Part shown: positions 1-64,000 of the stretch, one piece after another
How positions within the stretch are numbered: position 1 is the stretch's first letter
Layout of the letters: each line of letters starts with the position of its first letter
From: Patescibacteria group bacterium UBA4787
GTDB lineage: Bacteria > Patescibacteriota > Patescibacteriia > UBA2591 > UBA4787
Direction: 5' to 3'
Assembly (NCBI GenBank): GCA_002402995.1
Contig: DHGX01000003.1
Span: forward strand, 3,765 to 67,764
Length of the DNA stretch: 64,000 bases
Notes under the pieces: model-generated
Told to the model about the DNA's origin: nothing
The model's database searches: none
What the model saw: the letters and a program-made list of their open reading frames with translations, nothing else
Program-made: the position numbers and the translations under genes

Positions 1-2
1 AA

Positions 3-1013
3 TTGCTTCAAACGAGTTGGCTGGTCATAGCGGAGATCGTTAACAGGATTATATTGGTGGCCGGCTTATTTTTCATTATTAAAAATAATCTTGGATTTTA
101 TATTTTGATATGGCTATTGGCAATAGTTGCCCTGGTTAATTTATTTATTTTATTTTTAATCGCTTTTTTTGAAAAAGAACAAAAAATAAAATTGGCTTTT
201 GACGTCGCTATTTGGAAAGATGTTTTGGGGCAGGCTTGGCCTATTGGCTTGGCCATCGCTTTAAATTTAATTTATTTTAAGGTCGACACATTGATTTTAT
301 CTCTTTACCATTCGGCGTCAGACGTGGGTTTTTACGGCGCCAGTTATCGCGTTTTGGAAACGTTAATGACCTTTCCTCTGATGTTTATAGGATTGGTTGT
401 TCCTTTTTTATCCAAATCTTGGTTGGAAGGCAGCCGAGAAAATTTTGAACGTTATTTGCAGAAAGCTTTTGATTTTTTGATTTTAGCGTCCATTCCTATG
501 GCGCTCGGAACTTATGTTCTGGCTGACAGATTAATGATTTTTGTGGCTGGTCCGGAATTTTCGGCAGCCGGACGCATCTTGAAAATTATTATTTTCGCTA
601 CCAGTATTATTTTTGTCAGCCAGCTTTTTACGCACACGCTTTTTGCCATTCGCAAACAGCGCTTAATGCTTTGGTTTTATTTATTAACGGCTGTTGTTGC
701 TCTGATCGCTTATTTTATATTTATCCCCATTTATTCTTATTGGGCCGCGGCCATCATTACTTTAACATCGGAATTGATTATTTTTGTCTCTGCTTATTTA
801 ATTGTAATGCGTACCGCAAAAATTAAATTAAAATGGCGGATTTTTTATCTAAGTTTTTTGGCCAGTTGCTCTATGTCTTTGATAATTTATCTGTTTCACG
901 GATTAAATTTATTCTTGTTAATTATTTTGGGTATTTTAGTTTATTCTATTATTATTTATTTAATAGGCGGAGTAGACAAAAAATTAATTCATAGTTTGTT
1001 GAAATTAAAATGA
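3..1013 (+). CDS. Wzx-like polysaccharide biosynthesis / flippase-family polytopic membrane protein (5' end truncated by window edge)
   Basis: Long ORF of multiple hydrophobic helices; motifs resemble the MOP/Wzx family (…GFYGASYRVLETLMTFPLMF…PFLSKSW…). Runs off the window start. Confidence 0.5.
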   Translation: MLQTSWLVIAEIVNRIILVAGLFFIIKNNLGFYILIWLLAIVALVNLFILFLIAFFEKEQKIKLAFDVAIWKDVLGQAWPIGLAIALNLIYFKVDTLILSLYHSASDVGFYGASYRVLETLMTFPLMFIGLVVPFLSKSWLEGSRENFERYLQKAFDFLILASIPMALGTYVLADRLMIFVAGPEFSAAGRILKIIIFATSIIFVSQLFTHTLFAIRKQRLMLWFYLLTAVVALIAYFIFIPIYSYWAAAIITLTSELIIFVSAYLIVMRTAKIKLKWRIFYLSFLASCSMSLIIYLFHGLNLFLLIILGILVYSIIIYLIGGVDKKLIHSLLKLK

Positions 1014-2272
1014 TCTGGATTATTGTTTCACTATTAATAATTTATTTTATTTTGGCCCTAAAGAAGCCGCATCTCGCTTTAGCTTTAATTCTATTTTTAT
1101 TGCCGAGCTATCAAATAAGATTTAATGTTTTCGCGCTCCCGACCACTTTTTTAGAGGGAATGATTTTGTTGTTTTCCTTGGCCACATTAATCCGCGAAAA
1201 GTTTAATTTTAAGAATATCTATTTCAGCGCGTCGCGCCGTTGGCGATATCTGGTTTTGGCCTGGCTTTTGTGTTCCAGTTTGGCGATTTTTGTTTCTCCG
1301 AATAGAATCGCGGCGCTGGGAATTTGGAAAGCTTATTTTGTCGAACCGATTATTCTCTTTTTTTTGTTTCTGTTTTATTTTCGAGATCGCAGCCAGAGAA
1401 AATTATTTATTTATAGTTTATTAGGATCGGCTTTTTATCTTTCCGTATACGCGATTTACCAAAAAATCACGGGCCAAGGCGTTTATAGCTTGGAAATCTG
1501 GCCAAGCGGCCGAGTTTTAAGATCAACGGGCTTGTTTTCTTATCCCAACGCTCTGGGTTTATATTTAGCGCCGCTTATAATGGTCGCTGTTGGTTATTGG
1601 CGATCAGCCATTTCAAAATTTGAAAAAACATTTTTAATATCGGTGATTATTTCTTCGATTTTGGCGATTATCTTTTCCCGATCCGAAGGCGCCATATTGG
1701 GAATAATTATTGGTTGTTTTTCTTTTGGTTTTTTGTATTCGTCTTGGCGTAAAAAGACCATTTTATCGTTTTTAATTTTTGTTTTGATTATAGTCGGTTT
1801 ATATTTTTTTGTTCCCAGCGCTAAAAATTATTTGTATCCCAAGGTTGCCTTCAAAGATTTTTCTTCGCAGGTGCGCCTGGGAATATGGCGTGAATCTTTT
1901 AATATGCTTAAAGATCATTCTATTCTCGGCGCGGGCTTGGCCGGTTATCAGAAAACAATGCCGTCTTATCATAAAATAAATTATGTGGAAATTTATCTTT
2001 ATCCGCACAATATTATTTTAAATTTTTGGTCGGAATTGGGGCTATTGGGTTTAATAATTTTTATTTTAATTATTTATAGTTTCTTCGCGCGCGCCAGAGA
2101 TAAGATTAAAGAGGCGAAGCAGAAGCAAGATATTTCGGCGCTTTGGTTGATCGCTGCTGTGTCTAGCGCCATGATTGTAGTTTTAGCGCATGGGCTGGTG
2201 GACGCACCTTATTTTAAAAATGATCTGTCTATCATTTTTTGGCTGATAAGCGCCGTTGTTTTAGCTATTTAA
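1010..2272 (+). CDS. O-antigen ligase / polymerase (Wzy_C, WaaL-like) family membrane protein
   Basis: 420-aa polytopic protein with the Wzy_C-type loop (…LGAGLAGYQKTMPSYH…YPHNIILNFWSELGLLGL…). Start overlaps the stop of the upstream flippase-like gene (ATGA). Confidence 0.55.
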   Translation: MIWIIVSLLIIYFILALKKPHLALALILFLLPSYQIRFNVFALPTTFLEGMILLFSLATLIREKFNFKNIYFSASRRWRYLVLAWLLCSSLAIFVSPNRIAALGIWKAYFVEPIILFFLFLFYFRDRSQRKLFIYSLLGSAFYLSVYAIYQKITGQGVYSLEIWPSGRVLRSTGLFSYPNALGLYLAPLIMVAVGYWRSAISKFEKTFLISVIISSILAIIFSRSEGAILGIIIGCFSFGFLYSSWRKKTILSFLIFVLIIVGLYFFVPSAKNYLYPKVAFKDFSSQVRLGIWRESFNMLKDHSILGAGLAGYQKTMPSYHKINYVEIYLYPHNIILNFWSELGLLGLIIFILIIYSFFARARDKIKEAKQKQDISALWLIAAVSSAMIVVLAHGLVDAPYFKNDLSIIFWLISAVVLAI

Positions 2273-2299
2273 TTTTTCGGCGGAGTTGTGGATAACCCC

Positions 2300-2331
2300 C
2301 CCCTCTCAATATGTTGTGTTTATGCTATAAT
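2300..2331 (+). promoter_or_regulatory. Putative promoter of giant gene 1 (extended -10 TGcTATAAT at ~2323-2331, weak -35)
   Basis: tgcTATAAT motif lies 65 nt upstream of the GTG start at 2396. Confidence 0.3.
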
Positions 2332-2395
2332 TAGGGTCAGACATACGAATTCAGACGGTTATGAAGTTAAAAAGTAACGCCCAAATTGTTATATT

Positions 2396-5300
2396 GTGAC
2401 CACATATAAACAAAAAATTATTTATGTCTTTTGCCTGCTTTTATGCTTGCCAAATTTTGTTTTGGCTGGCGTTAGCCAAAATGATACCACGGGCGTTTAT
2501 GCGAATACTTTAAGCGACTACACGGGTATAAGCCGGACCAGCAATTTGCGTTTGGATAATGGTAAAATTGCCTTGAGTCAAAATACCAATCATCAATATC
2601 AAGAAGATTTTACCACCGCGGTATATGGCGCTAGTTCCACCGCGCTCTGGGACATTGCGAACCATCGATTATCTTTGAAGTCAAAAAATATTTTTGTGGC
2701 GAAAAATGGACTGGACGCCAATTCAGGCACGGAAGACGCGCCTTTTTTGACCGTGGCCAAGGCGTTGGCAGTGGTTCAGCCGGGCGACACGATCTATGTG
2801 AAAAAAGGGATTTATTATGTAAGCTCATATTTCACGAGCATCGTGGGCACAGCCGACGCGCCTATTACGATTATGCCGTACCCAGGAGATCGTTACCAAG
2901 TTATTTTTGACGGCGAAGGTGTTTCTCTCTACAGTTTTGGCTACTCCTCTTTGCGATACCTGACCATTGACGGTTTCATTTTCCGCAATTATCCCGATGG
3001 CCCGATTTTAGGCGGTCCCTACACATGCGACCACAATATTTATAAAAATAGTATAGTTTACGGCATTCTCCATACCGGCGAGGATATAAATTGCTCTTAC
3101 AATAAAATTATTAATAATTTATATATTGGCGGGCAACAACAGCTTTATTTGCCTAACGCTACAAATAACGCCGCTATTTTGAATAATAGTTTTTTGAAAT
3201 ATTCCAGAGACACAGCTATTTACGCTCCAACTGCTGGTACTGCTGATCACGCGATAAAAAACAACATTTTCTATACCATGGGCAATTACGGGGTTGACGA
3301 TCCCGGTCATTATTTTATTAGTTATCAAAATGGCGGCATTTCCAGTATTGATAATAATCTATATTATAACCCTTTTTCCAATTCTTATTTGTTTCATTAC
3401 AACCACGGCGCTGGCGCAGTATACTATTCCAACAATAGCGCTGATTTTTCCACTTGGCAGGGTTATGGTTTTGACGCGCATTCTTTGATCAATCAAGATC
3501 CAATGTTCACCCCGGGAGACCTCGGTTTGTATTATCTGGCCGCAAACAGCCCGGCCATTGACGCTGGCGCTAATGATTCAGATGTTTCCTATTTAACTGA
3601 CGGCAATTGGTGCACTTCATCTACTAACACGCCTGACACAGGCACCGTGGACATGGGTTTCCATTATTTCTGCGGCACAGCTGAAGCTGTGGCCAATCGT
3701 TATCCCTCTTCTGGGGAAGCGCTTTCTAATGAGATAAACAGCAATGATTTTTCAACAAAAAATGTCAGTAAAGCTACTCTAACCGCTACTTATGATCTCA
3801 ACGGTTTAGCCGCGAGCAATCTGGTATTTTATCTTTCGGCAGATAGCGGCGCCAATTGGGAAGAAGTTACTTCTGGCGTTGAACATACTTTTACTAATAC
3901 TGGCACAAGCTTATATTGGAAAGCTGTTTTAACTACCAACGACGAAACTAAAACGCCCGTGGTCACGCAAATAGTCGTAGATTATACCTACGCGACAACT
4001 CCTGTAACTTCAGCCCAAGAATCTTTTACCGATGATTTTGTGACTCCCTCTTTCCAAAGCGGGACTGAGGGATGGGGAGGTAATGAGACTTTTGGCGATG
4101 GTTCAGGCTTGAGGTTAACATCTACTACCGACTATTGGACTTGGCCTTTACGCAGCAGTGGATCATATACGGTGGGTGGCGTAAATTTAGGCACCGTGCT
4201 TTCACTGCCAGATTCAAACACCTACACCCCTGCCGTGGTTTTAGACAAACAAAACCATCCAGCGGTTTTATTCAAGGTCTACGAAGGCGATCTCGACACC
4301 TATAATCTGTTCTTCGCGCGTTGGAACGGCGCGAACTGGGTTAAAGCCGATGGCGTTGCTGGTTATGATCAAATATTAGCCACTAGCACCTATCAAATCA
4401 CAGAATATAAATTATTGTTTGACACCCAGAATCGCCCATATGTGGCTTTCGCGAGAAAAGAGGCAGACGCAATTCATACTAATGCCTATTTTTCATATTT
4501 TAACGGCACAGCTTGGACCACGGCTCAAAAAATCAGCGGCTCGCCGTCTGATTGGGGTTGGTATCTCGATTTCGCCATAGATGCTAACAACCGGCCTTGC
4601 GTGGTTTTTTCCGGCTACATTGACGCTACTGACTATGAAGATATTTATTTGACTTGTTTAAATAACGGGACCTGGACTTACGCTGATAACACCACTCCTG
4701 GTTTGGAAAATGTCAGCCAAGTTAACCACGCCAGTTATCCAGAATCTGCCACTATTATTTTTGACAATAACAATCGACCGATGGTTGCCTGGACAGACCA
4801 CACTTCAAACCAAGTAGCTTTCACGCGTTGGAACGGCGCAACCTGGACTTACGCTGATAACACCACCCCCGGCATTGAATATTTTGCTAACGCGACTGCT
4901 GACGGAAACGCGCGATTGGCGATTGACGGCTCGGACCACCCGATTTTGGTATGGAGGAACTACACCGTTACAACGGGAGGGAGTTGTGGTTTTAAAAAAT
5001 ATTATAAAACTACGACGACGAATATTTATTTGAATTATTGGAACGGCACAGCCTGGAAAGCTATGAACGGAGTTGATGATGGCCCGGAAACAATACATTC
5101 AAGAACAGCGACCGCCTGCAACTCTACATTACCCGTTAATTTTAAAATGCTTTTAGACTCTAATTTTAGGCCGAATTTTGCGTTTAGCGATTGTGCTTAT
5201 GATCCTGATACTGGCTGGAAGAACGCATTTTTATTTAGCAAATGGAATGGTTCAATGTGGACAGAAGCTGATGGGGCAACGCCTTTTGATTATAATAATT

Positions 5301-8300
5301 ATAATGTCCTTTTTAATGCACATCCTTCATATTTTGTTCTTGATCAAAACAATTATCCCAATTTAATTTTAAGCAACACGTCTTTCACCGCTTGGAACGG
5401 CACAGCGTGGGCTAACCTTATTAACGAAGCCAATACCAGCACAAATCTCGGCGATAATACGGTCACGGGTTTTTTAGTGGACAATGATGATAATCTTTTT
5501 GTTTTTAATTCTTCAAATGTAATCGCCACCTCATATCAAGGTGCTCCAGCCATAGTCGAGTATAACACCCCTGGGCACTATAACGCCAATTACACACCTA
5601 CCGGGCTTTCAACTGATTATACTTATGTGGTGGAAAGTGTTACCATGACCAGCTTAACAACCGATCTTCACGGCTTGGCTGCTTCAAGTTTAAGTTATCA
5701 GGTGCGTTGTTCCAATACAGGCGACTGGGAAACGGTTGCCTTGAACGAACAAAAGACTTTAATTTGCACAAACAATTTGTTTAACTACAAGGCCAATTTA
5801 AGCACCGCTGACCCAAACCAAACTCCAGAAATCAAAAACATCACCTGGCAAATCACCTATAGAGCTATTGACAACGAGGCTGCGGCTAACACGCTTTATG
5901 ACCATAACGACGTTTTGAGCAGTTCCACCACCTTTACTATTGATTCGGCCGCGGCGGTTTATGACGCCACGAACCAGAGGATTAAATTTAATCCTACGCC
6001 TTGGCGGGATTTAGTTAATGAAGCTTATGATCCTACTTATTTAAGCGCCACAGAAACTGGCTTTATGGATAACCCCCAGATCATCACTGACAGCAATAAC
6101 CGTTTGTGCGCAGTTTGGCGCGAAGGCGTTTTCAACAAAGGCGACATTTATTACTCCTGCTGGAGCGGCGCGGCTTGGGTGAAAGCAGACGGCACGACTG
6201 GTTATGATAACGTGAGCAACAATACCGGCGACTCTGATTTTCCTAGGCTGCTTTTGGACAACAATAATTATCCTTACGTGGTTTGGCAGGACAGCACCGA
6301 TAGTCATGCTTCGAGTACGGCCAATTACGACATTTTTTTTAAGTACTATGACGGTTCAACTTGGCGTGGTTTGAAAAACGCCGCGACCCATGACAATTTA
6401 TCGCAAAATCTCGGGCCTTCGTATTATCCGGAATTTGTTTTAGATAGCGTTAACCATTATCCGCAAGTTATCTGGCAGGACAGAAGCGAAGGCTTATGGA
6501 AAATTTATTACACCAAATGGAACGGCGTTGATTGGGTGAAAACCAACGGTGATTCTGGTTACGAGTCGCCCACAGGCCCAGTGATTTCATATCATGACAG
6601 TTTTGAGCGCAAACCGCCGATTCATCAATACGGCAAGATAAAGCTCAATAGCAATAACCAGCCGAATATTTTGTGGCAAGGATATTTTAACGAAGCCGGC
6701 GCCAGTCACACCAAGTCCCAAATATATTTTACCTATTACAATGGTTCAGCTTGGGCAGGCTTGGAAAACGCTTCTTCCACGCGCGATAATGTTAGTAATA
6801 CCACGAGCAGTGACTGGAACATGCAACCCAATCCTGATTTTGCCATTGACAGCAGCAACCGTGTTTACGCGGCTTGGATTGATAATTATCCTGATGTGTA
6901 TGGTGATGGATTTTATTTCAAATATTTTGATGGCAGCAATTGGGTGGGTTTGGCCAGCGCCACTTCCCAGCCGGATTGGATTTTTGATTTTATGCCTGAT
7001 CTTGCGAGCGGCAGTGACGACTACATTTATCATTACACCCAAGTAGAATTAGACAGTCAAAGCCGTCCTCACATCTTGGCTATGAAAACCACGGGTTGGT
7101 CTGTCAACAGAAATAATTGTTATACTTATTGGAACGGTTCGCAGTGGTCAAAAATTGACGGGGTAACAGGCGGTTATGATTCATTTGGCACCGGCGAACA
7201 AGCAGAATTTGTTTTAAAAGATGATTTTCCTTGGGTGATATATAAAACCGATCGAGCAGTTAAATTTGTGAAGGGTACGGCTTCTGGTTTTGAATCAGCG
7301 CAAGGGGTTTCACACCAAACGGTTAACCAAGCCTCAAGCGTTTACCCCGTGATTGCCAAAGCCGGTAACGGCGATATGTACGGAGCTTGGGTGGAGGGTA
7401 GGACCACCGGCCAAGGCAGCCGCTTGGCAATAAAAAAACATAGCGCTTCGTCCACAACCGAACAAACCGCCACGATTATTTCCACCGCAGCTAATTTAAC
7501 GTCATCGGGATACCGATATATCACCTCAGCCACTTTAACCGCCTCAGCCACGCTTAACAACGGAACCATCGTTTATTATTTATCCGCAGACAATGGCGCG
7601 CATTGGGAAGGCCCGATTACTTCCGAGGTGGAGCATATTTTTACCAATACTGGTCGAGTCTTAAAATGGAAAGCTGTTTTAACTGGCGATGGAGTTAATA
7701 AGCTGCCGGAAATTGACGCGATTACTGTGGCTTATAACATCAGCGATTATGCTTCCAGCGGTTATCTTATCTCTAAATTAGTTCAGCCCGCGGAGATCGG
7801 TTCATGGGACAGGGTTGTGGTTAGTCAAACTTTGAACGGCGGTACAGTCAGTTATCAGATTTTAGATAAAAATGGTAACTTAGTGCCTGACAGCGAACTC
7901 ACTGGCAACAGCGCGGGCTTAACTCCAATTGACAGTGAATTAAATATTGCTTCTATAAACGCTTCTAACACCAATTATTCTTCCTTATATATCAAGGCAA
8001 CCGTAAATTCGGCCAACTCAGTTTCTACTCCCACGATTACCAGCTTGAACGCTAAATGGATCAAAGCTAAGGCCGGTAACGATGTAGTTAGTAATGGCGC
8101 TGCTTCTTTTGACGCCACATCGTCAATTGGCGAAGTCTATACTTGCGCTTGGGATTTTGATTCATCGGACGGCGTTGATTGGAATAATCCTGATTCTAAC
8201 TCCTGTCAGGTCGACTATGACTATACCCCCAAAGGCGGCGGTTCTTACACGGCCACTTTAAGAATCAAGCAAGGAACTGCCACGGCTTATGATTATGACA

Positions 8301-10321
8301 CCAGAGTGGTGGCGGTTACCGTGGGCAGCGGTGGCAGCACGCCCACTCCTCCGCCTGCTGAAACTCCTGTTCCAACTACTATTTCTTTATCGCTTAATCC
8401 GTCTTCGCTTTTCGCTGATGCCATTAGCCAAAGCGCGTTGACCGCTGAAGTCTTTGACCAGTTCAATAATCATGTGGCTAACAACACGCCTATCGCCTGG
8501 GATATTGTTTCTGGCAGCGGCTCTTTGGCTTCTGCTTCTACTCCAACCACGAATGGTTTGGCTTCTAACACCTACACAGCCGGCGCTCAAGCAGGCGACA
8601 TTGTCATTAAGGCCTGTACCGCTAATCTCAAATGCAATGAAAAGACATTAACCTTGAAAGCGATTGAAGGACCCTCGGTTTTAACCAGTTTAACCATTTC
8701 CCCTAAAACTCTTTCTTTAAAAAAAGGGCAAACCGCGCAATTCTCCGCGATTGCCAAGGATCAATATAATAATACTTTAACCGGTTTGGTTTTAGAATGG
8801 CTAACCAGTAATTCGTCTCTCGGCCTGATCAATTCCAGTGGCCTTTTTCAGGCTTTGGCTAAAGGCATAGTAACGATTACCGCGAAAAGCGCTGGTCTTT
8901 CTGATCAAGCCGCGGTTACTGTCACTGATACTGACGAGCCAGAGATAATTCTGCCTGTTTCACCTACGCCCGAACCGCCAACAGTTCCAATTACGCCAAC
9001 TCCGACACCCGGAACAACGCCTACGCCTATCCCAACGACACCAGGTGTGGGTACTATTACTACTCCATCGACTGGCGGGTCTGCCTCGCCAAGTCAAGGC
9101 GGGCCAGAAACAGGAATTGGCGTTGGCGCGGAAGCGCCAAGTGAAAATATTCCTATTGTTCAGTTGCCGTCGGTCTTTGAAGAGAAAATAGCTCAACTTG
9201 ACATAGTTTTTGAAAAAGCCAAAGAAATTTATCAAACTAAAATTTTAGAGAATAAAACCGTTCAAAAAGTTAATCAGCAAGCGGCTTTGCCGGTTATCGC
9301 GGTTGTTTCAGCGCTTAACGTGGCAGCCAGTGTTCCAGCCGCGGCTTCGACCCTGCCATTACTCCAATATCTTTTTCAGCTTCTCAAATTCTTTTTCACT
9401 CAACCGGCTTATCTTTTCGTCAGACGACGCAAGTCTTGGGGCACGGTCTATGATGCCATTACCAAACAGCCTGTTGGTTTAGCGATGGTTAGGCTTTACG
9501 AGTTGGTGCCGTCTTTAACCGAACAAGGATCAATCAAGAAATTGGTTCAAACCAAAGTAACCGGGCCGGATGGCCGTTATTTCTTTGCGGTTAAACCAAA
9601 GACCGATTATCAGCTCGAAGTTAATAGTGTCGATTATAATTTTCCTTCAAAATATCTTAACCAACAGCCCAGTGACCGTCTTTATCAAAATTTATATTAT
9701 GGCTCGGTTTTTCGTTCAGGGGCCGAGGGATTGATAAATTTCAATTTGCCTCTTGATTTGCAAGAGGGTAAAACGAGCATCGCCGGCTCAACCAAAAAAG
9801 TTAAGTCGTCATTTGCCAATTTAGAGGAATTTTTCAAGGCTCCGGCAGATGAAAAAGAAAAAGCTTATCACCAAGTTAAGCGTCAAGCCAATTTGAGAAA
9901 ATTGGCTCAAGGAATTTCTTATCTTTCGCCGAGCTTGGCTCTGGTTAATTTAATTATTTCACCCAACGCGCTAACTCTGGTTTTCCTTTTTGTTCATTTA
10001 ATTTTACTTTTTATCTTCAGGTTTTTTAACCCAAATGTTCTAATTAAGTCATTGGGCAGAACCTTCAATCTCAATACCCAAGAGCCGGTAGGCCAGACCT
10101 TAGTTTACTTATTTGAACCCCAATTTAACAAACTCGTTCAAACTCAGATTGCCGACACCAGGGGGAAATACGGTTTCTTGATCGGAGATGAAAAATATTA
10201 TTTGGTCGCTCAAAAACCCGGCTATGTTTTTCCTCAAGACAAAATGGAAATTGTCGGTCAAGCCGAGAGCATGGTGAAGAAAGATTTAGGGATGAAGCGG
10301 AGTCAGCAGAAAACTTCATAA
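2396..10321 (+). CDS. Giant secreted multidomain surface protein (2641 aa). Signal peptide; right-handed beta-helix (pectate-lyase-like) region; 13x ~65-aa WNGxxW repeats; FN3/PKD-like modules; 3 Big_2 Ig-like domains; Pro/Thr-rich linker; C-terminal membrane anchor with 2 CarboxypepD_reg-like domains
   Basis: Single 7.9-kb ORF with GTG start. N-terminal hydrophobic signal (…CLLLCLPNFVLAG). NNxF/NNIFY beta-helix rungs. Repeated D..NRP.V.W…WNG..W blocks. PKD-like WIKAKAGNDV…CAWDFD…GVDWNNPDSNSCQ. Big_2-like LTSLTISPKTLSLKKGQTAQF. PTPEPPTVPITPTPTPG linker. C-terminal TM, RRRKSWGTVYD…GPDGRYFF, TM, QTQIADTRGKYGFLIG…KPGYVFP. Confidence 0.8.
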   Translation: MTTYKQKIIYVFCLLLCLPNFVLAGVSQNDTTGVYANTLSDYTGISRTSNLRLDNGKIALSQNTNHQYQEDFTTAVYGASSTALWDIANHRLSLKSKNIFVAKNGLDANSGTEDAPFLTVAKALAVVQPGDTIYVKKGIYYVSSYFTSIVGTADAPITIMPYPGDRYQVIFDGEGVSLYSFGYSSLRYLTIDGFIFRNYPDGPILGGPYTCDHNIYKNSIVYGILHTGEDINCSYNKIINNLYIGGQQQLYLPNATNNAAILNNSFLKYSRDTAIYAPTAGTADHAIKNNIFYTMGNYGVDDPGHYFISYQNGGISSIDNNLYYNPFSNSYLFHYNHGAGAVYYSNNSADFSTWQGYGFDAHSLINQDPMFTPGDLGLYYLAANSPAIDAGANDSDVSYLTDGNWCTSSTNTPDTGTVDMGFHYFCGTAEAVANRYPSSGEALSNEINSNDFSTKNVSKATLTATYDLNGLAASNLVFYLSADSGANWEEVTSGVEHTFTNTGTSLYWKAVLTTNDETKTPVVTQIVVDYTYATTPVTSAQESFTDDFVTPSFQSGTEGWGGNETFGDGSGLRLTSTTDYWTWPLRSSGSYTVGGVNLGTVLSLPDSNTYTPAVVLDKQNHPAVLFKVYEGDLDTYNLFFARWNGANWVKADGVAGYDQILATSTYQITEYKLLFDTQNRPYVAFARKEADAIHTNAYFSYFNGTAWTTAQKISGSPSDWGWYLDFAIDANNRPCVVFSGYIDATDYEDIYLTCLNNGTWTYADNTTPGLENVSQVNHASYPESATIIFDNNNRPMVAWTDHTSNQVAFTRWNGATWTYADNTTPGIEYFANATADGNARLAIDGSDHPILVWRNYTVTTGGSCGFKKYYKTTTTNIYLNYWNGTAWKAMNGVDDGPETIHSRTATACNSTLPVNFKMLLDSNFRPNFAFSDCAYDPDTGWKNAFLFSKWNGSMWTEADGATPFDYNNYNVLFNAHPSYFVLDQNNYPNLILSNTSFTAWNGTAWANLINEANTSTNLGDNTVTGFLVDNDDNLFVFNSSNVIATSYQGAPAIVEYNTPGHYNANYTPTGLSTDYTYVVESVTMTSLTTDLHGLAASSLSYQVRCSNTGDWETVALNEQKTLICTNNLFNYKANLSTADPNQTPEIKNITWQITYRAIDNEAAANTLYDHNDVLSSSTTFTIDSAAAVYDATNQRIKFNPTPWRDLVNEAYDPTYLSATETGFMDNPQIITDSNNRLCAVWREGVFNKGDIYYSCWSGAAWVKADGTTGYDNVSNNTGDSDFPRLLLDNNNYPYVVWQDSTDSHASSTANYDIFFKYYDGSTWRGLKNAATHDNLSQNLGPSYYPEFVLDSVNHYPQVIWQDRSEGLWKIYYTKWNGVDWVKTNGDSGYESPTGPVISYHDSFERKPPIHQYGKIKLNSNNQPNILWQGYFNEAGASHTKSQIYFTYYNGSAWAGLENASSTRDNVSNTTSSDWNMQPNPDFAIDSSNRVYAAWIDNYPDVYGDGFYFKYFDGSNWVGLASATSQPDWIFDFMPDLASGSDDYIYHYTQVELDSQSRPHILAMKTTGWSVNRNNCYTYWNGSQWSKIDGVTGGYDSFGTGEQAEFVLKDDFPWVIYKTDRAVKFVKGTASGFESAQGVSHQTVNQASSVYPVIAKAGNGDMYGAWVEGRTTGQGSRLAIKKHSASSTTEQTATIISTAANLTSSGYRYITSATLTASATLNNGTIVYYLSADNGAHWEGPITSEVEHIFTNTGRVLKWKAVLTGDGVNKLPEIDAITVAYNISDYASSGYLISKLVQPAEIGSWDRVVVSQTLNGGTVSYQILDKNGNLVPDSELTGNSAGLTPIDSELNIASINASNTNYSSLYIKATVNSANSVSTPTITSLNAKWIKAKAGNDVVSNGAASFDATSSIGEVYTCAWDFDSSDGVDWNNPDSNSCQVDYDYTPKGGGSYTATLRIKQGTATAYDYDTRVVAVTVGSGGSTPTPPPAETPVPTTISLSLNPSSLFADAISQSALTAEVFDQFNNHVANNTPIAWDIVSGSGSLASASTPTTNGLASNTYTAGAQAGDIVIKACTANLKCNEKTLTLKAIEGPSVLTSLTISPKTLSLKKGQTAQFSAIAKDQYNNTLTGLVLEWLTSNSSLGLINSSGLFQALAKGIVTITAKSAGLSDQAAVTVTDTDEPEIILPVSPTPEPPTVPITPTPTPGTTPTPIPTTPGVGTITTPSTGGSASPSQGGPETGIGVGAEAPSENIPIVQLPSVFEEKIAQLDIVFEKAKEIYQTKILENKTVQKVNQQAALPVIAVVSALNVAASVPAAASTLPLLQYLFQLLKFFFTQPAYLFVRRRKSWGTVYDAITKQPVGLAMVRLYELVPSLTEQGSIKKLVQTKVTGPDGRYFFAVKPKTDYQLEVNSVDYNFPSKYLNQQPSDRLYQNLYYGSVFRSGAEGLINFNLPLDLQEGKTSIAGSTKKVKSSFANLEEFFKAPADEKEKAYHQVKRQANLRKLAQGISYLSPSLALVNLIISPNALTLVFLFVHLILLFIFRFFNPNVLIKSLGRTFNLNTQEPVGQTLVYLFEPQFNKLVQTQIADTRGKYGFLIGDEKYYLVAQKPGYVFPQDKMEIVGQAESMVKKDLGMKRSQQKTS
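4310..7150 (+). repeat. Array of 13 tandem ~65-aa WNG-x-x-W protein repeats (coding repeat) inside giant gene 1
   Basis: Recurring (F/Y)x(R/K/Y)WNG(A/T/S)xW…ADG(T/V)xGYD blocks, each preceded by (L/I)DxxN(R/H/Y)Px(V/I)xW. Near-identical 27-nt DNA stretch acctggacttacgctgataacaccac at ~4664 and ~4845 shows a recent unit duplication. Confidence 0.7.
7500..8340 (+). repeat. Module shared with giant gene 2 (FN3-like + beta-sandwich + PKD-like), paralogous to ~11800-12620
   Basis: Protein-level collinear similarity: YYLSADNGAHWEG…WKAVLTG vs YQMSADGGSHWEN…WKTVLTT; WIKAKAGNDVVSNGAASFDATSS…GVDWNNPDSNSCQ…RIKQGTATAYDYDT in both. Confidence 0.7.
9290..10318 (+). repeat. C-terminal anchor module (TM - CarboxypepD_reg-like - 2 TM - CarboxypepD_reg-like) paralogous to 13900-14914 in giant gene 2
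   Basis: RRRKSWGTVYD…TGPDGRYFF and …QTQIAD..G.YGFLIG..KYYLVA.KPGYVFPQDKMEIVGQ…KKDLGMK are conserved between the two giants (~65-90% aa identity over the module). Confidence 0.75.
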
Positions 10322-10534
10322 TTCAAAGAATTTGGACAAAACTGTCTGAAACATTTTTATAAATCGCCGGAATTTTTATCGAAGGGAGATGTTTTGGTTT
10401 TGTCCAACGACTTCGTTTACAAGATAGGAGAAACGATTAAATAAATTGACAGGCGTTGCTCACAGTGATATTCTTAGGATAGATACGCGGAAATTTGACT
10501 ATTGAGTTTTCTATATTTTATAACAATTTCTGAT

Positions 10535-13500
10535 ATGAAAAATTTTGGCCAAAAAATTTCAAAGAATTCGAAATTTTTGTGGTTATTGTTTATAGCAATT
10601 ATATTATCGCCTAATTTTGTTTTGGCGGCTCCCGCGCAAGACAATTCGCGCGGAACTTTTTACGACGACTTTACGAATATCGGCGGCGTTGCCTTGAGCG
10701 CGAATACCGAAGTAGACGTCGCGCATAATTGGATCGGCTTAAAGCCAGACGAACAAGGTGATTATCCGCTTTCCAGCACTTTTGATTTCACTGAAGATTT
10801 TTCCACTAATAATTTTAAGGATACAACTGATTCAATAGACATTGATTGGAATATTAATAATCGGAAATTAAAACTTTTTAAAGAGAATGATTGGACAAAC
10901 CCCGTTTCTATACCAGAAACTTATTTAGGCGGATTGGGCGTTGATACTAATACCAACAAGTTGTACGCTGGCACGGCCGCTAATCGGGAAATTTACGAAT
11001 TACAAGACGCGAGTTTTCAAAAAATGACTGGTCCATGGAACGATGGATGGTTTTATTCTTTTTCATCGTATCAAAATAAATTATACGCCAGCGGAAATAA
11101 TGGAGATTGGAGTACGAGCGACGGGATTTATGTTTACGATGGTTCTTCTTGGTCAATTTCTTCCGGCTCGCCCACAGAAGGATCTGGCAATTCAGCTATG
11201 GCCATGGCTGTTTATGACAATAAACTTTATCTTGGAACGCGCAATGATTTTAATTACGCCAAAGTTTTTTCTTTTGATGGCGCTTCTTGGCAAGACACGA
11301 ATGTCACCAGCACTCAAATAGCGTTTATTTCTTTAGTGGTTTACAATAACAAACTTTACGCCGGTTCGTCTAACGACTCAGGTTGGACAAATCCCGAGGT
11401 CTTTGTTTATGATGGCAATGCATGGAATTTATCAACTCAATGTCCAGACGCTTCTAGTGGAGCGGCACACTTGGTCGTCCACGACAACAAGCTTTATGCG
11501 TCCTGTGAGAATCCGTCTTATGGCAGTCGAATGTTTGTTTACGACGGCGATACTTGGTCAGCAATGGCAAACATAGATTATCGCGTTTATCAATTAATTT
11601 CCTACGATAACAAACTTTACGCCGCTACTTCCAACGGACTTTACGTTTTTGACAATAATTCGTGGGACTTAGAATATCCCGGTTCTGTCGGGGCATTAGC
11701 GGTTTATAATAATCGGCTTTATCTCGGTCTCGGCAATACTGCTAATATTGTTTCTATTGGCACAAATTTTAGTTATTCATCTTCCGGCGTCGCGGTTTCT
11801 CTAAAAATTAATGGCAACGCGTCTGGCGTTCAGTCAGCCAAAATTAGCCCGACCCAGATTCTAAATGGTCAAACCATTAATTATCAAATGTCAGCTGATG
11901 GCGGCAGTCATTGGGAAAATGTTACCCCAGGTTTAGAGCATATTTTTATCCACCCGGGCGATGATTTAAGATGGAAAACGGTTTTAACCACTTCAAACAT
12001 TAGTGCTTCGCCAGAAATTACCAATTTAGAAATTCAATATCAGGCAACTGCTTCCTCGGTCACTTCAATTTCTATCACTCCTTCAGAAGTCGGCTCTTGG
12101 GATAAAATCATTTTTAATCATACTTTAAATGACCAGGCCATTACTTATCAGATTTTGGACTCTTCGGACGCTTTAATACCTGATTCAGTTTTGCCGGGTA
12201 ACGCCGCGGGTTTTTCCGCTAGCGGTACTTCTATGACGATTGATTTGTATGCGCTTCCAAGCGCGACTTATCCGTCCATTAAAATTAAAGCGAATTTGCT
12301 CGCCAGTTGCAATCTTTATACCCCAACCATCAATTCCTGGAAAACTTACTGGATTAAAGCCAAAGCTGGCGATGATATCGCGTCCGGAGGCTCCGCTTCT
12401 TTTGACGCCACTTCTTCTGTTGGTGATAGCTACACCTGTGCCTGGGATTTTGACGTTTCTGATGGCGTTGATTGGAACAATCCTGATTCCAATTCTTGCC
12501 AACCCATTTATGATTATCGTTCCAATAAAGGAGGCGGCATTTACACCGCCTCTCTTAGGATTAAACAAGGAACTGCCACGGCTTATGATTATGACACTAA
12601 GGTCGTCACGGTTAATTTAGGTAGTAGTAGTGACGAAGAAAGCCCTAAATATTTAAATTTCTCCGCTAACCGCCGTATTTTATTGGCTGATTCCCCGAAT
12701 CAGAGCATAATTAGCGCTCAAGTTTTAAACAAAAATAAAAAAGCTGTACTCGACGGGACTACGATTGTATGGAGTCTTCTTTGCCCGAATCTAACCACGG
12801 ACTTCAAAGATCTTGCCTGTGGAACATTATCTAACAATCAAAGTTTGACGGCAAATGGCGCGGTTTCTACAATTTTTACGCCGGGACAATTAGCTGGTTC
12901 AATAATAGTAAGGGGTTGCGCGATCAACGGTGTCTGCGCCGAACAAGCCATCAAGGTGGCTCTTAAGCAGCGCGGAAAAATAATTTTGAAATCTAATTAT
13001 TCTATTTTGCCGGCTGACGGAAAGTCCAGAATAAAAATTTACGTTAAGGTATATGACCGTTATTTGAATCCTTGGTCAAATGTTGTTATTTCTTTAAAAT
13101 TGATTAGTTTAGGCGCGGATCAAAAAGAAATCAAATTCACAGGTGAACTGTCGTCAACAGAGATAAAAACAGACAATAACGGCGAAGCGCTTGTCTATTA
13201 TTCGCCGGGCGAACAAATCGGAAAAATAAAAATTAAAGCTAATATAGAAAGCAATCAATCGTTGAGCGGGTTCAGGGTTTTGAATAAACTGGCTTATTTT
13301 TTAAAATACCTCACGCCTTCTTTTTTAAAATCAACCGCCAGCCATTTTTTTAATTTTGTAATGGCGGCCACGGCCCCAAAAATTTACGCCCCATATCCAA
13401 TTCAACCCGTGCCCATAATTGAGCCCCTTCCGCTTCCGGAAGAAGAAATTCCAGAAGAAGAAATTGTTTTGCCGCCAAATGACGAAGAAGTGGTCGGAGA

Positions 13501-14917
13501 ACTTGACCTTGATTTAGTTGATTCAGAATTAATGACCACGATTGTTGAAGATGAACCTCAGCCATTAGTTCAACCTCCAGATCCATCTGCTCCTACGCCA
13601 CTTTCCGAACAGTCAGGATCCCAAATAGGTGTTCCTAGTGAGAGTTATTCATCAGCGCCGCCGCCGTTACCGGTATATCTTCGCGCTCCAGTTTCGATTC
13701 CTTCAGCAGAAGCCGCGCCGACTATTATTGAAATTCATTATCCCGAGACAAAAGCGGCAGAGACGGCCAGTGATCCGTCTGGCTTTACGGAAATAATTGA
13801 GAAAACAACCGATTTGACACAAAACACAATAAGCGCGGCAACCGTGATCGTTAAAAAAATTCACACAAATCCGACGGTTCAAACTGTTAATCAAGTCGTA
13901 GCGCCAACAGTCTCGGCTGTAACCGTTGCGGCTGTGGCCGCTTCCGGCGCGGCTTCAAGCGCCACCGCCGTTCCTTTATTCAATATGGCTGTTCTTTTAT
14001 TCACCCAGCCTTCGTATCTTTTGACTCGGAGAAGGAAATCATGGGGCACGGTTTATGACTCCCTGTCCAAAGAACCAGTCTCTTTGGCTATAATTCGTCT
14101 TTATGAAATAATTTCGCAAGCTAATGAACAAAATAAAACTAAGAAACTTATCCAAACCCGAGTAACAAGCGCGGACGGACGTTATTTCTTTTTAGTCAAA
14201 CCATATACTAATTATCAAATTGAAGTTGTTTGTAATGGTTATAAATTCCCCAGCCATATTCTGAAAGCAGGCGTTCAAGAAACCATTTATACGGATGTCT
14301 ATTACGGCGAAGTTTTTAATTCTAACGATAATACTATAATTAATCCGAATTTGCCGCTTGATTCGCAGGAGGGGAAAGTTTCTTTGGTCGGTTTTAACAA
14401 AAAAATTAAAACTATTTTTGCCGATTTAGAGCAGTTTCTAAAAGCGCCAATTAATGCAAAAGAAAAAGAATACCGAAGAATCAAAAAAGAGGCCTTGACC
14501 AAAAAGGCGCTTAGGTTTCTTGCTTATCTCGCGCCTATTTTAGGCTTTATTAATTTATTAATTTCACCCAATAAATGGACATCATTATTATTCATTTTGC
14601 AGTTATTAATGCTTTTGGTTTTCCGGTATTTTATTGAGAAGATTTTGCCATATAAACAACATCTAGGGCGCGTTTTTGATATTGACACCAATAAGAATAT
14701 CGGACAATCTTTGATTTATCTTTTTGAGCCGCAATTCGGGAAATTAATTCAAACGCAAATTGCCGACAATGACGGACTCTACGGATTTTTAATCGGCAAT
14801 CAGAAGTATTATTTAGTCGCCGAAAAACCCGGCTATGTTTTTCCCCAAGACAAGATGGAAATTGTCGGTCAGGTCGAAGGCATAGCTAAAAAAGATTTAG
14901 GTATGAAAAAAATCTAG
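10535..14917 (+). CDS. Giant secreted surface protein 2 (paralog of giant 1). Signal peptide; Kelch-like beta-propeller repeats; FN3/PKD-like shared module; Big_1-like Ig domains; acidic/Pro-rich linker; same C-terminal TM + 2x CarboxypepD_reg-like anchor
   Basis: ATG at 10535 (MKNFGQ…; track ORF begins at an upstream TTG, 10502). Signal …LLFIAIILSPNFVLAAPA echoes giant 1. Repeats YDNKLYAGT…VYDG..W (x7). Shared PKD module. EPLPLPEEEIPEEEIVLPP linker. C-terminal module as in giant 1. Confidence 0.8.
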   Translation: MKNFGQKISKNSKFLWLLFIAIILSPNFVLAAPAQDNSRGTFYDDFTNIGGVALSANTEVDVAHNWIGLKPDEQGDYPLSSTFDFTEDFSTNNFKDTTDSIDIDWNINNRKLKLFKENDWTNPVSIPETYLGGLGVDTNTNKLYAGTAANREIYELQDASFQKMTGPWNDGWFYSFSSYQNKLYASGNNGDWSTSDGIYVYDGSSWSISSGSPTEGSGNSAMAMAVYDNKLYLGTRNDFNYAKVFSFDGASWQDTNVTSTQIAFISLVVYNNKLYAGSSNDSGWTNPEVFVYDGNAWNLSTQCPDASSGAAHLVVHDNKLYASCENPSYGSRMFVYDGDTWSAMANIDYRVYQLISYDNKLYAATSNGLYVFDNNSWDLEYPGSVGALAVYNNRLYLGLGNTANIVSIGTNFSYSSSGVAVSLKINGNASGVQSAKISPTQILNGQTINYQMSADGGSHWENVTPGLEHIFIHPGDDLRWKTVLTTSNISASPEITNLEIQYQATASSVTSISITPSEVGSWDKIIFNHTLNDQAITYQILDSSDALIPDSVLPGNAAGFSASGTSMTIDLYALPSATYPSIKIKANLLASCNLYTPTINSWKTYWIKAKAGDDIASGGSASFDATSSVGDSYTCAWDFDVSDGVDWNNPDSNSCQPIYDYRSNKGGGIYTASLRIKQGTATAYDYDTKVVTVNLGSSSDEESPKYLNFSANRRILLADSPNQSIISAQVLNKNKKAVLDGTTIVWSLLCPNLTTDFKDLACGTLSNNQSLTANGAVSTIFTPGQLAGSIIVRGCAINGVCAEQAIKVALKQRGKIILKSNYSILPADGKSRIKIYVKVYDRYLNPWSNVVISLKLISLGADQKEIKFTGELSSTEIKTDNNGEALVYYSPGEQIGKIKIKANIESNQSLSGFRVLNKLAYFLKYLTPSFLKSTASHFFNFVMAATAPKIYAPYPIQPVPIIEPLPLPEEEIPEEEIVLPPNDEEVVGELDLDLVDSELMTTIVEDEPQPLVQPPDPSAPTPLSEQSGSQIGVPSESYSSAPPPLPVYLRAPVSIPSAEAAPTIIEIHYPETKAAETASDPSGFTEIIEKTTDLTQNTISAATVIVKKIHTNPTVQTVNQVVAPTVSAVTVAAVAASGAASSATAVPLFNMAVLLFTQPSYLLTRRRKSWGTVYDSLSKEPVSLAIIRLYEIISQANEQNKTKKLIQTRVTSADGRYFFLVKPYTNYQIEVVCNGYKFPSHILKAGVQETIYTDVYYGEVFNSNDNTIINPNLPLDSQEGKVSLVGFNKKIKTIFADLEQFLKAPINAKEKEYRRIKKEALTKKALRFLAYLAPILGFINLLISPNKWTSLLFILQLLMLLVFRYFIEKILPYKQHLGRVFDIDTNKNIGQSLIYLFEPQFGKLIQTQIADNDGLYGFLIGNQKYYLVAEKPGYVFPQDKMEIVGQVEGIAKKDLGMKKI

Positions 14918-14951
14918 GCTTTATCATAAAAATTTAGTTTCTTTAATCGAA

Positions 14952-14975
14952 AGAGCGGTTAAAGCCGCTCTTGAT
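14952..14975 (+). terminator. Hairpin terminator downstream of giant gene 2
   Basis: AGAGCGGttaaaGCCGCTCTT stem-loop followed by a T-rich tract. Confidence 0.5.
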
Positions 14976-15051
14976 TATTAAGTAAGAATAGGACGTTAGA
15001 CAAAATTGCGAACTCGGTTTATAATATAAAAATTAATAAATATTATTTTTT

Positions 15052-15693
15052 ATGGTTAACAAAAAATCAATTTGGGCAAAATTAGCCGCTATTCCAGAAG
15101 ATATTTTATCTCAGAAAGGAGAGAATATAGAAATCACAAAACGAGTGATCACTTTTAATAAGACGGTTAATTTGAAAAAAGAGACCGCCGTTGCTAAACC
15201 AGCCGAAACCGTTGAACTAAAGAGGGTTGAGAAAAAAGCAGAATCACCCAAAAATAAGAAATTCTTGTCCTTTTTTGAAAAATTATTAAAAAGGAGTCAG
15301 AAGCCGTTGAGAAAGAAAGAGGAGGATAAAAAAGAAAAATCCGAAGACGGCTGGCTTGAGCAAGATTTCCCTGGGCAGTTATCGGTTGACGTATGTCAGG
15401 AGGGAGATAGTCTGATTATCCAATCAACCATTGCCGGTGTTGAGGCGGATAATTTAGATGTTTCGGTTGAGCCGGATCTTATTACGATCAGGGGCGCGAG
15501 ACAAAGAGAGGTAGAGACCAAGGATAAAAATTATTTTTATCAAGAATGTTTTTGGGGTAAGTTTTCTCGAACTCTGGTTTTGCCTTATCCGGTTCAGCCA
15601 GACAAAGTTCGGGCTAAATTAAAAAATGGAATTTTAACCATTATCCTGCCCATCGTCCAAGAAAAGAATTCGTCCAGCGTAAAGATTAATTAA
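15052..15693 (+). CDS. Hsp20/alpha-crystallin family small heat-shock protein with long Lys/Glu-rich N-terminal extension
   Basis: C-terminal alpha-crystallin domain: …DVCQEGDSLIIQSTIAGVEADNLDVSVEPDLITIRGAR…FSRTLVLPYPVQPDKVRAKLKNGILTIILP. Confidence 0.7.
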   Translation: MVNKKSIWAKLAAIPEDILSQKGENIEITKRVITFNKTVNLKKETAVAKPAETVELKRVEKKAESPKNKKFLSFFEKLLKRSQKPLRKKEEDKKEKSEDGWLEQDFPGQLSVDVCQEGDSLIIQSTIAGVEADNLDVSVEPDLITIRGARQREVETKDKNYFYQECFWGKFSRTLVLPYPVQPDKVRAKLKNGILTIILPIVQEKNSSSVKIN

Positions 15694-15700
15694 TTCGACA

Positions 15701-17566
15701 ATGATTTTTTTTTCTATATTTAAAAAGACTGACAGCCGAATTTGGCAACGAATAATTTTTATTGCCATTTTCTTGCTGATCCTGGTTTTTTTTAGTTTAA
15801 TTGTTACCGGTTTTTGGTATGAACAAACGAACACCAATAAGATTTATCCCGGTATAACAATCGGCAAGTTTGAGTTGGGCGGACTAACCAGAGAAGGAGC
15901 GCTTGATTTATTAAAGCCGTTGATAACGGAGTTCGAAAAGAGAGGGATGCCATTTTATATTTTGACAGAAAAAGAGAGAAAGGATTTTTATGTGCGGCCG
16001 TTGTTTGTTGCGATCAGCGATCCCGATCTTTCCCGTCGTGTTTTGATTTTTGATTTGGACGAGACTGTTAAACAAGCTATGGCTATCGGTCGAGAGGGTA
16101 ATTTTTTAAAAAGATTTTATGAAATAAATATATCCGCCCTACGCCATCATAATTTAACAGCTTCTTATTATCTATCAAAAGACGATCTAAAAAATACTTT
16201 AATTGAATCCATTGGAAATTTTGAGCAGAAGCCACGGGATGCTTCTTTTTACTTATTGAAAAATGGGCAGATAGAATTGGTTACGGAAAAAAGCGGCGTG
16301 GTTTTTGATTATGACGCGGCTATTAATCACGAAATAGCTAATTTAGAGAATTTGAAATACGAACCAGTTTATGTCCCGTCAATCGAACAACAACCAGCCG
16401 TCAAAATAGAAGACGTTCGTACGCTTTTACCCAAGATTCAAGATTTTTTAAATCAGGCGCCAATGATTTTAACATACCAGAACAAAGAATGGTCGATCAG
16501 CCAGCAGGAATTATCTTCTTGGTTGCAAATAGAAAAAAATAAATTTAGCGGCGCTAGAATTATTTTAGCCGGAGAAATTGCTAATAATTATTTAAATATT
16601 TTAGCAAAACAAATTAACATAGAACCCAAAAATGGCAAACTTACAGTGGAAGAGAATAGGGTAACTGAATTCCAGCTTAGCCAGCCAGGCTTAATTCTAG
16701 ACATAGAAGCCAGCCGAAAAACTATCGTTGATAATCTAGAAAAGAAATTGAATCGCATCGAGTTGGTGGTCAATAAATCACAACCAGAAATTTTAACAGA
16801 AGATATTAATGATTTGGGCATTAAAGAATTGGTGGGCGAAGGAGTGTCTAATTTCGCCGGCAGCCCTAAAAATAGGCGCCATAATATCGACGTGGGCGCT
16901 CAAAAACTGAACGGCGTTTTAATTAGACCGGGCGAAGAATTTTCGTTGGTAAAAGCTCTGGGCAAGATTGATGAGGTCGCGGGATTTTTGCCAGAATTAG
17001 TTATTAAAGGCGCGCGAACTATACCGGAATTAGGCGGCGGACTTTGTCAAATAGGCACCACGATGTTTCGGGTAGCTTTAAACGGCGGATTTCCTATAAC
17101 CGCCCGCACCCCTCATTCGTATCGAGTTGTTTATTATGAGCCAGCCGGCATGGACGCCACAATTTACAATCCACAGCCTGATTTAAAATTTATTAACGAC
17201 ACCAGCCATTATTTGCTTTTGCAAACAAAAATTTCTGACAATATGTTAATATTTGATTTATATGGCACAAGCGATGGCCGTAAAGTAGAATTAAGTCAGC
17301 CCAAATTAAGTAATATTGTTAAGCCTGGACCACCGCTTTACATTGAGAGCGAAGGATTAAAGCCGGGAGAGAAAAAGAAATTAGAAAGCGCTCATGCCGG
17401 AGCCAATGCGGAATTTATCAGAACAATTACTTCTGCTGACGGCACAATAAAAACTGAGCAATGGAAAAGTTATTATAAACCCTGGCAAGAAGTTTGGCTG
17501 GTTGGTAAAGAAAAAGTTATTCCGTCAGATAGCGTTGTTGATTCAACGGCCGAAAAGAAAAATTAA
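15701..17566 (+). CDS. VanW-family protein (N-terminal TM anchor, PG-binding-like region, VanW domain)
   Basis: VanW signature …ELGGGLCQIGTTMFRVALNGGFPITARTPHSY… preceded by an N-terminal TM helix. Confidence 0.7.
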   Translation: MIFFSIFKKTDSRIWQRIIFIAIFLLILVFFSLIVTGFWYEQTNTNKIYPGITIGKFELGGLTREGALDLLKPLITEFEKRGMPFYILTEKERKDFYVRPLFVAISDPDLSRRVLIFDLDETVKQAMAIGREGNFLKRFYEINISALRHHNLTASYYLSKDDLKNTLIESIGNFEQKPRDASFYLLKNGQIELVTEKSGVVFDYDAAINHEIANLENLKYEPVYVPSIEQQPAVKIEDVRTLLPKIQDFLNQAPMILTYQNKEWSISQQELSSWLQIEKNKFSGARIILAGEIANNYLNILAKQINIEPKNGKLTVEENRVTEFQLSQPGLILDIEASRKTIVDNLEKKLNRIELVVNKSQPEILTEDINDLGIKELVGEGVSNFAGSPKNRRHNIDVGAQKLNGVLIRPGEEFSLVKALGKIDEVAGFLPELVIKGARTIPELGGGLCQIGTTMFRVALNGGFPITARTPHSYRVVYYEPAGMDATIYNPQPDLKFINDTSHYLLLQTKISDNMLIFDLYGTSDGRKVELSQPKLSNIVKPGPPLYIESEGLKPGEKKKLESAHAGANAEFIRTITSADGTIKTEQWKSYYKPWQEVWLVGKEKVIPSDSVVDSTAEKKN

Positions 17567-17577
17567 AATATTTAATC

Positions 17578-18702
17578 GTGGAAATTAGACAAATAAAAAA
17601 TCAGAAAGAGTGGAATAGTTTGATTGCTTCTCAATATTTATCCCAGTTTTTACAGTCCTGGGAGTGGGGCGTCTTTCAGGAATCTTTGGGGCGAAAACTT
17701 TTTCGTTTAGCGCTTATTAACGAAAAAAAAGAAAATATTTTAGCGCAGGTTGTTAAGATGAAGCTTCCTCTTGGTTTTAACTATTTATATGTTCCCCGCG
17801 GCCCGATTTTTAACAAGACGAAAAACATCAATGGTCAAGAAATAATCAACGAGATCTGTCGATTGACCAGTGACGACAAAACTATTTTTTTGAAAATTGA
17901 ACCAACGTTTGCCGATCTTCCTCCCGCCTTAGCAGGATTAGAAGATCGAACATCCGCCGACTTGTCCGCCGTAACCCGTAGGGCGGAGGCGGGAGTCCAT
18001 TGGCTGAAGGACGAAGACGAATTATCACTCTTTTTGCTCGGGGATAAGATAGAAATATCCGGGCAATTAGTAAAAACCTCCCTTGTGCAACCCGAGCAAA
18101 CTATTATTTTGGACTTATCTAAAAGAGAAGATGATTTGTTGAAAGAAATGCATTATAAAACCCGTTATAATATCCGTTTAGCCCAAAAGCACGGTGTTAG
18201 AATAAAGACTTCTTCGGTCAGCGATCAAGACATTTCCATCTTTTTAAATTTATTAAAAATCACTTCCGTCCGCGATAGTTTTCGCGCCCATCCAGCCGAT
18301 TATTATCGCCAAATGTTCAAAATTTTGGGCAACGATAATCAAAATACATCGCCGGATAATTTTTTTATCAGACTTTATCAAGCCGAACGCCAAGGAGAAA
18401 TTTTAGCGGCTAATTTAGTGGGTTTTTTCGGCGATACAGTTACTTATCTTCACGGCGCTTCAAGCGATGAATCCAGGCAGGTCATGGCTCCTTATTTATT
18501 GCAATGGCAGATAATTTTAGACGCCAAGAAACAAGGATATCGTTATTATGATTTTTGGGGTATTGATGAAAAATTATGGCCGGGGGTTACGCGTTTCAAG
18601 ATAGGTTTTGGCGGCAAACGGATAAAATTTTTCGGCGTGTATGATTATATTATCAATTCGGCGGTTTATTGGTTGTATCGTTTCGCAAAAAAGATAATTT
18701 AA
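17578..18702 (+). CDS. FemAB-family peptidoglycan interpeptide-bridge aminoacyltransferase-like protein (GTG start)
   Basis: FemAB/GNAT-fold pattern (…NIRLAQKHGVRIKT…GASSDESRQVMAPYLLQWQIILDAKKQGYRYYDFWGI). Confidence 0.65.
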   Translation: MEIRQIKNQKEWNSLIASQYLSQFLQSWEWGVFQESLGRKLFRLALINEKKENILAQVVKMKLPLGFNYLYVPRGPIFNKTKNINGQEIINEICRLTSDDKTIFLKIEPTFADLPPALAGLEDRTSADLSAVTRRAEAGVHWLKDEDELSLFLLGDKIEISGQLVKTSLVQPEQTIILDLSKREDDLLKEMHYKTRYNIRLAQKHGVRIKTSSVSDQDISIFLNLLKITSVRDSFRAHPADYYRQMFKILGNDNQNTSPDNFFIRLYQAERQGEILAANLVGFFGDTVTYLHGASSDESRQVMAPYLLQWQIILDAKKQGYRYYDFWGIDEKLWPGVTRFKIGFGGKRIKFFGVYDYIINSAVYWLYRFAKKII

Positions 18703-18706
18703 TTTT

Positions 18707-18781
18707 GCCTCCATAGTTCAACGGATAGAATGTGGGCTTCCGGAGCCCAAGATAGGGGTTCGATTCCTCTTGGAGGCACCA
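18707..18781 (+). tRNA. tRNA-Arg (anticodon CCG), CCA encoded
   Basis: Cloverleaf GCCTCCA / GTTC…GAAT / TGGGC-TTCCGGA-GCCCA / GGGGT-TCGATTC-CTCTT / GGAGGC-ACCA; anticodon loop positions 34-36 = CCG. Confidence 0.85.
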
Positions 18782-18966
18782 ATAAAGGCGGACATGCTTG
18801 CCCAATCAGCGGACCTGTCCATCCGTAGTTTCGCAGAGCGGAACGTTCGCTCGGCAATAAAAAGATTTTACTAATAATTCGGAATGAGGGCTGGCGATAT
18901 CGCTGGTCCTCATTGTTCTAAAATTTTTAATTAGCGCGGGTTTTTAATTTATGATAAACTTAAACA

Positions 18967-20349
18967 ATGGACATAGATAAATTAAGAAAAGTTTATATTG
19001 TCGGCATCGGCGGCATCGGCGTTTCCGCGATTGGCCGCTGGCTTAATAAATTAGGAGTCGAAGTCAGCGGTTCTGATTTAACTAATTCAATAATTACCCA
19101 AGAACTGGAGAATTTGGGCATAAAAATATTTTTTGGACACAAGAAAGAAAATATTTCAGATGATTTAGATTTAGTTATTTATTCTTCGGCCGTGCCTTTT
19201 GATAATCCCGAAAGGATTGCGTCTCGCGCTTTAGGAATTAAAGAATTATCTTACAATGAATTTTTAGGCGAAATTTCTAAAGATTATTTTACTATCGCCA
19301 TATCCGGCACTAACGGGAAAAGCACAACCACGGCCTTAGCCGGCTTGATATTCGAAGCGGCAAATTTAGACCCCACGGTAATCGTGGGTAGCCGGGTTAA
19401 GGAGTGGCAAGGAAATTTTCGTTTAAGCGACTCAAATATCAAAAGGCTTAATACCCCCCTTATCGTTGAAGCTTGCGAGTGGCGAGCGCACATGCTTGAT
19501 CTTTTTCCGAAGGTAATTGTTTTAACTAATATCGAAGAGGACCATTTAGATTATTATCATGACTTAAATCATATTATTAACACCTTTCAAGAATATGTAG
19601 ACAAGTTGTCGCCCGACGATTTTTTAATTTTGAACGCTGACGATTCCAATATAGCCAAATTAAAACCGAAATGCCGCGTCATTACTTATGGCATTAAAAA
19701 TCGAGCCGATGCAATGGCCCAAAATATAGAATTTTTAACCGGATTAACGCGCTTTGATTTATTTTTCAAAAATGAAAATTTAGGGAAAGTAGAATTAGCG
19801 GTGCCGGGCGAATTTAATGTTTATAACACGCTGGCCGCCGTTGCTTTGTCTTTAAAATTCGATATTAATTTTAAGGTTATTCAAAAAACACTAAAAAGTT
19901 TTGAGGGGATTTGGCGCAGATTTGAGATTATTAAAAACGATCACGCGCTCACCGTTGTCTCTGATTACGCGCATCACCCCACGGCCATTAGAGAAACCAT
20001 CAAGGCCGCCAAAGGTTTTTTCCCTAATCGTCGATTGGTAGTAATTTTCCAGCCCCACCAACACAATCGGACTAAAAGTTTATTTAAAGATTTTGTTCGA
20101 AGTTTTACCCTGGCGGACCTAATTATTTTGGCGGAAATTTATGATGTGGCGGGGAGAGAAAGCTTAGAAGACCAGGATATAAGCTCAAGAGATTTATTGG
20201 AGGCGGTTAAAGAAAACAAGCAGAATCAGGTCTTTTATGCTGTTTCGCCGAGAGAAACAGTTGACCTTTACAAAAATAACCAACAAGCCAGAGATGTAGT
20301 TATAATAATGGGCGCTGGCGATATTTATGAAATTGCGGATAAAATTTAA
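18967..20349 (+). CDS. murC: UDP-N-acetylmuramate--L-alanine ligase
   Basis: N-terminal …VGIGGIGVSAIGRWL…; Mur ligase P-loop AISGTNGKSTTTAL; length 460 aa. Confidence 0.85.
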   Translation: MDIDKLRKVYIVGIGGIGVSAIGRWLNKLGVEVSGSDLTNSIITQELENLGIKIFFGHKKENISDDLDLVIYSSAVPFDNPERIASRALGIKELSYNEFLGEISKDYFTIAISGTNGKSTTTALAGLIFEAANLDPTVIVGSRVKEWQGNFRLSDSNIKRLNTPLIVEACEWRAHMLDLFPKVIVLTNIEEDHLDYYHDLNHIINTFQEYVDKLSPDDFLILNADDSNIAKLKPKCRVITYGIKNRADAMAQNIEFLTGLTRFDLFFKNENLGKVELAVPGEFNVYNTLAAVALSLKFDINFKVIQKTLKSFEGIWRRFEIIKNDHALTVVSDYAHHPTAIRETIKAAKGFFPNRRLVVIFQPHQHNRTKSLFKDFVRSFTLADLIILAEIYDVAGRESLEDQDISSRDLLEAVKENKQNQVFYAVSPRETVDLYKNNQQARDVVIIMGAGDIYEIADKI

Positions 20350-20400
20350 GCAAAGCTCGAAATTTCTTCACTCGTAGTCAAATCAAAAGAAGACTTTTGT

Positions 20401-20429
20401 TTGACAACCCCTTTTAGATGATTTATAAT
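20401..20429 (+). promoter_or_regulatory. Consensus sigma70-type promoter (TTGACA-17-TATAAT) upstream of clpP
   Basis: TTGACAaccccttttagatgattTATAAT exactly matches the -35/-10 consensus with 17-nt spacing, ~55 nt upstream of clpP. Confidence 0.6.
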
Positions 20430-20482
20430 ATTTTAATCTAATTAATTTAATAAATTTATTTAAACGATAAAAAGTAGTTTTT

Positions 20483-21061
20483 ATGTATCTCGTTCCAACA
20501 GTAATTGAAAAATCTACTCACGGAGAACGAGCTTATGATATTTATTCTCGTCTTTTGAAAGAAAGAATTATTTTTTTAGGAGATATGGTTGACGATGCGG
20601 TTGCTAATACGATTATTGCGCAACTTTTATTTCTGGAGAGTGAAGACAAGAATCGGGACATTAAGCTTTATGTAAACACGCCTGGCGGTTCAGTAACGGC
20701 CGGACTAGCGATTTATGATACGATGCAATACATTAAGCCGGATGTTATGACGATTTGTGTTGGTACTGCCGCTTCGATGGGCGCTGTTTTATTAAGCGCC
20801 GGCGCTAAAGGCAAGCGCTTGGCTCTGCCGAATGCCGAAGTAATGATTCACCAGGTGATGGGCGGATTTGAAGGCCAGGCGACGGACATTAAAATTAGAG
20901 CCGAGCATATTCTTAAGGTGCGCGATCAAATTAATAAAATTTTGGCTAAACACACGGATCAACCCTTAACAAAAATAGAAAAAGACACGGATCGTGATTT
21001 CTTTATGTCCGCCGAAGAAGCCAAGCGCTACGGTATCGTTGATAAAATTATCCACAAATAA
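20483..21061 (+). CDS. clpP: ATP-dependent Clp protease proteolytic subunit
   Basis: …ERIIFLG…[24 protein letters not shown]…[10 protein letters not shown]…MIHQ, typical ClpP catalytic Ser/His context. Confidence 0.9.
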
Positions 21062-21158
21062 AAGGTATTAAACTTTTTATTTGTAAAATATTCTTTTTTC
21101 AAAAGCCGAGAAACACGGTCAGTTTTTGTTGAAAAATTAAATAAATAAAATCAAAAGT

Positions 21159-22676
21159 ATGCAGGATATTATTTTAACAATAGCAGGTTTAATTGTTGGT
21201 CTCGGATTAGGCTATTGGATGAGGCGTTTAATCGCCTTAAGAAAAGCAGCAACCGCCGAAGCGCAAGCCGAAGAAATTATTAAAAACGCGAAAAACAAAC
21301 AACAAGAACTTCTGTTCAGCGCGCGCGAAGAAGCAATGAAAGTTATTGATGAGGCGAAACGAGAAGAGATAAACCGAAGAAGAGAGCTTAAGGCTTTGAC
21401 TGATCGCTTAGAAAGAAGAGAAAGCTTATTTGATAAAAAGTTATTGGAATTAGAAGAAAAACAACAGCAGTTAAACGACAAAGCCTCCAAATTGGAAGAA
21501 ATAAAATCAAGGATTAAGCAATTGCACGAAGAAGCGCTCGCTAAATTGGAAGAAGTTTCGTCAATGACCAGAGAAGAAGCTTTAAAATTTCTTTTAGAAA
21601 AAACAGAGAAAGACAATCAAGACGTTATTTTGGAGCGTTTAAAAAAAATAGAGCGAGCAGGAAGTGATTTATACGAGAAGAGGGCGCGCGAAGTAATGAG
21701 TTTGGCTATGGAAAGAATCGCCACTTCTCATGCGACCGAAAGAACGACGAGCACGGTCAATATTCCTTCAGATGATTTAAAAGGTCGAATTATCGGCCGT
21801 GAAGGAAGAAATATCAAAGCCGTAGAACAATTAACTGGTGTGGAAATAATTGTTGATGATACGCCGGGCGCTATTTTTATATCTGGATTTAATCCAATTC
21901 GTCGTCAATTGGCAAAAATGGTCTTAGAAAAATTAATTTTAGATGGACGCATTCAGCCGGCACGCATAGAGAAAGTAGTAGAAGATGCCAAGAAAGAATT
22001 AGTGCAAGATATTCGTTCTGCTGGCGAGGATGCCGCTTATCAGGTAGGCATCACGGGTCTTGACCCGAAACTTATCACTTTGGTCGGCCGGTTAAAATAT
22101 CGAACAAGTTATGGCCAAAATGTTTTGCAACATTCAATAGAAGTGGCCAATCTTTCCGAAATTTTAGCCACCGAATTAGGCGCCGATGAATCCGTGGCCA
22201 AGAAGGCAGGTTTTTTTCATGATATTGGCAAGGCGGTTGACCATGAAGTAGAGGGAACGCATCCGGCTATTGGCCAAGATTTGATGCAAAAATTTGGCTT
22301 TCCTGAAAAAATGATTATTCCCATCGCCACGCATCACGAAGATCATCCGCCAACACTTGAAGCGGTGATCGTCAAGGTTGCTGATGCCTTGTCAGCTTCG
22401 CGTCTGGGCGCCAGGAAAGATAACTACGAAGACTTCATTAAAAGATTAGAAGATTTAGAGGGTGTGGCGAAAAGTTTTGCTGGCGTAGAAAAAGTTTATG
22501 CGATTCAGGCAGGTCGTGAATTAAGAGTTTTTGTAGTGCCACAAGAAATAAATGACTTAGAAGCGGCTAAATTAGCCCGTCAAATAGCCGATCGTATTGA
22601 AGCAGAGCTCAAATATCCAGGGGAAATTAAAGTTACGGTTATCAGAGAAAATAGAATTATTGAGTTCGCCAGGTAA
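21159..22676 (+). CDS. rny: Ribonuclease Y
   Basis: N-terminal TM, coiled-coil, KH domain (GRIIGREGRNIKAVEQLTGVEIIVDD) and HD domain (HSIEVANL…FFHDIGKA). Confidence 0.9.
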   Translation: MQDIILTIAGLIVGLGLGYWMRRLIALRKAATAEAQAEEIIKNAKNKQQELLFSAREEAMKVIDEAKREEINRRRELKALTDRLERRESLFDKKLLELEEKQQQLNDKASKLEEIKSRIKQLHEEALAKLEEVSSMTREEALKFLLEKTEKDNQDVILERLKKIERAGSDLYEKRAREVMSLAMERIATSHATERTTSTVNIPSDDLKGRIIGREGRNIKAVEQLTGVEIIVDDTPGAIFISGFNPIRRQLAKMVLEKLILDGRIQPARIEKVVEDAKKELVQDIRSAGEDAAYQVGITGLDPKLITLVGRLKYRTSYGQNVLQHSIEVANLSEILATELGADESVAKKAGFFHDIGKAVDHEVEGTHPAIGQDLMQKFGFPEKMIIPIATHHEDHPPTLEAVIVKVADALSASRLGARKDNYEDFIKRLEDLEGVAKSFAGVEKVYAIQAGRELRVFVVPQEINDLEAAKLARQIADRIEAELKYPGEIKVTVIRENRIIEFAR

Positions 22677-22705
22677 TTATTTTGTGCTATAATTAATTTA
22701 TTATG

Positions 22706-23019
22706 CCCCGTAATACAACTTCCAGAATGTTCTTCTTTATTTATGTTCTCCAAAGCCTTTCAAAGACAAGAAATTATATATCGGCTATACTAACAATCTC
22801 AAGCAACGAATCAAAGAACATCAAAGGGGCAGATTTTTTTCAACCAAATTCAGATTGCCTTTTCAGCTTATTTATTTCGAGGGCGGTCTTGACGAAAATG
22901 ACGCCAAGCGCCGCGAAGGTTATCTAAAAACCACCCAAGGACGTCGATTCCTTGGTCTAAGATTAATCCAGTACCAACGTCTTAAAAAGGCGCTTGCGGC
23001 TGGAAGATGATATACGGGG
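22706..23019 (+). mobile_element. GIY-YIG mini-element, family 1, full-length copy. Bounded by imperfect TIRs CCCCGTAATACAACTTC / GAAGATGATATACGGGG and flanked by TATG on both sides
   Basis: The same 17-20-nt terminal motifs recur at 44858-44998 (+) and 49359-49621 (-). The right end abuts the ATG of the downstream ymdB-like gene (…ACGGGGT-ATG). Confidence 0.6.
22727..23010 (+). pseudogene. GIY-YIG nuclease superfamily protein (YhbQ/UPF0213-like, ~95 aa) interrupted by a -1 frameshift in an A3 run (~22771-22773)
   Basis: Frame 1 gives MFFFIYVLQSLSKTRN. Frame 3 continues LYIGYTNNLKQRIKEHQRGRFFSTKFRLPFQLIYFEGGLDENDAKRREGYLK… One extra A restores a contiguous GIY-YIG domain. Confidence 0.65.
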
Positions 23020-23020
23020 T

Positions 23021-23815
23021 ATGCGAATATTGTTTTTCGGCGACATTATGGGCGGTTTGGGCCGCGCGGCTGTAAAAAAAATTATACCACAATATAAAAA
23101 ACGGTATAAACCTGATTTGATTTTGGCAAATGGAGAAAACTTGGCCCACTTAAAAGGTATGACACCTAAAACTGTTAAAGAAGTTTTGGATTCGGGTATT
23201 GATTATCTGACTAACGGAAATCATTTTTTTGGCAGAAAAGAAATTATAGAAGTAGTTAACAAAAAAATGCCAATTATCAGGCCAGCGAATTATCCAGAAG
23301 ATACTCCGGGCCAAGGATATGTGATCATAAAAAAAGACAAGCAAAATATTTTGTTAATCAATCTGCTGGGCCGGGTTTTTTTAAGACCCGTCCTTGATTG
23401 CCCTTTTCGCAAAGCAGAAGAGATTTTAAAAAAAACTAAAGCGAATCTAAAGAAAAATATCATTATCGTTGATTTTCACGCAGAGGCGACTTCGGAGAAG
23501 GCGGCTTTCGGTTATTGGCTAGACGGCAAGGTTTCCGCGGTGGTTGGCACTCATACACACGTACCAACAGCCGATAATAAGATTCTATCCAAAGGCACGG
23601 CTTATGTCACTGATATCGGAATGGTTGGCGCTAGCGATTCGATTATCGGAGCCGCTAAAGAAGGTATTATTCGATCATATCTAACACAAATACCAGAACC
23701 TTTGATTTCACCTCAAGAAGGGCAAGCGACTATCAACGCGGTTTTAATTGAGATAGACGACAAAAGTCATTTATCTAAAAAGATTATTCGTTGCGACGAA
23801 GAAGTATTAATCTAA
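23021..23815 (+). CDS. ymdB: YmdB-like 2',3'-cyclic-nucleotide phosphodiesterase (TIGR00282 metallophosphoesterase)
   Basis: [15 protein letters not shown]…[15 protein letters not shown]…NGNHFF…; ATG at 23021 (track ORF starts at an upstream in-frame TTG). Confidence 0.8.
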
Positions 23816-23828
23816 TAGTAAAAATATT

Positions 23829-23966
23829 ATGCCACAGAGAACTTATCAGCCTAAAAAAAGAAAGAGAGCGCGTACGCACGGATTTTTAAAAAGAATGCGC
23901 ACGAGGGCCGGTCGACAGGTTTTGTCTAGACGTCGAGCCAAAAAAAGAAAAAAATTAACCGTTTAA
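23829..23966 (+). CDS. rpmH: 50S ribosomal protein L34
   Basis: 45-aa [48 protein letters not shown], missed by the >=60-aa ORF track. Confidence 0.85.
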
Positions 23967-23969
23967 TTC

Positions 23970-24314
23970 ATGCTTCGGAAGATTAATCGACTGACCAAGG
24001 AGCGCGATTTTGACAGAATGGCCAAATTCGGCCGGTCTTTAGTTCTGCCATTTTTAATCATCCGGAGTTTTAAAAAAGAAGAAGGGTCTTTCTCGCGCTT
24101 CGGATTTATTGTTTCCAAAAGGATCTCAAAATTAGCGACCCGCAGAAATTATATCAAAAGAATTATGCGCGAAATTGTACGTGATTTGTTAAGCGATATA
24201 CTCATTGGTTATGATTTCGTTTTTATCGCCCGTTCGCCGATAAAATTCATCAATTTTTCCGAATTAAAAAATTCGATCTATGCAGCTTTTAAAAAAATGA
24301 ATTTATTAAAATAA
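23970..24314 (+). CDS. rnpA: Ribonuclease P protein component
   Basis: 114-aa basic protein directly after rpmH (conserved rpmH-rnpA-yidC order); RnpA-like LTKERDFDRMAKFGRS… motif. Confidence 0.75.
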   Translation: MLRKINRLTKERDFDRMAKFGRSLVLPFLIIRSFKKEEGSFSRFGFIVSKRISKLATRRNYIKRIMREIVRDLLSDILIGYDFVFIARSPIKFINFSELKNSIYAAFKKMNLLK

Positions 24315-24320
24315 ACATTT

Positions 24321-25070
24321 ATGCTACATCTTTTTCACGAAGTGCTTTATCGTCCGCTGCTTAATTTGTTGGTATTTTTTTATGATATTTTTCCTTTTCA
24401 TGATTTGGGTTTGGCGATATTATTATTGACCCTGGTTATCAGACTTATTCTTTGGCCTTTGTCGCAAAAAGCCCTAAAATCGCAAAAAGCCCTACAGGTT
24501 ATCCAGCCCAAAATTACTGCTTTGCGTGAAAAATATAAAAAAGATCCGTCTATGTTGGCACGGGCCACTATGGCTATTTATAAAGAAAACAAGGTTAATC
24601 CATTTTCTTCCATATTTTTATTGCTTATTCAATTGCCGATTCTGTGGGCGGTCTATCAGGTTTTTATGAGTGGACTCGTCTCCAAAAATTTAACCACGGA
24701 TCTTTATAGTTTTATTTCTAATCCAGGTGTTTTGAATGTTTTTTCTTTCGGTGTTTTAGATTTATCTAAACCCAATTTAATTTTGACCTTGATTACGGGT
24801 TTGCTTCAATATTGGCAAGGGAAGATGTTAAGCACAATCCAGCCGCCTCCGAATTTGGCCAAGAAAGAAGGCGCTAAAGACGAAGGCGTAATGGCGATTA
24901 TGAATAAGCAAATGATCTTTATGATGCCGATTTTGACGGTTTTTATCGGCTTGGGTTTGCCTAGTGGTTTGATGCTATATTGGTTAATCGGCTTGGTTTT
25001 AACAATAATTCAACAAAAACTAAGCTTTAAGAAAGCGACAAGCCTGGATGTCATTGCGAATAAAAAATAA
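24321..25070 (+). CDS. yidC: Membrane protein insertase YidC (short Oxa1-type)
   Basis: …ILLLTLVIRLILWPLSQKALKSQKALQVIQPKITALREKYKKDPSML…NPFSS…QLPILWAVYQ…. Confidence 0.85.
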   Translation: MLHLFHEVLYRPLLNLLVFFYDIFPFHDLGLAILLLTLVIRLILWPLSQKALKSQKALQVIQPKITALREKYKKDPSMLARATMAIYKENKVNPFSSIFLLLIQLPILWAVYQVFMSGLVSKNLTTDLYSFISNPGVLNVFSFGVLDLSKPNLILTLITGLLQYWQGKMLSTIQPPPNLAKKEGAKDEGVMAIMNKQMIFMMPILTVFIGLGLPSGLMLYWLIGLVLTIIQQKLSFKKATSLDVIANKK

Positions 25071-25087
25071 GCAACATTCTAAATATA

Positions 25088-25507
25088 TTGTGGAAATTAA
25101 ACAAAATTGGTAAAATAAAGATAGTCAACTATCATTATTTTTTTATGTATTCATTTATATCTTTTATAAAATTTATCATTATTGATCCGATTTTAGAGAT
25201 TCTCTATTTTCCCTTTTGGTGGTATACAAAAGGTTTAAAAAATGCGGCTCTTTCTTTGCGTAACAATATCCATAAACTGGCGCATACTTTGGCCATCCGT
25301 TTGTTGTTGGCAAATATGTTTAAGCCGATGTTTGGCCAATATTCATTGAACGGCAGAATTATTAGTTTTTTTATGCGTGTTTTACAATTATTGTTTTATT
25401 CAATATTATTTATGATTGGCGTAATAATATTATTAGTTTTATTTTTTATTTGGATCGGAATTTTGCCCTATGCGGTTTATCAATTAATAAATTCGGCCGG
25501 TTTTTAA
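25088..25507 (+). CDS. Hypothetical small polytopic membrane protein
   Basis: 139-aa ORF with 3-4 hydrophobic helices; no recognisable family. Confidence 0.4.
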   Translation: MWKLNKIGKIKIVNYHYFFMYSFISFIKFIIIDPILEILYFPFWWYTKGLKNAALSLRNNIHKLAHTLAIRLLLANMFKPMFGQYSLNGRIISFFMRVLQLLFYSILFMIGVIILLVLFFIWIGILPYAVYQLINSAGF

Positions 25508-25511
25508 TTCT

Positions 25512-28256
25512 ATGGATTTCATTTATTGTCCAAAATGCGGAGGACTTGGTTATTTGGCGGATAAAAAATCGTGTCCGGTTTGTCGTCGGGCCGGTCTTTA
25601 TACTTGGGCCGGTGGTTTTCTGATATATTTTCGTCGAGCCTACATGGGCTGGCAAATTTGGCTGTTCCGCATTAAGAGAATTGTTATCTTTATCGTAGAA
25701 GCAATTTTATTTTTGTATGGCATTGTTGGTTTGTTGGCCATTCTTAAATTTTTTATCCGGATTAATCTTCCCTGGTTGGCTAACGTCAATTTTTTTGGTT
25801 TAGTTGACCTTAATCATAATCAACAGGGTCTGTTGATTATTTTTTGGCTGTCAATAATCACTAATTGTTTTTTTTATTATCGCCTTACTCGAAAAAGTGA
25901 AGAAAAAAGAAAGATCTGGCCAAAGACTGTTCGTCAAGCTGTTAATTTGCCGTCAACATGGGACGAGATTCAACATCTTGGTCGCAAGATTAAAATCAAT
26001 GCTGCTGACGCTCTCTCACAAGAAGCAGAACAAATGTTCTTAAAGGCAATGGCTTTGGCAAGAAAGATGGGGCATGAACACTTGATGCCGATTCATCTTT
26101 TTGCTGTTGGCTTCTCTGCTTCCAAGGTTAATTTGGCTTTGATGCGATTGGGGTTTGATTTACCCAAGATGCAAACAAAAATTTCTGTAGCTTTGAGTAA
26201 ACTGCCGGTTAAAAGTAAAATTTCAACCGTGCCGATAATTTCCAAAGAAGCGAAAGAAGTGTTTGTCGGGGCTTATGGCATAGCTAGTGATAAAAAATTG
26301 AGAGAGATCGAGTCTTTGCATATTTTAGAAAGCTTGAGTATTCAAAACGGTCATGTTAAAGATATTTTGTATGATTTTAATATTACAGTTGATGATATAC
26401 GCAATGTTGTAGTTTGGATAGAAATTTATAATCAATTATATCAAGAGTGGAAAAGATTTTCTGGTTTGGCGCGCTTCAAACCTAAGGGTGGTATGAATCG
26501 AGCTATGACTGCCATTGCCACTCCAAATCTTGATTTGTATAGTCAAGACTTGACCCTTTTAGCGAGATCTGGTTATTTAGGACCGTGTATTGACAGAGAA
26601 AAAGAACAAGATTCAATTTTACGAACGATTGAAGGCGGGAAAAGAGGCGTGGTTCTGGTTGGACAACCGGGTGTTGGACGAACTACAATAATTAATGGTT
26701 TGGCTAGACGCATGGTGACCGAAGATATGCCCAAAATTTTCCAAGATAAACGCCTAGTGAGTTTAAACGTTTCTGATTTAATAGCAGGCGCTTCTCAGCC
26801 AGGTGAAATCGAACAGCGTCTCCAGTTTATTTTGAGCGAAATTAGTCGCTCGGGAAACATTATTTTGTTTATTCCTAATATTCAAAATATTGTAGGCATG
26901 AAAACCACACAAGGCGAATTAGACATTTCAGAAATTTTAGCCGACGCAATTAAAAAACAAGTTTTGATGGTTTTGGCCACCACTACACCCAATGATTATA
27001 CTCGTGTTATTGATGGGCGGTCTTTGGGGGAAGCCATGGGCAGGATTAACATTGAAGAACCAGACAAAAATACAACCATACAGATCTTAGAGGCCAATGT
27101 GGCCAATATTGAGTCTAAAGAACAAGTTTATTTTTCCTATGGCGCCATTAGTCAGGCTTATACCCTTTCGGTCCGTTATATGCACGAGCGTTTCTTGCCA
27201 GATAAAGCCATCGGCCTTCTAAATGAAGCTTCCGTTTTTGTGCGCAATAAGCGCGGCAAACAAAATGTGGTAACCGCCGAAGATTTGTCAGTGTTGGTGG
27301 CGGAGAAAACAAATATCCCGATAACCAAGTTAACCGAGAACGAAAGCGCTAAATTACTTAATTTAGAAGAGCAAATACACCAGAGAATTATTGGCCAAGA
27401 CGAGGCAGTGAAAATGGTGGCTGCGGCTTTGCGTCGAGCGCGCACAGAGTTGAGAAATCCTAAAAAACCAATTACCAATTTATTATTTTTGGGACCGACC
27501 GGCGTTGGTAAAACCGAACTGGCTAAAACCGTAGCCAGTGTTTATTTTGGAGACGAGAATAAGATGATCCGATTAGATATGAGCGAATATCAGGATAAGG
27601 CGAGTATTCATCGTTTAATCGGTATGCCGGGCTCTGGCGAGCCGGGTTATTTAACCGAAGCTGTCCGTCAAAATCCATTCTCGTTGGTTTTATTAGACGA
27701 AATCGAAAAAGCTCACCCGGATATCTTAAATGTTTTTTTGCAAGTTATGGACGATGGTCGTTTGACAGACATTTTGGGTAGAACTATTGATTTTACAAAT
27801 ACGGTTATAATTGCCACTTCAAACGCCGGTTCTGTTTTCATTCAAGGAGCCATGCGTAGCAATATGCCCTTTGAAGAATTGCATAAGGAATTAATCGAAG
27901 AAAAATTAAACGAATATTTCCGACCAGAGTTTATTAATCGTTTTGATGGCGTTATAGTTTTTAAACCATTGACTCAATCGGAAATCAGACAAATTGCTTC
28001 TTTGCTGGTTAAAAGCACGGCCAAACAATTGGCGGACAAAGGTATTCTTTTAAAAGTGACCGACGCTGCTCTAGAGGAATTATCTCAACTTGGGTTTGAT
28101 CCGATTTTCGGCGCCCGGCCGCTTAAAAGAGTTATCCAAGAGAAAATAAACGATTCTTTGGCGAAATTTCTTTTGGCCGGACAAGTTGGTCGGAGAGATA
28201 CGGCAGTTTTGGACAAGGGAGGCATTATTACTATTGAAAAAGGAGAAACGTTTTAA
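25512..28256 (+). CDS. ClpC/ClpB-like double-AAA+ chaperone ATPase with N-terminal zinc-ribbon and transmembrane segments
   Basis: CPKCGG…CPVCRR zinc ribbon followed by 2-3 TM helices. D1 P-loop GQPGVGRTTII with degenerate Walker B (LFIPN). D2 GPTGVGKTELAK with LVLLDEIEKAH. Clp_N-like repeats and short UVR-like linker. Confidence 0.75.
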   Translation: MDFIYCPKCGGLGYLADKKSCPVCRRAGLYTWAGGFLIYFRRAYMGWQIWLFRIKRIVIFIVEAILFLYGIVGLLAILKFFIRINLPWLANVNFFGLVDLNHNQQGLLIIFWLSIITNCFFYYRLTRKSEEKRKIWPKTVRQAVNLPSTWDEIQHLGRKIKINAADALSQEAEQMFLKAMALARKMGHEHLMPIHLFAVGFSASKVNLALMRLGFDLPKMQTKISVALSKLPVKSKISTVPIISKEAKEVFVGAYGIASDKKLREIESLHILESLSIQNGHVKDILYDFNITVDDIRNVVVWIEIYNQLYQEWKRFSGLARFKPKGGMNRAMTAIATPNLDLYSQDLTLLARSGYLGPCIDREKEQDSILRTIEGGKRGVVLVGQPGVGRTTIINGLARRMVTEDMPKIFQDKRLVSLNVSDLIAGASQPGEIEQRLQFILSEISRSGNIILFIPNIQNIVGMKTTQGELDISEILADAIKKQVLMVLATTTPNDYTRVIDGRSLGEAMGRINIEEPDKNTTIQILEANVANIESKEQVYFSYGAISQAYTLSVRYMHERFLPDKAIGLLNEASVFVRNKRGKQNVVTAEDLSVLVAEKTNIPITKLTENESAKLLNLEEQIHQRIIGQDEAVKMVAAALRRARTELRNPKKPITNLLFLGPTGVGKTELAKTVASVYFGDENKMIRLDMSEYQDKASIHRLIGMPGSGEPGYLTEAVRQNPFSLVLLDEIEKAHPDILNVFLQVMDDGRLTDILGRTIDFTNTVIIATSNAGSVFIQGAMRSNMPFEELHKELIEEKLNEYFRPEFINRFDGVIVFKPLTQSEIRQIASLLVKSTAKQLADKGILLKVTDAALEELSQLGFDPIFGARPLKRVIQEKINDSLAKFLLAGQVGRRDTAVLDKGGIITIEKGETF

Positions 28257-28264
28257 TTTAAAAC

Positions 28265-29275
28265 ATGTTTAGAAAATATTTTTTTATTTTATATATTTTT
28301 CTTGTTTTTTTGCTCGTCATTGTGTATTATAGATGGCAGGCGTATGTTCTTTTACACGAAGATTTTGAATTGAAACAAATTAATATTACGCGAGGAGAAT
28401 CAGCGAGTAATGTTATTCAGCAACTCAAAAACCAGAAAATAATTGAAAGCGAACTCGGCTTTAAAATTTATGTTTATCTAAGGAATCGCACGAATCTTTT
28501 TCAGTCGGGTCAATATTATCTTAGTCCGACCATGAGCTGGAAAGAAATTCTTAATCTTCTAACATCAAAACAAGCCAACGAGCAAACTATAGTTGTTCGC
28601 GAAGGATGGACGCAGAGGGAAATAGCCGATTATTTAGAAAAATCAGGACTATTTTCTCAACAGAATTTTATAGCCACTTCTTATCAGCTCGGGTCTTCGG
28701 GTGTTTTGGACTATAGTTTTTTATCAGACAAACCGAGCAATCACTCTTTAGAGGGCTATCTTTTCCCTGATACTTATCGAGTTTATCGCGACGCTAAACC
28801 AGAAACGATCATTAAGAAGATGTTGGACAATTTCAATGATAGGCTTGATTCAGATATAAGAGAAGAAATTGTTCGTCAACATAAAAGTATTTTTGAGGTT
28901 TTAATTATAGCCTCTATTGTTGAGAAAGAGGCTGCCAGTGAAACCGACAGACAACTTGTGGCTGACATATTTTTAAGGCGTTTAGAAAATCGCATGCCGC
29001 TACAATCTTGCGCAACTATAAATTATATTTTAACTCAAAAGACAAAACATCTTAGTCTAGAACAAACGAAAATAGACTCGCCATACAATACTTACAAATA
29101 CTATGGCTTGCCGCCCGGACCGATTGGAAATCCAGGCATAAGTTCAATTAAAGCTGTTCTGTGGCCCGCAAAAAATAATTATTGGTATTTCCTTTCAACT
29201 GACAATAGCCAAATTATTTATAGCAAAACGAATAAAGAGCACGACCTTAATAAAGAAAAATATTTACCCCGTTAG
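28265..29275 (+). CDS. mltG: Endolytic murein transglycosylase MltG/YceG family
   Basis: N-terminal TM; …EGYLFPDTYRV…; …YNTYKYYGLPPGPIGNPG…. The last 3 codons and the TAG stop lie inside a MITE copy. Confidence 0.8.
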   Translation: MFRKYFFILYIFLVFLLVIVYYRWQAYVLLHEDFELKQINITRGESASNVIQQLKNQKIIESELGFKIYVYLRNRTNLFQSGQYYLSPTMSWKEILNLLTSKQANEQTIVVREGWTQREIADYLEKSGLFSQQNFIATSYQLGSSGVLDYSFLSDKPSNHSLEGYLFPDTYRVYRDAKPETIIKKMLDNFNDRLDSDIREEIVRQHKSIFEVLIIASIVEKEAASETDRQLVADIFLRRLENRMPLQSCATINYILTQKTKHLSLEQTKIDSPYNTYKYYGLPPGPIGNPGISSIKAVLWPAKNNYWYFLSTDNSQIIYSKTNKEHDLNKEKYLPR

Positions 29276-29376
29276 AGATTCAGCCGACATTATTTTTATA
29301 GAGAATATTTCGAGCGATAGCGCCTTACGGCTCGCGTCCAACTATCACGCCGTTCGGTCTTAAATCTCTAACGGGG
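29267..29376 (+). mobile_element. 110-bp MITE-like element, copy 1 (14-bp TIR CCCCGTTAGAGATT / AATCTCTAACGGGG; flanked by TTTA)
   Basis: Near-identical ends and central GCC-TTACGGCTC core shared with the copies at 41013-41122 and 49431-49540. Supplies the stop codon of mltG (…TTACCCCGTTAG). Confidence 0.7.
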
Positions 29377-29415
29377 TTTACGTTAAATTAAATAACACAC
29401 ACCCAAAATAATTAA

Positions 29416-31665
29416 ATGAAATCGGGGATTAAAAAATTTCTTATTTTTTTCTTTAGTTTGATGCTGGCGTCTTCCGGCTTCCATGGTTTTTTATTGGCGC
29501 AATTTAATAATAGCGCCAGTTCGACGACCAACAATAATTTCGTTCCAGGCGAACTCTTGATTCAACTCAAAAATAGCGACAAAATTTATAAAATTAAATA
29601 TCCGGACAATCTCGACCCAGAAAAACTAAAAGAAATTATTTTAGATAATCCTATTATCGAAAAAGCAGAACCCAATTATCGGTTTAAAATAAGCTATATT
29701 CCTTCAGATCCGTTGCTCGGAGAGCAGTGGAATTTAAGTAAAATTAAAGCGTCTCAGGCTTGGGATATTACTAAGGGCGGGGCGAACGATGTAGTCGTCG
29801 CTGTTTTAGATACGGGCGTTGATATCAATCATCCTGATTTGAGGTCTAATATCTGGACCAACGATAAAGAAATTCCAGGCAATGGCATAGACGACGATCG
29901 CAATGGATACATAGATGATTATTATGGGTGGGATTTTGTGCGTAACGAGCCTAATCCACAACCCAAATTTGATGAACCTTATAACGCCGCAGCCATTCAT
30001 CACGGCACGATTGTTTCGGGACTAATTGCGGCCGTAGGCGACAATAATCAGGGCGTTGCGGGTGTGGCTTGGAAATCAAAAATTATGGCTTTAAGGGTTT
30101 TGGATAGCGAAGGCAATGGCTCTGTTGATTCGGTTATCCGCGCGGTTAATTACGCGATTAGCCATCGCGCGAATATTATCAATTTAAGTTTTATTGGTTC
30201 TAATAAGAGCGACTTTTTAGCTCAAGCTCTAAAAAGAGCGTGGCAGGCTGGTCTGGTTATTGTGGCCGCGGCAGGTAATGAAGCAACGGGTCAAATAGAA
30301 GATTTGGATCAAGCCCCGGCTTATCCTATTTGTTTAGATAGCGGCGATACAGATAATTACATTATCGGCGTAGCCGCGACCGACCAAAATGATCAAAAGG
30401 GTGGTTATTCCAACTATGGCTCTCGCTGTATTGATATTTCCGCGCCAGGCAGTCGAGTGTATGGGTTAATGGTTTATAGTCCGAGTATGGGCGATGATTT
30501 TAAGGAATATTATGGCGGATATTGGTCTGGCACTTCGGTGGCTGCGCCCTTGGTTTCCGGGGCAGCGGCTCTTTTAAAGGCGGTTAATCCTTTAATCAGC
30601 AATATTCAAATTAGAAATATTTTAATGGCTCAGGCCGACAATATTGATTTATTAAATGTTAATTACGCTGGAAAACTGGGCTCAGGCCGTCTTAATGTTT
30701 ATCGCGCGGTTGATTATGTCTATAGCCAGCTTCTTAATTTGCCCCAGCCTCGTTATATAGTAACGGCTGCAGGTCCCGGCGGTGGCCCGCATATTAAAAT
30801 TCTTAAATCTAACGGAATTGAAATCTCGGGTTTTATGGCCTATGATGAAAAATTTAGAGGTGGAGTGAAAATTGCCACCGGTGATGTTGATGGCGACGGT
30901 GAAGATGAAATTATCACCTTGCCGGCTTCGGGCAATCAATCTCTATTAAAAATTTTTAATTCCAGGGGACAATTAAAAAATCAATTTTCCATAATTAATA
31001 AAGAAGACAAATTTAAGGGCGGAAATCTGACGGTCGCCGATATTGACGAAGACAACAAGGCGGAAATTTTAGTGGCGGCCGGCGCAGGAAGCGCTCCGTA
31101 TGTTTATGTTTATAATTTTGACGGTGAGCTAAAATTAAAATTTTTAGCTTATGCCAAGAACTTTTTGGGCGGATTTAATGTGGCAGTTGGCGATGTTGAC
31201 AAAGACGGCATTAAGGAAATTGTTACCGCGCCTCAGGCTGGCGGTGGACCACACGTGAGGGTTTTCACTCCGGAAGGTTGGGCTAAATATAGTTTTTTCG
31301 CGTTTCTTAAAACTTTCCGCGGCGGAATCAATCTTGCGGTCGGTGATCTTAATAACGACGGCCAAGATGAAATTATTACGACGATTGCATCTAAAGCCAG
31401 TCCTTTTGTCAGGGTTTTCAACCAATTCGGCGACTTAAAAGTTCAGTATCTGGCTTACGATCGTAATTTTAATAAAGGCGTAAATATTGCCACCAGCGAT
31501 TTAAATGATGACGGAATGGCCGAAGTCATTACTGGTCCTGGTTTTGGCGGCGGTCCGCATATCCGTATTTTTGATTATTATGGCGATGTTAAATCGCAGT
31601 TTTTTGCTTACACCAAGAATTTTCTAGGCGGTGTTTCGGTGGCTACGATTAAAATCAAAGAGTAG
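29416..31665 (+). CDS. Secreted subtilisin-like S8 serine protease with C-terminal FG-GAP/VCBS-type 7-repeat beta-propeller
   Basis: Signal peptide. Catalytic triad contexts VAVLDTGVD (Asp), HGTIVSGLIAA (His), GTSVAAPLVSGAAALL (Ser). Seven …GGGPH(I/V)(K/R)(I/V)F…GDVD(G/K)DG…E(I/V)(I/V)T repeats. Confidence 0.8.
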   Translation: MKSGIKKFLIFFFSLMLASSGFHGFLLAQFNNSASSTTNNNFVPGELLIQLKNSDKIYKIKYPDNLDPEKLKEIILDNPIIEKAEPNYRFKISYIPSDPLLGEQWNLSKIKASQAWDITKGGANDVVVAVLDTGVDINHPDLRSNIWTNDKEIPGNGIDDDRNGYIDDYYGWDFVRNEPNPQPKFDEPYNAAAIHHGTIVSGLIAAVGDNNQGVAGVAWKSKIMALRVLDSEGNGSVDSVIRAVNYAISHRANIINLSFIGSNKSDFLAQALKRAWQAGLVIVAAAGNEATGQIEDLDQAPAYPICLDSGDTDNYIIGVAATDQNDQKGGYSNYGSRCIDISAPGSRVYGLMVYSPSMGDDFKEYYGGYWSGTSVAAPLVSGAAALLKAVNPLISNIQIRNILMAQADNIDLLNVNYAGKLGSGRLNVYRAVDYVYSQLLNLPQPRYIVTAAGPGGGPHIKILKSNGIEISGFMAYDEKFRGGVKIATGDVDGDGEDEIITLPASGNQSLLKIFNSRGQLKNQFSIINKEDKFKGGNLTVADIDEDNKAEILVAAGAGSAPYVYVYNFDGELKLKFLAYAKNFLGGFNVAVGDVDKDGIKEIVTAPQAGGGPHVRVFTPEGWAKYSFFAFLKTFRGGINLAVGDLNNDGQDEIITTIASKASPFVRVFNQFGDLKVQYLAYDRNFNKGVNIATSDLNDDGMAEVITGPGFGGGPHIRIFDYYGDVKSQFFAYTKNFLGGVSVATIKIKE

Positions 31666-31673
31666 CTTATATA

Positions 31674-32114
31674 ATGACAAAAAATATTTTCATTAAGATA
31701 AAAAATTTTTATCATACGGAGTTAGGTTGGCAAATGTTTCATTATTTTATCGCGGGCAGTGTTTGCACGCTTTTTGATTTCGCGGTTTATTTTTTTCTGA
31801 CCCGCTTTTTTAATTTTTGGCAAACACATTATGAGTGGGCCAATATTATTGCCTTGGTATTGAGCGCCACCATATTTTTTATTTGGAGTAAAAAAATAGT
31901 TTTTAAAAATCAAGACAAAAAAATATTTTGGCAATATATTAAATTTTGGTTGATGGTTGTCGTTACCACCCTGATCTATCAATGGCTTTTTATTCTGTTT
32001 ACTCGCGTTAATATTCACGATTTATTGGCCAAAGTTTTTTGCGCTATTATTGTCTTGTTGGTCAGATTTATTACCAACAAGTTTTGGGTATTTAAAAACC
32101 CTGCTCTTTTTTGA
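31674..32114 (+). CDS. GtrA-family membrane protein (polysaccharide synthesis associated)
   Basis: 146 aa, 4 TM, GtrA-like pattern …FHYFIAGSVCTLFDFAVYFFLTR…. Confidence 0.6.
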   Translation: MTKNIFIKIKNFYHTELGWQMFHYFIAGSVCTLFDFAVYFFLTRFFNFWQTHYEWANIIALVLSATIFFIWSKKIVFKNQDKKIFWQYIKFWLMVVVTTLIYQWLFILFTRVNIHDLLAKVFCAIIVLLVRFITNKFWVFKNPALF

Positions 32115-32124
32115 GCAGGGTTGA
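32095..32124. terminator. Bidirectional hairpin terminator overlapping the gtrA-like stop
   Basis: CCCTGCTCttttttGAGCAGGG perfect 8-bp stem. Confidence 0.55.
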
Positions 32125-32136
32125 TTGGATTGCGGT

Positions 32137-32762
32137 TTAGACGAGCGCAATGAGCAATATTCCTCCGACGCCTATTGCCAGCAGTATGAAGCTGATGATG
32201 TATCCTTCTCCGTTTGTAAAGAAAGCGTGCAGAAAGATATAAAACCCGGCTATAGCCACGATTACTGCTATGAAGAATAAGAGGAATATGCCGAAACTCA
32301 TATTGGTACAAACCCTTGTGATATCCTGACCGGTCATCTTAGCTAACAAAGCCTTGATTTCGCCTTTGGGATCTCGTCCATTGATAATGGGCTTGTGATA
32401 AAGTTCGGTCAGCGCGACCAGATCAGGATCGAGTTTCACGGTGATCAGATTGTCGCCATAAACCTTGATGGCTTCTTTTTGATCGCTTTGAACTTGTTGA
32501 TCAGAGGGATGAAATCGGCCCAGTCTTGGGGGCTGATCACTCCATCCGCGACTATCTCCTTCAGCGCCTTCTCGATAGCAGGCACCTGCGCGGCTAGATA
32601 TGTGTTGCGTACAGCCGCGGCTTTCGCGAAGTTCTCGTTGGGCGCTGATTCGAGTAAAGTCAGGCCGTCATAACCGAGCTGCGCTCTGTCAGCCAAAACC
32701 GGGTTGGTCAGCGTGACGAAAACCGCGATTGCGGCGAGCAGGGAAACCAGAATCCGTTTCAT
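32137..32762 (-). CDS. Secreted/membrane-anchored hypothetical protein with elevated GC, split into two frames (32445-32762 and 32137-32439) by an apparent frameshift in a 5-A run (32476-32480)
   Basis: Signal peptide MKRILVSLLAAIAVFVTLTNPVLA…; adding one A joins …FKAIKK to EAIKVYGDNLITVKLDPD… and a C-terminal double TM. GC ~50% (rough estimate) vs ~37% backbone. Confidence 0.5.
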
Positions 32763-33057
32763 AGGACCTCCTTAAATTGATTGTTATTTTTCAAAGATCT
32801 TGTTGTTCGATACAACAATATTAGCACAAAAATCGTTTTTTGTCAACCCCGTAGAATAAAATGAATAAGCCAATCAGCGGATCGGCTTATTAAAAAAATA
32901 TTCATTTTCCCCGCCTGCCAGAGCCTTAAAATATCTTTTGAGGGAAAAAATACCTTTTATTTTAATTAAGAGCCAAAATTTATCATAAACACTTTAGGCA
33001 ATTGGCTGGCAGGTCTATGGGGCTTCGGTCTGTAATTATAAATTCTGTATTCTATCG

Positions 33058-33110
33058 TCTTCCGCCAGCTGGCGGATTCTATTTTCTACTTTCTATTTTC
33101 TATTTTCTTT
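33058..33110. repeat. GC-palindrome TCCGCCAGCTGGCGGA followed by tandem CTATTTTCTA(C/T)TTT repeats (member of a recurring intergenic motif family)
   Basis: Same composite motif at 35466-35556, 39497-39578 and in reverse at ~63843-63900. Confidence 0.5.
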
Positions 33111-33737
33111 TTTACCACGAACAACTTCAATAATTGCCGGCAAAATAGAGAGAAAAATAATAACTAAAATAGTAATACTAAAGTTGTTTTTAATCATTGG
33201 TATGTTGCCGAAAAAATATCCGCCCAAAGTAAAAATCGTCACCCAGATCCAGCCCCCCAAAAGATTATAAGAAAGAAATTTAAAATAATTCATTTTACCG
33301 ATACCGGCCACGAACGGCGCAAAAGTTCGCATTATAGGAATAAATCTGGCGAGAATAATGGTTTTGCCGCCGTATTTTTCGTAAAATTTGCGCGATTTTT
33401 CTAAATATTCTTTTTTAAAAAGACGCGATTTTTCTTGAGAAAAGATTTTAGGCCCGACAAAGTAGCCAATCCAATAATTAACAGTATCGCCTAAAAAGGC
33501 GGCCACGATTAAAAGCAAATAAATCCACTCAATTTTTAAAAAACCTTTGGCGCTAAGGGCGCCGACCGCGAACAAAAGAGAATCGCCGGGCAAAAACGGC
33601 GCTACCACCAGCCCGGTTTCGCAAAAGATAATTAAAAATAAAATTAAATAGGTCCATAAGCCGCAGACCTGGATAATTAAACCAAGGTATTGGTCTAGAT
33701 GAATCAAGAACGAAAATAATCTTTTAATTATTTCCAT
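33093..33737 (-). CDS. DedA/TVP38-family membrane protein
   Basis: …LVVAPFLPGDSLLFAVGAL…GYFVGPKIFS…, DedA core. Confidence 0.8.
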   Translation of the reverse strand: MEIIKRLFSFLIHLDQYLGLIIQVCGLWTYLILFLIIFCETGLVVAPFLPGDSLLFAVGALSAKGFLKIEWIYLLLIVAAFLGDTVNYWIGYFVGPKIFSQEKSRLFKKEYLEKSRKFYEKYGGKTIILARFIPIMRTFAPFVAGIGKMNYFKFLSYNLLGGWIWVTIFTLGGYFFGNIPMIKNNFSITILVIIFLSILPAIIEVVRGKKENRK

Positions 33738-33984
33738 AGTTTCTGTATTTCATCCTTAGAATTAAAAGAAAAATGGTTGATGAGCCGAAGAGTATCTGGG
33801 TTAGAATAATCGGCGAGCTTGCTTTTAATAAGCCATACCAAAACCAAAAAATACCCGCCGTTAGATACGTAAGAATCATGCCCAAAGAAAGCCCTTTGAC
33901 GTTTTTAGTAATTAAGGTTTTTCTAATTTGCGGCAACAAACTAATGGCGCTGAAAAAACTGGCGATATAACCGATAAGTTCCAT
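33724..33984 (-). CDS. SemiSWEET / PQ-loop sugar transporter (3-TM, 86 aa)
   Basis: Three TM helices with the PQ motif in TM1 (LLPQIRKTL), typical size for a bacterial SemiSWEET; 14-nt overlap with the dedA start. Confidence 0.6.
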   Translation of the reverse strand: MELIGYIASFFSAISLLPQIRKTLITKNVKGLSLGMILTYLTAGIFWFWYGLLKASSPIILTQILFGSSTIFLLILRMKYRNYGNN

Positions 33985-33993
33985 AAAATTATC

Positions 33994-35475
33994 TTATTGT
34001 ATTTTAATTTTAACTAAGTAATTTTTGTTATTTTGGCGTTCAATAAAGTATAAATTTTTACTTTGATCTACCCCCAATATTTTTTCAATGAAAACGTTTT
34101 TTATAATTTCGGATCGATAATAATAGTCGCGATTATCAAGCTCTAAGGCGATGAGTCGCTCGGAATTAGCGTAAACGATATAATTATTATCATACCAGGC
34201 TACGTCTTTAATTAAATTGCTTTCGCGTAAAACTATTTCATTCTTTATAATTTTTTGATCGTTCTCTCTCTTAACGGTCAAGGCAATAATTTCCCAGTCA
34301 TTAAAACAAATAGTCGTTTCGTCTAATTTGATTACCTTGCGACAGAAGTATTTATTTGATAATTCCTGCCCTTGATTATCGTTTAGGTTAATAAAGTAAT
34401 AATTTTTCAAGCCGTCTTTAATAGAGATAAAACCATCCGTTAAAAAAATATCCTCTAATTGATATTTGCCATCAGGCAAATATATTTTTTTGACAATATC
34501 ATCCGGCTTGTAGTTCGTCCATCCGCTTTTTTTCCTGATTTGGTAGAAATTAATACCTTTTTGATTTTTGGCGACCAAATAAACAAAATTATTATCAATT
34601 AACCAGTCGTTTATTTCTGAATTTTTTAATCCTACCCACTGCGGGTTAAAGATAATCTTCAGAGACTCTTGCGCGGGGTCATAATCATAAACGATTTTTT
34701 TATTATCAAAAGATAAACTCGCGCTATTAGCCCAACGGACATGATTGACGAAAGATATGCCTGGGATTTTAGCCAAATTTTCCGCTGTTTTGTTTAAATC
34801 GACCACAACAATGCCACCGGATTGATCAACCATCGCGAATTTAGTGCCGTCGTTATTTAAAATATTTTTGACTTCGCCCCGCAGGTTATTTTTTATTAGA
34901 GGACGATCAGAAATTTTTAGATCGGTGGTGTCAATTAGATAAATTCTATTATATGTTTTTTTCTGGGCGATAATTTTATTTTGACGATGATCAGATTCAA
35001 AAAACGTATCCACGGGCATTTCTTTTTTCTCTACGACTGGTTGTGCCAAAAAAAGATTTATTTTTTTACTGAAGGTCGTTTGGCCGGCAACGATTTCTAA
35101 TTTCTTTTGCCAATTTTGATAACCGTTCTTGCTTATAGAGACATTATAAATATTAGGAAGAAGGTGACTGATCAGAGTCGGCGTACTGCTTTCTATCTTT
35201 GTTAAGCCTAGTAGTTCTTTATAAAATAATAGCCGTTGGTACCAGCGGTCATTAATGGTTCGCCCATTAATAATTACTTTGGCTCCCGGCGGAGCGGAAT
35301 CTAAATAAAGGTTGCCTGTTTGGGTGAATTTTCGACTAATCGGGCTATAGCGATAGCCATAGCTATACAAAATAATTAAAGGGGCTAAAATAATGAAGGC
35401 TAATACTCCTAGTCCGATGATTAATTTTCTTAATTTATCCGGCATGATAGAAATAATTACTACTTGTCCGCCCAA
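33994..35475 (-). CDS. N-terminally membrane-anchored hypothetical protein with PEGA-like domain (probable true start ATG at 35447)
   Basis: MPDKLRKLIIGLGVLAFIILAPLIILY TM anchor; PEGA-like …PGAKVIINGRT…NVSISKNGYQNWQKKLEIVAGQTTFSKKINL. The track start at 35475 uses TTG. Confidence 0.55.
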   Translation of the reverse strand: MGGQVVIISIMPDKLRKLIIGLGVLAFIILAPLIILYSYGYRYSPISRKFTQTGNLYLDSAPPGAKVIINGRTINDRWYQRLLFYKELLGLTKIESSTPTLISHLLPNIYNVSISKNGYQNWQKKLEIVAGQTTFSKKINLFLAQPVVEKKEMPVDTFFESDHRQNKIIAQKKTYNRIYLIDTTDLKISDRPLIKNNLRGEVKNILNNDGTKFAMVDQSGGIVVVDLNKTAENLAKIPGISFVNHVRWANSASLSFDNKKIVYDYDPAQESLKIIFNPQWVGLKNSEINDWLIDNNFVYLVAKNQKGINFYQIRKKSGWTNYKPDDIVKKIYLPDGKYQLEDIFLTDGFISIKDGLKNYYFINLNDNQGQELSNKYFCRKVIKLDETTICFNDWEIIALTVKRENDQKIIKNEIVLRESNLIKDVAWYDNNYIVYANSERLIALELDNRDYYYRSEIIKNVFIEKILGVDQSKNLYFIERQNNKNYLVKIKIQ

Positions 35476-35556
35476 GGCGGATCGGTCTTGGTCTGGCGAA
35501 TTAAAATTAAATTTTAACTTCTATTTTCTACTTTCTATTTTCTAAATTCTAATCCT
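35466..35556. repeat. Divergent intergenic region carrying GC-palindrome TCCGCCCAAGGCGGA and TTCTATTTTCTACTTTCTATTTTCTAAATTCTAA repeats
   Basis: Motif family shared with 33058-33110 and 39497-39578; lies between the divergently transcribed PEGA gene and murA. Confidence 0.5.
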
Positions 35557-36816
35557 ATGTCTAAATTTATTATTCGAGGCGGTAAAAAACTAAACGGCGA
35601 AGTTACGATCAAGGGGATGAAAAATGCAGCGACTCCTATTCTGGCGGCTACTTTGCTTACCGAAGGATCCTGCTTGATTGATAATTTGCCGCAGATATCG
35701 GACGTTTCCGCGATGCTTGATATTCTTAAAAGTCTGGGCAGTAAAATAGAAAAAATTTCCGAAGGTTGTTTGAGGATATGCAATAAGGGAATTGATTTAA
35801 AAAATTTAGACCAGAAATTAGTAAAGAAGATGCGTTCGTCCGTGTTGTTTATGGGGCCGCTTTTGGCGCGATTCGGTTCTGTGGAAATTTCCGAGCCAGG
35901 CGGATGCATTATCGGCAACCGTCCTTTGGGTACGCATTTTTACGCTTTGGAAAAATTGGGAGCTAAAATTATCAAAGAAGAGGCCTTTTATAAAATAAAC
36001 GCTGATAAATTAATCGGCAGTCTTATTACTTTACCAGAATTTTCAGTTACGGCAACCGAAAACGCTATAATGGCTGCGGTTTTAGCTCATGGTAAAACCA
36101 CTATTAAACTAGCGGCTGCCGAGCCCCATGTTCAAGATTTGTGTCTATTTTTAAATAAGATGGGAGCCAGCGTCTCTGGTATCGGAACGCATATATTAAT
36201 TATTGAAGGAGTTAAGAAATTGAAAGGAGCCGAACATCATATTATCCCGGACCAAATTGAGGCCGGCACTTTTGCGGTTGCCGCGTCTTTAACGCGTGGA
36301 CACGTTTTGCTCAAAAATATCGAACCCGAACATTTAGATATAATTTTGTTGAAATTAAATCAGGTTGGTATTAATTTTGAAATTCGTCACAAAGAAATTC
36401 AATTTTTGCCATCTTCTAATTTAAAGTCATTCAGACTCCAGTCCTTGCCTTATCCGGGATTCCCGACTGATCTGCAAGCGCCTTTTGGGGTTTTGGCCAC
36501 ACAATGCCAAGGAACAACTTTAATCCACGATCCGCTTTTTGAGGGGCGCATGGGCTATATTCAGGAATTAGTTAAAATGGGAGCGAACGCGATCGTCGCC
36601 GATCCACATCGAGTTATTGTTAATGGGCCAACGCCGCTTTATGGTCAAGAAATCAGGAGTTTTGATTTGCGCGCCGGCGCTACATTAATTATTGCTGGTT
36701 TGATCGCCCAAGGCGAAACAATAATTAATCAGGCAGAGATCGTTGATCGCGGTTACGAAAAAATAGAGGAACGCTTAAATAGTTTAGGGGCAGAAATAAA
36801 AAGGATTGAAGATTAA
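35557..36816 (+). CDS. murA: UDP-N-acetylglucosamine 1-carboxyvinyltransferase
   Basis: MSKFIIRGGKKLNGEVTIKGMKNAATPILAATLL…, 419 aa EPT-fold enzyme. Confidence 0.9.
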   Translation: MSKFIIRGGKKLNGEVTIKGMKNAATPILAATLLTEGSCLIDNLPQISDVSAMLDILKSLGSKIEKISEGCLRICNKGIDLKNLDQKLVKKMRSSVLFMGPLLARFGSVEISEPGGCIIGNRPLGTHFYALEKLGAKIIKEEAFYKINADKLIGSLITLPEFSVTATENAIMAAVLAHGKTTIKLAAAEPHVQDLCLFLNKMGASVSGIGTHILIIEGVKKLKGAEHHIIPDQIEAGTFAVAASLTRGHVLLKNIEPEHLDIILLKLNQVGINFEIRHKEIQFLPSSNLKSFRLQSLPYPGFPTDLQAPFGVLATQCQGTTLIHDPLFEGRMGYIQELVKMGANAIVADPHRVIVNGPTPLYGQEIRSFDLRAGATLIIAGLIAQGETIINQAEIVDRGYEKIEERLNSLGAEIKRIED

Positions 36817-36950
36817 TTCTTGCCGTTTTAATTATTCGGTGCTATAATTTATGAGCGAGGACGTAAAATAAAAGTCTTCTTTTAATTTGACTCCGAGCGA
36901 ATAAATTTCAGGAGCGAAGCGAATCTTATTAATAAATATAATTTTAAACT

Positions 36951-38585
36951 TTGTTTTATATGTCAAAAAGCAACAAAAATTGGACATTACTTATCGTTAT
37001 TCTCTTAATAACGATTTTTTGTTTATTGGTTGATGTCCCGAGAGTGCCTGAGTGGGTGCCTTTTAGTTCGTGGTTTACCAAACAAAAAATTCATTTAGGT
37101 CTTGATTTACAAGGTGGCACGCAATTGATTTATCAAACCGACACCAGTAATATCCCAGACGATCAGCGCGCGGCAGCGGTTGAGGGCGCGCGCGATGTTA
37201 TTGAGCGCCGTGTTAATTTTTTTGGCGTGGGCGAGCCGCTTATTCATACGGCCAAAGCCGCAAATGAATGGAAAATCGTAATCGAATTGCCCGGAGTTAA
37301 AAATGTTAAAGATGCCATTAAAATGATAGGCGAAACGCCTATACTTGAATTTCGCGAACAAGGTGCGCCCGAGCAATTAACCAGTCAAGAAAAAAAAGAT
37401 AGAGAAAATTATAATAAAAAAGCCGAGCAAAGGGCCAATGATATTTTAAAGAAAGTCTTAAAGACGGGCGTTGACTTTGCTGTTTTAGCAAAAGAATATT
37501 CTGAGGATAGTGGCAGCAAAGCTCAGGGCGGCGATCTTGGATGGTTTAGTGAGGGTACGATGGTTCCGGAATTTGAAAAAGCGGCTTTTGCTTTAAAAAA
37601 AGGAGAGACCACCAAACAATTAGCAGAAAGCTCTTTCGGTTATCATATTATTAAAAAATTTGACGAGAGAAAAACGGCCGACGAAAAGGAAGAAATTAAG
37701 GCCAGCCATATTCTTATTAAAACTCAATCGCTCGAAATTGATTTAAACCGGCCGGAATATCAGTGGCAGTATACGGGTTTAACTGGCAAACAGTTGAAAA
37801 GCGCTCAAATGACTTTTGGCGGAGACACCAACGAACCAGAAGTTTCATTAGAATTTAACGAAGAAGGAACAAAATTATTCAGTGAAATTACTCAGCGCAA
37901 TGTTGGCAAGCCAGTGGCTATTTTTTTGGACGGGGTGCCGATTAGCATTCCGACCGTGCGCGAAACCATCACCGGCGGTAAGGCTGTGATTACCGGTAAT
38001 TTCAATATTAAAGAAACGAAAGAATTAGCTCAGAGATTAAGCGCCGGCGCTTTGCCTGTGGCTATTAATTTGGTCAGTCAGCAAAATATTGGTCCCAGTT
38101 TAGGCCGTCTTTCAGTTAATAAAAGTTTTGTGGCTGGCATCATCGGTCTTTTAGCGGTTATGATTTTTATGATCGCTCTTTATGGTTTTTATGGGTTAAT
38201 CGCCTCAATTGCTTTATTGATTTACGCTCTAATTAATATGGCTGTTTATAAATTATTACCAGTTACTTTAACTTTATCCGCGATCGCGGGTTTTATCATC
38301 TCGCTTGGCATGGCCGTTGACGCGAATGTGCTTATTTTTGAGCGCATTAAAGACGAAAAGCGTTTAGGTAAATTTGGCGAAACAGCAATTAACGATGGCT
38401 TCCGCCACGCCTGGATCGCCATCCGCGACGGTAACATCACCACCCTAATCACTTGTTTTATCCTTTATTATTTTGGCACCGGTTTGATCCGCGGTTTCGG
38501 GCTAACACTAGGGTTGGGCGTTATTCTTAGTATATTTGCCGCAATTACCGTAACCCGTAATTTATTAAAATTATTTAACAAATAA
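36951..38585 (+). CDS. secD: Protein translocase subunit SecD with an inserted PpiC/parvulin-type PPIase domain (~nt 37370-37740)
   Basis: SecD hallmarks (KIHLGLDLQGGTQLIYQTD; C-terminal RND-like TM bundle) plus a parvulin signature FAVLAKEYSEDSGSKAQGGDLGWFSEGTMVPEFEKAAFALKKGE…FGYHIIKK…ASHILIK inside the periplasmic domain. Confidence 0.8.
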   Translation: MFYMSKSNKNWTLLIVILLITIFCLLVDVPRVPEWVPFSSWFTKQKIHLGLDLQGGTQLIYQTDTSNIPDDQRAAAVEGARDVIERRVNFFGVGEPLIHTAKAANEWKIVIELPGVKNVKDAIKMIGETPILEFREQGAPEQLTSQEKKDRENYNKKAEQRANDILKKVLKTGVDFAVLAKEYSEDSGSKAQGGDLGWFSEGTMVPEFEKAAFALKKGETTKQLAESSFGYHIIKKFDERKTADEKEEIKASHILIKTQSLEIDLNRPEYQWQYTGLTGKQLKSAQMTFGGDTNEPEVSLEFNEEGTKLFSEITQRNVGKPVAIFLDGVPISIPTVRETITGGKAVITGNFNIKETKELAQRLSAGALPVAINLVSQQNIGPSLGRLSVNKSFVAGIIGLLAVMIFMIALYGFYGLIASIALLIYALINMAVYKLLPVTLTLSAIAGFIISLGMAVDANVLIFERIKDEKRLGKFGETAINDGFRHAWIAIRDGNITTLITCFILYYFGTGLIRGFGLTLGLGVILSIFAAITVTRNLLKLFNK

Positions 38586-38590
38586 AATAT

Positions 38591-39496
38591 ATGTTTTATA
38601 AAATTATTCAAAAACGAAAAATATTTTTAATTATTTCCACGGTTGTTATTTTATTTTCTTTAATAGCCTTGATTGTTTGGGGTTTGAAATTCGGCATAGA
38701 TTTTACCGGCGGCACAATTATGGAAGTGCGCTATCTTTCCGTTAAAATTGACAATAATCAACAAATTATTGATAAACTCAAGGACTTAAAGCTGGAAAAT
38801 TTGAGCGTTCAATTAATAGGAGAGAATGGCGCAGTTATGCGTTTTAAAGACATTAACGAAGAAACTCATCAAAAAATATTAACCTCTCTAAACAGACTCG
38901 GAGATTTGGAAGAAATTTCTTTTCAGTCTATGGGTCCGATGATTGGTCGTGAATTAACGAACAAGGCTCGCTGGAGTGTTATTCTGGCTACGTTTTGTAT
39001 TTTGCTTTATGTCGCCTGGTCGTTCAGAAAATTATCTAAAGTTATCAAACAGGGTGAATCGTGGCGCTATGCTTTCGGCGCTATATTTTCTTTATTTCAT
39101 GATGTTATTGTTATGATCGGTTTTTACGCTGTTATGGGCCATTTCCGCCAAATGGAATTCAATGGTTTGGCTATTACGGCTATTCTAACCGTGTTGGGTT
39201 ATTCGGTTAATGATACGATTGTTATTTACGATCGTATTCGCGAAAATATTTTAGCACAAGGCGGCCGCAATTTAGAGGAGGTAATCAATAAAAGCCTTAA
39301 TGAAACTATCGCGCGGTCTTTTAACACTACGTTGACTACTATATTTGCGATTTTAGCCGTAGCGCTTTTTGGAGGCGCTAGCACGCGCGATTTTGCTTTT
39401 GCTCTGGCAGTTGGCGTTACAACGGGAGCTTGGTCTTCAATTTCAATTGCTTCTTCGTTCTTGTTGTTTAATCGCAAGGGTTTAAACAGAAAATAG
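38591..39496 (+). CDS. secF: Protein translocase subunit SecF
   Basis: …GIDFTGGTIMEVRY… and 6-TM C-terminal domain. Confidence 0.85.
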   Translation: MFYKIIQKRKIFLIISTVVILFSLIALIVWGLKFGIDFTGGTIMEVRYLSVKIDNNQQIIDKLKDLKLENLSVQLIGENGAVMRFKDINEETHQKILTSLNRLGDLEEISFQSMGPMIGRELTNKARWSVILATFCILLYVAWSFRKLSKVIKQGESWRYAFGAIFSLFHDVIVMIGFYAVMGHFRQMEFNGLAITAILTVLGYSVNDTIVIYDRIRENILAQGGRNLEEVINKSLNETIARSFNTTLTTIFAILAVALFGGASTRDFAFALAVGVTTGAWSSISIASSFLLFNRKGLNRK

Positions 39497-47340: not shown

Positions 47341-47817
47341 ATGGGAATTGATAAAAAATTGTCTACAAAAGAAATGTCAGAAAGCGAGGAATCGTCGAAG
47401 GGTATAAAAATTGACTGGGATGAAAATGAGGCATTGCCTCGTGTCCAGCTGACGCTTGGCGGCAGTAGATATGATGCTGTTTTGGCAAATAACGCTTTCT
47501 ATGCAGGTATGATTGAAGTTCCGGAAGACGAAAGAAGAAAAGGTGTAGGATCTCAATTGCTTATGGAGCTTATTGAAATCGCCAAGAAACAAGGCATTAA
47601 TCAAATAGTGCACACACTCCAAAGCGCAGAAGGATTAATACTTATCAGCCAAAAATTAAAACAGCCGGATAGAAAATATTATTATCAGGCGAAACAGGAA
47701 ATTCCTTTAGCCGAAGCAGTTGAAATATTAAAAAGAAAAAAAGAGGAAGGGAAAGAAGCGGATAAAACTATCATGGTGCAATCTACAACCTACATAGATC
47801 AATTGGAAGGAAAATAA
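47341..47817 (+). CDS. Putative GNAT-family acetyltransferase
   Basis: GNAT motif-A-like RRKGVGSQLLMELIEIAKKQG. Confidence 0.4.
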   Translation: MGIDKKLSTKEMSESEESSKGIKIDWDENEALPRVQLTLGGSRYDAVLANNAFYAGMIEVPEDERRKGVGSQLLMELIEIAKKQGINQIVHTLQSAEGLILISQKLKQPDRKYYYQAKQEIPLAEAVEILKRKKEEGKEADKTIMVQSTTYIDQLEGK

Positions 47818-47850
47818 TCTCGGTTGGTTTTATTATTAACTTGTTAATTT

Positions 47851-48207
47851 ATGAATTTATTTGAAATTAAAAAAATTGTAGAAAATAACCCCATGGCTTT
47901 TGCTACGGTCTCAGAAAATTATAGACCCAATGTTATTGCCACTGCTTTTGTCAAAATTGTTTCTAAAAATCAGCTTTTAATTACAGACGTTTGGATGAAA
48001 CAAACAAAAAAGAATATTTTAGACAATAAAAATGTTTGTTTGGCGGTATGGAATAAAAATTGGCAAGGTTATAAATTAATCGGTCGAGCTGAATATTTTG
48101 TGCGCGGAAAATGGAAAAATCTCGTTGACAAAACGAAGGAAAATAAAAATGAGAAAGTTAAGGGCGCCATTTTAGTTAAAATTTCAAGAATTAGCCCCCT
48201 TCATTAA
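47851..48207 (+). CDS. Pyridoxamine 5'-phosphate oxidase-like FMN-binding split-barrel protein
   Basis: …MAFATVSENYRPNVIATAFVKI…VCLAVWNKNWQGYKLIGRAEYF…. Confidence 0.55.
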   Translation: MNLFEIKKIVENNPMAFATVSENYRPNVIATAFVKIVSKNQLLITDVWMKQTKKNILDNKNVCLAVWNKNWQGYKLIGRAEYFVRGKWKNLVDKTKENKNEKVKGAILVKISRISPLH

Positions 48208-48229
48208 GATTATATAATCTCTTTGATCT

Positions 48230-49354
48230 ATGAAAATTGGTATTGATGCTCGGTTATATGGTTCAAGCGCCAAGGGCATTGGTCGCTACGTCAAAGAATT
48301 GATAGAAAATTTAGAAAAAACAGACTCAAAAAATGAGTATTTTATTTTTTTAAACCGACGAGGTTTTGAAGAATATCAGCCTCAAAATAAAAACTTCCGC
48401 AAAATTTCAGTGAATATCAGAGAATATTCAATCTTTGAACAGATTCTTTGGCCGAGAATTTTAATGAGTTATAAATTGGATTATGTCCATTTTCCTCATT
48501 TTAATGTGCCGTTGTTTTATTTCCGGCCATTCGTCGTAACGATTCATGACCTGATTCATTGGCAACACAGCAAAGAAGCTTCTACTAAAAGCTGTATTTT
48601 GGCTAACTTGAAAAAAGTGATATTTAGAATGGTAGTCAGAAGCGCCGTTAATCGCGCTAAAAAGATTTTTGTTGTTTCAGAAACAATCAAAAAAGAGCTC
48701 TTAAGTGAATTTAAAATTTCTTCGGAGAAAATTATCGTGACTTATGAGGGGGCTTACGACACAAAAGATATTTTTGAAGATTCAAAAAATATTAATATTT
48801 TAAATCGCGTTAAAAGCCCATATCTTTTTTATGTGGGCAACGCCTATCCTCACAAGAATTTATATTTTTTAGCTAAATCATTTTTATCGGCCACTAGTCA
48901 ATTACCAGAAGATCTTTATTTGGTTTTAGCTGGTCGCAAGGATTATTTTTACGAACAGCTTGAGCAGAAAATTAAAGATTTGCCCGATAACGAAAAAATC
49001 TATTTGCTCGGAGAGGTGACAGACCAAGGGCTATCTTTGCTTTATCAGAACGCTTTGGCTTATGTTTTCCCGTCTTTGGCCGAAGGCTTTGGTTTGCCCG
49101 GCCTGGAGGCTATGGCCAATAATCTGCCGGTTTTAGCCAGCGAGATTGGTCCTTTGCCGGAAGTTTATGGCGGAGCCGCTTTATATTTTGATCCTAAAAA
49201 TGAAAATGATTTGGCAGAAAAAATAATTAAAATTTACCAAGATCAAAAACTAAGGGAATCGCTGATTGCAAAAGGCCGAGAGCAAGTTAAAAAATATTCT
49301 TGGGAAAAATGCGCCAGAGAAACATTGGCAGTTTATAATTCTTTAAAAAAATGA
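48230..49354 (+). CDS. Glycosyltransferase family 4
   Basis: …FPSLAEGFGLPGLEAMANNLPVLASEIGPLPEV… C-terminal GT-B signature. Confidence 0.8.
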   Translation: MKIGIDARLYGSSAKGIGRYVKELIENLEKTDSKNEYFIFLNRRGFEEYQPQNKNFRKISVNIREYSIFEQILWPRILMSYKLDYVHFPHFNVPLFYFRPFVVTIHDLIHWQHSKEASTKSCILANLKKVIFRMVVRSAVNRAKKIFVVSETIKKELLSEFKISSEKIIVTYEGAYDTKDIFEDSKNINILNRVKSPYLFYVGNAYPHKNLYFLAKSFLSATSQLPEDLYLVLAGRKDYFYEQLEQKIKDLPDNEKIYLLGEVTDQGLSLLYQNALAYVFPSLAEGFGLPGLEAMANNLPVLASEIGPLPEVYGGAALYFDPKNENDLAEKIIKIYQDQKLRESLIAKGREQVKKYSWEKCARETLAVYNSLKK

Positions 49355-49358
49355 GATG

Positions 49359-49621
49359 CTTTGGCAAACCCCGTATATCATCTTCGATATTTTTAATAAT
49401 TTTTTAGGTCTTAGTAAGTATTTATGTTTACCCCGTTAGAGATTCAGCCGAGACTATCTTTTGTCGCCCAACTAAGGCAAAGCCGCCTCACGGCTCTTGT
49501 CAATCTCCTAAATATATTTAATTTTAAATCTCTAACGGGGTTTATCAATCTAACTAACAAAATTCTCCCGGGTCTTTTTTGGGCCGATGATAGTCGGCCC
49601 AGTCGAAGTTGTATTACGGGG
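49359..49621 (-). mobile_element. GIY-YIG family-1 element, ORF-less derivative on the minus strand, carrying a nested MITE insertion
   Basis: Reverse-complement termini cgCCCCGTAATACAACTTC … GAAGATGATATACGGGGtttg. Interior matches the 44858-44998 copy except for the 110-bp MITE + TAAA duplication at the TTTATAAA site. Confidence 0.6.
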
Positions 49622-51202
49622 CGTAAAATAAAAACGTTGTTAAACGGAACGGTGGGCGGAGGTTTTGTTATCATCTCAGCCTTCTCGATTATCAGCAGAA
49701 TTTTGGGCCTGTTACGGGATAGATTGCTTTCTTCTCATTTTGGCGTGGGTTCAGTTTTAGATGCTTATTACGCAGCCTTTCGTTTGCCTGACTTGATCTT
49801 TAACACTTTTGTTTTAGGGGCGCTGGCTTCTGCTTTTATTCCGGTTTTCTTAGAGATTTGGCATAAAGATCAAAAAGAAGCCTGGCGCGTGACTAATTCA
49901 ATTCTTAATATTTTGCTGTCAGTTGTTTTTCTTTTGGTTATAGTGATGGAGATTTTCGCCAAACCGATTGTTCAGATTTTGGTTAGTGGTTTTACTCCGG
50001 AGAATATTCATTTAACCGTCAGCTTAACTAGAATTATGCTGATCGGCATTCTATTTTTTACGGTTAGCAATATTGCCGGCGCCGTGCTTAATTCTTTCCG
50101 CCGATTTTTCTTTTATGCTTTAAGCCCGATTGCTTATAATTTAGGAATTATTTTGGGTATCGTATTTTTGGTGCCCATGTTTGGCCTCAAAGGTTTGGCT
50201 TTTGGCGTAGTCCTCGGTTCTTTGATGCATCTATTGGTTCAATTTCCGGCTTTTTTGAAAACCGGTTGGCGTTGGCAGTTGATTTTTGATTTAAAAAATC
50301 AATTCGTGAAAACAATCGGACGTTTGATGTTGCCACGATTTTTCGGCCTGGCCATAGGGCAATTAAATCTTATGGTAGCGACTTTTATCGGTTCTTTATG
50401 GGGTATAGGCGCTATCACTGTTTATAGTTTAGCTTTTAATTTAATCAGTTTTCCTTTGAATATTTTCGGCGTTTCATTGGCCTTGGCGGTTTTTCCTGTT
50501 TTTACCAGCGCTGTTGTTAATAATTCTCGCGAAGATTTTGTTTATTATTTTTCTAAGACCGTCCGCAGAATTTTATTCCTGACTATTCCCAGTATTTTTG
50601 TTATTTTTCTTTTACGCCAAGAAATTGTAGGCTTAATTTTGGGCGCGGGAAAATTTTCTTATGATAATATCAATTCAACCGCGATGGTTCTCGGCGCTTT
50701 CGCCTTGTGTCTTGTCTCTGAGAGCTTGTCTGCAGTTATGGTGCGCGCCTTCTATTCCCACAAAGACACTATAACGCCAGTTAAGGCCGCGATGGTTGAT
50801 TTTTGCGTAAATATAGTCGGATGTTTAATTTTAGGAAGAAAATTCGGGGCATTGGGCTTGGCTTTGGCGTTTTCTCTTTCTTCGATTTGCGAATCTGTGG
50901 TTTTAATTATTTTCTTGAGGTTAAAGACCGGGCCGCTTGATTTTCGACGGATTGTTTCAGCCTTCTTTAGAATCCTAGGGGTGTCTTTGGCGATGTTTTT
51001 GGTTATGTGGGGGACGAAAATGTTTTTATCTTCTTATTTCGCTCAAGATGGTTCATTGTTTTTGTTGAAAAAATTTATTATAATTTCTTTGGCGGGCTTG
51101 GTTAGTTTCTTGGGTTTAACCTACCTCTTCAAATTTGATGAATTTGATGCCGCTTGGAGTGTTTTTCGTTTAAATAAACCAGAAAGAATCAATGGAAAAT
51201 AA
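49424..51202 (+). CDS. murJ: Lipid II flippase MurJ (true start probably TTG ~49637 or GTG ~49652; first ATG 49424 lies in the MITE)
   Basis: …FSIISRILGLLRDRLLSSHFGVGSVLDAYYAAFRLPD… MurJ N-terminal signature, 14 TM. Confidence 0.8.
   Translation: MFTPLEIQPRLSFVAQLRQSRLTALVNLLNIFNFKSLTGFINLTNKILPGLFWADDSRPSRSCITGRKIKTLLNGTVGGGFVIISAFSIISRILGLLRDRLLSSHFGVGSVLDAYYAAFRLPDLIFNTFVLGALASAFIPVFLEIWHKDQKEAWRVTNSILNILLSVVFLLVIVMEIFAKPIVQILVSGFTPENIHLTVSLTRIMLIGILFFTVSNIAGAVLNSFRRFFFYALSPIAYNLGIILGIVFLVPMFGLKGLAFGVVLGSLMHLLVQFPAFLKTGWRWQLIFDLKNQFVKTIGRLMLPRFFGLAIGQLNLMVATFIGSLWGIGAITVYSLAFNLISFPLNIFGVSLALAVFPVFTSAVVNNSREDFVYYFSKTVRRILFLTIPSIFVIFLLRQEIVGLILGAGKFSYDNINSTAMVLGAFALCLVSESLSAVMVRAFYSHKDTITPVKAAMVDFCVNIVGCLILGRKFGALGLALAFSLSSICESVVLIIFLRLKTGPLDFRRIVSAFFRILGVSLAMFLVMWGTKMFLSSYFAQDGSLFLLKKFIIISLAGLVSFLGLTYLFKFDEFDAAWSVFRLNKPERINGK
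49431..49540 (+). mobile_element. 110-bp MITE-like element, copy 3 (nested in GIY-YIG remnant, overlapping the 5' end of the murJ ORF)
   Basis: Same TIRs/core; TTTA on both sides. The empty-site homolog at 44858-44998 has a single TTTATAAA. Confidence 0.7.
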
Positions 51203-53006
51203 TATAAGAAATTTTTGCATTATTGCCCACATTGACCACGGTAAGTCTACGATGGCCGACCGTTTTTTAGAATTAACCAATACCGTCTCGCCCGACAAAT
51301 TAAAACCCCAAATGCTTGATCGCATGCCCTTAGAGCGCGAGCGAGGCATTACCATTAAGTTGACGCCGGTAACCATGAATTATAAATTAAACAACCGAGA
51401 TTATATTTTGAATTTAATTGATACGCCCGGTCACGTTGATTTTAGTTACGAGGTGTCCCGTTCTTTGGCTGCGGTGGAAGGAGCTATTTTATTGATTGAT
51501 GCTACGCAGGGCATCCAAGCCCAAACTTTGGCCAATTTATATTTGGCCAACGAGCTGAATTTAAAAATTATTCCTGTTATTAACAAGATTGATTTGCCGA
51601 GTGTTGATATAGAAAGGGTCAAAGACGAGGTTAGCAACCTTTTGAAAATAGAAGACGATAAAATTATTTTGGCTTCGGCTAAAAGAGGCGATGGAGTTAA
51701 AGAGATTTTGGCGCGCGTTATCTCTGATATACCGGCGCCAGAAGCAGATAAGTCTAATATTCTGCGTGGTTTGATTTTTGATTCGATTTTTGACGAATAT
51801 CGCGGCGTCGTTGTTTTCGTTCGTTTAATTGATGGTCAAATAAAAAAAGGAGACAAAATAAAAATGTTAAGCAACGGAAAGATCGCTAATGTGTTGGAGG
51901 TGGGAATATTTAAGCCAGACTTATTGCCAATTCAGGAATTAAGCGCAGGTTTAATTGGTTATATCGCTACAGACCTTAAAGAAATTAATGAATGCCGTGT
52001 GGGCGATACTATAACCACCGTAGTGGGTAACATTAAACCGCTACCCGGCTATCGAGATGTCAAACCCATGGTTTACGCCAGTCTTTATCCTAAAGAAGGC
52101 AGCGAGGCGGGTCGTTTGCGATTGGCCTTGGAGCGTTTAAAACTCAATGACGCCAGTCTTATTTTTGAGCCAGAGCATTCTCCTGTTTTGGGATTTGGAT
52201 TTCGCGCGGGATTTCTGGGCTTGCTTCATTTGGATATCGTTAAAGAACGCATTAGAAGGGAATTCAATTTAGATTTAGTAATTACCGCTCCGTCGGTTGT
52301 TTATAAAATTAAAACTAAAAACAGAGAAGATGAAATTTTTATTTATTCGTCTTTAGAATTGCCCGATCCATCGTCCATTGAACACACAGAAGAGCCTTGG
52401 GTTAAGTTAGACATTATAGTGCCGGTTGGCTATCTCGGAGCGATTATGGAGTTGGCTAATAATTTCCGCGGGCATTTTATTTCTTTAGACTATTTATTCG
52501 GTCACAACGCCATTAAAGAAGAATCCCAACGCGCAATTTTGCATTATGAAGCGCCCCTCGCTATGCTTTTAGTCGATTTCTACGACAAACTTAAAAGCGC
52601 GAGCGCTGGCTACGCTTCTTTGAGTTATGAATTTTTAGAATTCAGGCCTGCCCAGGTGGTGAAATTAGACATTCTTGTTGCCGAAGAAAAAGTAGAATCT
52701 CTGTCAACCATTGTTTATGAGGATACCGTTCAACAGGTGGGTCGCAGAATAGTGGAAACATTAAAAGAGGTTTTGCCGCGTCAAATGTTCGAAGTTAAAA
52801 TTCAGGCCGTTATCGGCGGAAAAATTATCGCATCCGAAAGAATATCGGCTATACGCAAAGATGTGACGGCCAAACTTTACGGCGGCGATATCACCAGAAA
52901 AATGAAGCTTTTGACTAAACAAAAAAAGAGAAAAAAAGAGATGTTAAAGTCCGCCAAAGTTGATATTCCTCCAGAAGCTTATCTCGCGGTTTTAAGAAAA
53001 AGGTAA
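51192..53006 (+). CDS. lepA: Elongation factor 4 (LepA)
   Basis: IRNFCIIAHIDHGKSTMADRFL…, DTPGHVDF, NKID; 604 aa. Confidence 0.9.
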   Translation: MENNIRNFCIIAHIDHGKSTMADRFLELTNTVSPDKLKPQMLDRMPLERERGITIKLTPVTMNYKLNNRDYILNLIDTPGHVDFSYEVSRSLAAVEGAILLIDATQGIQAQTLANLYLANELNLKIIPVINKIDLPSVDIERVKDEVSNLLKIEDDKIILASAKRGDGVKEILARVISDIPAPEADKSNILRGLIFDSIFDEYRGVVVFVRLIDGQIKKGDKIKMLSNGKIANVLEVGIFKPDLLPIQELSAGLIGYIATDLKEINECRVGDTITTVVGNIKPLPGYRDVKPMVYASLYPKEGSEAGRLRLALERLKLNDASLIFEPEHSPVLGFGFRAGFLGLLHLDIVKERIRREFNLDLVITAPSVVYKIKTKNREDEIFIYSSLELPDPSSIEHTEEPWVKLDIIVPVGYLGAIMELANNFRGHFISLDYLFGHNAIKEESQRAILHYEAPLAMLLVDFYDKLKSASAGYASLSYEFLEFRPAQVVKLDILVAEEKVESLSTIVYEDTVQQVGRRIVETLKEVLPRQMFEVKIQAVIGGKIIASERISAIRKDVTAKLYGGDITRKMKLLTKQKKRKKEMLKSAKVDIPPEAYLAVLRKR

Positions 53007-53083
53007 TATTGTGTAGATAATTAGAAAAATGTATGATTATTCACGAGTTCTATTTTAATTTGAAATTTTTATATTAAAATTTT

Positions 53084-53695
53084 ATGCCAAAGGAATCTTT
53101 TTCAGAGAATAGTCAAATTATAAGGATTATTCATCACAATTTTTTCGTTTATTTTTTAAGTTTTTTGGCTTCTATTGTTTTAATTTTAGGAGCATTCTTT
53201 TTTATGTTGCCCCTTTTTGGTTGGTCGCTATTTGGTTGGGATTGGGCAGGCGAAGCAGTCTTCGGCTTCTTGATCGGCTTGGGGATTATCTACGGATTAA
53301 TGACTTTCTTGGTTTGGTGGGACAATCGATTGATTATATCAAATGAAGGATTAATAGTTTATCGCCGCAAAGGATTTTTTGACCAAAATATTTTCAAAGT
53401 TGATTATAGAAAAATCAGAAACATAGATTTATCGATTAAAGGATTTTTTCAGACTATTTTTCGTTTCGGCAGCCTGAATATTAATTTTAATGACACGAGC
53501 GAGTCGATATTCTTTTCACATGTTTCTCGTCCGTTGGAAATCCAAGCATTAATTTTAAAAATTCAAGGAGCCGTGCAAAAAGAAAAAGAAGAAATCGCCA
53601 TTGACGATTTAAGCGAAATAGAACTTATTGAATTAGCCAGAAAAATTCGTGACAAGCTCGGCCACGACATTTTTAATGACATCGCCAACGAATAA
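53084..53695 (+). CDS. Membrane protein with bacterial PH-like (bPH_2/YdbT-type) domain
   Basis: Two N-terminal TM helices then …LIISNEGLIVYRRKGFFDQNIFKVDYRKIRNIDLS…. Confidence 0.5.
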   Translation: MPKESFSENSQIIRIIHHNFFVYFLSFLASIVLILGAFFFMLPLFGWSLFGWDWAGEAVFGFLIGLGIIYGLMTFLVWWDNRLIISNEGLIVYRRKGFFDQNIFKVDYRKIRNIDLSIKGFFQTIFRFGSLNINFNDTSESIFFSHVSRPLEIQALILKIQGAVQKEKEEIAIDDLSEIELIELARKIRDKLGHDIFNDIANE

Positions 53696-53712
53696 GATTT
53701 AAATTAAACAAT

Positions 53713-55215
53713 GTGCGTTTAGATGTGTTTTTATCGCAAAAATATTCTTTTTCCCGCCATCAAGCCCAAAAATTAATTGATAACGGCTTAGTCTTGGTTA
53801 ACGGCAAGATTATTACCAAGTCCAATTTTAATGCGGTGGAAAATGACAGGATTCAGATAGAAGAAAAAAAATCAATTGACATCGTTCCGAATTTTGCTAT
53901 AAATTTAGATGTTATTTTTGAGCACGAAGGTTTTTTGATAATTAATAAACAAGCTGGGATTTTAGTTCACCCTGTTAAATCCCGCGAAGCGGAAATTTTG
54001 CCAAAAGCGAAATTATCTAACAGGGTGAATCAGGTTTTCGCGAAAGACGCCGCCGACACCTTAGTAAGTGCTTTAATCGCGCGGTATCCAGAAATTAAAT
54101 CTATCGGAGGTGGTGACCGTCCTGGCATTGTTCATCGTTTAGATCAAGGAGTCTCCGGTTTAATGGTAATAGCCAGAAATCAAGAGTATTGTCAATATCT
54201 TTTGAAGATTTTCGCAGAGCACAAGGTTATTAAAAAATATTATGCCCTTATCTACGGACAACCTAAAGAAAAATCTGGTATTATTGATTTGGGCATTGGC
54301 CGAACCAAGCGAGGCAAAATCATAGCCACTCAATATGCGGAAAAAGTAAAAGATTATAAGACGGCAATTACTAAGTACAAGGTGATAAGAATCTTCAAAA
54401 AATACAGTTTTGTAGAAATCGAAACATTAACCGGTAGAACGAATCAGATTAGAGCGCACTTTAAAGCCATCGGTCATTCCCTGGTGGGCGACGAATTGTA
54501 CGGGAGCAGAAAGGACGGCCTAGGAAGAATTTTTTTGCACGCTTTTTATTTGAATTTTGTCGATTTGGATGGTATGACGCGCGAGTTTGTCTCTCCTTTA
54601 CCCGGAGAATTAGATATTTTTTTAAATAAATTAACAGGAGGTTCTTTTATGACGAAACTCTTTATACTCTCCGGTCTTTCGGGCGCGGGCAAGGACACCG
54701 TACTCGAGGGGCTGAAAAAAGATAATTTTGATTTTGATTGGGTTGTCACTACCACTACTCGATCGATGCGAGACGGTGAATCAGAAGGAAGGCCTTACCG
54801 TTTTGTTTCGCGCGGAGATTTTGAGAAAATGATTAAGAATAACGAACTTCTCGAGTGGGCGGATGTTTACGGTAATTATTATGGTTCGCAGACGAAAGAC
54901 GTCGAGGGCTTATTGAAAACTTCGGAAAAACCGATCATTTTTAAAACTGATTATCAAGGCGCGCGGACAATCAAGCAGAAATTTCCGGAAGCGCAAGTAA
55001 TTTTTTTGGTTCCGTCGTCTCTCGAGGACTTGGAGCGGAGGATAAGAAATAGAGGACAGAATTCAGAAGAGGATATCCAAAAGAGATTAGCAAAGACGAA
55101 AAAAGAGATGGGAACCCTGGATGAATGGGATCATGTCGTTATCAATCAAGATGGAATGATATCTGAAGCAGTGAATCGCGTAAAAGAAATAATTTTGAAA
55201 GAGTCTCGTTCGTAA
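53713..55215 (+). CDS. Fusion protein: RluD-type 23S rRNA pseudouridine synthase (S4 + RluA catalytic domain) fused to guanylate kinase
   Basis: S4 …GLVLVNGKIITKSN…; catalytic HRLDQGVSGLMVIA; then …LFILSGLSGAGKDTV…TTTRSMRDGESEGRPYRFVS… (Gmk P-loop and GMP-binding). Probable GTG start. Confidence 0.7.
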   Translation: MRLDVFLSQKYSFSRHQAQKLIDNGLVLVNGKIITKSNFNAVENDRIQIEEKKSIDIVPNFAINLDVIFEHEGFLIINKQAGILVHPVKSREAEILPKAKLSNRVNQVFAKDAADTLVSALIARYPEIKSIGGGDRPGIVHRLDQGVSGLMVIARNQEYCQYLLKIFAEHKVIKKYYALIYGQPKEKSGIIDLGIGRTKRGKIIATQYAEKVKDYKTAITKYKVIRIFKKYSFVEIETLTGRTNQIRAHFKAIGHSLVGDELYGSRKDGLGRIFLHAFYLNFVDLDGMTREFVSPLPGELDIFLNKLTGGSFMTKLFILSGLSGAGKDTVLEGLKKDNFDFDWVVTTTTRSMRDGESEGRPYRFVSRGDFEKMIKNNELLEWADVYGNYYGSQTKDVEGLLKTSEKPIIFKTDYQGARTIKQKFPEAQVIFLVPSSLEDLERRIRNRGQNSEEDIQKRLAKTKKEMGTLDEWDHVVINQDGMISEAVNRVKEIILKESRS

Positions 55216-55228
55216 GTATTGGGTCTCT

Positions 55229-55377
55229 CCCCTCACTTGGAAACAATAAACTCGTTTGGCGTTCTCAGTCTTTTGCAAGCCAGAGTAGTAATTTATGAAA
55301 ATTGGAATTTAAAATAAAAAATAAAATATATTTAACAATAACCCGCTTTTTGAAATACATCGTTTACAAGCGAGGGG
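55229..55377 (+). mobile_element. GIY-YIG family-2 element remnant (ORF deleted), TIRs CCCCTCACTTGG / CAAGCGAGGGG
   Basis: Terminal motifs and subterminal …tttttgaaatacatcgtttacaagcgagggg match the ends of the 42394-42681 copy. Confidence 0.5.
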
Positions 55378-55406
55378 TTGACTTAAGTGTCAAAATATTG
55401 TAAAAT
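55378..55406 (+). promoter_or_regulatory. Sigma70-type promoter TTGACT-17-TAAAAT for rplS, directly abutting the family-2 element end
   Basis: gaggggTTGACTtaagtgtcaaaatattgTAAAATc. Confidence 0.55.
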
Positions 55407-55479
55407 CTAATATTATATAATTAATAATACGGAAGCATCAATGAATTTTTAATATCAGAATAATAAAAATAATATTATT

Positions 55480-55818
55480 ATGGAAGACAAAAAAGAGAAT
55501 AAAATTTATCCAGAAATCAGGCCAGGGGCATTGGTTAAGGTCCACCAAAAAATTAAAGAATTAGACACCAAGGGTCAACCTAAAGAGCGCGTTCAGATTT
55601 TCGAAGGCATGGTAATCGCTCGTCGTGGAGGAGGCCAAACCGGCGCGACCATTACTGTTCGTAAGATGGCTGCCGATAATGTCGGGGTTGAAAAAATATT
55701 TCCGCTTCATTCCCCCAACATTGTTAACATAGAACTGATTAAAAATTTCAAAGTAAATCGCGCTAAACTTTATTATTTGAGGGGTTATAAAAAGAAATTG
55801 AAAGAAGTTGTTGCTTAA
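55480..55818 (+). CDS. rplS: 50S ribosomal protein L19
   Basis: …RPGALVKVHQKIKE…RVQIFEGMVIARRGGGQTGATITVRK…. Confidence 0.9.
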   Translation: MEDKKENKIYPEIRPGALVKVHQKIKELDTKGQPKERVQIFEGMVIARRGGGQTGATITVRKMAADNVGVEKIFPLHSPNIVNIELIKNFKVNRAKLYYLRGYKKKLKEVVA

Positions 55819-55830
55819 AATTGATTTCAA

Positions 55831-55912
55831 GCGGACGTGGCGGAACTGGTATACGCGCATGCTTGAGGTGCATGTGCCGCAAGGCTTGAGAGTTCGAGTC
55901 TCTCCGTCCGCA
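55831..55912 (+). tRNA. tRNA-Leu (anticodon GAG), type II
   Basis: GCGGACG/…/CATGC-TTGAGGT-GCATG/variable arm TGCCGCAAGGC/GAGAG-TTCGAGT-CTCTC/CGTCCGC-A. Confidence 0.8.
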
Positions 55913-55938
55913 TTATTTCCGTTTGAACGGGCACGTAG

Positions 55939-55972
55939 CCCCTCACTTGAAGAAAATACCCCCAAGTGAGTG
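55939..55972 (+). repeat. Solo family-2 TIR hairpin (CCCCTCACTTGAAGAAAATACCCCCAAGTGAGTG) between tRNA-Leu and tRNA-Ile
   Basis: Left TIR intact, right TIR degenerate; no interior. Confidence 0.45.
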
Positions 55973-56034
55973 AAATATTTTTTATCGTACATTTAATTGT
56001 ATTAAAAAGTTTTTTTTGATCTTTTTTAGGTGAG

Positions 56035-56109
56035 GGGCACGTAGTTCAGTGGCAGAACGCATTCCTGATAAGAATGAGGTTGAAGGTTCGATTCCTTCCG
56101 TGCCCACCA
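56035..56109 (+). tRNA. tRNA-Ile (anticodon GAT), CCA encoded
   Basis: GGGCACG/GTTC…GAAC/CATTC-CTGATAA-GAATG/GAAGG-TTCGATT-CCTTC/CGTGCCC-ACCA. Confidence 0.85.
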
Positions 56110-56234
56110 GATTATAACTAATAACATAAAACGAATAACCCATAACCCAATTTTATTAAGTATTTGTTGGGTTGTTGTTATTAGTTATTAATTGTTGGTT
56201 ATTTGTTAGTTGTAAATTGTTTACGCAATTTTCG

Positions 56235-56311
56235 GGGCGCATAGCTCAGTTGGTTAGAGCGTTACATTGACATTGTAAAGGTCCGAGGTTCGAGTCCTCG
56301 TGCGCCCACCA
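56235..56311 (+). tRNA. tRNA-Val (anticodon GAC), CCA encoded
   Basis: GGGCGCA/AGCTC…GAGC/TTACA-TTGACAT-TGTAA/CGAGG-TTCGAGT-CCTCG/TGCGCCC-ACCA. Confidence 0.85.
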
Positions 56312-56326
56312 TTTCAAAATATATTA

Positions 56327-56358
56327 AATAAGAATCAGTCATATGACTGATTCTTATT
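56327..56358 (+). terminator. Perfect hairpin terminator after the tRNA cluster
   Basis: AATAAGAATCAGTCAtatGACTGATTCTTATT followed by TAT. Confidence 0.6.
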
Positions 56359-56575
56359 TATAATCGGCAGTAAGGACGATTGAAAATTTATTTTCGATTC
56401 GCCCGAGCGAATCAATCTCAGGCGCCTCACGCGCCGTGACAGCGCTTATACTTTTATACACTTGACAGAACCGAAAAAAAGCAGAAAATTATTATAGGTC
56501 AATATGTTTCTTTAACAATTCAATGAAAAAATAAACAACCAAATCCGCCGATAGGCGGAGAAAGGCAGGTGTCTC

Positions 56576-59500
56576 ATGACACGGAGGATCTTTCTGCTTG
56601 CTTTGCTGACCATCATGGTTATGTTAACTAGCGGCGCGTTTGCCAGAAACGCGATTACTTATCGGCCATTTGATTGGCAGAAAGTCAATCGTGGCAACTA
56701 TGAGGTCTGGTATCCTAAGGTTATGGAATACCAGATCCCGGCGACCCTGGCCATCATCGATAGCATTAATGAGTCTTACTCAACCCTGGTTTTCGGCAAA
56801 TATCGTGACCACATGGAATGGTATCAGAGAAAATACCATTCCAAACAGAAGAAGGCCGTGCCGGCTCCCAAACTTTTTACCGCTTCCAGCGATAAAGCCG
56901 AAGAGGTCAAAAAGACAGAGTCCGACAGCACCGATCTATTTTATCTATTCACGGATGGCAAGGGAAATCCGGACAGCCTGAAATTCGTCTACAACTGGAA
57001 GCCCAAAAAACTGGTTATTGTCCTGTATCCTTCAATGCAGGATTATACCCAAATCAAGGCTTTTCCTGGCGCTATCATACCGCCACAAGTTCTCGGCTTA
57101 ACCGAAACTAATCACTTTCGCGTCTTTGTCCCGTATACCGGAGAATGGCACGAATATGAGGCGGTTTTGGCGCACGAAATCGCGCACGCATGGATGTTGA
57201 ATTTCGTGCAAGAGAACCAGAAAAGGCGCGATCTCAAGACCCGTAACATAGTGCCGGTCTTCCACAATTATCCATTATGGTTTGTGGAGGGATGGGCCGA
57301 GCTTCTGAGCCGCGATTATTATTGCGGTAATAAACTCAGTCTTATCCACGCGAGCCTAGAGGATTATACCCGACAGGCCGTAGTGGATGGCCGGATTCCG
57401 CCACTTGAACAAATGGGCGGAGAGGTTTATCCGCTGGGCTATTCTTTCATGCGTTGGATGGTGGATCGTTTCGGGATTCACAAAATAAACGAGCTGATGT
57501 TGGTAACGCTTTTTTATAATCATTTTGAACCTTCCTGGGAGTACATCTTTAAGGAATCTCTTAGGGAGTCGGAAGTGAAATGGCGCGAATACTTGAAAGA
57601 GCGTTATTACAAGGATTTGTATGAACGGAGCGTCGCGGGAAAAATTTCCGTGGCCACTGATTTCAAGCAATCTCCTTTCGTCGGGTCGTTCAGTTACGAC
57701 CAGACCTCGAAGTTATTCGTCGGCTATGTGCCTGATTCTCGTCAAGGGGTGAGTATCGCCGTAGTCAATGGCAACGTGCCTGACACTAGCAAGAAGAAAT
57801 TTCTGATTCTGCATACCCAGTTCGACGATAAAACTCTTTGGTACAAATGGGCTAAACCTATCGTGAGGGGATTGCAGGTGGCATGGGTCGTCAATGTTAA
57901 TGGGGCTGATGAAATTCATCTGGCTCAGATCGACACAACCGACAAAAAGCTGAAGATCAGCCAAGAGCAGGTTCTGCGCTCAGAGCAAATTGTGGCAATC
58001 CAAAATATTTGTTTTGAGAACGACAATCTCGTGGTTTTCAGTGGAGTGGCGGTTGATGGAAAAACCGATCTGTATCGCGTCACGACCAAGGACGCTAAAT
58101 TCGAGCGTTTAACCGACGATCTTTACAATGATCGTTCGCCGGTTCCGTTCGACAAGGGCTACTTGTTCGTTTCCGATCGCCAGAGTCCCTATGGAGAGGG
58201 ATTGTATTACCTCGACATGGAGACATCGCAGATCATCAAGATATTCTTTGTTGATGGTGGATTCGTCGGTAATATTTGCGTTGACGCCGACCAGAAGTCA
58301 GTCGCTTTCCGGTTGATCTCTCAGTTCCATTCAGCACAAATTTTGGTCTGGAATAAGTCTTCAGGCGAATTTCGGGAGGTCTATCGGACATTCCGTGGCG
58401 CGGATTTCCTCGTCGGATTCAACGGCAAGAATCTACTGTTTACCGCTGAGGGCGTATTTAAAAACGATCAGCACAATAATTTAATTTTGCTGAATAGGAA
58501 ACTTCTTTCTTTGGATCTGGCAAAATTGGATTCTTGCGCAATCGTTCAGTACGAACCCAGTGAGATAGTGGAGGAAGGCTGGTCGCCGAAAGAAGTCGCA
58601 GACTTCAAGCCGGAAAAACCCGAGACTAAGCTTCAGTACAGCGGCGATGTGGTCGGTGCCAAGGGCGCGACTAACGCCACAGGTGAAAAAAGGATGGGGC
58701 TTGACGTCGGTTTCTTCGCTGCGGCTGGCACGCCAGTTTTCTACAACATTACGACCGTGTATCAGGATTTGTCTCAGCGTACGGAAAAAACGTATATTCT
58801 CCAAAGCTTCCAAGATTATTCTTGGAAATACAGTCCCGATCGTTCGAAGAATAATTTCATGCTTTGTCGTGACTGGAATCTTTGGCGTTTCGCCTACAAT
58901 GCCTACTATCCGCTCAACTTTGAAGATGGCCTGGGCTACGGTTATACCATAGGCCATGTTCGTCGGATTTACGAAAACAATGTCTATGTGGGGAGCGACA
59001 AACCAGACAAGGTCTGGACGCCGTTAACTGGTTTTCACGGGTACTTTCTGCACGATGGTGTTTTCGGACAATTTGGCGGGCCGCAGTGGGGTTCGGCAGT
59101 CGTAGGTTATGCTGACATCAACCTTACTAGCAGTGTTTTGGACGGCAAAATCGTAGTCGATGCCAGAAATTATTTGCCTTTAGGTCGGAGAACCAGAGTG
59201 TATCTGGCTAACCGCCTCTTCATGGCAAAATCCTTTGGCATGGATCGGAGCTTTTTCGAAGACTCCAATCCATTTGCTCAGAGGAAAGGCTACGAAGGTA
59301 GTCAATTTTCTACGCCGGGTGGTATCGGTACGGCAATAATCATTCATCAAACCGAATTGCGATTTCCGCTCGTCAACTGGGTTTTCTTCCAGCCGGCTTT
59401 TACGCCTCTAAAGGACAATCGGCGCGGAATATTCTGGTTCACGGTTGATGGGTCGCTTTTCGCTGAAGGCGGAGATGTATGGTTCAATGAGATTCGCAAA

Positions 59501-59665
59501 TTTGATTGGTCTGGCCGTGAAGGTTGGGCCATTAAGTTGCGAATTTTCGGAGCTTTTACAGTAAAATACGAACGATTCAAGTTTGTATATCGGCCACAGG
59601 ATCTGCGCAAGATCCGTTTGCGTGGCTACGACCAGCATCGTTGGTCGTTGGACATGGACTTCTAA
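56576..59665 (+). CDS. Compositionally foreign (~50% GC, rough estimate) 1029-aa secreted protein: HExxH zinc-peptidase-like region, beta-propeller-like middle, C-terminal beta-barrel-like domain ending in aromatic residue
   Basis: Signal peptide MTRRIFLLALLTIMVMLTSGAFA; HEIAHAW; C-terminal alternating-hydrophobic segments ending …RGYDQHRWSLDMDF. Own promoter (TTGACAgaaccg…TATTATA) and RBS. Confidence 0.7.
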   Translation: MTRRIFLLALLTIMVMLTSGAFARNAITYRPFDWQKVNRGNYEVWYPKVMEYQIPATLAIIDSINESYSTLVFGKYRDHMEWYQRKYHSKQKKAVPAPKLFTASSDKAEEVKKTESDSTDLFYLFTDGKGNPDSLKFVYNWKPKKLVIVLYPSMQDYTQIKAFPGAIIPPQVLGLTETNHFRVFVPYTGEWHEYEAVLAHEIAHAWMLNFVQENQKRRDLKTRNIVPVFHNYPLWFVEGWAELLSRDYYCGNKLSLIHASLEDYTRQAVVDGRIPPLEQMGGEVYPLGYSFMRWMVDRFGIHKINELMLVTLFYNHFEPSWEYIFKESLRESEVKWREYLKERYYKDLYERSVAGKISVATDFKQSPFVGSFSYDQTSKLFVGYVPDSRQGVSIAVVNGNVPDTSKKKFLILHTQFDDKTLWYKWAKPIVRGLQVAWVVNVNGADEIHLAQIDTTDKKLKISQEQVLRSEQIVAIQNICFENDNLVVFSGVAVDGKTDLYRVTTKDAKFERLTDDLYNDRSPVPFDKGYLFVSDRQSPYGEGLYYLDMETSQIIKIFFVDGGFVGNICVDADQKSVAFRLISQFHSAQILVWNKSSGEFREVYRTFRGADFLVGFNGKNLLFTAEGVFKNDQHNNLILLNRKLLSLDLAKLDSCAIVQYEPSEIVEEGWSPKEVADFKPEKPETKLQYSGDVVGAKGATNATGEKRMGLDVGFFAAAGTPVFYNITTVYQDLSQRTEKTYILQSFQDYSWKYSPDRSKNNFMLCRDWNLWRFAYNAYYPLNFEDGLGYGYTIGHVRRIYENNVYVGSDKPDKVWTPLTGFHGYFLHDGVFGQFGGPQWGSAVVGYADINLTSSVLDGKIVVDARNYLPLGRRTRVYLANRLFMAKSFGMDRSFFEDSNPFAQRKGYEGSQFSTPGGIGTAIIIHQTELRFPLVNWVFFQPAFTPLKDNRRGIFWFTVDGSLFAEGGDVWFNEIRKFDWSGREGWAIKLRIFGAFTVKYERFKFVYRPQDLRKIRLRGYDQHRWSLDMDF

Positions 59666-59685
59666 ATTGGAGGGTAATTATCAAT

Positions 59686-59724
59686 AAATCGCGGAAAATA
59701 AAAACATTTTCCGCGATTTTTTAA
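59686..59724 (+). terminator. Rho-independent terminator
   Basis: AATCGCGGAAAAtaaaaacaTTTTCCGCGATTTTTT. Confidence 0.65.
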
Positions 59725-59858
59725 TGATAAAAGATTTTTCAAAATACCTTCAATTTATGAATCTTAAGCACAGGTTAGAATTTCTACTATGGGGTTTGAC
59801 AAGCTTATTTTATAAGTTATCATTAAATTAGATGTATTTAATCGATTAATTTAAATTT

Positions 59859-60455
59859 ATGGTTTACGAAAATATTCCACAGCAACCGCCGGTTAATAAA
59901 GAAAATGTCGAATCACAAAAAAAATTTGACCTTAATTATTTTCAAGAAATTGTTAACCAGGGTAAATTAAATCGAGATGAATATCTAAAAGCACTTAACC
60001 AGGCATTAGAACTGGGTATTTTAGTAGAAGATAAATTAGGCGAAGAACATGACCAGGAATTAAGACAAAATCGCGCTTCTTTCATTTTTTTTGTTGACCC
60101 TCAAGAAGGGGAAAAACGATATATGCTCTATAACAAGAATCAGCATACGAGTTTTAATTATAAAATTTATAAAACTTTGGCTGGTCCATTTATGAAAGCC
60201 ATGCTTGAACACGAAAAAATAAAAAAAGAGAAAGCGATTAAACAACAAAAAGAATTCGAAGAAAAAGCGATTAAAGACAGAGAAAGAAAACAAGAAGAAT
60301 TTGAAGCAAAATTGGTAAAAAAACCCTTAGGAGAAGAGGCCAAAGACTGGCAAGATCAATTGAAAGAGGCGCAGAAAAAGATGGCACAAAACCAAGATCA
60401 GGCCCCCACAGAGAATCTTAATTTGGCGAATAAAGACGCGGGAGAAAATATTTAA
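59859..60455 (+). CDS. Hypothetical Lys/Glu-rich coiled-coil protein
   Basis: 198-aa ORF, C-terminal half low-complexity KEKAIKQQKEFEEKAIKDRERKQEEFE. Confidence 0.4.
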   Translation: MVYENIPQQPPVNKENVESQKKFDLNYFQEIVNQGKLNRDEYLKALNQALELGILVEDKLGEEHDQELRQNRASFIFFVDPQEGEKRYMLYNKNQHTSFNYKIYKTLAGPFMKAMLEHEKIKKEKAIKQQKEFEEKAIKDRERKQEEFEAKLVKKPLGEEAKDWQDQLKEAQKKMAQNQDQAPTENLNLANKDAGENI

Positions 60456-60574
60456 AATCAGACGGCGATAAATAAAAAAAGAGCCGTTAAGATAAAGGGT
60501 ATTAATTCTGTATTATCTGCGCTCGCTCGGAAATAAAAATTTTATTTTCATTTCGCTCGCTCACTTAATAATAA

Positions 60575-60892
60575 ATGGTTTATTTTGACGATAATAATTT
60601 TGAGAAAGAAGTTTTGAAATCTGACCTGCCGGTCTTGATTGATTTTTATGCGGAATGGTGTCCGCCTTGTAAAATATTAAGTCCAATCATTGAAGAACTG
60701 GCCGATGAATATAGCGGTAAAATTAAAGTGGGTAAGTTAAATATTGACGAATCTGTTGGTTGGGCGCAAAAATATGACGTGATGAGGGTGCCAACGTTGA
60801 TTCTTTTTAAGAATGGCCAAGAAGTTTTACGTCTGCCCGCTCTAAGAAACAAGGAAGATATTAAGTCAGAGATTGAATCCAAATTGAAGTAA
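60575..60892 (+). CDS. trxA: Thioredoxin
   Basis: WCPPCK active site (…DFYAEWCPPCKILSP…), 105 aa. Confidence 0.9.
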   Translation: MVYFDDNNFEKEVLKSDLPVLIDFYAEWCPPCKILSPIIEELADEYSGKIKVGKLNIDESVGWAQKYDVMRVPTLILFKNGQEVLRLPALRNKEDIKSEIESKLK

Positions 60893-60893
60893 A

Positions 60894-61835
60894 ATGCTGG
60901 AAAATAAACAAAAAATATACGAGCTTGTTATTATTGGCGCTGGTCCGGCCGGACTTAGCGCTTCTATTTATGCTTCGCGCTATAAAATTGAACACTTGGT
61001 TATCGGTAAAATATTGGGCGGTATGGCCACCGAAGCTTACGAAATTAAAAATTATCCAGGCATAGAAAATATCACCGGCTTGGAATTGGCCGATAAAATG
61101 ATTGAACACGCCAAAAGATCTGGAGCCCTTTTTTTGGAAGATGAGGTGCTGACTATCGACAGAGAAGATGGCAGGATATTTATTGTCAAAACCAAGAAAA
61201 ATAATCAAATTTTATCCCGCAGAATTATTCTAGCTATGGGTGCTTCGCGCGCTCAACTTAATGTCCCGGGAGAAAAAGAGTTTTGGGGCAAGGGGGTTAC
61301 TTATTGCGCTACTTGCGACGCTCCTTTATACCGCGATAAGATTGTCGCCGTGGTGGGTGGCGGTGATTCAGCTTTTTCTTCAGCGGTTTTATTGGCAAAT
61401 TATACGCAAAAAATTTATTTAATTCACCGAAGTGAAAATTTTCGCGCTCAGAAAGCTTGGCAAAATCAGCTTGATAGTCTTGGTAATAAAATTACTAAAA
61501 TTTTAAACAACGAAGTCAAAGAAATAAAAGGCGACAAAGTTCTAAGAAAAATCTTTTTAAAAAATCCTTATCAAGGAAATCAAGAACTTGAGTTAGACGG
61601 ATTGTTCATTGAAATAGGATCTCTGCCCAACAGTGAATTGGCCAGAAGCATGGGCGTAGAAATTGATAACAAACACCAGATTAAAATTACGAATAAAGGC
61701 AGAACCAATCTTAAGGGCGTTTACGGAGCGGGCGATATAACCAATTTAACCAGACTAAAACAGGTTGTGGTGGCTGCGGCTCAGGGTGCTATTGCCAGCT
61801 ACTCTGTTTTTGAAGACATAAAAACTGGTTTATAG
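60894..61835 (+). CDS. trxB: Thioredoxin-disulfide reductase
   Basis: FAD motif IIGAGPAGLSASIYASR, redox CATCD, NADPH motif VVGGGDSA. Confidence 0.9.
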   Translation: MLENKQKIYELVIIGAGPAGLSASIYASRYKIEHLVIGKILGGMATEAYEIKNYPGIENITGLELADKMIEHAKRSGALFLEDEVLTIDREDGRIFIVKTKKNNQILSRRIILAMGASRAQLNVPGEKEFWGKGVTYCATCDAPLYRDKIVAVVGGGDSAFSSAVLLANYTQKIYLIHRSENFRAQKAWQNQLDSLGNKITKILNNEVKEIKGDKVLRKIFLKNPYQGNQELELDGLFIEIGSLPNSELARSMGVEIDNKHQIKITNKGRTNLKGVYGAGDITNLTRLKQVVVAAAQGAIASYSVFEDIKTGL

Positions 61836-61844
61836 ATAATTGTT

Positions 61845-61879
61845 ATAAAAAAATCTCCCGGTTCGGGAGATTTTTTATT
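61845..61879. terminator. Bidirectional terminator between convergent trxB and ychF
   Basis: AAAAAAATCTCCCGgttcGGGAGATTTTTTATT. Confidence 0.65.
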
Positions 61880-61894
61880 GAAACTTGTTTGAGA

Positions 61895-62959
61895 TTATAA
61901 ATTAAATCTGAAGTGCGCCACGTCTCCGTCTCGTACGACGTATTCTTTTCCTTCAATGCGGATTAATCCTTTATCTTTAGCTGCGCTGTAAGATCCGCTT
62001 TCAAGTAAATCTTGCCAATTAATAATTTCGGCGCAGATAAATCCTTTTTCAAAATCGGTATGAATTTTCCCGGCAGCCTGCGGCGCGCGCGCGCCTTTCT
62101 CGCAAGTCCAAGCTTTACTCTCCATTGGCCCGGCCGTGATAAAAGTTATTAAATTAAGTTTTTGATAACAAGCCTTAATAATTTTATCTAAGCCACTTTC
62201 TTCTAGTCCGAGCTCTTGAAGATAGATTTTCGCTTCCTCGGCCGGAAGCTCGGCTAGTTCAGCTTCTATTTTAGCTGAGATTTTTAAAAAATTTTCTCCC
62301 AAGTCTTTTTTTTCTTTAATCTTATTTTCGTCAACATTTAAGACGTAAAGTATAGGCTTGATAGTTAAAAGATTAAGAGGTTTAACTAGATTTTTTTCTT
62401 CGTCGCTTAAAGACATTTCGTTGGCCAATCGTCCCTCTTCCAAATTTTTTTGGATTCGTTTGAAAAGATCTAAGGCCTGCGCGATTTTTTTATCGTGAGA
62501 TGATTTGGTTTGTCCATCAAGATCTTCAACGCGTTTATTGAGCGTAGAGAGGTCGGCAAAGATTAATTCTAGGTTAACGACTTCCGTGTCGTTTTTAGGA
62601 TTAATCTCGCTGTGAACATGGATAATATTTTTGTCGCTGAATTCGCGCACTATCTCTAAAATAGCGTCTACTTTCCGTATGTGCGACAAAAATTTATTGC
62701 CTAAGCCCTCGCCCTCGTGCGCTCCCTTAACTAAACCGGCAATATCATAAAATTCAATTGTGGTCGGCACAATTTTTTCTGAGTTTTCAATCTTAGCTAA
62801 TTTTTCTAGGCGTTTGTCGGGTACAGCCACTATGCCGACATTCGGATCAATGGTACAAAAGGGATAATTGGCGATATCTACTTGTTTTTTAGTCAACGCT
62901 TTAAAAAGGGTTGATTTTCCGACATTAGGCAGGCCAACAATGCCAACAGAAAATGACAT
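61895..62959 (-). CDS. ychF: Ribosome-binding ATPase YchF (Obg-family GTPase fold with TGS domain)
   Basis: MSFSVGIVGLPNVGKSTLFKALT…; C-terminal TGS (…YVVRDGDVAHFRFN). Confidence 0.9.
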   Translation of the reverse strand: MSFSVGIVGLPNVGKSTLFKALTKKQVDIANYPFCTIDPNVGIVAVPDKRLEKLAKIENSEKIVPTTIEFYDIAGLVKGAHEGEGLGNKFLSHIRKVDAILEIVREFSDKNIIHVHSEINPKNDTEVVNLELIFADLSTLNKRVEDLDGQTKSSHDKKIAQALDLFKRIQKNLEEGRLANEMSLSDEEKNLVKPLNLLTIKPILYVLNVDENKIKEKKDLGENFLKISAKIEAELAELPAEEAKIYLQELGLEESGLDKIIKACYQKLNLITFITAGPMESKAWTCEKGARAPQAAGKIHTDFEKGFICAEIINWQDLLESGSYSAAKDKGLIRIEGKEYVVRDGDVAHFRFNL

Positions 62960-62963
62960 ATAT

Positions 62964-63842
62964 TTAAGCGCTTAATAGCCGTTGAATGTTTTGCGCGGCT
63001 TCATTATTGGTTATATGTTTAATATCTCCTAATTTTGTTTCATTAAATCCGTGAAAGTCTGATCCAAAAGTTTCAACAAGACCATAACGCTTGGTTAGGC
63101 GATTATATTTGAGGAGGTCATCCTTGGTAGTGGCTTTATTATATACTTCTAGACCGCGCAGACCGTTCTTAATTAAAGGAGAGATAATTTTATAAAGAGT
63201 TTTTTCCGATACATCTAATTGAGGATGAGCTAAAACAGCAACGCCGCCAGCCCGAACGATGACTTGGATTGCTTCAAGCGTGTCAGTTTTTTCTTTGCGC
63301 ACGAATCCCGGCTGCTCTCCGCGATCTAAAAAATTATCAAGAAACCATGCTATAGGATGTCGGCTATTCATTCCGAATTTTTCTTTTAACAATAATATAT
63401 TTATTTTGTTGTTAATAACCGCCTGGGCGATATGCGGTTTGCCGATATTAGTGTTTTTATTTTTTACGCATTTCAATATATCAGCTTCGGTTATTGTCAG
63501 GCCGGCCTTCTTGAGTAGGGTGATTATTTTTTTAACGCGCTCGATCCTCGCTTTTTTTTGTTTTGTTAATATTTTAATGAGCTCCGAATGCTGTGGATTA
63601 ATTCGATAACCGAGAATATGTAAATCAATCTCGCGGAAGCGTGTACTGATTTCGACGCCAAAAATGCCGGGAATGTCGTATTTTTCAAGAGCGTTAGAGA
63701 ATTCAAAACAACCGTCGACCGTGTCGTGGTCGGTGAGACCGATAAAAAACAAACCAGTTCTTTTGGCTTCAGATACAAGATGATCGGGCGTATATAGCCC
63801 ATCAGAAAAAGTCGAATGTGTGTGTAGGTCGTATTGGAGCAT
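62964..63842 (-). CDS. PHP-domain metal-dependent phosphoesterase (TrpH/YciV-like)
   Basis: YDLHTHSTFSDGLYTP…GLTDHDTVDG… PHP motifs. Confidence 0.75.
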   Translation of the reverse strand: MLQYDLHTHSTFSDGLYTPDHLVSEAKRTGLFFIGLTDHDTVDGCFEFSNALEKYDIPGIFGVEISTRFREIDLHILGYRINPQHSELIKILTKQKKARIERVKKIITLLKKAGLTITEADILKCVKNKNTNIGKPHIAQAVINNKINILLLKEKFGMNSRHPIAWFLDNFLDRGEQPGFVRKEKTDTLEAIQVIVRAGGVAVLAHPQLDVSEKTLYKIISPLIKNGLRGLEVYNKATTKDDLLKYNRLTKRYGLVETFGSDFHGFNETKLGDIKHITNNEAAQNIQRLLSA

Positions 63843-64000
63843 ATCAGGTAGTAGAAATTAAAAATTAGGATTATGAATTTAGAATTACGAATTGAGAAAT
63901 TTTAAAACTTGCTAATCCGACGCCTTGGATCGCCTCGATTCGTCGGCGAAGCGGGTCGGGGTCCCGACTCTTTGACGTCAAGAATGAATTTAATTACTAA

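Follow-up and report, generated by a model that had tools for sequence, protein, structure and literature searches.

A candidate membrane-anchor module shared by two giant tandem proteins is widespread in Patescibacteria

The 64,000-nucleotide stretch of Patescibacteria group bacterium UBA4787 DNA analyzed here (the window) contains two giant tandem genes, g1 and g2 (Table 1). The initial annotation described them as paralogs with differing N termini and a common C terminus, and the open reading frames and their alignment bear this out: the proteins are 39% identical over 1066 aligned positions, from residue 1695 of g1 and residue 432 of g2 to their ends (BLASTP, E = 0), and their final ~300 residues are 55% identical by tblastn. 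Their N-terminal leaders match each other weakly (BLASTP, E 6e-6). The likelier start of g2 is an in-frame ATG because the database protein P0003, which spans the C-terminal module through the last residue of g2, has exactly the length of the frame read from that codon. As had been proposed, the N-terminal parts point to a beta-helix with W[NS]GxxW repeats in g1 and a Kelch-like propeller in g2; the DUF1565 match of g1 is barely at threshold, the Kelch match of g2 is weak (E 0.011), and g1 also scores above threshold for Big_2 and below it for Big_1. The proposed common FN3/PKD module is the best conserved stretch of the two proteins, and its assignment has a weak PKD_4 match behind it (E 0.065).

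Table 1. Positions of the g1 and g2 features, counted from the first nucleotide of the window.
Feature	Position	Strand	Description	Basis
g1 gene	2396..10321	+	giant surface protein; GTG start, 2641 aa	ORF list, translation
g1 signal-peptide-like segment	2396..2467	+	N-terminal; MTTYKQKIIYVFCLLLCLPNFVLA	Kyte-Doolittle scan
g1 DUF1565 match	2705..2821	+	aa 104-142; right-handed beta-helix type	Pfam, 20.8 bits (cut-off 20.3)
g1 W[NS]GxxW repeats	4322..7147	+	n = 8, aa 643-1584; propeller-like	regex count; weak BNR_4 match
g1 portion paralogous to g2	7478..10318	+	aa 1695-2641	BLASTP
g1 PKD-like domain	8018..8365	+	aa 1875-1990; best conserved with g2	BLASTP, Pfam, tblastn
g1 hydrophobic region 1	9281..9421	+	47 aa, one Lys (K2331); helix 1a and helix 1b	hydrophobicity scan
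g1 basic cluster	9422..9436	+	RRRKS	
g1 sandwich domain A	9437..9808	+	transthyretin/CarboxypepD_reg/SdrD_B-like	Pfam, AF2, Foldseek
g1 linker helix	9809..9910	+	charged, amphipathic	AF2 (H209-232)
g1 helical hairpin	9911..10018	+	36 aa without charge, Ser-Pro turn, basic flanks on both sides	hydrophobicity scan, AF2
g1 sandwich domain B	10049..10306	+	paralog of domain A	HHalign (E 1.9e-28), AF2
g2 ORF	10502..14917	+	TTG start, 1471 aa; likely start ATG 10535 (1460 aa)	
g2 signal-peptide-like segment	10535..10630	+	N-terminal	hydrophobicity scan
g2 N[KR]LY repeats	10955..11731	+	n = 7, aa 152-410; Kelch-like propeller	Pfam, regex
g2 PKD-like domain	12311..12637	+	aa 604-712; common with g1	BLASTP, Pfam, tblastn
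g2 hydrophobic region 1	13895..14026	+		
g2 basic cluster and sandwich domain A	14027..14413	+	cluster RRRKS	Pfam (domain A)
g2 helical hairpin	14510..14623	+		hydrophobicity scan
g2 sandwich domain B	14663..14905	+		BLASTP

The proteins g1 and g2 end in the same module of ~330 residues, judged from its sequence to be an undescribed membrane anchor, which is common in Patescibacteria (CPR). Its parts follow one another as initially described: hydrophobicity scans of both proteins reveal, besides the signal-like N-terminal segment, a weakly hydrophobic stretch preceding RRRKSWG and a strong double segment of 36–38 aa, and the predicted structure places one sandwich before this double segment and one after it. 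A single unit, made up of a hydrophobic stretch, a K/R cluster, the residues WG and a transthyretin/CarboxypepD_reg-like sandwich, is duplicated in tandem to form the module, and domains A and B are paralogs whose alignment begins at the basic cluster (HHalign 99.8%). An AF2 model built on a 27-sequence alignment (pLDDT 85, pTM 0.73) has two beta-sandwiches and a helical hairpin, with low confidence at region 1 (pLDDT 43–66). At the level of single domains, Foldseek matched the sandwiches to SdrD B1–B2, SpaA/CnaB, transthyretin/HIUase and the C-terminal domain of carboxypeptidase D/N (probability 1.0); in AF2 and Foldseek they have the seven-stranded prealbumin-like fold. CarboxypepD_reg (PF13620) is found on domain A only of g1 and g2, at 25.7–29.2 bits against a Pfam cut-off of 32.3, and 25 of 27 aligned relatives match it (best E 4.4e-19), while all 27 match SdrD_B (PF17210; 1.7e-9). 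The sandwich fold of both domains, for which structure prediction had been suggested as a check, is supported by the AF2 model, the Foldseek matches and the Pfam matches of relatives (E 4e-19). The module sandwiches share this fold with CarboxypepD_reg, SdrD_B, CnaB and transthyretin domains but differ from CarboxypepD_reg/SdrD_B-type domains in that each is joined to a preceding hydrophobic segment and K/R cluster, and in that the pair is split by a membrane hairpin, is probably cytoplasmic and is marked by nearly invariant motifs of its own (WGxVY, TKxPxxLAxVRL, GRYxF, FPS and NxPLD).

A HMMER search of 1.84 billion representatives with a profile of the module retrieved 3701 protein clusters at E ≤ 1e-3, of which 971 reach E ≤ 1e-30. 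The profile aligns end to end with residues 2264–2635 of g1 and 1070–1471 of g2, so that each carries a full-length match with both units at the C terminus of a signal-peptide protein. Across the family the module is almost always C-terminal, in proteins of 270–3600 aa, and a hydrophobic N-terminal signal segment is present in 92 of 113 full-length members. At least 589 loci in species-representative genomes were confirmed by tblastn, overwhelmingly in Patescibacteria. Among the best 80 of these, 50 are labeled as Patescibacteria lineages and 23 as 'uncultured Gammaproteobacteria'; at least three of the 23 share the conserved upstream genes, and one locus so labeled (L080) matches Buchananbacteria loci in its entire gene order. 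The proposal of a candidate CPR-type anchoring module is upheld by the profile search, which finds it lineage-wide in CPR, C-terminal and fused to many different ectodomains. We conclude that this conserved, widespread module is most likely a self-contained membrane anchor of mosaic adhesin-like ectodomains.

We analyzed 234 module-bearing relatives, drawn from database representatives and genomic loci and including g1 and g2. No more than 15 aa follow domain B in 134 of them, and 83 have P/E/K-rich tails of at least 45 aa (range 45–307), all TM-free except that of P0125, which instead holds a third hairpin-plus-sandwich unit. The terminus [FYWM]G-COOH recurs in 32 of the 83 tailed relatives, and 58 of the 234 carry a third, weaker copy of the unit on the ectodomain side. 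A stand-alone CPR family of 22 clusters, with proteins of 278–314 aa encoded on contigs as long as 811 kb, is homologous to the module over positions 63–357 (HHalign 100%, E 6.1e-45). In 21 of its 22 members neither a signal peptide nor a TM segment precedes domain A; the lead is a charged, amphipathic stretch of 25–50 aa, followed by the basic cluster.

Two conserved genes lie immediately upstream of the module gene at roughly half of the loci of the relatives. The product of the first (~314 aa) carries a signal peptide and a TM segment at the C terminus, and WxLIP_PGBD (PF06030) matched 10 of 23 members scanned (best E 2.3e-6); the second encodes a ~242-aa secreted protein. The WxLIP_PGBD matches occur only beside more distant relatives. 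Profiles of the two neighbor families match nothing in the window, and both are also absent at the locus of the closest relative, where the surrounding genes are unrelated housekeeping genes and there are no conserved accessory genes. The WxLIP-type neighbor recalls the WxL/DUF916 (WxLIP) Csc clusters of Firmicutes, from which the loci differ in that the neighbors are missing from the window, the 242-aa protein gave no WxL domain match and no LPXTG partner was seen.

The absence of sortase, S-layer and T9SS signals noted initially was confirmed. No LPXTG-type motif was found by regular expression in the C-terminal regions of g1 and g2, which both end in domain B; no sorting-signal model of NCBIfam or Pfam matched either protein; and no Sortase (PF04203) was detected among the scanned window ORFs of at least 120 aa. 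Searches for a T9SS CTD (Por_Secre_tail/TIGR04183-type) with Pfam and NCBIfam at permissive thresholds and for SLH (PF00395) at E ≤ 0.1 in the full proteins and E ≤ 10 in the modules gave no match, and Pfam, NCBIfam and the PDB have no entry covering the composite module. Like LPXTG/sortase anchors, including those of MSCRAMMs such as SdrD, the module would retain large adhesin-like proteins by their C termini in a monoderm envelope, and in both cases a basic cluster comes after a hydrophobic segment and B-repeat-like sandwiches lie close to the anchor. Unlike them, it lacks LPXTG and a nearby sortase, continues for ~290 residues beyond the basic cluster and gives no sign of cleavage.

Over 15-aa flanks in 106 modules, the mean net charge is −0.6 before region 1 and +4.35 after it, and +3.5 before and +3.9 after the hairpin. 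This sequence of acidic/basic and basic/basic flanks fits the positive-inside pattern expected if a single crossing precedes an in/in hairpin. The positive-inside rule appears to be valid in these proteins because visual inspection of nine large relatives showed, between the two TM segments of an upstream pair, a loop of ~20–60 aa rich in K, R and H. Together with the stand-alone homologs, whose sandwich A is not exportable since they have no signal peptide, the flank charges suggest that both sandwiches are probably inside the cell and not exposed at the surface, which is likely a new point. The earlier picture of a cell-surface anchor module stands as regards membrane anchoring but probably not as regards the location of its two sandwiches. 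Region 1 (~41 aa, with a central Pro) is comparable in length to the hairpin and is marginally hydrophobic, its best 19-aa window scoring ~+3.5 kcal/mol on an additive Hessa-type scale. In g1 it probably spans the membrane once and continues as an interfacial helix; it could alternatively be a hairpin or lie outside the membrane altogether. Transthyretin/CnaB/SdrD_B-type sandwiches of bacterial surface proteins are usually extracytoplasmic, and amino-acid composition gave no clean separation of compartments. In our accounting, this usual location, the third unit copy, the length and weak hydrophobicity of region 1 and its low pLDDT were counted against a cytoplasmic placement, and the TM-free tails after domain B and the closest relative's lack of conserved accessory genes were counted for it.

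As the best explanation of the whole, we favor with reasonable confidence Sec-exported ectodomains held by a CPR-wide C-terminal module with one crossing, an in/in hairpin and a cytoplasmic foot. The mosaic adhesin-like ectodomain would be exported by Sec and remain outside; region 1 would act as a stop-transfer segment that is held by RRRK and spans the membrane once, with its second half at the inner interface and sandwich A in the cytoplasm; and the strongly hydrophobic 36-aa Ser-Pro hairpin would dip into the membrane and return, leaving sandwich B cytoplasmic. In this topology each giant would count as a type I membrane protein, held by a single TM segment, the interfacial helix, the hairpin and the two folded domains beneath the membrane, and would require no dedicated sorting enzyme or secretion system. 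We infer, purely by reasoning from this arrangement, that a broad foot might resist pull-out and that, given how much its conservation exceeds that of the ectodomains, the module may in addition interact with a conserved partner inside the cell or in the membrane.

The same units might instead stand wholly outside, with both hydrophobic regions as out-out hairpins and the sandwiches as an extracellular stalk near the membrane whose K/R residues bind anionic lipid heads or wall polymers. The duplicated units, whose hydrophobic stretches are alike in length (~41 and 36 aa) and share a central Pro turn, the three units in series in P0125, as expected of topologically neutral hairpins, the typically extracellular fold family and the marginal hydrophobicity of region 1 all agree with such a stalk. 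We nevertheless consider it unlikely: three clusters of 4–5 K/R directly flanking hydrophobic segments would have to be translocated, the N-terminal flank of region 1 is acidic whereas the other three are strongly basic, the upstream TM pairs of the nine large relatives obey the positive-inside rule, and the signal-less stand-alone homologs speak against export of sandwich A. That the module is a sorting signal, which a dedicated sortase- or exosortase-like enzyme would recognize and remove or transfer to attach the protein covalently to the wall, seems very improbable. A sortase gene does lie immediately downstream of P0002, a distant relative, but ~330 residues with two folded domains contrast with a short tripartite tail, the motif and model searches above found no such signal, the scanned window ORFs include no sortase, and no sortase-like gene occurs in those recurrent neighbor clusters of 80 loci that were read or Pfam-scanned (the two largest clusters were scanned). 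The idea that the module exports the giant ectodomain, as an autotransporter-like device or with a dedicated secretion partner, is hardly credible; all that favors it is that the module is constantly found with exported proteins of very large size. Against it, the N termini carry ordinary Sec-type signal segments, the module model has only 3–4 helices and no pore-like or ATPase features, the module also occurs alone without cargo, and the window encodes YidC and SecDF with no special system adjoining g1 and g2. This part of the initial proposal, to which the closest relatives' lack of conserved accessory neighbors is also contrary, is not sustained.

Exchange between the two genes had also been suggested from their DNA similarity, which is real: 75% for 8096–8318 against 12389–12614, 68% for 9389–9622 against 13992–14227 and 77% for 10104–10296 against 14715–14907 (tblastn). 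Such identity in pieces of 190–240 bp, with exact matches of at most 32 bp and 16 20-mers in common, makes a poor recombination substrate. We therefore give little credence to the paralogs as recombination cassettes that vary the surface through a common leader, PKD-like segment and C-terminal module, and the near-identical tracts expected from recent gene conversion are absent. Cassettes would suit genes that share their ends and one internal segment and differ in their middles, and other genomes also have tandem or multiple module genes (for example, L021 and L038 on one contig). The 179-aa protein P0169 joins a g2-like leader (37% identity) directly to a g1-like TM3 and domain B (73% identity), and P0169 and P0003 are each recorded on a contig of 261,978 bp; its sequence hints at an internal-deletion product or collapsed third paralog, and so at past rearrangement between family members.

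Returning to the cytoplasmic-foot topology, a bolder extension strikes us as improbable: a CPR-specific transmembrane coupling device, derived from a stand-alone inner-face membrane protein with two transthyretin-like domains and repeatedly fused to host-contact ectodomains, would link surface adhesion or tension mechanically or informationally to a conserved cytoplasmic partner, with the C-terminal motifs of the tails as docking sites. It would be an integrin-type counterpart. The likeness to integrins and cadherins is a functional speculation that would lie in the variable huge ectodomain, the single crossing and the conserved intracellular part, and, in a third of the relatives, in a disordered tail that closes with a short conserved motif; integrins and cadherins have no homology to the module proteins.

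Patescibacteria are mostly uncultured, ultra-small and often episymbiotic, and to our knowledge the proteins by which they attach to hosts and form their surfaces are largely unknown. The sharp conservation of the module on signal-peptide proteins of up to ~3600 aa provides a simple sequence handle for listing candidate adhesins and surface proteins across the radiation, and the stand-alone homolog is a small, tractable protein for structure and topology work. If the sandwiches are cytoplasmic, the giants would be type I membrane proteins whose intracellular part is conserved, which is unusual for bacterial adhesins, and would suggest a sortase-independent hold on very large proteins in a monoderm envelope, with a possible link to an intracellular partner.

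The two tandem giant genes of the window, g1 and g2, had been read in the initial annotation as paralogs that differ in their N-terminal parts and converge on a common C-terminal module, and both points hold. Residues 1695-2635 of g1 align with residues 432-1470 of g2 at 39% identity (BLASTP, E = 0), the final ~300 aa are 55% identical, and these are the only two copies of the module within the window. Translation of g2 more likely begins at an in-frame ATG (10535); the corresponding database protein P0003 (1460 aa) has the length of the ORF from this ATG, and its module aligns up to the last residue of g2. Each protein begins with a hydrophobic, signal-peptide-like segment, and the N-terminal leaders match each other weakly (BLASTP, E 6e-6). 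The N-terminal part of g1 carries a DUF1565 (beta-helix) match at threshold, Big_2 above and Big_1 below the Pfam threshold, and eight W[NS]GxxW repeats, whereas that of g2 carries seven N[KR]LY repeats and a weak Kelch match.

On the strand of g1 and immediately before it lie a fragment of a Wzx-type polysaccharide flippase gene and then a Wzy_C/O-antigen-ligase-family gene. Because protein O-oligosaccharyltransferases occur among Wzy_C-family enzymes, it is conceivable that the two Ser/Thr/Asn-rich giants are glycosylated. Elsewhere in the window, one ORF, which unites S4, guanylate kinase and RluA-type pseudouridine synthase domains, results either from gene fusion or from read-through across two genes, and two further large ORFs have no significant Pfam match, the shorter showing only a sub-threshold HTH_11 match (E 0.002).

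Genes of the window and features of relatives carrying the module
Feature	Position or identifiers	Strand	Length
Wzx-type flippase fragment	3..1013	+	
Wzy_C/O-antigen-ligase-family gene	1010..2272	+	
g1	2396..10321	same as g2, in tandem	2641 aa
g2	10502..14917	same as g1, in tandem	1471 aa
PEGA-domain protein	33994..35475	-	493 aa
SecD homolog with Rotamase domain (aa 148-239)	36951..38585	+	
ORF without significant Pfam match	42767..44785	+	672 aa
S4/RluA-type synthase/guanylate kinase ORF	53713..55215	+	500 aa
ORF without significant Pfam match	56576..59665	+	1029 aa
Loci with conserved gene run	L008:1917-7314, L013, L019, L024, L026, L043, L052, L066, L080 and ~30 further		
Loci titled 'uncultured Gammaproteobacteria'	L010, L011, L015, L018, L021-L023, L025, L029, L031-L034, L038, L049, L050, L056, L058, L060, L064, L072, L079, L080		
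Relatives with extra mid-protein TM pair	P0030 aa 2515-2690, P0035 aa 2125-2290, P0040, P0052, others		
Relatives with tail after sandwich B (examples)	L026:3586-7386, L008:3592-7314, P0039, P0083		45-307 aa (tail)

In g1, the module opens with region 1, a 47-aa hydrophobic stretch (aa 2296-2342) containing a single Lys, whose first half is rich in Ala, Val and Ser and whose second half is aromatic and ends in a conserved LFT[E/Q]P. The RRRKS cluster, a transthyretin/CarboxypepD_reg-like sandwich (A) beginning with 'WG', a highly charged helix and a strongly hydrophobic 36-aa hairpin (helix, Ser-Pro turn, helix) follow, and a second basic stretch then leads into sandwich B; the layout of g2 is the same. 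The two halves of the module are duplicates, and their alignment begins at the basic cluster and extends over the sandwich (HHalign probability 99.8%, E 1.9e-28). An AlphaFold2 model built from a 27-sequence alignment, which superseded a poor run with four sequences (pLDDT 59), has a mean pLDDT of 85 and a pTM of 0.73; both sandwiches and the hairpin are confident, and region 1 is not (pLDDT 43-66). The anatomy proposed initially, including the two TM helices, is borne out. Foldseek matches in the PDB, all at the level of domains, are SdrD B repeats, SpaA/CnaB pilin domains, transthyretin/HIUase and the C-terminal domain of carboxypeptidase D/N.

The module is not a known anchor. Pfam and NCBIfam detect only its sandwiches, as CarboxypepD_reg, SdrD_B and relatives, and hold no entry for its hydrophobic segments or for the composite; a sequence search of the PDB retrieves only SdrD (E 8e-4). 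As anticipated from the sequence, the module of g1 and g2 has no LPxTG-like motif, neither protein matches SLH, T9SS-CTD or other sorting-signal models, and there is no sortase gene among the window ORFs scanned. A full-text literature search found no description of the module, and clusters of relatives are named only 'uncharacterized repeat protein (TIGR01451 family)' or 'hypothetical protein'. Since no described anchor family matched and TM prediction held, the reading of the module as a candidate anchor stands. The window also encodes a protein with a PEGA domain, another transthyretin-clan sandwich, which does not match the module.

Because a word-indexed search returned only two matches with the module and 18 with a profile as query, an exhaustive profile search with HMMER, run across 1.84 billion cluster representatives, was needed; it recovered 3701 clusters at E<=1e-3, of which 971 reach E<=1e-30. 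The proteins of the best 150 matches are 269-3635 aa long and carry the module at their C-terminal end or close to it; of 113 full-length members, 92 begin with a hydrophobic signal segment. Database representatives and genomic loci, pooled with g1 and g2, gave 234 module-bearing relatives for analysis, and in 134 of these no more than 15 aa follow sandwich B. Pattern scanning, with each species represented by one genome, confirmed at least 589 loci, and 50 of the best 80 carry Patescibacteria labels (Buchanan-, Falkow-, Magasanik-, Uhr-, Parcu- and Saccharibacteria, the last at locus L016). A further 23, from TPA_asm MAG records, are titled 'uncultured Gammaproteobacteria', which is probably a wrong, default label, because at least three of them (L018, L029 and L080) have the two upstream genes of the Buchananbacteria loci and L080 reproduces their complete gene order. 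The module is multicopy in several genomes, one of which has a tandem pair resembling g1 and g2 (L021 and L038, on one contig). Its motifs are near-invariant over thousands of clusters, and the ectodomains are variable, ranging from 160 to 3307 aa. We considered whether these ectodomains are unrelated cargo, and clustering failed to separate them cleanly; because ~20% of pairs have some domain in common, their sequences are best described as mosaics from a shared repertoire. The proposal of a candidate anchoring module of CPR type is supported, and it can be generalised to a CPR-wide family of large size.

At about half of the best 80 of the at least 589 loci, the module gene stands third in a conserved run. 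The first gene encodes a secreted protein of ~242 aa that matches no Pfam family and the second a protein of ~314 aa that has both a signal peptide and a C-terminal TM; another giant gene often follows the module gene. Ten of the 23 ~314-aa proteins scanned match WxLIP_PGBD (PF06030; best E 2.3e-6). The run resembles the WxL/DUF916 surface-complex loci of Firmicutes and may be their CPR counterpart. The WxLIP-like, 242-aa and downstream-giant families are absent from the window.

What the analysis chiefly adds to the earlier reading concerns the membrane side of the sandwiches, whose likely cytoplasmic position is a new and testable point. Over 15-residue flanks in 106 aligned modules, mean net charge changes from -0.6 before region 1 to +4.35 after it, and is +3.5 before and +3.9 after the hairpin. 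Basic flanks mark the inner side under the positive-inside rule, by which these charges are the pattern expected of one crossing from outside to inside and then a hairpin with both ends inside. Many of the largest relatives have an additional TM pair in mid-protein, so their ectodomains have more than one attachment to the membrane. In the nine large relatives inspected, the two helices of this pair are joined by a K-, R- and H-rich loop of ~20-60 aa and are flanked by acidic segments of the ectodomain; these proteins therefore appear to obey the rule.

A distant match, P0170, led us to a family of stand-alone homologs of the module core, comprising sandwich A, the hairpin and sandwich B (278-314 aa; 22 clusters, P0170-P0191, on contigs of up to 811 kb; loci L083, L086, L087 and L088). 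Two clusters have taxon labels, Doudnabacteria and Patescibacteria. Profile-profile comparison aligns module positions 63-357 with positions 20-285 of a 286-aa protein (probability 100%, E 6.1e-45). Of the 22 members, 21 lack any signal-peptide-like or TM segment ahead of sandwich A and have only a lead of 25-50 aa with interspersed charges and then a basic cluster; the gene for P0170 is complete, since stop codons lie in frame before its start. Because an export signal is absent, sandwich A of this family would be cytoplasmic, and, given the in/in hairpin, so would sandwich B. The amphipathic lead is the counterpart of the second half of region 1, which suggests that in the giants only the first half spans the membrane, the second being placed at the inner interface. 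Stand-alone genes occur among housekeeping genes, after mreBC/PBP2/folD at one locus (L086) and after a thioredoxin-reductase-like gene at two (L087 and L088).

Tails that continue beyond sandwich B in 83 of the 234 relatives, and that g1 and g2 lack, are disordered, low-complexity, rich in P, E and K and TM-free in all cases except P0125, some being coiled-coil-like. Of these, 32 terminate in [FYWM]G-COOH (for example, ...KSIFG), 16 contain an HEDFYxVDxL-like motif and ten contain IPWELxxLxK (PWEL), a pattern more typical of cytoplasmic tails. The opposite arrangement, with both sandwiches outside the membrane, draws on region 1 itself, which at ~41 aa with a central Pro falls in the length class of the hairpin, has only marginal hydrophobicity on an additive scale of the Hessa type and is the part of which AlphaFold2 is unsure. 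The sandwich fold is, moreover, usually extracellular, and a weaker third copy lies on the ectodomain side in 58 of the 234 relatives. Amino-acid composition is not decisive as an indicator of compartment: the ectodomains are acidic and poor in K and R (5% K+R, pI 4.5) and the sandwiches contain 11-16% K+R, but a high K/R content is also seen in the third sandwich copy and in other exported proteins encoded in the window. The flank charges, the signal-less stand-alone family and the tail pattern nevertheless make an outside location unlikely, and we consider that sandwiches A and B probably lie on the cytoplasmic side.

It had also been suggested that DNA similarity between g1 and g2 provides substrates for recombination, a reading that proves weak. 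The similarity is real, but it amounts to three pieces of 190-240 bp at 68-77% identity with a longest exact match of 32 bp, and this identity is at present too low for efficient homologous exchange. A hint of past rearrangement among family members comes from P0169 (179 aa), in which a g2-like signal and leader (37% identity) are joined directly to a g1-like end comprising TM3 and sandwich B (73% identity). This protein looks like an internal-deletion or recombination remnant, a collapsed third paralog. P0169, which is not in the window, and P0003 are each recorded on a 261,978-bp contig; a metagenome scan for the P0169 locus found nothing.

Functional statements on the module are all computational inferences. 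Its proposed role in export is unsupported, as the signal segments of module proteins are N-terminal and the gene for the closest relative, P0004, lies among unrelated housekeeping genes; no accessory genes are needed. YidC and SecDF are encoded in the window. The SecD homolog is an unusual fusion, with a PPIC-type peptidyl-prolyl isomerase (Rotamase) domain that follows SecD_1st and precedes the P1 head subdomain. We propose that Sec would thread the ectodomain out until region 1 and RRRK stop transfer, leaving sandwich A, the hairpin and sandwich B at the inner face. The near-invariant motifs and the existence of a stand-alone version suggest that the module may have a function of its own there, such as self-assembly or binding of a conserved partner. 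Together, the two sandwiches and the hairpin would form a broad, multiply tethered 'foot' against extraction, which would hold a very large extracellular protein in a monoderm membrane without covalent linkage to the wall.

Follow-up and report, generated by a model that had tools for sequence, protein, structure and literature searches.

The ymdB gene of Patescibacteria group bacterium UBA4787 carries on its start codon a 314-bp insertion, here called A1, which we consider likely to be a recently inserted and now frameshifted member of a miniature mobile-element family that occurs commonly in Patescibacteria. A1 is a damaged copy and lies on the forward strand of the window, the whole 64,000-nucleotide stretch of contig DHGX01000003.1 that was analysed. 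An autonomous copy measures ~309-315 bp and holds one single-domain GIY-YIG gene of 93-101 codons, and its first and last ~21 nt constitute an interrupted inverted repeat. The anatomy of the family, its target duplication, empty sites, stem covariation, distribution and diversity of host genes are matters of direct observation; from the sequences we infer that the encoded nuclease may be the mobilising enzyme.

A damaged copy at the ymdB start codon

A1 begins with CCCCGTAATACAACTTC and ends with GAAGATGATATACGGGG. The original prediction had given the two ends as inverted repeats matching at 13 of 17 positions, which we confirm, and the match extends to arms of 20 nt. TATG stands on both sides of the insertion, also as predicted, and the right-hand copy does supply the ATG with which ymdB opens (Table 1). 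In the left-hand copy the ATG, at 22703, is that of the host gene, and the nuclease ORF may have taken it over as a start (MPRNTTSR...); of 20 homologues sampled, 13 have their annotated start at this flanking ATG (MP[S/R/G]NT[T/I]S...). A host -10 box, which the empty site described below also has, is found 9 nt 5' of the left ATG. A transcript from this box would be nearly leaderless, and the signal may now serve the ORF of the element first.

Table 1. Features of A1, its target gene and the other element copies in the window
Feature	Position	Strand	Remarks
Host -10 box TATAAT (extended, TGcTATAAT)	22688..22693	+	Promoter scan: TCGCCA-16-TATAAT, 10/12, TG present
Left target duplication, TATG	22702..22705	+	Single TATG at empty site
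A1, 314-bp insertion	22706..23019	+	
A1 left arm, CCCCGTA-ATA-CAACTTCCAG (helix 1, invariant ATA, helix 2)	22706..22725	+	
GIY-YIG nuclease ORF, pseudogene in A1	22728..23010	+	Internal ATG at 22728; TGA at 23008-23010, within the right arm
A1 right arm, CTGGAAGATG-ATA-TACGGGG	23000..23019	+	Contains the nuclease stop codon, 9 nt before the element end
Right target duplication, TATG	23020..23023	+	ATG at 23021-23023 is the ymdB start codon
Host gene ymdB (PF13277), 264 codons, insertion target	23021..23815	+	
B-type 110-bp hairpin element, CCCCGTTAGAGATT...AATCTCTAACGGGG	29267..29376		TTTA duplication
B2, B-type 110-bp element	41013..41122		TTTA duplication; in frame within the CCA-adding-enzyme ORF
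C-type element with second GIY-YIG gene	42394..42681	+	Perfect 21-nt inverted repeats
A2, 141-bp non-coding derivative with the A1 17-nt termini	44858..44998	+	TATG at 44854-44857 and 44999-45002
A3, 253-bp non-coding derivative with the A1 17-nt termini	49369..49621	-	Contains a nested B-type element at 49431-49540
C2, C-type 149-bp non-coding derivative	55229..55377	+	Just 5' of the rplS promoter
C-type 99-bp non-coding derivative	55939..56037	+	Adjoins the 5' end of tRNA-Ile

The break in the nuclease frame of A1 had been attributed to a 1-nt deletion in a run of A. Comparison with an intact copy at an unrelated locus (L168), which is 91.6% identical to A1 and has TATG on either side, instead places the lesion in an insertion of two nucleotides, AGCC[TT]TCAAAGAC at 22758-22760, and once TT is removed the A1 protein aligns to its homologues without gaps. 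At another ymdB locus (L081), whose YmdB protein is 94% identical, the element is missing and the sequence reads ...TTTATTATGCGAATATTG... with a single TATG. Exact-protein look-ups for the intact nuclease P0001 and for the YmdB of the window returned no match, and those with the L34 and L19 proteins of the window retrieved only the same organism at 100% identity, its contig breaks falling inside elements.

Other copies in the window and their empty sites

Each 17-nt terminus of A1 has three exact copies in the window, in A1, A2 and A3, against an expected 17-mer count of 0.1-0.2 per window; a count of three was reached in none of 100 shuffles. The start codon at which A2 is inserted belongs to a family-2 glycosyltransferase. 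A3 lies antisense in murJ, after codon 4, at a CATA that reads TATG on the element strand, and through later decay the two duplicates now read CAAA and CGTA. The B-type element at 29267 is a member of the same superfamily of CCCC...GGGG-ended units. The second GIY-YIG gene, in a C-type element, is 53% identical to that of A1 and is also frameshifted, by one additional A in a run of A. No target duplication was found at the C-type copies C1 and C2. Both are followed by TTGAC, which we ruled out as part of the C element because the empty site of a relative has TTGACT, identifying the motif as the host -35 box. A2, A3 and the B and C miniature copies have the features of MITEs, in that they are short and non-coding, share terminal inverted repeats (TIRs) with an autonomous element, show a target duplication and are polymorphic between strains.

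The original prediction had named pairing of the termini, their association with a GIY-YIG ORF or its remnant, and empty-site polymorphism as tests of the mobile-element reading. The termini are paired in all three window copies and form 65 paired sets in ~786 kb of Patescibacteria loci, where 'solo' matches are only loose chance matches or ends cut by contig edges, and between them lies a GIY-YIG ORF or, in other copies, a short non-coding core. Empty sites were found for A1 (L081) and for A2 and A3 (L171), in relatives ~90% identical in DNA; the tetranucleotide is present once at each, as TATG at the A1 and A3 sites and as CATG at the A2 site. L171 also has an empty C2 site. The mobile-element reading has thereby survived every test named for it. 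With regard to a cut-and-paste-like unit, as the element had been described, insertion and absence are borne out, and these are the only two states observed.

A multicopy family

Scanning one genome for each species, we confirmed 403 relatives and fetched 80 of the loci. They are spread over many Patescibacteria lineages, with multiple copies in one genome lying at different genes. The host genes have no relation to one another: 57 proteins fall into 97 Pfam families, among them tRNA synthetases, DNA ligase and thymidylate kinase. Of 61 main-type copies, 60 have a start codon on the same strand 0-2 nt from the right end of the element, counting host ORFs of at least 52 codons, and the nuclease stop falls 9 nt before the element end in 56 of the 61. 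Within the window, T precedes the ATG in 22 of 34 ATG-start genes checked. Upstream of the targets we counted a -10-like box in 21/60 and a Shine-Dalgarno-like motif in 8/60, figures that describe the 60 targets alone.

The flanking repeat varies by locus (TATG, ATGA, TGAA, TGTG, TGGA, TGCAA or CTTG), which marks it as a true target duplication. It is 3-4 bp long, rarely 5, and mostly TATG (in the main-type copies, TATG 38, ATG 10, ATGA 3, and TGTG, TGAA, TGGA, TGCAA and TGC once each). Where the left flank is ATGA, TGAA, TGTG, TGGA, TGCAA or CTTG, the right flank changes to match, and on this ground we rejected an IS608-style model, which would make the right TATG part of the element and have it move along. 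The ends thus combine TIRs with a locus-dependent duplication, as is demanded of a classical TIR insertion sequence. Non-coding derivatives of 62-253 bp, in which the arms alone are retained, also occur at TATG in other genomes; two of them are nested within a nuclease ORF with a CTTG duplication, and derivatives are found in both orientations (A3; the nested ones in L048 and L063). One locus (L059) has a tandem pair of elements with the middle TATG common to both.

The ends form a conserved stem

The two ends of the element form a stem of 7 bp, an ATA/ATA 3x3 internal loop and then a further 10-11 bp, with ATA/ATA invariant in 59/59. Pairing holds in 94.5% of cells over the 18 stem pairs, and double-sided changes occur in 12 pairs (73 cells), a level of covariation that none of 500 shuffles reached and that collapses in slid registers. 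Covariation alone fits a DNA hairpin and an RNA stem alike. The non-Watson-Crick cells comprise 3 G-T against 6 A-C, and the lack of a G-T excess argues weakly for a DNA rather than an RNA stem. Searches of the whole window against Rfam at gathering thresholds gave five tRNAs only, and permissive scans of A1 and A2 gave no match, so no known RNA family is involved.

The nuclease and the nearest described systems

A GIY-YIG domain was correctly predicted for the sole ORF of A1: PF01541 (E = 3e-14 after repair) is the only domain in the protein and spans residues 3-73 of 94. An AF2 model shows the GIY-YIG core followed by a C-terminal helix, and the best relatives of known structure are UPF0213 BH0048 (1zg2) and Slx1. 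The YhbQ/UPF0213 label first given to the protein agrees with these at the level of the superfamily, as 1zg2 is also the top PDB sequence match (E = 1.6e-4, 25 bits), with 32% identity and a TM score of 0.48 in Foldseek. The sole NCBIfam match was below threshold, to TIGR01453, the group I intron endonuclease model (E ~5e-4, 20 bits against a cutoff of 56). A1 encodes no DDE, serine, tyrosine or HUH transposase, its sole ORF being the nuclease, and there is no transposase among the 25 listed of the 55 Pfam families matched by the 29 large ORFs of the window.

Of the systems described so far the Ssn family comes nearest: these site-specific GIY-YIG nucleases of ~94 aa bind a hairpin and cut single-stranded DNA a few nucleotides 5' of it, and they are active even with the hairpin halves on separate oligonucleotides (Chenal et al., Nat Commun 2025, PMC11893778). 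Single-domain ssn genes are bracketed by inverted hairpin repeats (NTS/SRM), a layout that the authors of that study liken to an insertion sequence, hypothesising mobility with no evidence of transposition given; their RefSeq set was without Patescibacteria (PMC11893778). The original prediction held the present elements to be an undescribed transposon family. In our literature search there was no description of them in Patescibacteria, but the layout itself had already been published for Ssn (PMC11893778), which tempers the claim.

A plasmid tblastn search gave three matches, two of which are canonical Ssn loci and were used as comparators (Rhizobium WP_020920629.1 and an Aeromonas caviae locus, both motif-flanked). 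As a proxy for membership of the CDD clade cd10448 we took identity to these motif-flanked genes, which for the Patescibacteria profile is 35-37% (hhalign probability 96.9), a similarity that we count as no higher than the 32% to UPF0213 BH0048, and the proteins are detectably homologous. Both systems place a single-domain gene for ~94 aa between inverted cognate repeats and have gene-less copies of the repeat in the genome, and in the Aeromonas Ssn locus, as in our elements, the stop codon lies within the right repeat. In contrast, each Ssn repeat is a self-contained hairpin of 20-50 nt (HGTCWY...RNCYNB), whereas the ends of our elements pair into one long-range stem with an ATA/ATA loop; target duplication, start-codon placement, empty-site polymorphism and hairpin-only derivatives are seen here and are unreported for Ssn. 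The full SRM motif, HGTCWYN(0-2)YYVSBRHN(0-5)WNVSBRGN(0-2)RNCYNB, has no match in the 64-kb window and five in 779 kb of Patescibacteria loci, while the same regular expression recovers 2-5 matches round each bona fide Ssn gene. The termini were therefore rejected as SRM.

Several other systems resemble the elements in part. IS200/IS605 elements, PATEs and REP/RAYT are likewise tiny, with folded single-stranded ends that are recognised, a tetranucleotide target and non-autonomous hairpin derivatives. However, they use a Y1 HUH transposase with covalent intermediates and have subterminal hairpins, no TIR and no duplication, whereas here a hydrolytic GIY-YIG nuclease is encoded, the ends pair mutually and a locus-variable 3-5 bp is duplicated. 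Membership of IS200/IS605 was rejected on the absence of an HUH domain, the mutually inverted ends and the duplicated flank. Integron attC sites share the imperfect inverted repeats, the folding of one strand, the unpaired bases that mark strand and orientation and a stem free to covary, but attC follows the cassette ORF, is recombined at attI by a tyrosine integrase and comes with neither a duplication nor a nuclease gene. In Rickettsia palindromic elements, Neisseria Correia/NIME and other MITEs we find the same 60-250 bp palindromes and short duplications, and some are inserted in frame in genes, as B2 is in the CCA-adding enzyme; their mobiliser, however, is usually unknown or a DDE transposase, whereas here the derivatives have exactly the termini of a resident nuclease-encoding copy.

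How the elements may move

We propose that the two arms pair into a stem while the DNA is single-stranded, and that the encoded nuclease, a relative of the Ssn nucleases, would recognise this stem with its asymmetric ATA/ATA loop and nick within the TG-containing tetranucleotide that flanks it. Excision or insertion would then be completed by host ligase and repair, insertion taking place at (T)ATG with a duplication of 3-4 bp, rarely 5. The upstream copy of ATG, together with the promoter and ribosome-binding signals of the host, could start the nuclease ORF, and the downstream copy, 9 nt past the nuclease TGA, could restart the host gene, presumably by translational reinitiation. Since TATG is duplicated on insertion, the host gene retains its start codon. 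The bias towards start codons most likely reflects preference for a TATG target together with selection, as an insertion would combine nuclease expression with an unharmed host gene only at a start codon. The short non-coding derivatives would ride on the same machinery through their arms. It is tempting to speculate that the elements represent the smallest known class of autonomous DNA transposon (~310 bp and one ~95-aa protein), in which a hydrolytic GIY-YIG single-strand nuclease reads the folded ends of its own element, cuts TATG and leaves ligation to the host, specialised for start codons; we put this forward tentatively, as a possibility.

To our knowledge GIY-YIG enzymes are hydrolytic and incapable of strand transfer, so joining must come from another activity. 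This would fit a passive TIR element, an IS or MITE, that depends for movement on a transposase or recombinase from another locus, with the GIY-YIG gene as cargo, for example a selfish or addiction gene. TIRs with a short duplication are a hallmark of DDE transposition, non-coding derivatives move without an ORF of their own, and both nuclease genes of the window are frameshifted, so that those copies cannot mobilise themselves, although the insertions are young. Against this reading, the ORF and the arms overlap physically, with the stop in the right arm and the left arm readable as the N-terminus, and the overlap is kept in essentially every copy across phyla; arm types differ with the nuclease subfamily (GTAATAC, GTAGTAG, GTACTAC); and derivatives bear the arm variant of the resident nuclease copy (L019 and L055). 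The covariation of stem positions is not predicted by selection on protein-binding sites in double-stranded DNA, and the Pfam families listed for the large window ORFs, given above, include no transposase. We regard the passive reading as unlikely.

Less likely still is that the stems belong to a domesticated, Ssn-like hairpin system or act at the RNA level, mainly serving the host or the transcript, for instance by modulating recombination or transformation, or through RNase III cutting the insert out of mRNA or rRNA at the duplex, with mobility ancient or incidental. Ssn/NTS has been interpreted in this way in Neisseria, the 20-bp duplex sits at the start of a host gene, and GIY-YIG ORFs occur in non-intron insertions of Patescibacteria (CPR) rRNA genes (PMC11270868), where an RNase III-cleavable stem would render an insertion harmless. 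Against it, A1, A2, A3 and C2 are present or absent between genomes ~90% identical in DNA, indicating recent movement; the host genes differ in every genome, derivatives lie in both orientations, and the stems show neither G-U enrichment nor an Rfam match. An RNA role could nevertheless coexist with mobility.

A free-standing GIY-YIG homing endonuclease gene, which cuts the empty allele and is copied in by homologous recombination, would account for the fold, for the weak TIGR01453 match far below its cutoff and for an intergenic gene that adjoins a conserved one, but the diversity of insertion sites already contradicts homing, and we consider it very improbable. The protein is a single ~95-aa domain with no DNA-binding domain, the target is merely 3-4 bp in unrelated host genes, and homing is not marked by a target duplication, ends that form a stem or non-coding derivatives. 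GIY-YIG homing endonucleases (I-TevI, Seg/Mob) and Penelope-like elements do share the occurrence of this fold in selfish elements, yet they have extra DNA-binding or reverse-transcriptase domains, use long sites or target-primed reverse transcription, and are without TIRs or non-coding derivatives; membership of the I-TevI/Seg type was rejected, given one domain, 94-101 aa and 57 host proteins in 97 Pfam families. Finally, ymdB and other genes might simply have a structured 5' leader or cis-regulatory RNA, with no insertion at all. This would suit a stable stem always found at gene starts but is refuted by the empty sites and has a negligible probability, as orthologues in close relatives lack the element with precise junctions, the interior is a protein gene in A1 and unrelated non-coding DNA in the other window copies, and Rfam gives no match.

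Implications

If the nuclease is the mobilising enzyme, the family would set a new lower size bound for an autonomous mobile element and add a fifth chemistry to prokaryotic transposition, GIY-YIG hydrolysis combined with joining by the host. Ssn-type nucleases gain a concrete selfish-element context, and the published remark on their resemblance to an insertion sequence can now be tested on defined ends, a target, and pairs of donor and empty sites. Single-strand DNA nucleases specific for a stem plus a tetranucleotide could also serve as tools. For genomics, the elements fragment Patescibacteria assemblies and mislead gene callers, which place an MPSNTTSS N-terminus on the nuclease and false extensions on host genes. 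For the biology of the family, the start-codon strategy describes an unusually clean harm-minimising parasite: the ATG is duplicated, the nuclease stop lies 9 nt upstream, and insertion at essential host genes is tolerated.

Structure and copies of the element at ymdB

Downstream of the end of rny (22676), the window reads ...GTGCTATAATTAATTTATTATG, followed by element A1 (CCCCGTAATACAACTTC ... GAAGATGATATACGGGG) and then TATGCGAATA..., with the ATG of ymdB (23021) directly 3' of the element, which itself lies 9 nt past an extended -10 box. Re-reading the sequence bore out the original prediction as to the element's sequence, its position on the ymdB start codon and the inverted match of its ends, which extends to 20-nt arms. 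Each terminal 17-mer is present in three copies in the window, where 0.1-0.2 would be expected by chance (0/100 shuffles), and the two are always paired, giving three copies (A1-A3). A1 has only these 17-nt ends in common with A2 and A3, whose interiors are non-coding DNA related to each other. The ORF of A1, described previously as a GIY-YIG nuclease, is indeed a single GIY-YIG domain (PF01541, E = 3e-14), with UPF0213 BH0048 and Slx1 as the closest solved structures. What breaks its frame is not the loss of one nt from an A run, as had been proposed, but a TT insertion at 22758-22760, as comparison with an intact copy (L168, 91.6% identical to A1) shows.

Coordinates of elements and assembly breaks in the window
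Feature	Position	Strand	Structure	Context
A1	22706-23019	+	314 bp, GIY-YIG ORF inside	
A2	44858-44998	+	141 bp, non-coding interior	
A3	49369-49621	-	253 bp, non-coding interior	
B-type in CCA-adding enzyme	41013-41122		110 bp + 4-bp duplication	within ORF 40742-42388
B-type at yceG/mltG	29267-29376			ORF 28265-29275, two codons ahead of stop
C-type GIY-YIG element	42394-42681		perfect 21-nt inverted repeats AACCCCTCACTTGAAAAAGAT	
C2	55229-55377			empty site in L171 12780-12810
C-type at tRNA-Ile	55939-56037		99 bp	abuts 5' end of tRNA-Ile (56035-56109)
Start of contig L161	22887			A1
Start of contig L162	22995			A1
Start of contig L164	49535			A3/B3 (B copy within A3)
Start of contig L165	49592			A3/B3

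Empty sites and recency of insertion

A metagenomic relative (L081; YmdB 94% identical, DNA 88-92% identical to the window) has the same rny-ymdB junction with nothing inserted (...GTGCTATAATAGTTTATTATGCGAATATTG...), and its alignment to the window ends at 22706 and restarts at 23020 with the tetranucleotide as overlap. By this comparison A1 is evidently an insertion, and a recent one. The A2 and A3 sites are both empty in L171, a contig ~90% identical to the window, in which the glycosyltransferase gene at the A2 site starts ...AACATCATGATCGAT without an element and murJ starts ATGCCTTGGCATAAGATAAAAAC. In the window murJ reads ATGCTTTGGCAAA, the element in antisense, then CGTAAAATAAAAAC. This pair of empty and filled sites shows that A3 entered murJ after codon 4, at CATA (TATG when read along the strand of the element), and that each of the two duplicate copies has gained one substitution since insertion. 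The original murJ ATG (49357) now runs into a TAG within the nested B element, and MurJ of the window must begin either at an in-frame ATG within antisense A3 (ORF 49424-51202, ~70 additional residues) or at a later TTG; the N-terminus in the L171 relative is MPWHKIKTLL (window 5' region 49357-49640).

Contig breaks inside elements are behaviour typical of repeats. Contigs at 100% identity, from independent assemblies of the organism that the window comes from, terminate within A1 and A3/B3, and A-type and B-type repeats split up Patescibacteria assemblies.

The ends form a stem under selection

Arms from 59 copies were aligned and scored under a fixed pairing scheme (7 bp, then a 3x3 loop, then 11 bp). 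In this alignment 94.5% of cells are paired and 12/18 pairs show two-sided changes (73 cells); 0/500 column shuffles reached the observed pairing or covariation, and sliding the register by 1-3 columns lowered pairing to 18-46%. Covarying arm variants include CCCAGT/ACTGGG, CCCCGT/ACGGGG and CCCGGT/ACCGGG as well as CAACTTCC/GGAAGTTG, CAACCTCC/GGAGGTTG and CAGCTTCC/GGAAGCTG, while the unpaired ATA/ATA is kept in 59/59 copies. Other subfamilies (GTAGTAG/CTACTAC arms) have a 2x2 mismatch at like depth. A binding site for a protein on double-stranded DNA conserves sequence, not complementarity at free positions; because it is complementarity that is kept at the free positions here, there must be a stage at which the arms pair. 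Stem cells that are not Watson-Crick comprise 3 G-T and 6 A-C; the lack of a G-T excess and the occurrence of non-coding derivatives in both orientations each lean towards DNA over sense RNA, though neither is proof.

A Patescibacteria family inserted on start codons

The repaired A1 protein has 602 homologues at ~70% identity, every one from Patescibacteria. Annotation gives many of them 101 aa and the N-terminus MP(S/R)NTTSS, which is just the flanking ATG and the left arm, translated. Searching 1.84 billion cluster representatives with a profile returned 2,129 clusters at E <= 1e-10, and a genome scan (one genome per species) confirmed 403 relatives. We fetched 80 loci (Portnoy-, Doudna-, Yanofsky-, Roizman-, Levyi-, Niyogi-, Azam-, Magasanikii-, Sungii-, Jorgensenbacteria and others), among which multiple copies per genome are frequent. 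Nearly all have one layout: (T)ATG, then CCCNGTAATACAACTTCCAGT ... ACTGGAAGT TGA TATACNGGG, then (T)ATG and the host gene. For 61 main-type copies, the start codon of a host ORF (>= 52 codons) lies 0-2 nt from the right end on the same strand in 60, and the nuclease stop lies 9 nt short of the element end in 56. Of the flanking duplications, 38 are TATG, 10 ATG and 3 ATGA, with TGTG, TGAA, TGGA, TGCAA and TGC seen once each; since left and right flanks vary together, the duplication is truly one of the target, not carried by the element.

Host genes are unrelated (57 proteins fall into 97 Pfam families) and include essential ones, among them the genes for thymidylate kinase, NAD-dependent DNA ligase and tRNA synthetases, which must stay expressed while carrying an element. 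Placement at start codons is a strong enrichment, because only ~22 of the 410 TATG sites on both strands of the window are gene starts. T precedes the start codon in 22/34 ATG-start genes checked in the window, so that TATG, the preferred target, is also the most frequent start-codon context in this genome.

Non-coding derivatives beyond A2 and A3 occur in other genomes, with the same arms, as units of 134, 129 and 218 bp, each at TATG, and of 62 and 74 bp, nested antisense within a nuclease ORF with a CTTG duplication. They fold into closed hairpins, and in two genomes (L019 and L055) their arm variants are those of the resident nuclease copy. One locus (L059) holds a tandem pair with the middle TATG common to both, as expected of repeat insertion at a regenerated target. 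A free-standing 32-nt hairpin in L171 (6490-6521; CCCAGTAGTAGAAACTGCGTTTCACTACGGGG), consisting of nothing but GTAGTAG-type arms, is a candidate for the smallest derivative, or else may be a footprint.

Other elements and repeats in the window

The window holds nine CCCC...GGGG-ended units, three each of types A, B and C. The B copies are 110 bp each with a TTTA duplication, and the one nested within A3 makes A3 and A2 an internal filled/empty pair (GATTTATAAACATAAAT versus GATTGATAAA, B, TAAACATAAAT). The copy in the CCA-adding enzyme gene, like Rickettsia palindromic elements inside genes, adds with its duplication exactly 38 codons open in frame (TPLEIQSRY...KSLTGF); it splits the PolyA_pol head domain, which Pfam matches in two pieces. 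The copy at yceG/mltG supplies a new in-frame stop (TAG in CCCCGTTAG), giving the end ...LPR, not ...LR.

The C-type GIY-YIG element begins 5 nt past the stop of the CCA-adding-enzyme ORF. Its gene is 53% identical to that of A1 and frameshifted by one additional A in an A run (7, not 6), and no flanking duplication is visible. C2 likewise has no clean duplication between window and L171 (left flanks GGTTCTTTAAATTA vs GGTCTCT); the rplS -35 box TTGACT lies directly 3' of the site in both. With the C type, insertion may proceed in another way or may have deleted a few bases. At tRNA-Ile, the left side of the element repeats the tRNA's first 10 nt (GGGCACGTAG), CACGTAG (7 nt, longer than the A-type duplication) stands on both sides, and the terminal GGG also forms the first bases of the tRNA.

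Elsewhere, two very large ORFs (2396-14917; 2641 and 1471 aa) have long diverged internal repeats in common (direct-repeat families D1-D5, D10), and probably encode surface proteins rich in repeats. About 60 nt downstream of the 3' half of tRNA-Ser (46470-46558), the opposite strand carries a diverged and incomplete inverted copy of that half (46518-46547 / 46604-46633; pair I6), which may be an integration or rearrangement remnant.

Relation to Ssn nucleases and proposed mechanism

Ssn proteins are single-domain GIY-YIG enzymes of ~94 aa that bind a cognate hairpin (NTS/SRM) and cleave single-stranded DNA a few nucleotides upstream, even with the hairpin halves on two separate oligos (Chenal et al. 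2025, PMC11893778, the single paper of direct relevance in our literature search). Their genes are bracketed by hairpin copies in inverted orientation, an IS-like layout on which the authors remarked, hypothesising mobility only; their genome set was RefSeq representatives (PMC11893778). We recovered two bona fide Ssn loci (Rhizobium, Aeromonas), with the gene between canonical CGTCAT...hairpin...ATCCAK repeats, to which the Patescibacteria profile shows 35-37% identity (hhalign probability 96.9). In contrast to these loci, the window has no instance of the published SRM motif, and 779 kb of Patescibacteria loci have essentially none. Each Ssn repeat is a hairpin by itself, whereas each end of the Patescibacteria element is half of one long-range stem. 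In a 2024 survey (PMC11270868), non-intron insertions in the rRNA genes of Patescibacteria (CPR) were noted to hold GIY-YIG ORFs 'outside the context of homing'; these insertions may be elements of the kind described here. Our literature search found no description of the ends, duplication or start-codon habit of these elements.

The element is mobile: its ends pair, it makes a 3-5-bp TG-centred duplication and it prefers TATG; it inserts in sense on start codons and has trans-dependent derivatives. By analogy with Ssn, the encoded nuclease would recognise the folded ends and nick within the flanking tetranucleotide, with joining left to host enzymes. Translation of the nuclease would start at the ATG captured from the host or at an internal ATG/GTG; several copies must use the host start codon, as they have no internal one. 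The host gene would then be translated by reinitiation, 9 nt past the TGA. A TATG target together with selection best accounts for the start-codon bias, and the element can land elsewhere, as seen from A3 (antisense, in murJ), the CTTG insertions nested in a nuclease ORF and the tandem pair of L059. An active link of insertion to melted promoter or start regions is possible, judging from the position of A1 past its extended -10 box.

The original prediction was essentially right in its overall reading, and the finding is real. The element fits best as a variant of an arrangement described not long ago, in which inverted repeats enclose a GIY-YIG (Ssn-like) gene, with the role of the nuclease predicted. 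What is new relative to the Ssn arrangement is the form of the ends, the clear evidence of transposition and the unusual target strategy.

Follow-up and report, generated by a model that had tools for sequence, protein, structure and literature searches.

The window, the whole 64-kb stretch of DNA that we analysed, contains three copies of a 110-bp repeat in the neighbourhood of mltG, cca and murJ, together with elements of two further families, B and C, that carry genes for GIY-YIG nucleases or have the ends of such elements. The features that bear on the repeat are the following:

22706-23019, + strand: family-B GIY-YIG element, 314 bp (PF01541, E = 3e-14), flanks TATG/TATG
28265-29275, + strand: mltG (YceG family; Pfam YceG, E = 1e-84, residues 39-332 of 336)
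29267-29376, + strand: copy 1 of the repeat, 110 bp, TTTA at 29263-29266 and 29377-29380
40742-42388, + strand: cca, a class II CCA-adding enzyme with an HD domain (PolyA_pol head and HD domains), carrying copy 2
41013-41122, + strand: copy 2 of the repeat, 110 bp, TTTA at 41009-41012 and 41123-41126
42394-42681, + strand: family-C GIY-YIG element, 288 bp, with a 19-nt perfect inverted repeat, CCCCTCACTTGAAAAAGAT
44858-44998, + strand: uninterrupted family-B miniature element, 141 bp, flanks TATG/TATG
44934-44937, − strand: empty site paralogous to that of copy 3, with one TTTA, within the uninterrupted family-B copy
49369-49621, − strand: family-B miniature element, 139 bp plus a nested 114 bp, ends CCCCGTATATCATCTTCGA and CCCCGTAATACAACTTCGA
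49424-51202, + strand: mechanical murJ ORF, with a Pfam MurJ match from ORF residue 103
49431-49540, + strand: copy 3 of the repeat, 110 bp, TTTA at 49427-49430 and 49541-49544

The three copies of the 110-bp repeat share one orientation, end in 14-nt perfect inverted repeats, CCCCGTTAGAGATT, and have TTTA on both flanks. Their ends are identical at 16 of 16 positions, and their interiors are 51-68% identical, with a central motif, GCCGCCTTACGGCTC, that is exact in copy 2 and off by a single base in copy 1 and in copy 3. Copy 1 contains no open frame, copies 2 and 3 contain one incidental frame each, and a search with an nhmmer profile found no further copy in the 64-kb window. The possibility that the repeats reflect chance similarity or an assembly artefact has no point in its favour and can practically be dismissed: CCCCGTTAGAGATT has exactly six matches in the window, where shuffles would give 0.36, and these form three inverted pairs of 110 bp each; several public sources contain the same protein and contig; and hundreds of copies occur across independent assemblies.

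Copy 2 lies within the coding sequence of cca. An alignment with 57 homologues shows that it adds exactly 38 residues between ...FGVFK and FTPRGF, in the head domain, and that every invariant residue is kept in the rest of the ORF. This is what a sequence-only reading of the window had proposed, together with the explanation that 110 + 4 = 114 nt keeps the frame and that the inverted repeat is free of stops in it; in the cca ORF the whole insert is in frame and stop-free. In an AlphaFold model of the enzyme, residues 97-133 appear as a coil that connects strand 87-92 with strand 138-141, at a pLDDT under 50, and the mean pLDDT in the rest of the protein is 87. The insert, with the predicted peptide FTPLEIQSRYSPWTKSKAKPPYGSGHLFNTFNPKSLTGF, is accordingly modelled as a disordered loop, predicted to lie on the surface of the head domain. 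In two close relatives, the orthologous site is empty and contains a single TTTA (...AAATTTA/CTCC and ...AAATTTA/CGCC, with the slash at the insertion point).

Copy 3 is nested within the palindromic family-B element at 49369-49621, and the uninterrupted family-B copy supplies the paralogous empty site. Specifically, the empty copy reads ...TATTTATGTTTA/TAAATCTAAC, and the filled copy reads ...TATTTATGTTTA-(110 bp)-TTTATCAATCTAAC. The single TTTA at this site within the window, and at the cca site in the two relatives, proves that the 110-bp repeats are real mobile DNA that has inserted with a 4-bp target duplication. The exact matches and the empty sites thus bear out the earlier claim of three 110-bp copies with 14-bp terminal inverted repeats and a TTTA duplication. 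In addition, one relative (L121) has two extra copies at sites that are empty in the window. At the position of 44858-44998, where a GT2 glycosyltransferase gene probably starts within the right-hand TATG, the same relative has a gap of only 70 nt. Copy 3 had been placed at the murJ 5′ end, and it does start 7 nt past the first ATG of the mechanical ORF, but the MurJ Pfam domain begins only at residue 103, so the true start is probably the TTG at ~49637 or the GTG at ~49652, downstream of both elements. Copy 3 therefore probably lies in the murJ leader.

Copy 1 sits 5 nt ahead of the native mltG stop. The present stop codon, TAG at 29273-29275, is inside the left inverted repeat of copy 1, and the reading frame confirms that the last two codons and the stop of mltG come from the element, as first read. 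The gene now ends in ...K Y L P R TAG; with the element and one TTTA removed, it ends in ...K Y L R TAA, so that the insertion turned ...YLR-stop into ...YLPR-stop and MltG gained one residue. A comparison of orthologue C-termini shows that the site is empty in one relative (L244, ...KYLN-stop). In another (L243), the same mltG TTTA holds a different variant in the opposite orientation, with an identity to the window of 63% in the interior and 83-91% in the flanks, and the site has thus been re-occupied by another variant. Of the three copies, which had all been described as embedded in or overlapping essential coding sequences, copy 2 is truly inside one, whereas copies 1 and 3 are not.

The repeat is not restricted to this locus, as identical ends are present in MAGs labelled with more than ten phylum-level groups, including Patescibacteria, Omnitrophota and Planctomycetota. 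Perfect 4-nt direct repeats of the form T-N-N-A flank 78 of 122 copies (64%), against 13 expected from shuffled partners and 2 in a control on the outer 4 nt. The flank logo has T at −4 (84%) and A at −1 (83%) at both ends and no conservation beyond, and the family inserts at T-N-N-A and duplicates it. The modal perfect inverted repeat is 13 nt, and the terminal inverted repeat of family A, to which the 110-bp repeats belong, is made up of CCCCGTTAGAG and two freely covarying positions, 13 nt in all. Across 1.5 Mb of loci, the sizes of end pairs cluster at 60-125 bp and 262-291 bp, and copies are found nested in one another or in tandem 4 nt apart. Neither size class has a match in the viral_contigs collection, indicating that the element is not phage-borne there.

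The sum of element length and 4 is a multiple of three in 65 of 123 copies (p = 9e-6), which amounts to an enrichment of lengths 3n-4. Furthermore, stop-free frames are commoner than with shuffled interiors, and in-frame inserts are found in other phyla in LeuRS, GlyS-beta, RNase R, a UvrD-type helicase and two giant ORFs. Both biases agree with the proposed selection for translatable insertions, but 96 of the 123 members lie outside any long frame that is open across the element and both sides, suggesting that the requirement to stay in frame acts on only a minority of insertions. When elements were removed with or without the 4 nt and restored ORFs were counted, control offsets gave equal counts at 40 codons; cases of ORF restoration are used here only at 100 codons or more, as anecdotes.

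The longer size class encodes a protein. At two loci (L111 and L001), a GIY-YIG gene lies between the same ends as those of the 110-bp repeats, and a metagenome scan for the same ends spaced 240-270 nt apart returned at least 120 stretches with at least 124 elements, among which the listed ones have a modal length of 279 bp. An ORF of 84-90 aa is present in 107 of the 124 listed elements; 99 of the proteins are unique, with a median pairwise identity of 70% among the listed matches. The ~279-bp element consists of the two ends and one 86-residue GIY-YIG gene and nothing else. This gene begins 17-23 nt inside the left end and runs into the right end, which supplies the codons for its final residues, S-L-T-G. 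We dismissed a prepilin-like interpretation of ...SLTGF/TPLEI... as a coincidence. The 86-aa protein is a single domain (Pfam GIY-YIG, E = 3e-15; PF01541 spans residues 2-68), and among the matches listed Y..Y, YTG, R, H and E are each at least 95% conserved, with a spacing that we take to agree with that of I-TevI. The protein family has more than 7000 members, most of exactly 86 aa, and 7783 clusters at 50% identity. Among solved structures, the UPF0213 proteins 1ZG2 and 1YWL come closest, and no specific NCBIfam model covers the protein. The 110-bp repeats are thus short and non-coding, with inverted ends, a duplication that is documented against empty sites and a longer coding relative, which are the features of MITEs.

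The GIY-YIG mini-elements of the window had been named as the only candidate partners of the repeat. That guess is now strongly supported in its kind, in that ~279-bp elements with identical ends encode a GIY-YIG nuclease, but the two elements in the window belong to other end families and no family-A GIY-YIG gene lies within the 64-kb window. Both window genes also appear to be frameshifted: the ORF of 22706-23019 is split by a frameshift, and the family-C element, directly 3′ of the cca stop, has one extra A in an A-run; in a relative (L120), the 87-aa ORF is intact. Different GIY-YIG mini-genes (families B and C in the window, and those at L130 and L145) carry different long inverted repeats, indicating that protein and ends covary.

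The ends of the family are complementary to each other at position 13 in 109 of 123 copies, against 39.5 expected and with all four bases used, and show no excess of complementarity from position 14 onward. Folded as single-stranded DNA, the copies pair their ends in a 15-bp stem (z = −4.6 to −5.9), and the TNNA flanks stay outside it, unpaired. The constant ends, free interiors and covariation at position 13 suggest that the terminal stem is the functional unit. Integron attC sites (GTTRRRY/RYYYAAC cores) were considered as a match and rejected, with half-sites in the opposite order. A fold of the copies as RNA, proposed at the outset as a check, likewise gives a strong terminal stem of −35 to −45 kcal/mol (z = −4.8 to −6.6), as might be expected of an RNA-level element, whether a self-splicing or bypassed insert or a structured regulatory RNA, with a cca insert that is never translated. 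We consider such an element very unlikely: no Rfam family reaches the gathering score anywhere in the window, the best weak match being E = 0.21 for copy 2 under permissive settings; conservation of the terminal 13 nt only, with free interiors, is an ill fit to a ribozyme; and the insert is stop-free and 3n long, which would be needless if it were removed from the RNA. A length of 110 nt is also too short for the self-splicing introns that are known.

The closest known system is that of the Ssn nucleases (CDD family cd10448) and their NTS/SRM hairpin repeats (Chenal et al., Nat Commun 2025, PMC11893778). Ssn is a single-domain GIY-YIG protein that binds a stem and cuts single-stranded DNA a few nucleotides upstream, the loop being dispensable, and the insertion-sequence look of the Ssn gene and its repeats has already been remarked on by the authors (PMC11893778). 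Ssn and the 86-aa system are alike in having a bare GIY-YIG protein of ~90 residues without a DNA-binding domain, whose gene is bracketed by a cognate stem-forming repeat that is amplified genome-wide and covaries with the protein. By analogy, binding to a stem and cutting upstream would fit the 13-nt stem, free interior and TNNA flank described here. The two systems differ in that the Ssn repeat is a self-contained hairpin of ~28 nt, whereas the stem halves of the present family are the two ends of the element. Moreover, target duplications, empty sites, miniatures and in-frame insertions are not reported for Ssn, and all four are found here; and Ssn has been described mainly in Pseudomonadati, whereas the present family occurs in Patescibacteria, Omnitrophota, Planctomycetota and others. 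The published SRM motif, HGTCWYN(0-2)YYVSBRHN(0-5)WNVSBRGN(0-2)RNCYNB, has no match in 103 kb around the 124 elements and none in the window.

This likeness raises the possibility of a domesticated Ssn-like system with a host role, for example in the handling of incoming single-stranded DNA or the control of recombination, whose repeats spread by recombination or slippage. Ssn/NTS modulates transformation in Neisseria, and its authors propose domestication (PMC11893778). The 279-bp elements are, in keeping with this, co-oriented with and directly upstream of host genes in 32 of 87 cases, against 5 of 87 in the opposite arrangement. We nevertheless judge a domesticated system to be improbable, given the missing SRM motif, the clean empty and filled sites with 4-bp duplications, an occupancy that differs among close relatives, the nested and tandem copies, the copies within essential coding sequences and the presence of the elements across so many phylum-level groups. 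The sites, the variable occupancy, the nesting, the copies in essential genes and the breadth of phyla point instead to a selfish mobile element.

We conclude that the 110-bp repeats are non-autonomous miniatures of a very widespread family, and that they are probably mobilised in trans by the family's own GIY-YIG nuclease. The 86-residue nuclease, supplied in trans, would recognise the stem formed by the two ends, probably in single-stranded DNA by likeness to the related Ssn nucleases. By cutting the T-N-N-A/CCCC junctions, it would mobilise any DNA bounded by both ends, and joining would presumably be left to host repair. GIY-YIG nucleases hydrolyse DNA, and they are not known to carry out a strand transfer that would account for a 4-bp duplication, which speaks against this reading. 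The parent element has to translate its right end, and the ends are palindromic, so two of the three frames are stop-free across both ends on either strand. A length of 3n-4 together with the 4-bp duplication would then add whole codons, and insertions into essential genes would persist only where they keep the frame, bring in no stop and fall in a loop that tolerates them, as in cca, or at a gene end, as in mltG. The insertion of the 279-bp elements may differ from that of the miniature copies, since just 17 of 108 have perfect direct-repeat flanks and the flanks are often TTTA...TGAA, with a stop codon within the flank.

A conventional DDE transposase encoded elsewhere, IS1380/piggyBac-like or IS5-like, might instead recognise the ends, in which case the GIY-YIG gene would be no more than a passenger, or an addiction gene, of a small non-autonomous element. 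The 4-bp T-N-N-A duplication and the CCC termini do resemble piggyBac (TTAA, CCC...GGG) and IS1380 (4-5 bp duplication, CC ends), both of which are DDE elements. These are 1.5-2.5 kb long, whereas the elements described here measure 0.1-0.3 kb and, in the 1.5 Mb of loci, have no DDE transposase associated with them. In particular, no end pair in these loci encloses a transposase-sized segment, and the sole 2.5-kb end pair (L043) has CapA-like and CTP synthase genes between its ends. In ~100 independent copies, the GIY-YIG ORF takes up the whole element, extends into the right end and is under purifying selection, and distinct GIY-YIG subfamilies have distinct ends. On this evidence, we consider a DDE transposase unlikely. 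The same contrast separates the family from the classical MITEs (Correia, ERIC and IS630-/IS5-derived elements), which are equally short and non-coding, with inverted ends, a duplication and many polymorphic copies; their parents encode DDE transposases, whereas the sole protein found between the present ends is a GIY-YIG nuclease.

Other systems share part of this picture. In the REP/BIME-RAYT and IS200/IS605-PATE systems, too, hairpin repeats are multiplied by a small nuclease with single-stranded DNA as its substrate, but these systems use an HUH (Y1) enzyme and make no duplication, whereas here a 4-bp duplication is present and GIY-YIG is the only protein found between the ends. Free-standing GIY-YIG homing endonuclease genes, such as the seg genes of phage T4, are likewise selfish nuclease genes. 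Homing enzymes have extra DNA-binding domains and spread through repair of the cut allele, without inverted repeats, duplications or miniatures, whereas the 86-aa protein is a bare catalytic domain accompanied by inverted repeats and a duplication. The Rickettsia palindromic elements (RPEs), reportedly the subject of Ogata et al. in 2000, are by description palindromes of ~100-150 bp that, like the 110-bp family, lie in frame in unrelated housekeeping genes with the protein kept. RPEs, reviewed in PMC10969869, are confined to Rickettsia and lack a known partner enzyme; here the hosts are other phyla, a nuclease gene lies between identical ends, a definite target duplication is seen and copies are mostly intergenic. 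Our literature searches found no account of GIY-YIG elements that combine inverted repeats and target duplications with miniature copies; the only close precedent is the Ssn paper.

A GIY-YIG-driven family of this kind would extend what is known of transposition, as all recognised bacterial transposons, to our knowledge, use DDE/DEDD, HUH, serine, tyrosine or Cas1-type enzymes, and we know of none driven by a GIY-YIG protein. We tentatively propose, at somewhat less than even confidence, that the ~279-bp units are the smallest autonomous DNA transposons known and form a new class, in which an 86-residue Ssn-like GIY-YIG protein acts as a transposase that recognises the 13-bp stem of the element ends and cuts at T-N-N-A, and whose miniatures seed RPE-type in-frame palindromic inserts in essential genes across many bacterial phyla. 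If this is true, a bare GIY-YIG domain adds a new enzymatic route to transposition, and the recently described Ssn nucleases gain a natural biological role. The enzyme would be tiny and its substrate programmable-looking, namely any loop with a 13-bp stem and a TNNA flank. The proposal would also offer a testable account of how palindromic repeats become in-frame inserts in essential proteins, a question since the RPEs of Rickettsia, and would flag as mobile elements thousands of genes now annotated in uncultivated phyla as 'GIY-YIG nuclease family protein' or 'excinuclease ABC subunit C'.

The sequence-only reading had described three 110-bp elements with 14-bp terminal inverted repeats and flanking TTTA, and this description holds: six matches to the 14-mer CCCCGTTAGAGATT are present in the window, where shuffles give 0.36, and they form three inverted pairs that each span exactly 110 bp. 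A search with a profile from these copies found no fourth one in the window.

Copies of the 110-bp MITE (family A) in the window
29267–29376, copy 1, same orientation as copies 2 and 3, TTTA on both sides
41013–41122, copy 2, same orientation as copies 1 and 3, TTTA on both sides
49431–49540, copy 3, same orientation as copies 1 and 2, TTTA on both sides

The ends of the three copies are identical at 16/16 positions, while their interiors are just 51–68% identical. Folding, as RNA or ssDNA, gives each copy a 15-bp terminal stem with the TTTA flanks unpaired, with z-scores of −4.6 to −6.6 and zero shuffles folding equally well.

By the names and identities of its nearest proteins, the window belongs to a Patescibacteria genome. 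The cca genes of two syntenic relatives are 92% and 85% identical to the window cca over aligned residues, and both are without exactly the 38 residues that copy 2 adds. In their DNA, AAATTTA is followed directly by CTCC and CGCC, respectively, whereas in the window AAATTTA is followed by the 110-bp element and then by TTTACTCC. In addition, copy 3 is nested in a palindromic element of another family (family B, 49369–49621), of which an uninterrupted inverted copy (44858–44998) has a single TTTA at the corresponding site (44934–44937). The single TTTA at cca in two relatives and at the paralogous family-B site confirms the TTTA target duplication proposed earlier. The 110-bp element is mobile DNA that duplicates 4 bp of its target; an RNA-level element is not supported. 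A purely domesticated role, like that of the Ssn GIY-YIG nuclease systems, is hard to reconcile with the empty and filled sites, with the nesting of elements, and with the insertions in essential genes.

The mltG end is empty in one relative (L244), and in another (L243, 4039–4149) the same mltG 3′ TTTA as at window 29267–29376 is filled by another variant, inverted relative to copy 1, with an interior 63% identical and flanks 83–91% identical to those of copy 1; this points either to repeated use of the site or to one copy having replaced the other. The element most similar to copy 1 (80% identity) sits at a different locus, in L121, and two L121 copies occupy sites that are empty in the window. 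These differences in occupancy show that the family has been active since the window and relative lineages split and that some sites have been used repeatedly.

Beyond the window, scanning one genome per species for CCCCGTTAGAG-N72-100-CTCTAACGGGG returned at least 119 stretches. By MAG label, the hosts of the matches listed include Omnitrophota, many Patescibacteria lineages, Planctomycetota, Elusimicrobiota, Nitrospirota, deltaproteobacterial groups, Bdellovibrionales, Ratteibacteria, WOR-3, Clostridia and others; no same-end element was found in 2.9 million viral contigs. Among the matches listed, 78 of 122 copies have perfect 4-nt direct-repeat flanks, compared with 13 for shuffled partners and 2 for the next four nucleotides outward, and the flank logo at both ends has T at −4 (84%), A at −1 (83%) and nothing beyond. 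Insertions target T-N-N-A (in a looser form, Y-N-N-R). The inverted repeat spans 13 nt: in the same listed matches, position 13 is complementary in 109/123 copies (39.5 expected) and pairs using all four bases, with no excess from position 14 onward. Tandem copies lie exactly 4 nt apart at L026 6682–6998, L031 529–745, L089 3370–3616 and L080 1273–1398. The fetched loci also contain 28 incidental cases of very short versions, with 30–90 bp between the same ends.

A GIY-YIG gene (Pfam E = 3e-15) lies between the same ends in two genome loci. A metagenome scan for these ends spaced 240–270 nt yielded at least 124 elements, most commonly 279 bp long, and 107 of the 124 matches listed contain an ORF of 84–90 residues, in support of the earlier suggestion that GIY-YIG mini-elements are the candidate partner. 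Among these matches, the ORF begins 17–23 nt from the left end and extends through the element's final nucleotide; the stop codon usually falls in the 4-nt flank, which then reads TGAA or TAAA. Median pairwise identity among the 99 distinct proteins is 70%, and their GIY-YIG catalytic residues are at least 95% conserved. The protein family exceeds 7000 members at E below 1e-5, most of exactly 86 residues and with only generic names, and clustering at 50% identity divides it into 7783 groups; among solved structures, the nearest are those of uncharacterised UPF0213 proteins. Mobilisation of the ends by a DDE transposase supplied in trans, with the GIY-YIG gene as a passenger, is improbable: 1.5 Mb of loci contained no such element, and overlap of the ORF with the element end argues against a passenger gene.

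Perfect direct-repeat flanks occur in just 17 of 108 279-bp elements among the matches listed, and the combination TTTA...TGAA is frequent. L150 and L194, two near-identical versions of one locus, differ solely in the right 4-nt flank, CAAA versus TGAA; speculatively, nucleotides of the flank might move along with the element. In the matches listed, 32/87 elements are co-oriented with a host ORF and lie within 40 nt upstream of it, versus 5/87 in the opposite arrangement, which suggests that the 279-bp elements depend on host transcription and translational coupling. Some are centred within longer palindromes (L189, L234) or lie in the loop of a hairpin (L131). Many (a subset of L132–L239, e.g., L150, L152, L139 and L176) occupy varied positions in one recurring host sequence encoding ...QFKVVFDAIRQL..PEPKKRIGF..VEEPKVPY..., possibly a multicopy gene or a further mobile unit that serves as a landing pad.

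Other GIY-YIG mini-genes bear other long inverted repeats, namely families B and C and two types in metagenome loci; therefore, protein and ends covary.

Elements of families B and C in the window and in related loci
22706–23019, 44858–44998 and 49369–49621, and L120 1524–1665: family B, ends CCCCGTAATACAACTTC / CCCCGTATATCATCTTC
42394–42681, and L120 11602–11888, L121 from 11512 and L122 from 1738: family C, 19-nt perfect inverted repeat

Family B comprises one 314-bp GIY-YIG-coding copy and miniature copies of 139–141 bp. In two of its window copies the flanks are TATG/TATG and coincide exactly with gene start codons, and the duplication thereby restores the host ATG; in the L120 copy the flanks read TTTA/TTTA. 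The family-C element sits directly past the cca stop. The window GIY-YIG genes of both families appear frameshifted; the family-C ORF is intact (87 aa) in the close relative L120, and the window copy has one additional A in an A-run. At the family-C site of L121 and L122, the left end is kept and the remainder is replaced by another nested palindromic element (CCCCGTAGTGAACTTCGA...).

The window contains further repeats. A small repeat, made of a GC hairpin (CCGCCAGCTGGCGG) and then TTCTA/TTTCT-type short repeats, lies at three gene ends (33042–33108, 35505–35550 and 39518–39571). Large diverged direct repeats about 4.3–4.6 kb apart with 60–83% identity (3867–14907), together with internal repeats about 0.36–0.92 kb apart at 4322–7177, are probably tandem paralogous genes for large surface proteins. 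Two inverted-repeat pairs were also seen, 20359–20405 / 36863–36909 (47 nt, 87% complementarity) and 46433–46472 / 56107–56146 (40 nt, 78% complementarity), the latter adjoining tRNA genes.

Copy 2 adds exactly 38 in-frame codons, as had been read from the sequence, between ...FGVFK and FTPRGF in the head domain of a class II CCA-adding enzyme with an HD domain, directly before a stretch that varies in length among homologues. An AlphaFold model from 58 sequences (pLDDT 87 and pTM 0.85 overall) places residues 97–133 as a predicted coil between two head-domain strands, with pLDDT below 50; this loop is a model and not evidence that the insert is translated. Copy 1 lies 5 nt before the native mltG stop and, as proposed, supplies the stop itself: because its left end has TAG in that frame, MltG ends in ...KYLPR* instead of ...KYLR*. 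Copy 3, with its family-B host, lies between the first ATG of an open frame and the onset of MurJ homology at ORF residue 103. Its assignment to the murJ 5′ end stands for the open frame, but the true start is probably a TTG or GTG just past 49621.

The proposed selection for tolerated, translatable insertions is upheld in part. Among the matches listed, length plus 4 is a multiple of three in 65/123 copies (p = 9e-6), or in 48/100 with similar copies collapsed (p = 0.003), and stop-free frames average 0.84 per copy versus 0.55 ± 0.06 with the interior shuffled. On the other side, 96 of the 123 copies listed lie outside any long frame open across the element and both sides; most copies are intergenic. 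About 10 of those listed lie within long open frames, among them the genes for leucyl-tRNA synthetase, glycyl-tRNA synthetase beta, RNase R, a UvrD-type helicase and two giant proteins, and insert peptides that read FTPLE...SLTGFT or HPVR...SNGV. The frame used in cca (...KSLTGF) is that in which the right end of the parent element encodes its own C-terminus (...FLSLTG); thus, the ends owe their lack of stops to a coding end, which the palindrome mirrors.

The best precedent for the proposed nuclease action is the Ssn family, 94-residue single-domain GIY-YIG enzymes that bind an ssDNA stem and cut a few nucleotides upstream, the loop being dispensable (PMC11893778). The ssn genes are flanked by their cognate repeat, an arrangement that the authors likened to an insertion sequence (PMC11893778). 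The presumed enzyme of the 110-bp element resembles an Ssn nuclease, but the 110-bp/279-bp family is without the SRM motif, the published repeat motif used as an Ssn criterion. In its behaviour, the miniature element resembles both Rickettsia palindromic elements and classical MITEs. Our search of the full-text literature turned up no report of inverted repeats, target duplication, miniature derivatives or in-frame inserts in GIY-YIG elements. The family combines TNNA insertion with duplication, a 13-bp stem with a free interior, and identical ends around a conserved nuclease gene. Supplied in trans, the GIY-YIG nuclease would act on whatever DNA lies between the two ends, and there is a considerable, though less than even, chance that the family represents a new class of transposon.

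Follow-up and report, generated by a model that had tools for sequence, protein, structure and literature searches.

Background

The Ssn/NTS system of Neisseria represents the closest known counterpart of the elements described in this work. Ssn are 94-aa single-domain GIY-YIG proteins which bind a hairpin repeat (NTS/SRM) (Chenal et al., Nat Commun 2025, PMC11893778). They cut single-stranded DNA beside the hairpin, not double-stranded DNA or RNA, and are active when the hairpin is built from two halves (PMC11893778). The NTS-ssnA-NTS layout has been called IS-like by the authors, who only hypothesised transposition, and Rickettsia is listed among the SRM-rich genera (PMC11893778). Rickettsia palindromic elements (RPEs), in turn, are palindromic repeats of ~100-150 bp, inserted in frame in protein-coding genes and read through (PMC10969869).

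The sequences analysed here come from a stretch of 64,000 nucleotides, hereafter called the window, of the patescibacterium UBA4787. They comprise repeats of different end types, among which type A and type B are the main ones, and small genes encoding GIY-YIG proteins. We know of no conventional transposase associated with RPEs, whose mobilising enzyme has to our knowledge never been identified. We also know of no GIY-YIG enzyme shown to transpose DNA, those known to us being enzymes that hydrolyse it; all the accepted prokaryotic IS families of which we are aware rely on DDE, DEDD, HUH, serine or tyrosine enzymes.

A nested insertion next to murJ

A type A short element, non-coding and made of 139 bp of its own, lies on the minus strand at 49369-49621, interrupted by a type B miniature element (MITE) of 110 bp. 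In the minus-strand reading the composite opens with CCCCGTAATACAACTTCGA (49621-49603) and closes with TCGAAGATGATATACGGGG (49387-49369). The insert spans 49431-49540 on the plus strand, and is delimited by perfect 16-bp inverted ends, CCCCGTTAGAGATTCA and TAAATCTCTAACGGGG. A paralogue of the host element, 141 bp long and free of the MITE, resides on the plus strand at 44858-44998. This copy and the reverse complement of 49369-49621 are collinear end to end and, with the insert and one TTTA left out, match at 122 of 142 positions (86%). The sole large gap in the alignment measures 114 bp, and corresponds to the 110-bp element plus one extra TTTA. The two copies of the duplicated target fall, according to the same alignment, at 49427-49430 and 49541-49544 (plus strand), and the empty target at 44934-44937 reads TAAA on the plus strand, hence TTTA in the sense of the filled copy. 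The filled site has the structure ATG TTTA, 110 bp, TTTA TCAATC on the plus strand, the paralogue, in the same sense, TG TTTA TAAATC. A second paralogous empty site is provided by a type A short copy found without nested insert in another groundwater genome (L073). Chance similarity is ruled out by the recurrence of the ends of both elements in the window. The 17-nt termini of the host element are each found exactly three times, versus 0.1-0.2 expected, and the 14-nt end of the 110-bp element has six exact occurrences, arranged as three inverted pairs. The composite as a whole is flanked by TACG and TTTG, and the outer type A element thus has no clean target duplication. There is hardly any doubt about the order of events: a type A short element became established between a GT4 glycosyltransferase gene and murJ, and the 110-bp type B element entered its TTTA later.

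An earlier note on this DNA had read the region as nested mobile elements, with a 110-bp MITE duplicating a 4-bp TTTA target, and the empty site preserved in a paralogous copy. All this is borne out by the pairwise alignment of the two copies, in which TTTA is found on both sides of the insert and only once in the paralogue, and by the orthologous comparisons and the flanks of metagenome copies reported below. The size of the insert and its TAAA/TAAA borders in the minus-strand reading stand as well; the start of the region had been set at 49359, and has to be moved 10 bp inwards, to the true terminus at 49369.

The junctions could in principle be assembly artefacts, with misjoined repeats that only simulate a nesting. 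The same population is represented in three other assemblies, all 100% identical to the window, which do break inside the composite, and none spans it. One ENA contig (k141_671412) ends at 49536, another (k141_1071487) begins at 49481, the JGI contig starts at 49535, and of the Logan contigs one ends at 49389, and one starts at 49592. Yet every junction of the composite is covered by at least one independent contig, even if no single such contig includes the whole of it. The left junction with the host element is included in one ENA contig and the right one in the other, and the 56 bp by which the two contigs overlap are internal to the MITE, copy-specific and unique in the window. Nesting of the same kind occurs, in addition, in unrelated genomes (L016, L187). 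Misassembly of the composite, judged from contigs, is unlikely, and a nesting altogether created by misjoined repeats may be regarded as very improbable. A gene neighbouring murJ was used for the contig look-up, the exact 592-aa MurJ product (from ATG 49424) being without a database record. The look-ups returned at the composite only contigs stopping inside it.

Consequences for murJ

As it stands, the murJ reading frame extends on the plus strand from 49424 to 51202, and from its ATG at 49424 it traverses the MITE and the host element's left part without a stop; the earlier note had rightly signalled that the composite overlaps the 5' end of this frame. Homology to orthologous MurJ proteins starts at codon 4 (CGT at 49622), and the next in-frame start is a TTG at 49637. 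In a close relative (L216, with a MurJ 94% identical) the gene begins with ATG CCT TGG CAT AAG ATA AAA, and an equivalent start is found in L218. Homology of the window to these relatives resumes at 49620, at the very end of the host element, and from codon 4 onward reads CGT AAA ATA AAA. The native first three codons of murJ, start codon included, are lost in this genome, a loss which the earlier note had missed.

Both relatives carry a 175-aa GT4-like gene upstream of murJ, and 646 bp of the L216 sequence upstream of murJ are replaced in the window by the 263-bp composite. As the host element has no matching duplication at its borders, and its left end directly adjoins codon 4 of murJ, at a point where the relative has 646 bp more, an element-adjacent deletion is plausible. 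In the simplest reading, such a deletion, proceeding from the end of the host element, would have removed the 175-aa gene and the murJ start codon.

Within the murJ frame the MITE is read in the same frame as in the copy hosted by the gene of a CCA-adding enzyme. The 73 codons upstream of murJ are free of stops (p ~0.007 overall, and ~0.09 without the MITE part). This run was discarded as proof of a translated murJ extension, given the latter value, obtained once the intrinsically open frame of the MITE is set aside. Because about half of the stop-free stretch is MITE sequence in a frame open throughout the family, the start of murJ may be either ATG 49424 or TTG 49637.

The type B MITE family

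Two more copies of the 110-bp element are present in the window, both on the plus strand. The one at 29267-29376 provides, with its CCC CGT TAG, the stop codon of a YceG/MltG gene, the one at 41013-41122 is inserted in frame within the ORF of the CCA-adding enzyme, to which it adds 38 residues. All three copies feature perfect 16-bp inverted ends and TTTA on both sides, and their mean column identity is 77% in an alignment which includes 30 bp of flanking DNA. The ends are paired in every predicted fold (z ~ -6). The element has the features of a generic MITE, being small, non-coding and multi-copy, with inverted ends and a target duplication versus an empty site.

The type B end sequence was found in at least 120 public metagenome contigs. 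Flanks were analysed in 89 non-redundant copies, 40-141 bp long, among the metagenome matches listed. Identical 4-mers border 54 of these 89 copies (TTTA 28, TAAA 20, TTAA 3, CAAG 2, CCTG 1), and random re-pairing of the flanks yields 22 such copies on average and 36 at most; the figures have to be read keeping in mind that the search pattern fixed one flank as TWWA and left the other free. The existence of rare pairs which are not TWWA, as CAAG/CAAG and CCTG/CCTG, argues for a true duplication rather than for sequences carried by the element. Mobility is further documented by a related genome (L042, ~86-90% nucleotide identity), in which one more type B MITE occupies a site that is empty in the window (~28289), and the site orthologous to 29267 carries a type B element in the flipped orientation.

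The sum of element length and duplication is divisible by 3 in 45 of the 89 listed copies (p = 6e-4), and all the metagenome copies located inside a continuous reading frame (8 of 8) have an in-frame length. In the 41013 copy the 38 residues (FTPLEIQ...KSLTG) follow the GGxVRD/DxD region of the CCA-adding enzyme and precede what remains of its head domain, and alignment to solved enzymes leaves a gap precisely at the insert.

The copies are 73-87% identical among themselves. They are therefore old, and may no longer be active.

Short type A elements

The paralogue at 44858-44998 is flanked by TATG on both sides (44854-44857 and 44999-45002), and the second ATG is the start codon of a GT2 glycosyltransferase gene. 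In L216, which also lacks the composite, the orthologous position shows one CATG only, in place of the TATG, 141 bp and TATG of the window, and the GT2 gene starts there. A full-length homologue of the short element is found at an unrelated locus in L073; it measures 134 bp, is 82% identical to the 44858-44998 copy (blastn), and is flanked by TTTG/TTTG. The L042 genome carries, near 32092, a 142-bp element with type A ends, a different interior and TTTA/TTTA flanks, which has no counterpart in the window.

The type A short copies and a 314-bp element with a GIY-YIG gene (22706-23019, see below) have in common ~20 bp at each end, with the terminal 17 nt identical in all three. The host element of the composite had been described earlier as a GIY-YIG remnant. 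This part of the earlier reading does not hold, since nothing beyond the ends is common to the GIY-YIG element, and both the homologue at an unrelated locus and the absence at the L216 orthologous site indicate that the host element was inserted as a short unit. A gene decayed in place is ruled out by the same two observations. Like generic MITEs, the short type A elements are small (139-141 bp), host no gene, and are found in two copies in the window; their ends, 17-20 bp long, feature a fixed 3-nt mismatch. They are best classed, by their termini, as MITEs of the family of the GIY-YIG element. On comparative grounds both type A and type B prove to be mobile, as shown by presence/absence at orthologous sites and by flanking 4-mers which match within copies and differ between copies.

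The ends fold into very stable stems, and those of type A have an ATG codon immediately on either side, a position in which RNA structure could affect translation of the host gene. One could accordingly regard the repeats as conserved hairpins with a structural or regulatory function, such as terminators or elements for RNA processing or translation, held in place by selection. Immobility is refuted by the orthologous empty sites, and by presence/absence with target duplication between close relatives; copies also reside inside coding sequences, and a search of the window against Rfam at gathering thresholds identified tRNAs only, with no RNA family matching the repeats. Hairpins kept in place by selection are, in sum, the least probable of the explanations considered, and the chances that they account for the repeats are minimal. 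An RNA role of the stems could coexist with mobility, not replace it.

Full-length elements carrying GIY-YIG genes

Full-length members of both types measure ~310-340 bp, and carry between the inverted ends only an 86-102-aa single-domain GIY-YIG gene. The type A representative in the window is the 314-bp element at 22706-23019 (plus strand), the termini of which are those of the short copies. Its GIY-YIG gene, interrupted by one frameshift, matches Pfam PF01541 as sole domain (E = 1.7e-14). TATG is found on either side (22702-22705 and 23020-23023), and the second ATG starts ymdB; the YmdB profile begins 3 residues past this ATG. The type A protein has at least 476 homologues, ~101 aa long and with an invariant N-terminus, MP[S/R]NTTS. 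Among 482 candidate stretches from species-representative genomes 465 relatives were confirmed, and 80 loci, nearly all from Patescibacteria MAGs, were kept for locus analysis. In 58 elements the gene fits exactly between CCCNGTAATACAACTTCC... and ...GGAAGTTGATATACNGGG, for a total of 306-324 bp with few exceptions.

When paired across the gene, the two ends give a helix of 7 bp followed, after an invariant 3x3 ATA/ATA mismatch, by one of 10 bp. Covariation is marked, since 97.6% of cells are paired, versus 83.8% in shuffles, and compensatory double changes occur across genomes at 12 of 17 end pairs; the outer helix was partly selected for complementarity by the search, which inflates this part of the signal, and the last three pairs of the inner helix are unselected. 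In one genome (L162) a short and a full-length type A element feature the same lineage-specific variant of the ends. Tandem type A copies were found at one locus (L184), and at another (L187) a 74-bp element of the same family is nested in frame within the nuclease gene, flanked by CAAG/CAAG.

The 58 elements are flanked by TATG/TATG in 37 cases, by NATG/ATGN in 9, by ATGA/ATGA in 5, and by TGAA and TGGA in one case each. An ORF of 100 codons or more starts at the right-hand ATG in 52 of the 58, versus 21% of the TATG sites at the same loci (p ~ 5e-29). About 90% of full-length type A elements are thus located at the start codon of a host gene, and are oriented as the host gene; in the window two genes host such insertions, ymdB and that of the GT2 glycosyltransferase. 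The left end encodes the N-terminus of the nuclease, and the start codon is usually the duplicated ATG: the ORF starts at the left copy, the host keeps the right copy, ~10 nt past the nuclease stop. The type A element, as its sequence reads, has no start codon of its own. Upstream of the type A insertions neither a conserved motif nor a Shine-Dalgarno-like motif at fixed distance was found.

GIY-YIG is a classic homing-endonuclease fold, and it may be asked whether the elements spread by homing. A free-standing endonuclease would cut empty alleles, the element would be copied by double-strand-break repair, and short copies would be decay products. The only NCBIfam match of the GIY-YIG protein, weak and below threshold, is to group I intron endonucleases, and one type A protein (P0076) is found in a single genomic context, at a fixed locus in ten samples, with no sign of recent jumps. 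Both facts would suit homing. Type A elements are instead found at dozens of unrelated loci, which have only (T)ATG in common (TTTA for type B), and are associated with target duplications, which are not a product of homing; the proteins consist of a single domain, with no DNA-binding domain, and the short elements have homologues at unrelated loci and are nested in each other. Homing-type spread looks improbable in the light of these data. An intact relative (P0001) 91% identical to the GIY-YIG pseudogene of the window has been recognised; exact look-up of P0001 gave no database record, and an orthologous empty site was found for the short elements and none for the full-length element.

The DNA of four full-length type B elements was inspected. 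At L016 the type B ends enclose an 86-aa GIY-YIG gene, the flanks are TAAA/TAAA, and a mini-element of 47 bp with CAAG/CAAG is nested inside. At L219 the gene lies within type B ends flanked by TGAA/TGAA, and these flanks overlap a glycosyltransferase start codon; the architecture is more degenerate at L059 and L100. The type B protein has 5576 homologues, mostly of exactly 86 aa, which end with RFLSLTG. This peptide is the translation of the type B right end, hence the right end encodes the C-terminus, and the size and common end of most homologues indicate that the stop comes directly after it. The stop codon is supplied by the duplicated TGAA in L219, and is TAA in L059. Omnitrophota, WOR-3 and Flavobacteriales are among the hosts of type B nucleases. 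Further clades have a third end type, CCCCGTAGTGAAACTTCAAA, on their flanks. A fourth marks the second GIY-YIG pseudogene of the window (42392-42682, plus strand), delimited by perfect 21-bp inverted ends, AACCCCTCACTTGAAAAAGAT. Longer candidates, of 594-3053 bp and seemingly bounded by type B ends, turned out to be spurious pairings beside ordinary MITEs.

The solved structures closest to the GIY-YIG proteins are those of the UPF0213 proteins BH0048 and EF2693, and a protein search of a plasmid collection gave only two matches, distant and UPF0213/YazA-like. Both GIY-YIG genes of the window are frameshifted, and no type B GIY-YIG gene is found within it; for these reasons a source of nuclease acting in trans in this genome is an assumption.

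A candidate mobilising enzyme

The above data suggest that the GIY-YIG nuclease is the enzyme which mobilises the elements. According to the model which we favour, the short type A and type B elements would be derivatives with no autonomy of their own, mobilised in trans by the cognate nuclease. On the model of Ssn, the nuclease may recognise the stem formed in single-stranded DNA by pairing of the two ends, and cut beside it. Integration would take place through cuts staggered by 4 nt, and targets differ in the two families, TTTA/TAAA being preferred by type B, (T)ATG by type A elements. Taken as a whole, the model is held to be probable, with confidence tempered by its main weakness, as a nuclease active on single-stranded DNA by itself gives no account of the 4-bp duplication.

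The main competing view is that the repeats are ordinary MITEs moved by a DDE-type transposase encoded elsewhere, and GIY-YIG genes are passengers, or separate selfish genes. DDE transposition is classically recognised by terminal inverted repeats and by a target duplication that is short and AT-rich; both are seen here, with inverted repeats that are perfect. Strand transfer, moreover, is not known for GIY-YIG nucleases, and the genome is seen over 64 kb only. Among the scanned window ORFs of at least 100 aa (a 2641-aa ORF at 2396-10321 was left out), though, none has a transposase or integrase domain, and no longer element with these ends was noticed in ~200 loci fetched. In about 60 cases the ends enclose a GIY-YIG gene exactly and overlap its first or last codons, and different GIY-YIG clades are associated with different end types, a co-diversification not expected of a passenger gene. 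Mobilisation by a DDE enzyme is accordingly deemed unlikely, though clearly less so than homing.

Mobilisation by GIY-YIG nucleases may be placed in a wider frame. It is tentatively proposed, at a little less than even chances, that single-domain GIY-YIG nucleases are the transposases of an unrecognised class of minimal insertion sequences of ~310-340 bp. The hairpin ends of these elements would overlap the first or last codons of their own gene, start or stop codons would be borrowed from the 4-bp duplication, and start codons of host genes would be the preferred targets. The class may be the source of MITE- and RPE-like palindromes in Patescibacteria and other phyla, and Ssn/NTS of Neisseria may represent a domesticated branch of it.

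The elements together may be the visible tip of a new transposon class and, if driven by GIY-YIG enzymes, such a class would imply a new transposition chemistry. At ~0.3 kb, these would also be about the smallest self-contained mobile elements known to us. Nested insertion, paralogous and orthologous empty sites, matching 4-bp flanks and co-varying ends are what the IS-like hypothesis put forward for Ssn predicts, and the features documented here name concrete proteins and DNA substrates for testing. The elements are also a candidate source for RPE-like in-frame palindromic insertions. Their recognition is useful for the annotation of ultra-small bacteria, as they explain why gene starts are over-extended or displaced (murJ, GT2, ymdB), why essential genes such as that of the CCA-adding enzyme have in-frame inserts, and why contigs break recurrently.

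Relation to known systems

In a full-text literature search no mention was retrieved of GIY-YIG genes with inverted ends and target duplication, of their insertion targeted to start codons, or of the end sequences described here, keeping in mind that absence from that search is not proof of absence. Partial likeness to several described systems is nonetheless evident.

GIY-YIG homing genes, as those of phage Seg proteins and I-TevI relatives, have in common with the elements described here the catalytic fold, and are small selfish genes wedged between host genes. They differ in having a separate DNA-binding domain and one homing site, and in lacking inverted ends, duplications and non-coding derivatives. 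Classical bacterial MITEs (Correia, Nezha, RUP) are similarly small and multi-copy, have terminal inverted repeats and target duplications, undergo nesting, and affect neighbouring genes. Their autonomous partners, however, are IS elements with DDE transposases, none of which was found here.

REP/REPIN-RAYT (TnpA-REP) and IS200/IS605 systems are similar in organization, with short palindromes flanking one small nuclease gene, recognition of a hairpin in single-stranded DNA, and non-autonomous copies outnumbering the gene. Those systems rely on an HUH tyrosine transposase and produce no target duplication, whereas GIY-YIG genes and 4-bp duplications are the rule here, and no Y1 transposase domain was detected among the scanned window ORFs. 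The likeness to RPEs is one of behaviour, and regards in-frame insertion, seen here in the CCA-adding enzyme and in the intragenic metagenome copies. In contrast to RPEs, the present elements are clearly delimited by terminal inverted repeats, duplicate 4 bp of the target, and have a gene as candidate partner.

The resemblance to Ssn involves several traits. Proteins have a single GIY-YIG domain and similar size (~90-100 aa there, 86-102 aa here), and the gene is flanked on both sides by an inverted-repeat motif which is also dispersed in the genome, as seen here for the 58 type A genes and for three other end types; protein and repeat co-diversify in both systems. In contrast, the flanks are here complementary half-sites which pair across the gene, in Ssn two complete hairpins, and the published SRM consensus HGTCWY..RNCYNB has no matches in the window on either strand. 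The 4-bp duplications, empty sites, nesting and start-codon insertion described here have no reported equivalent for Ssn, and hosts are mainly Patescibacteria. Taken narrowly, the composite next to murJ is an ordinary nested MITE; considered with its relatives, it is a new variant of the themes set by Ssn-associated repeats and by MITEs.

Insertions at coding genes

Copies of the 110-bp MITE, the mobile element with type B inverted ends, are found in or at coding genes. The copy at 41013-41122 lies in frame within the gene for the CCA-adding enzyme (ORF 40742-42388), and contributes 38 extra residues to the nucleotidyltransferase head domain of a protein which looks intact outside the insert. 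The YceG/MltG gene takes its TAG stop from the copy at 29267-29376, and its product ends in ..KYLPR* rather than in the otherwise predicted ..KYLR*. In a relative (locus L042, 3616-3726) a MITE resides at the same site, but its interior runs the other way, a difference which could be due either to a flip in place or to re-insertion.

Comparison of window positions 49357-49640 with 5362-6010 of L216, a locus from another relative, revealed that the composite (49369-49621, minus strand), a short type A element interrupted by the MITE, occupies the place of a 175-aa GT4-like gene and of the first three murJ codons found in relatives; murJ has no native start codon in the window. Directly downstream of the GT4 gene, L216 carries a 33-bp mini hairpin of the third end type (5385-5417, CCCCAGTAGTAGAAAC..GTTTCACTACGGGG). 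Its position is equivalent to that of the composite, and the site may be an insertion hot spot.

The host element of the composite and the short type A copy at 44858-44998 are mutually inverted. In all assemblies contigs break in or at these two copies, and a Logan contig (L002), corresponding to window 44916-49389, starts inside one and ends inside the other. It is conceivable that the intervening 4.4-kb segment inverts within the population.

Other repeats and GIY-YIG elements

An inverted pair of 47-nt repeats (87%) is found at 20359-20405 and 36863-36909, directly 3' of two cell-wall genes encoding a Mur ligase and a MurA-like protein. Each copy includes a GTCAAA..TTTGAC hairpin, and the pair may represent either a further family of small repeats or terminators that the two genes have in common. 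A repeated CCGCCAGCTGGCGG hairpin, set within TTCTA-type short repeats at 33042-33095 and 39518-39571, looks like a terminator. Repetition is seen also within two adjacent, very large ORFs (2396-10321, 2641 aa; 10502-14917, 1471 aa), which have several internal repeats in common (62-83% identity) and probably encode paralogous surface proteins.

A second frameshifted GIY-YIG gene (42392-42682) lies between inverted ends of 21 bp that match perfectly (AACCCCTCACTTGAAAAAGAT) and are of a type distinct from the other two; no clear target duplication surrounds this element. In other genomes, a full-length GIY-YIG element is duplicated in tandem (L184, 2504-3125), and mini-elements are nested in frame in GIY-YIG genes at two loci (L187, 1415-1804; L016, 10014-10352), each with a CAAG/CAAG duplication.
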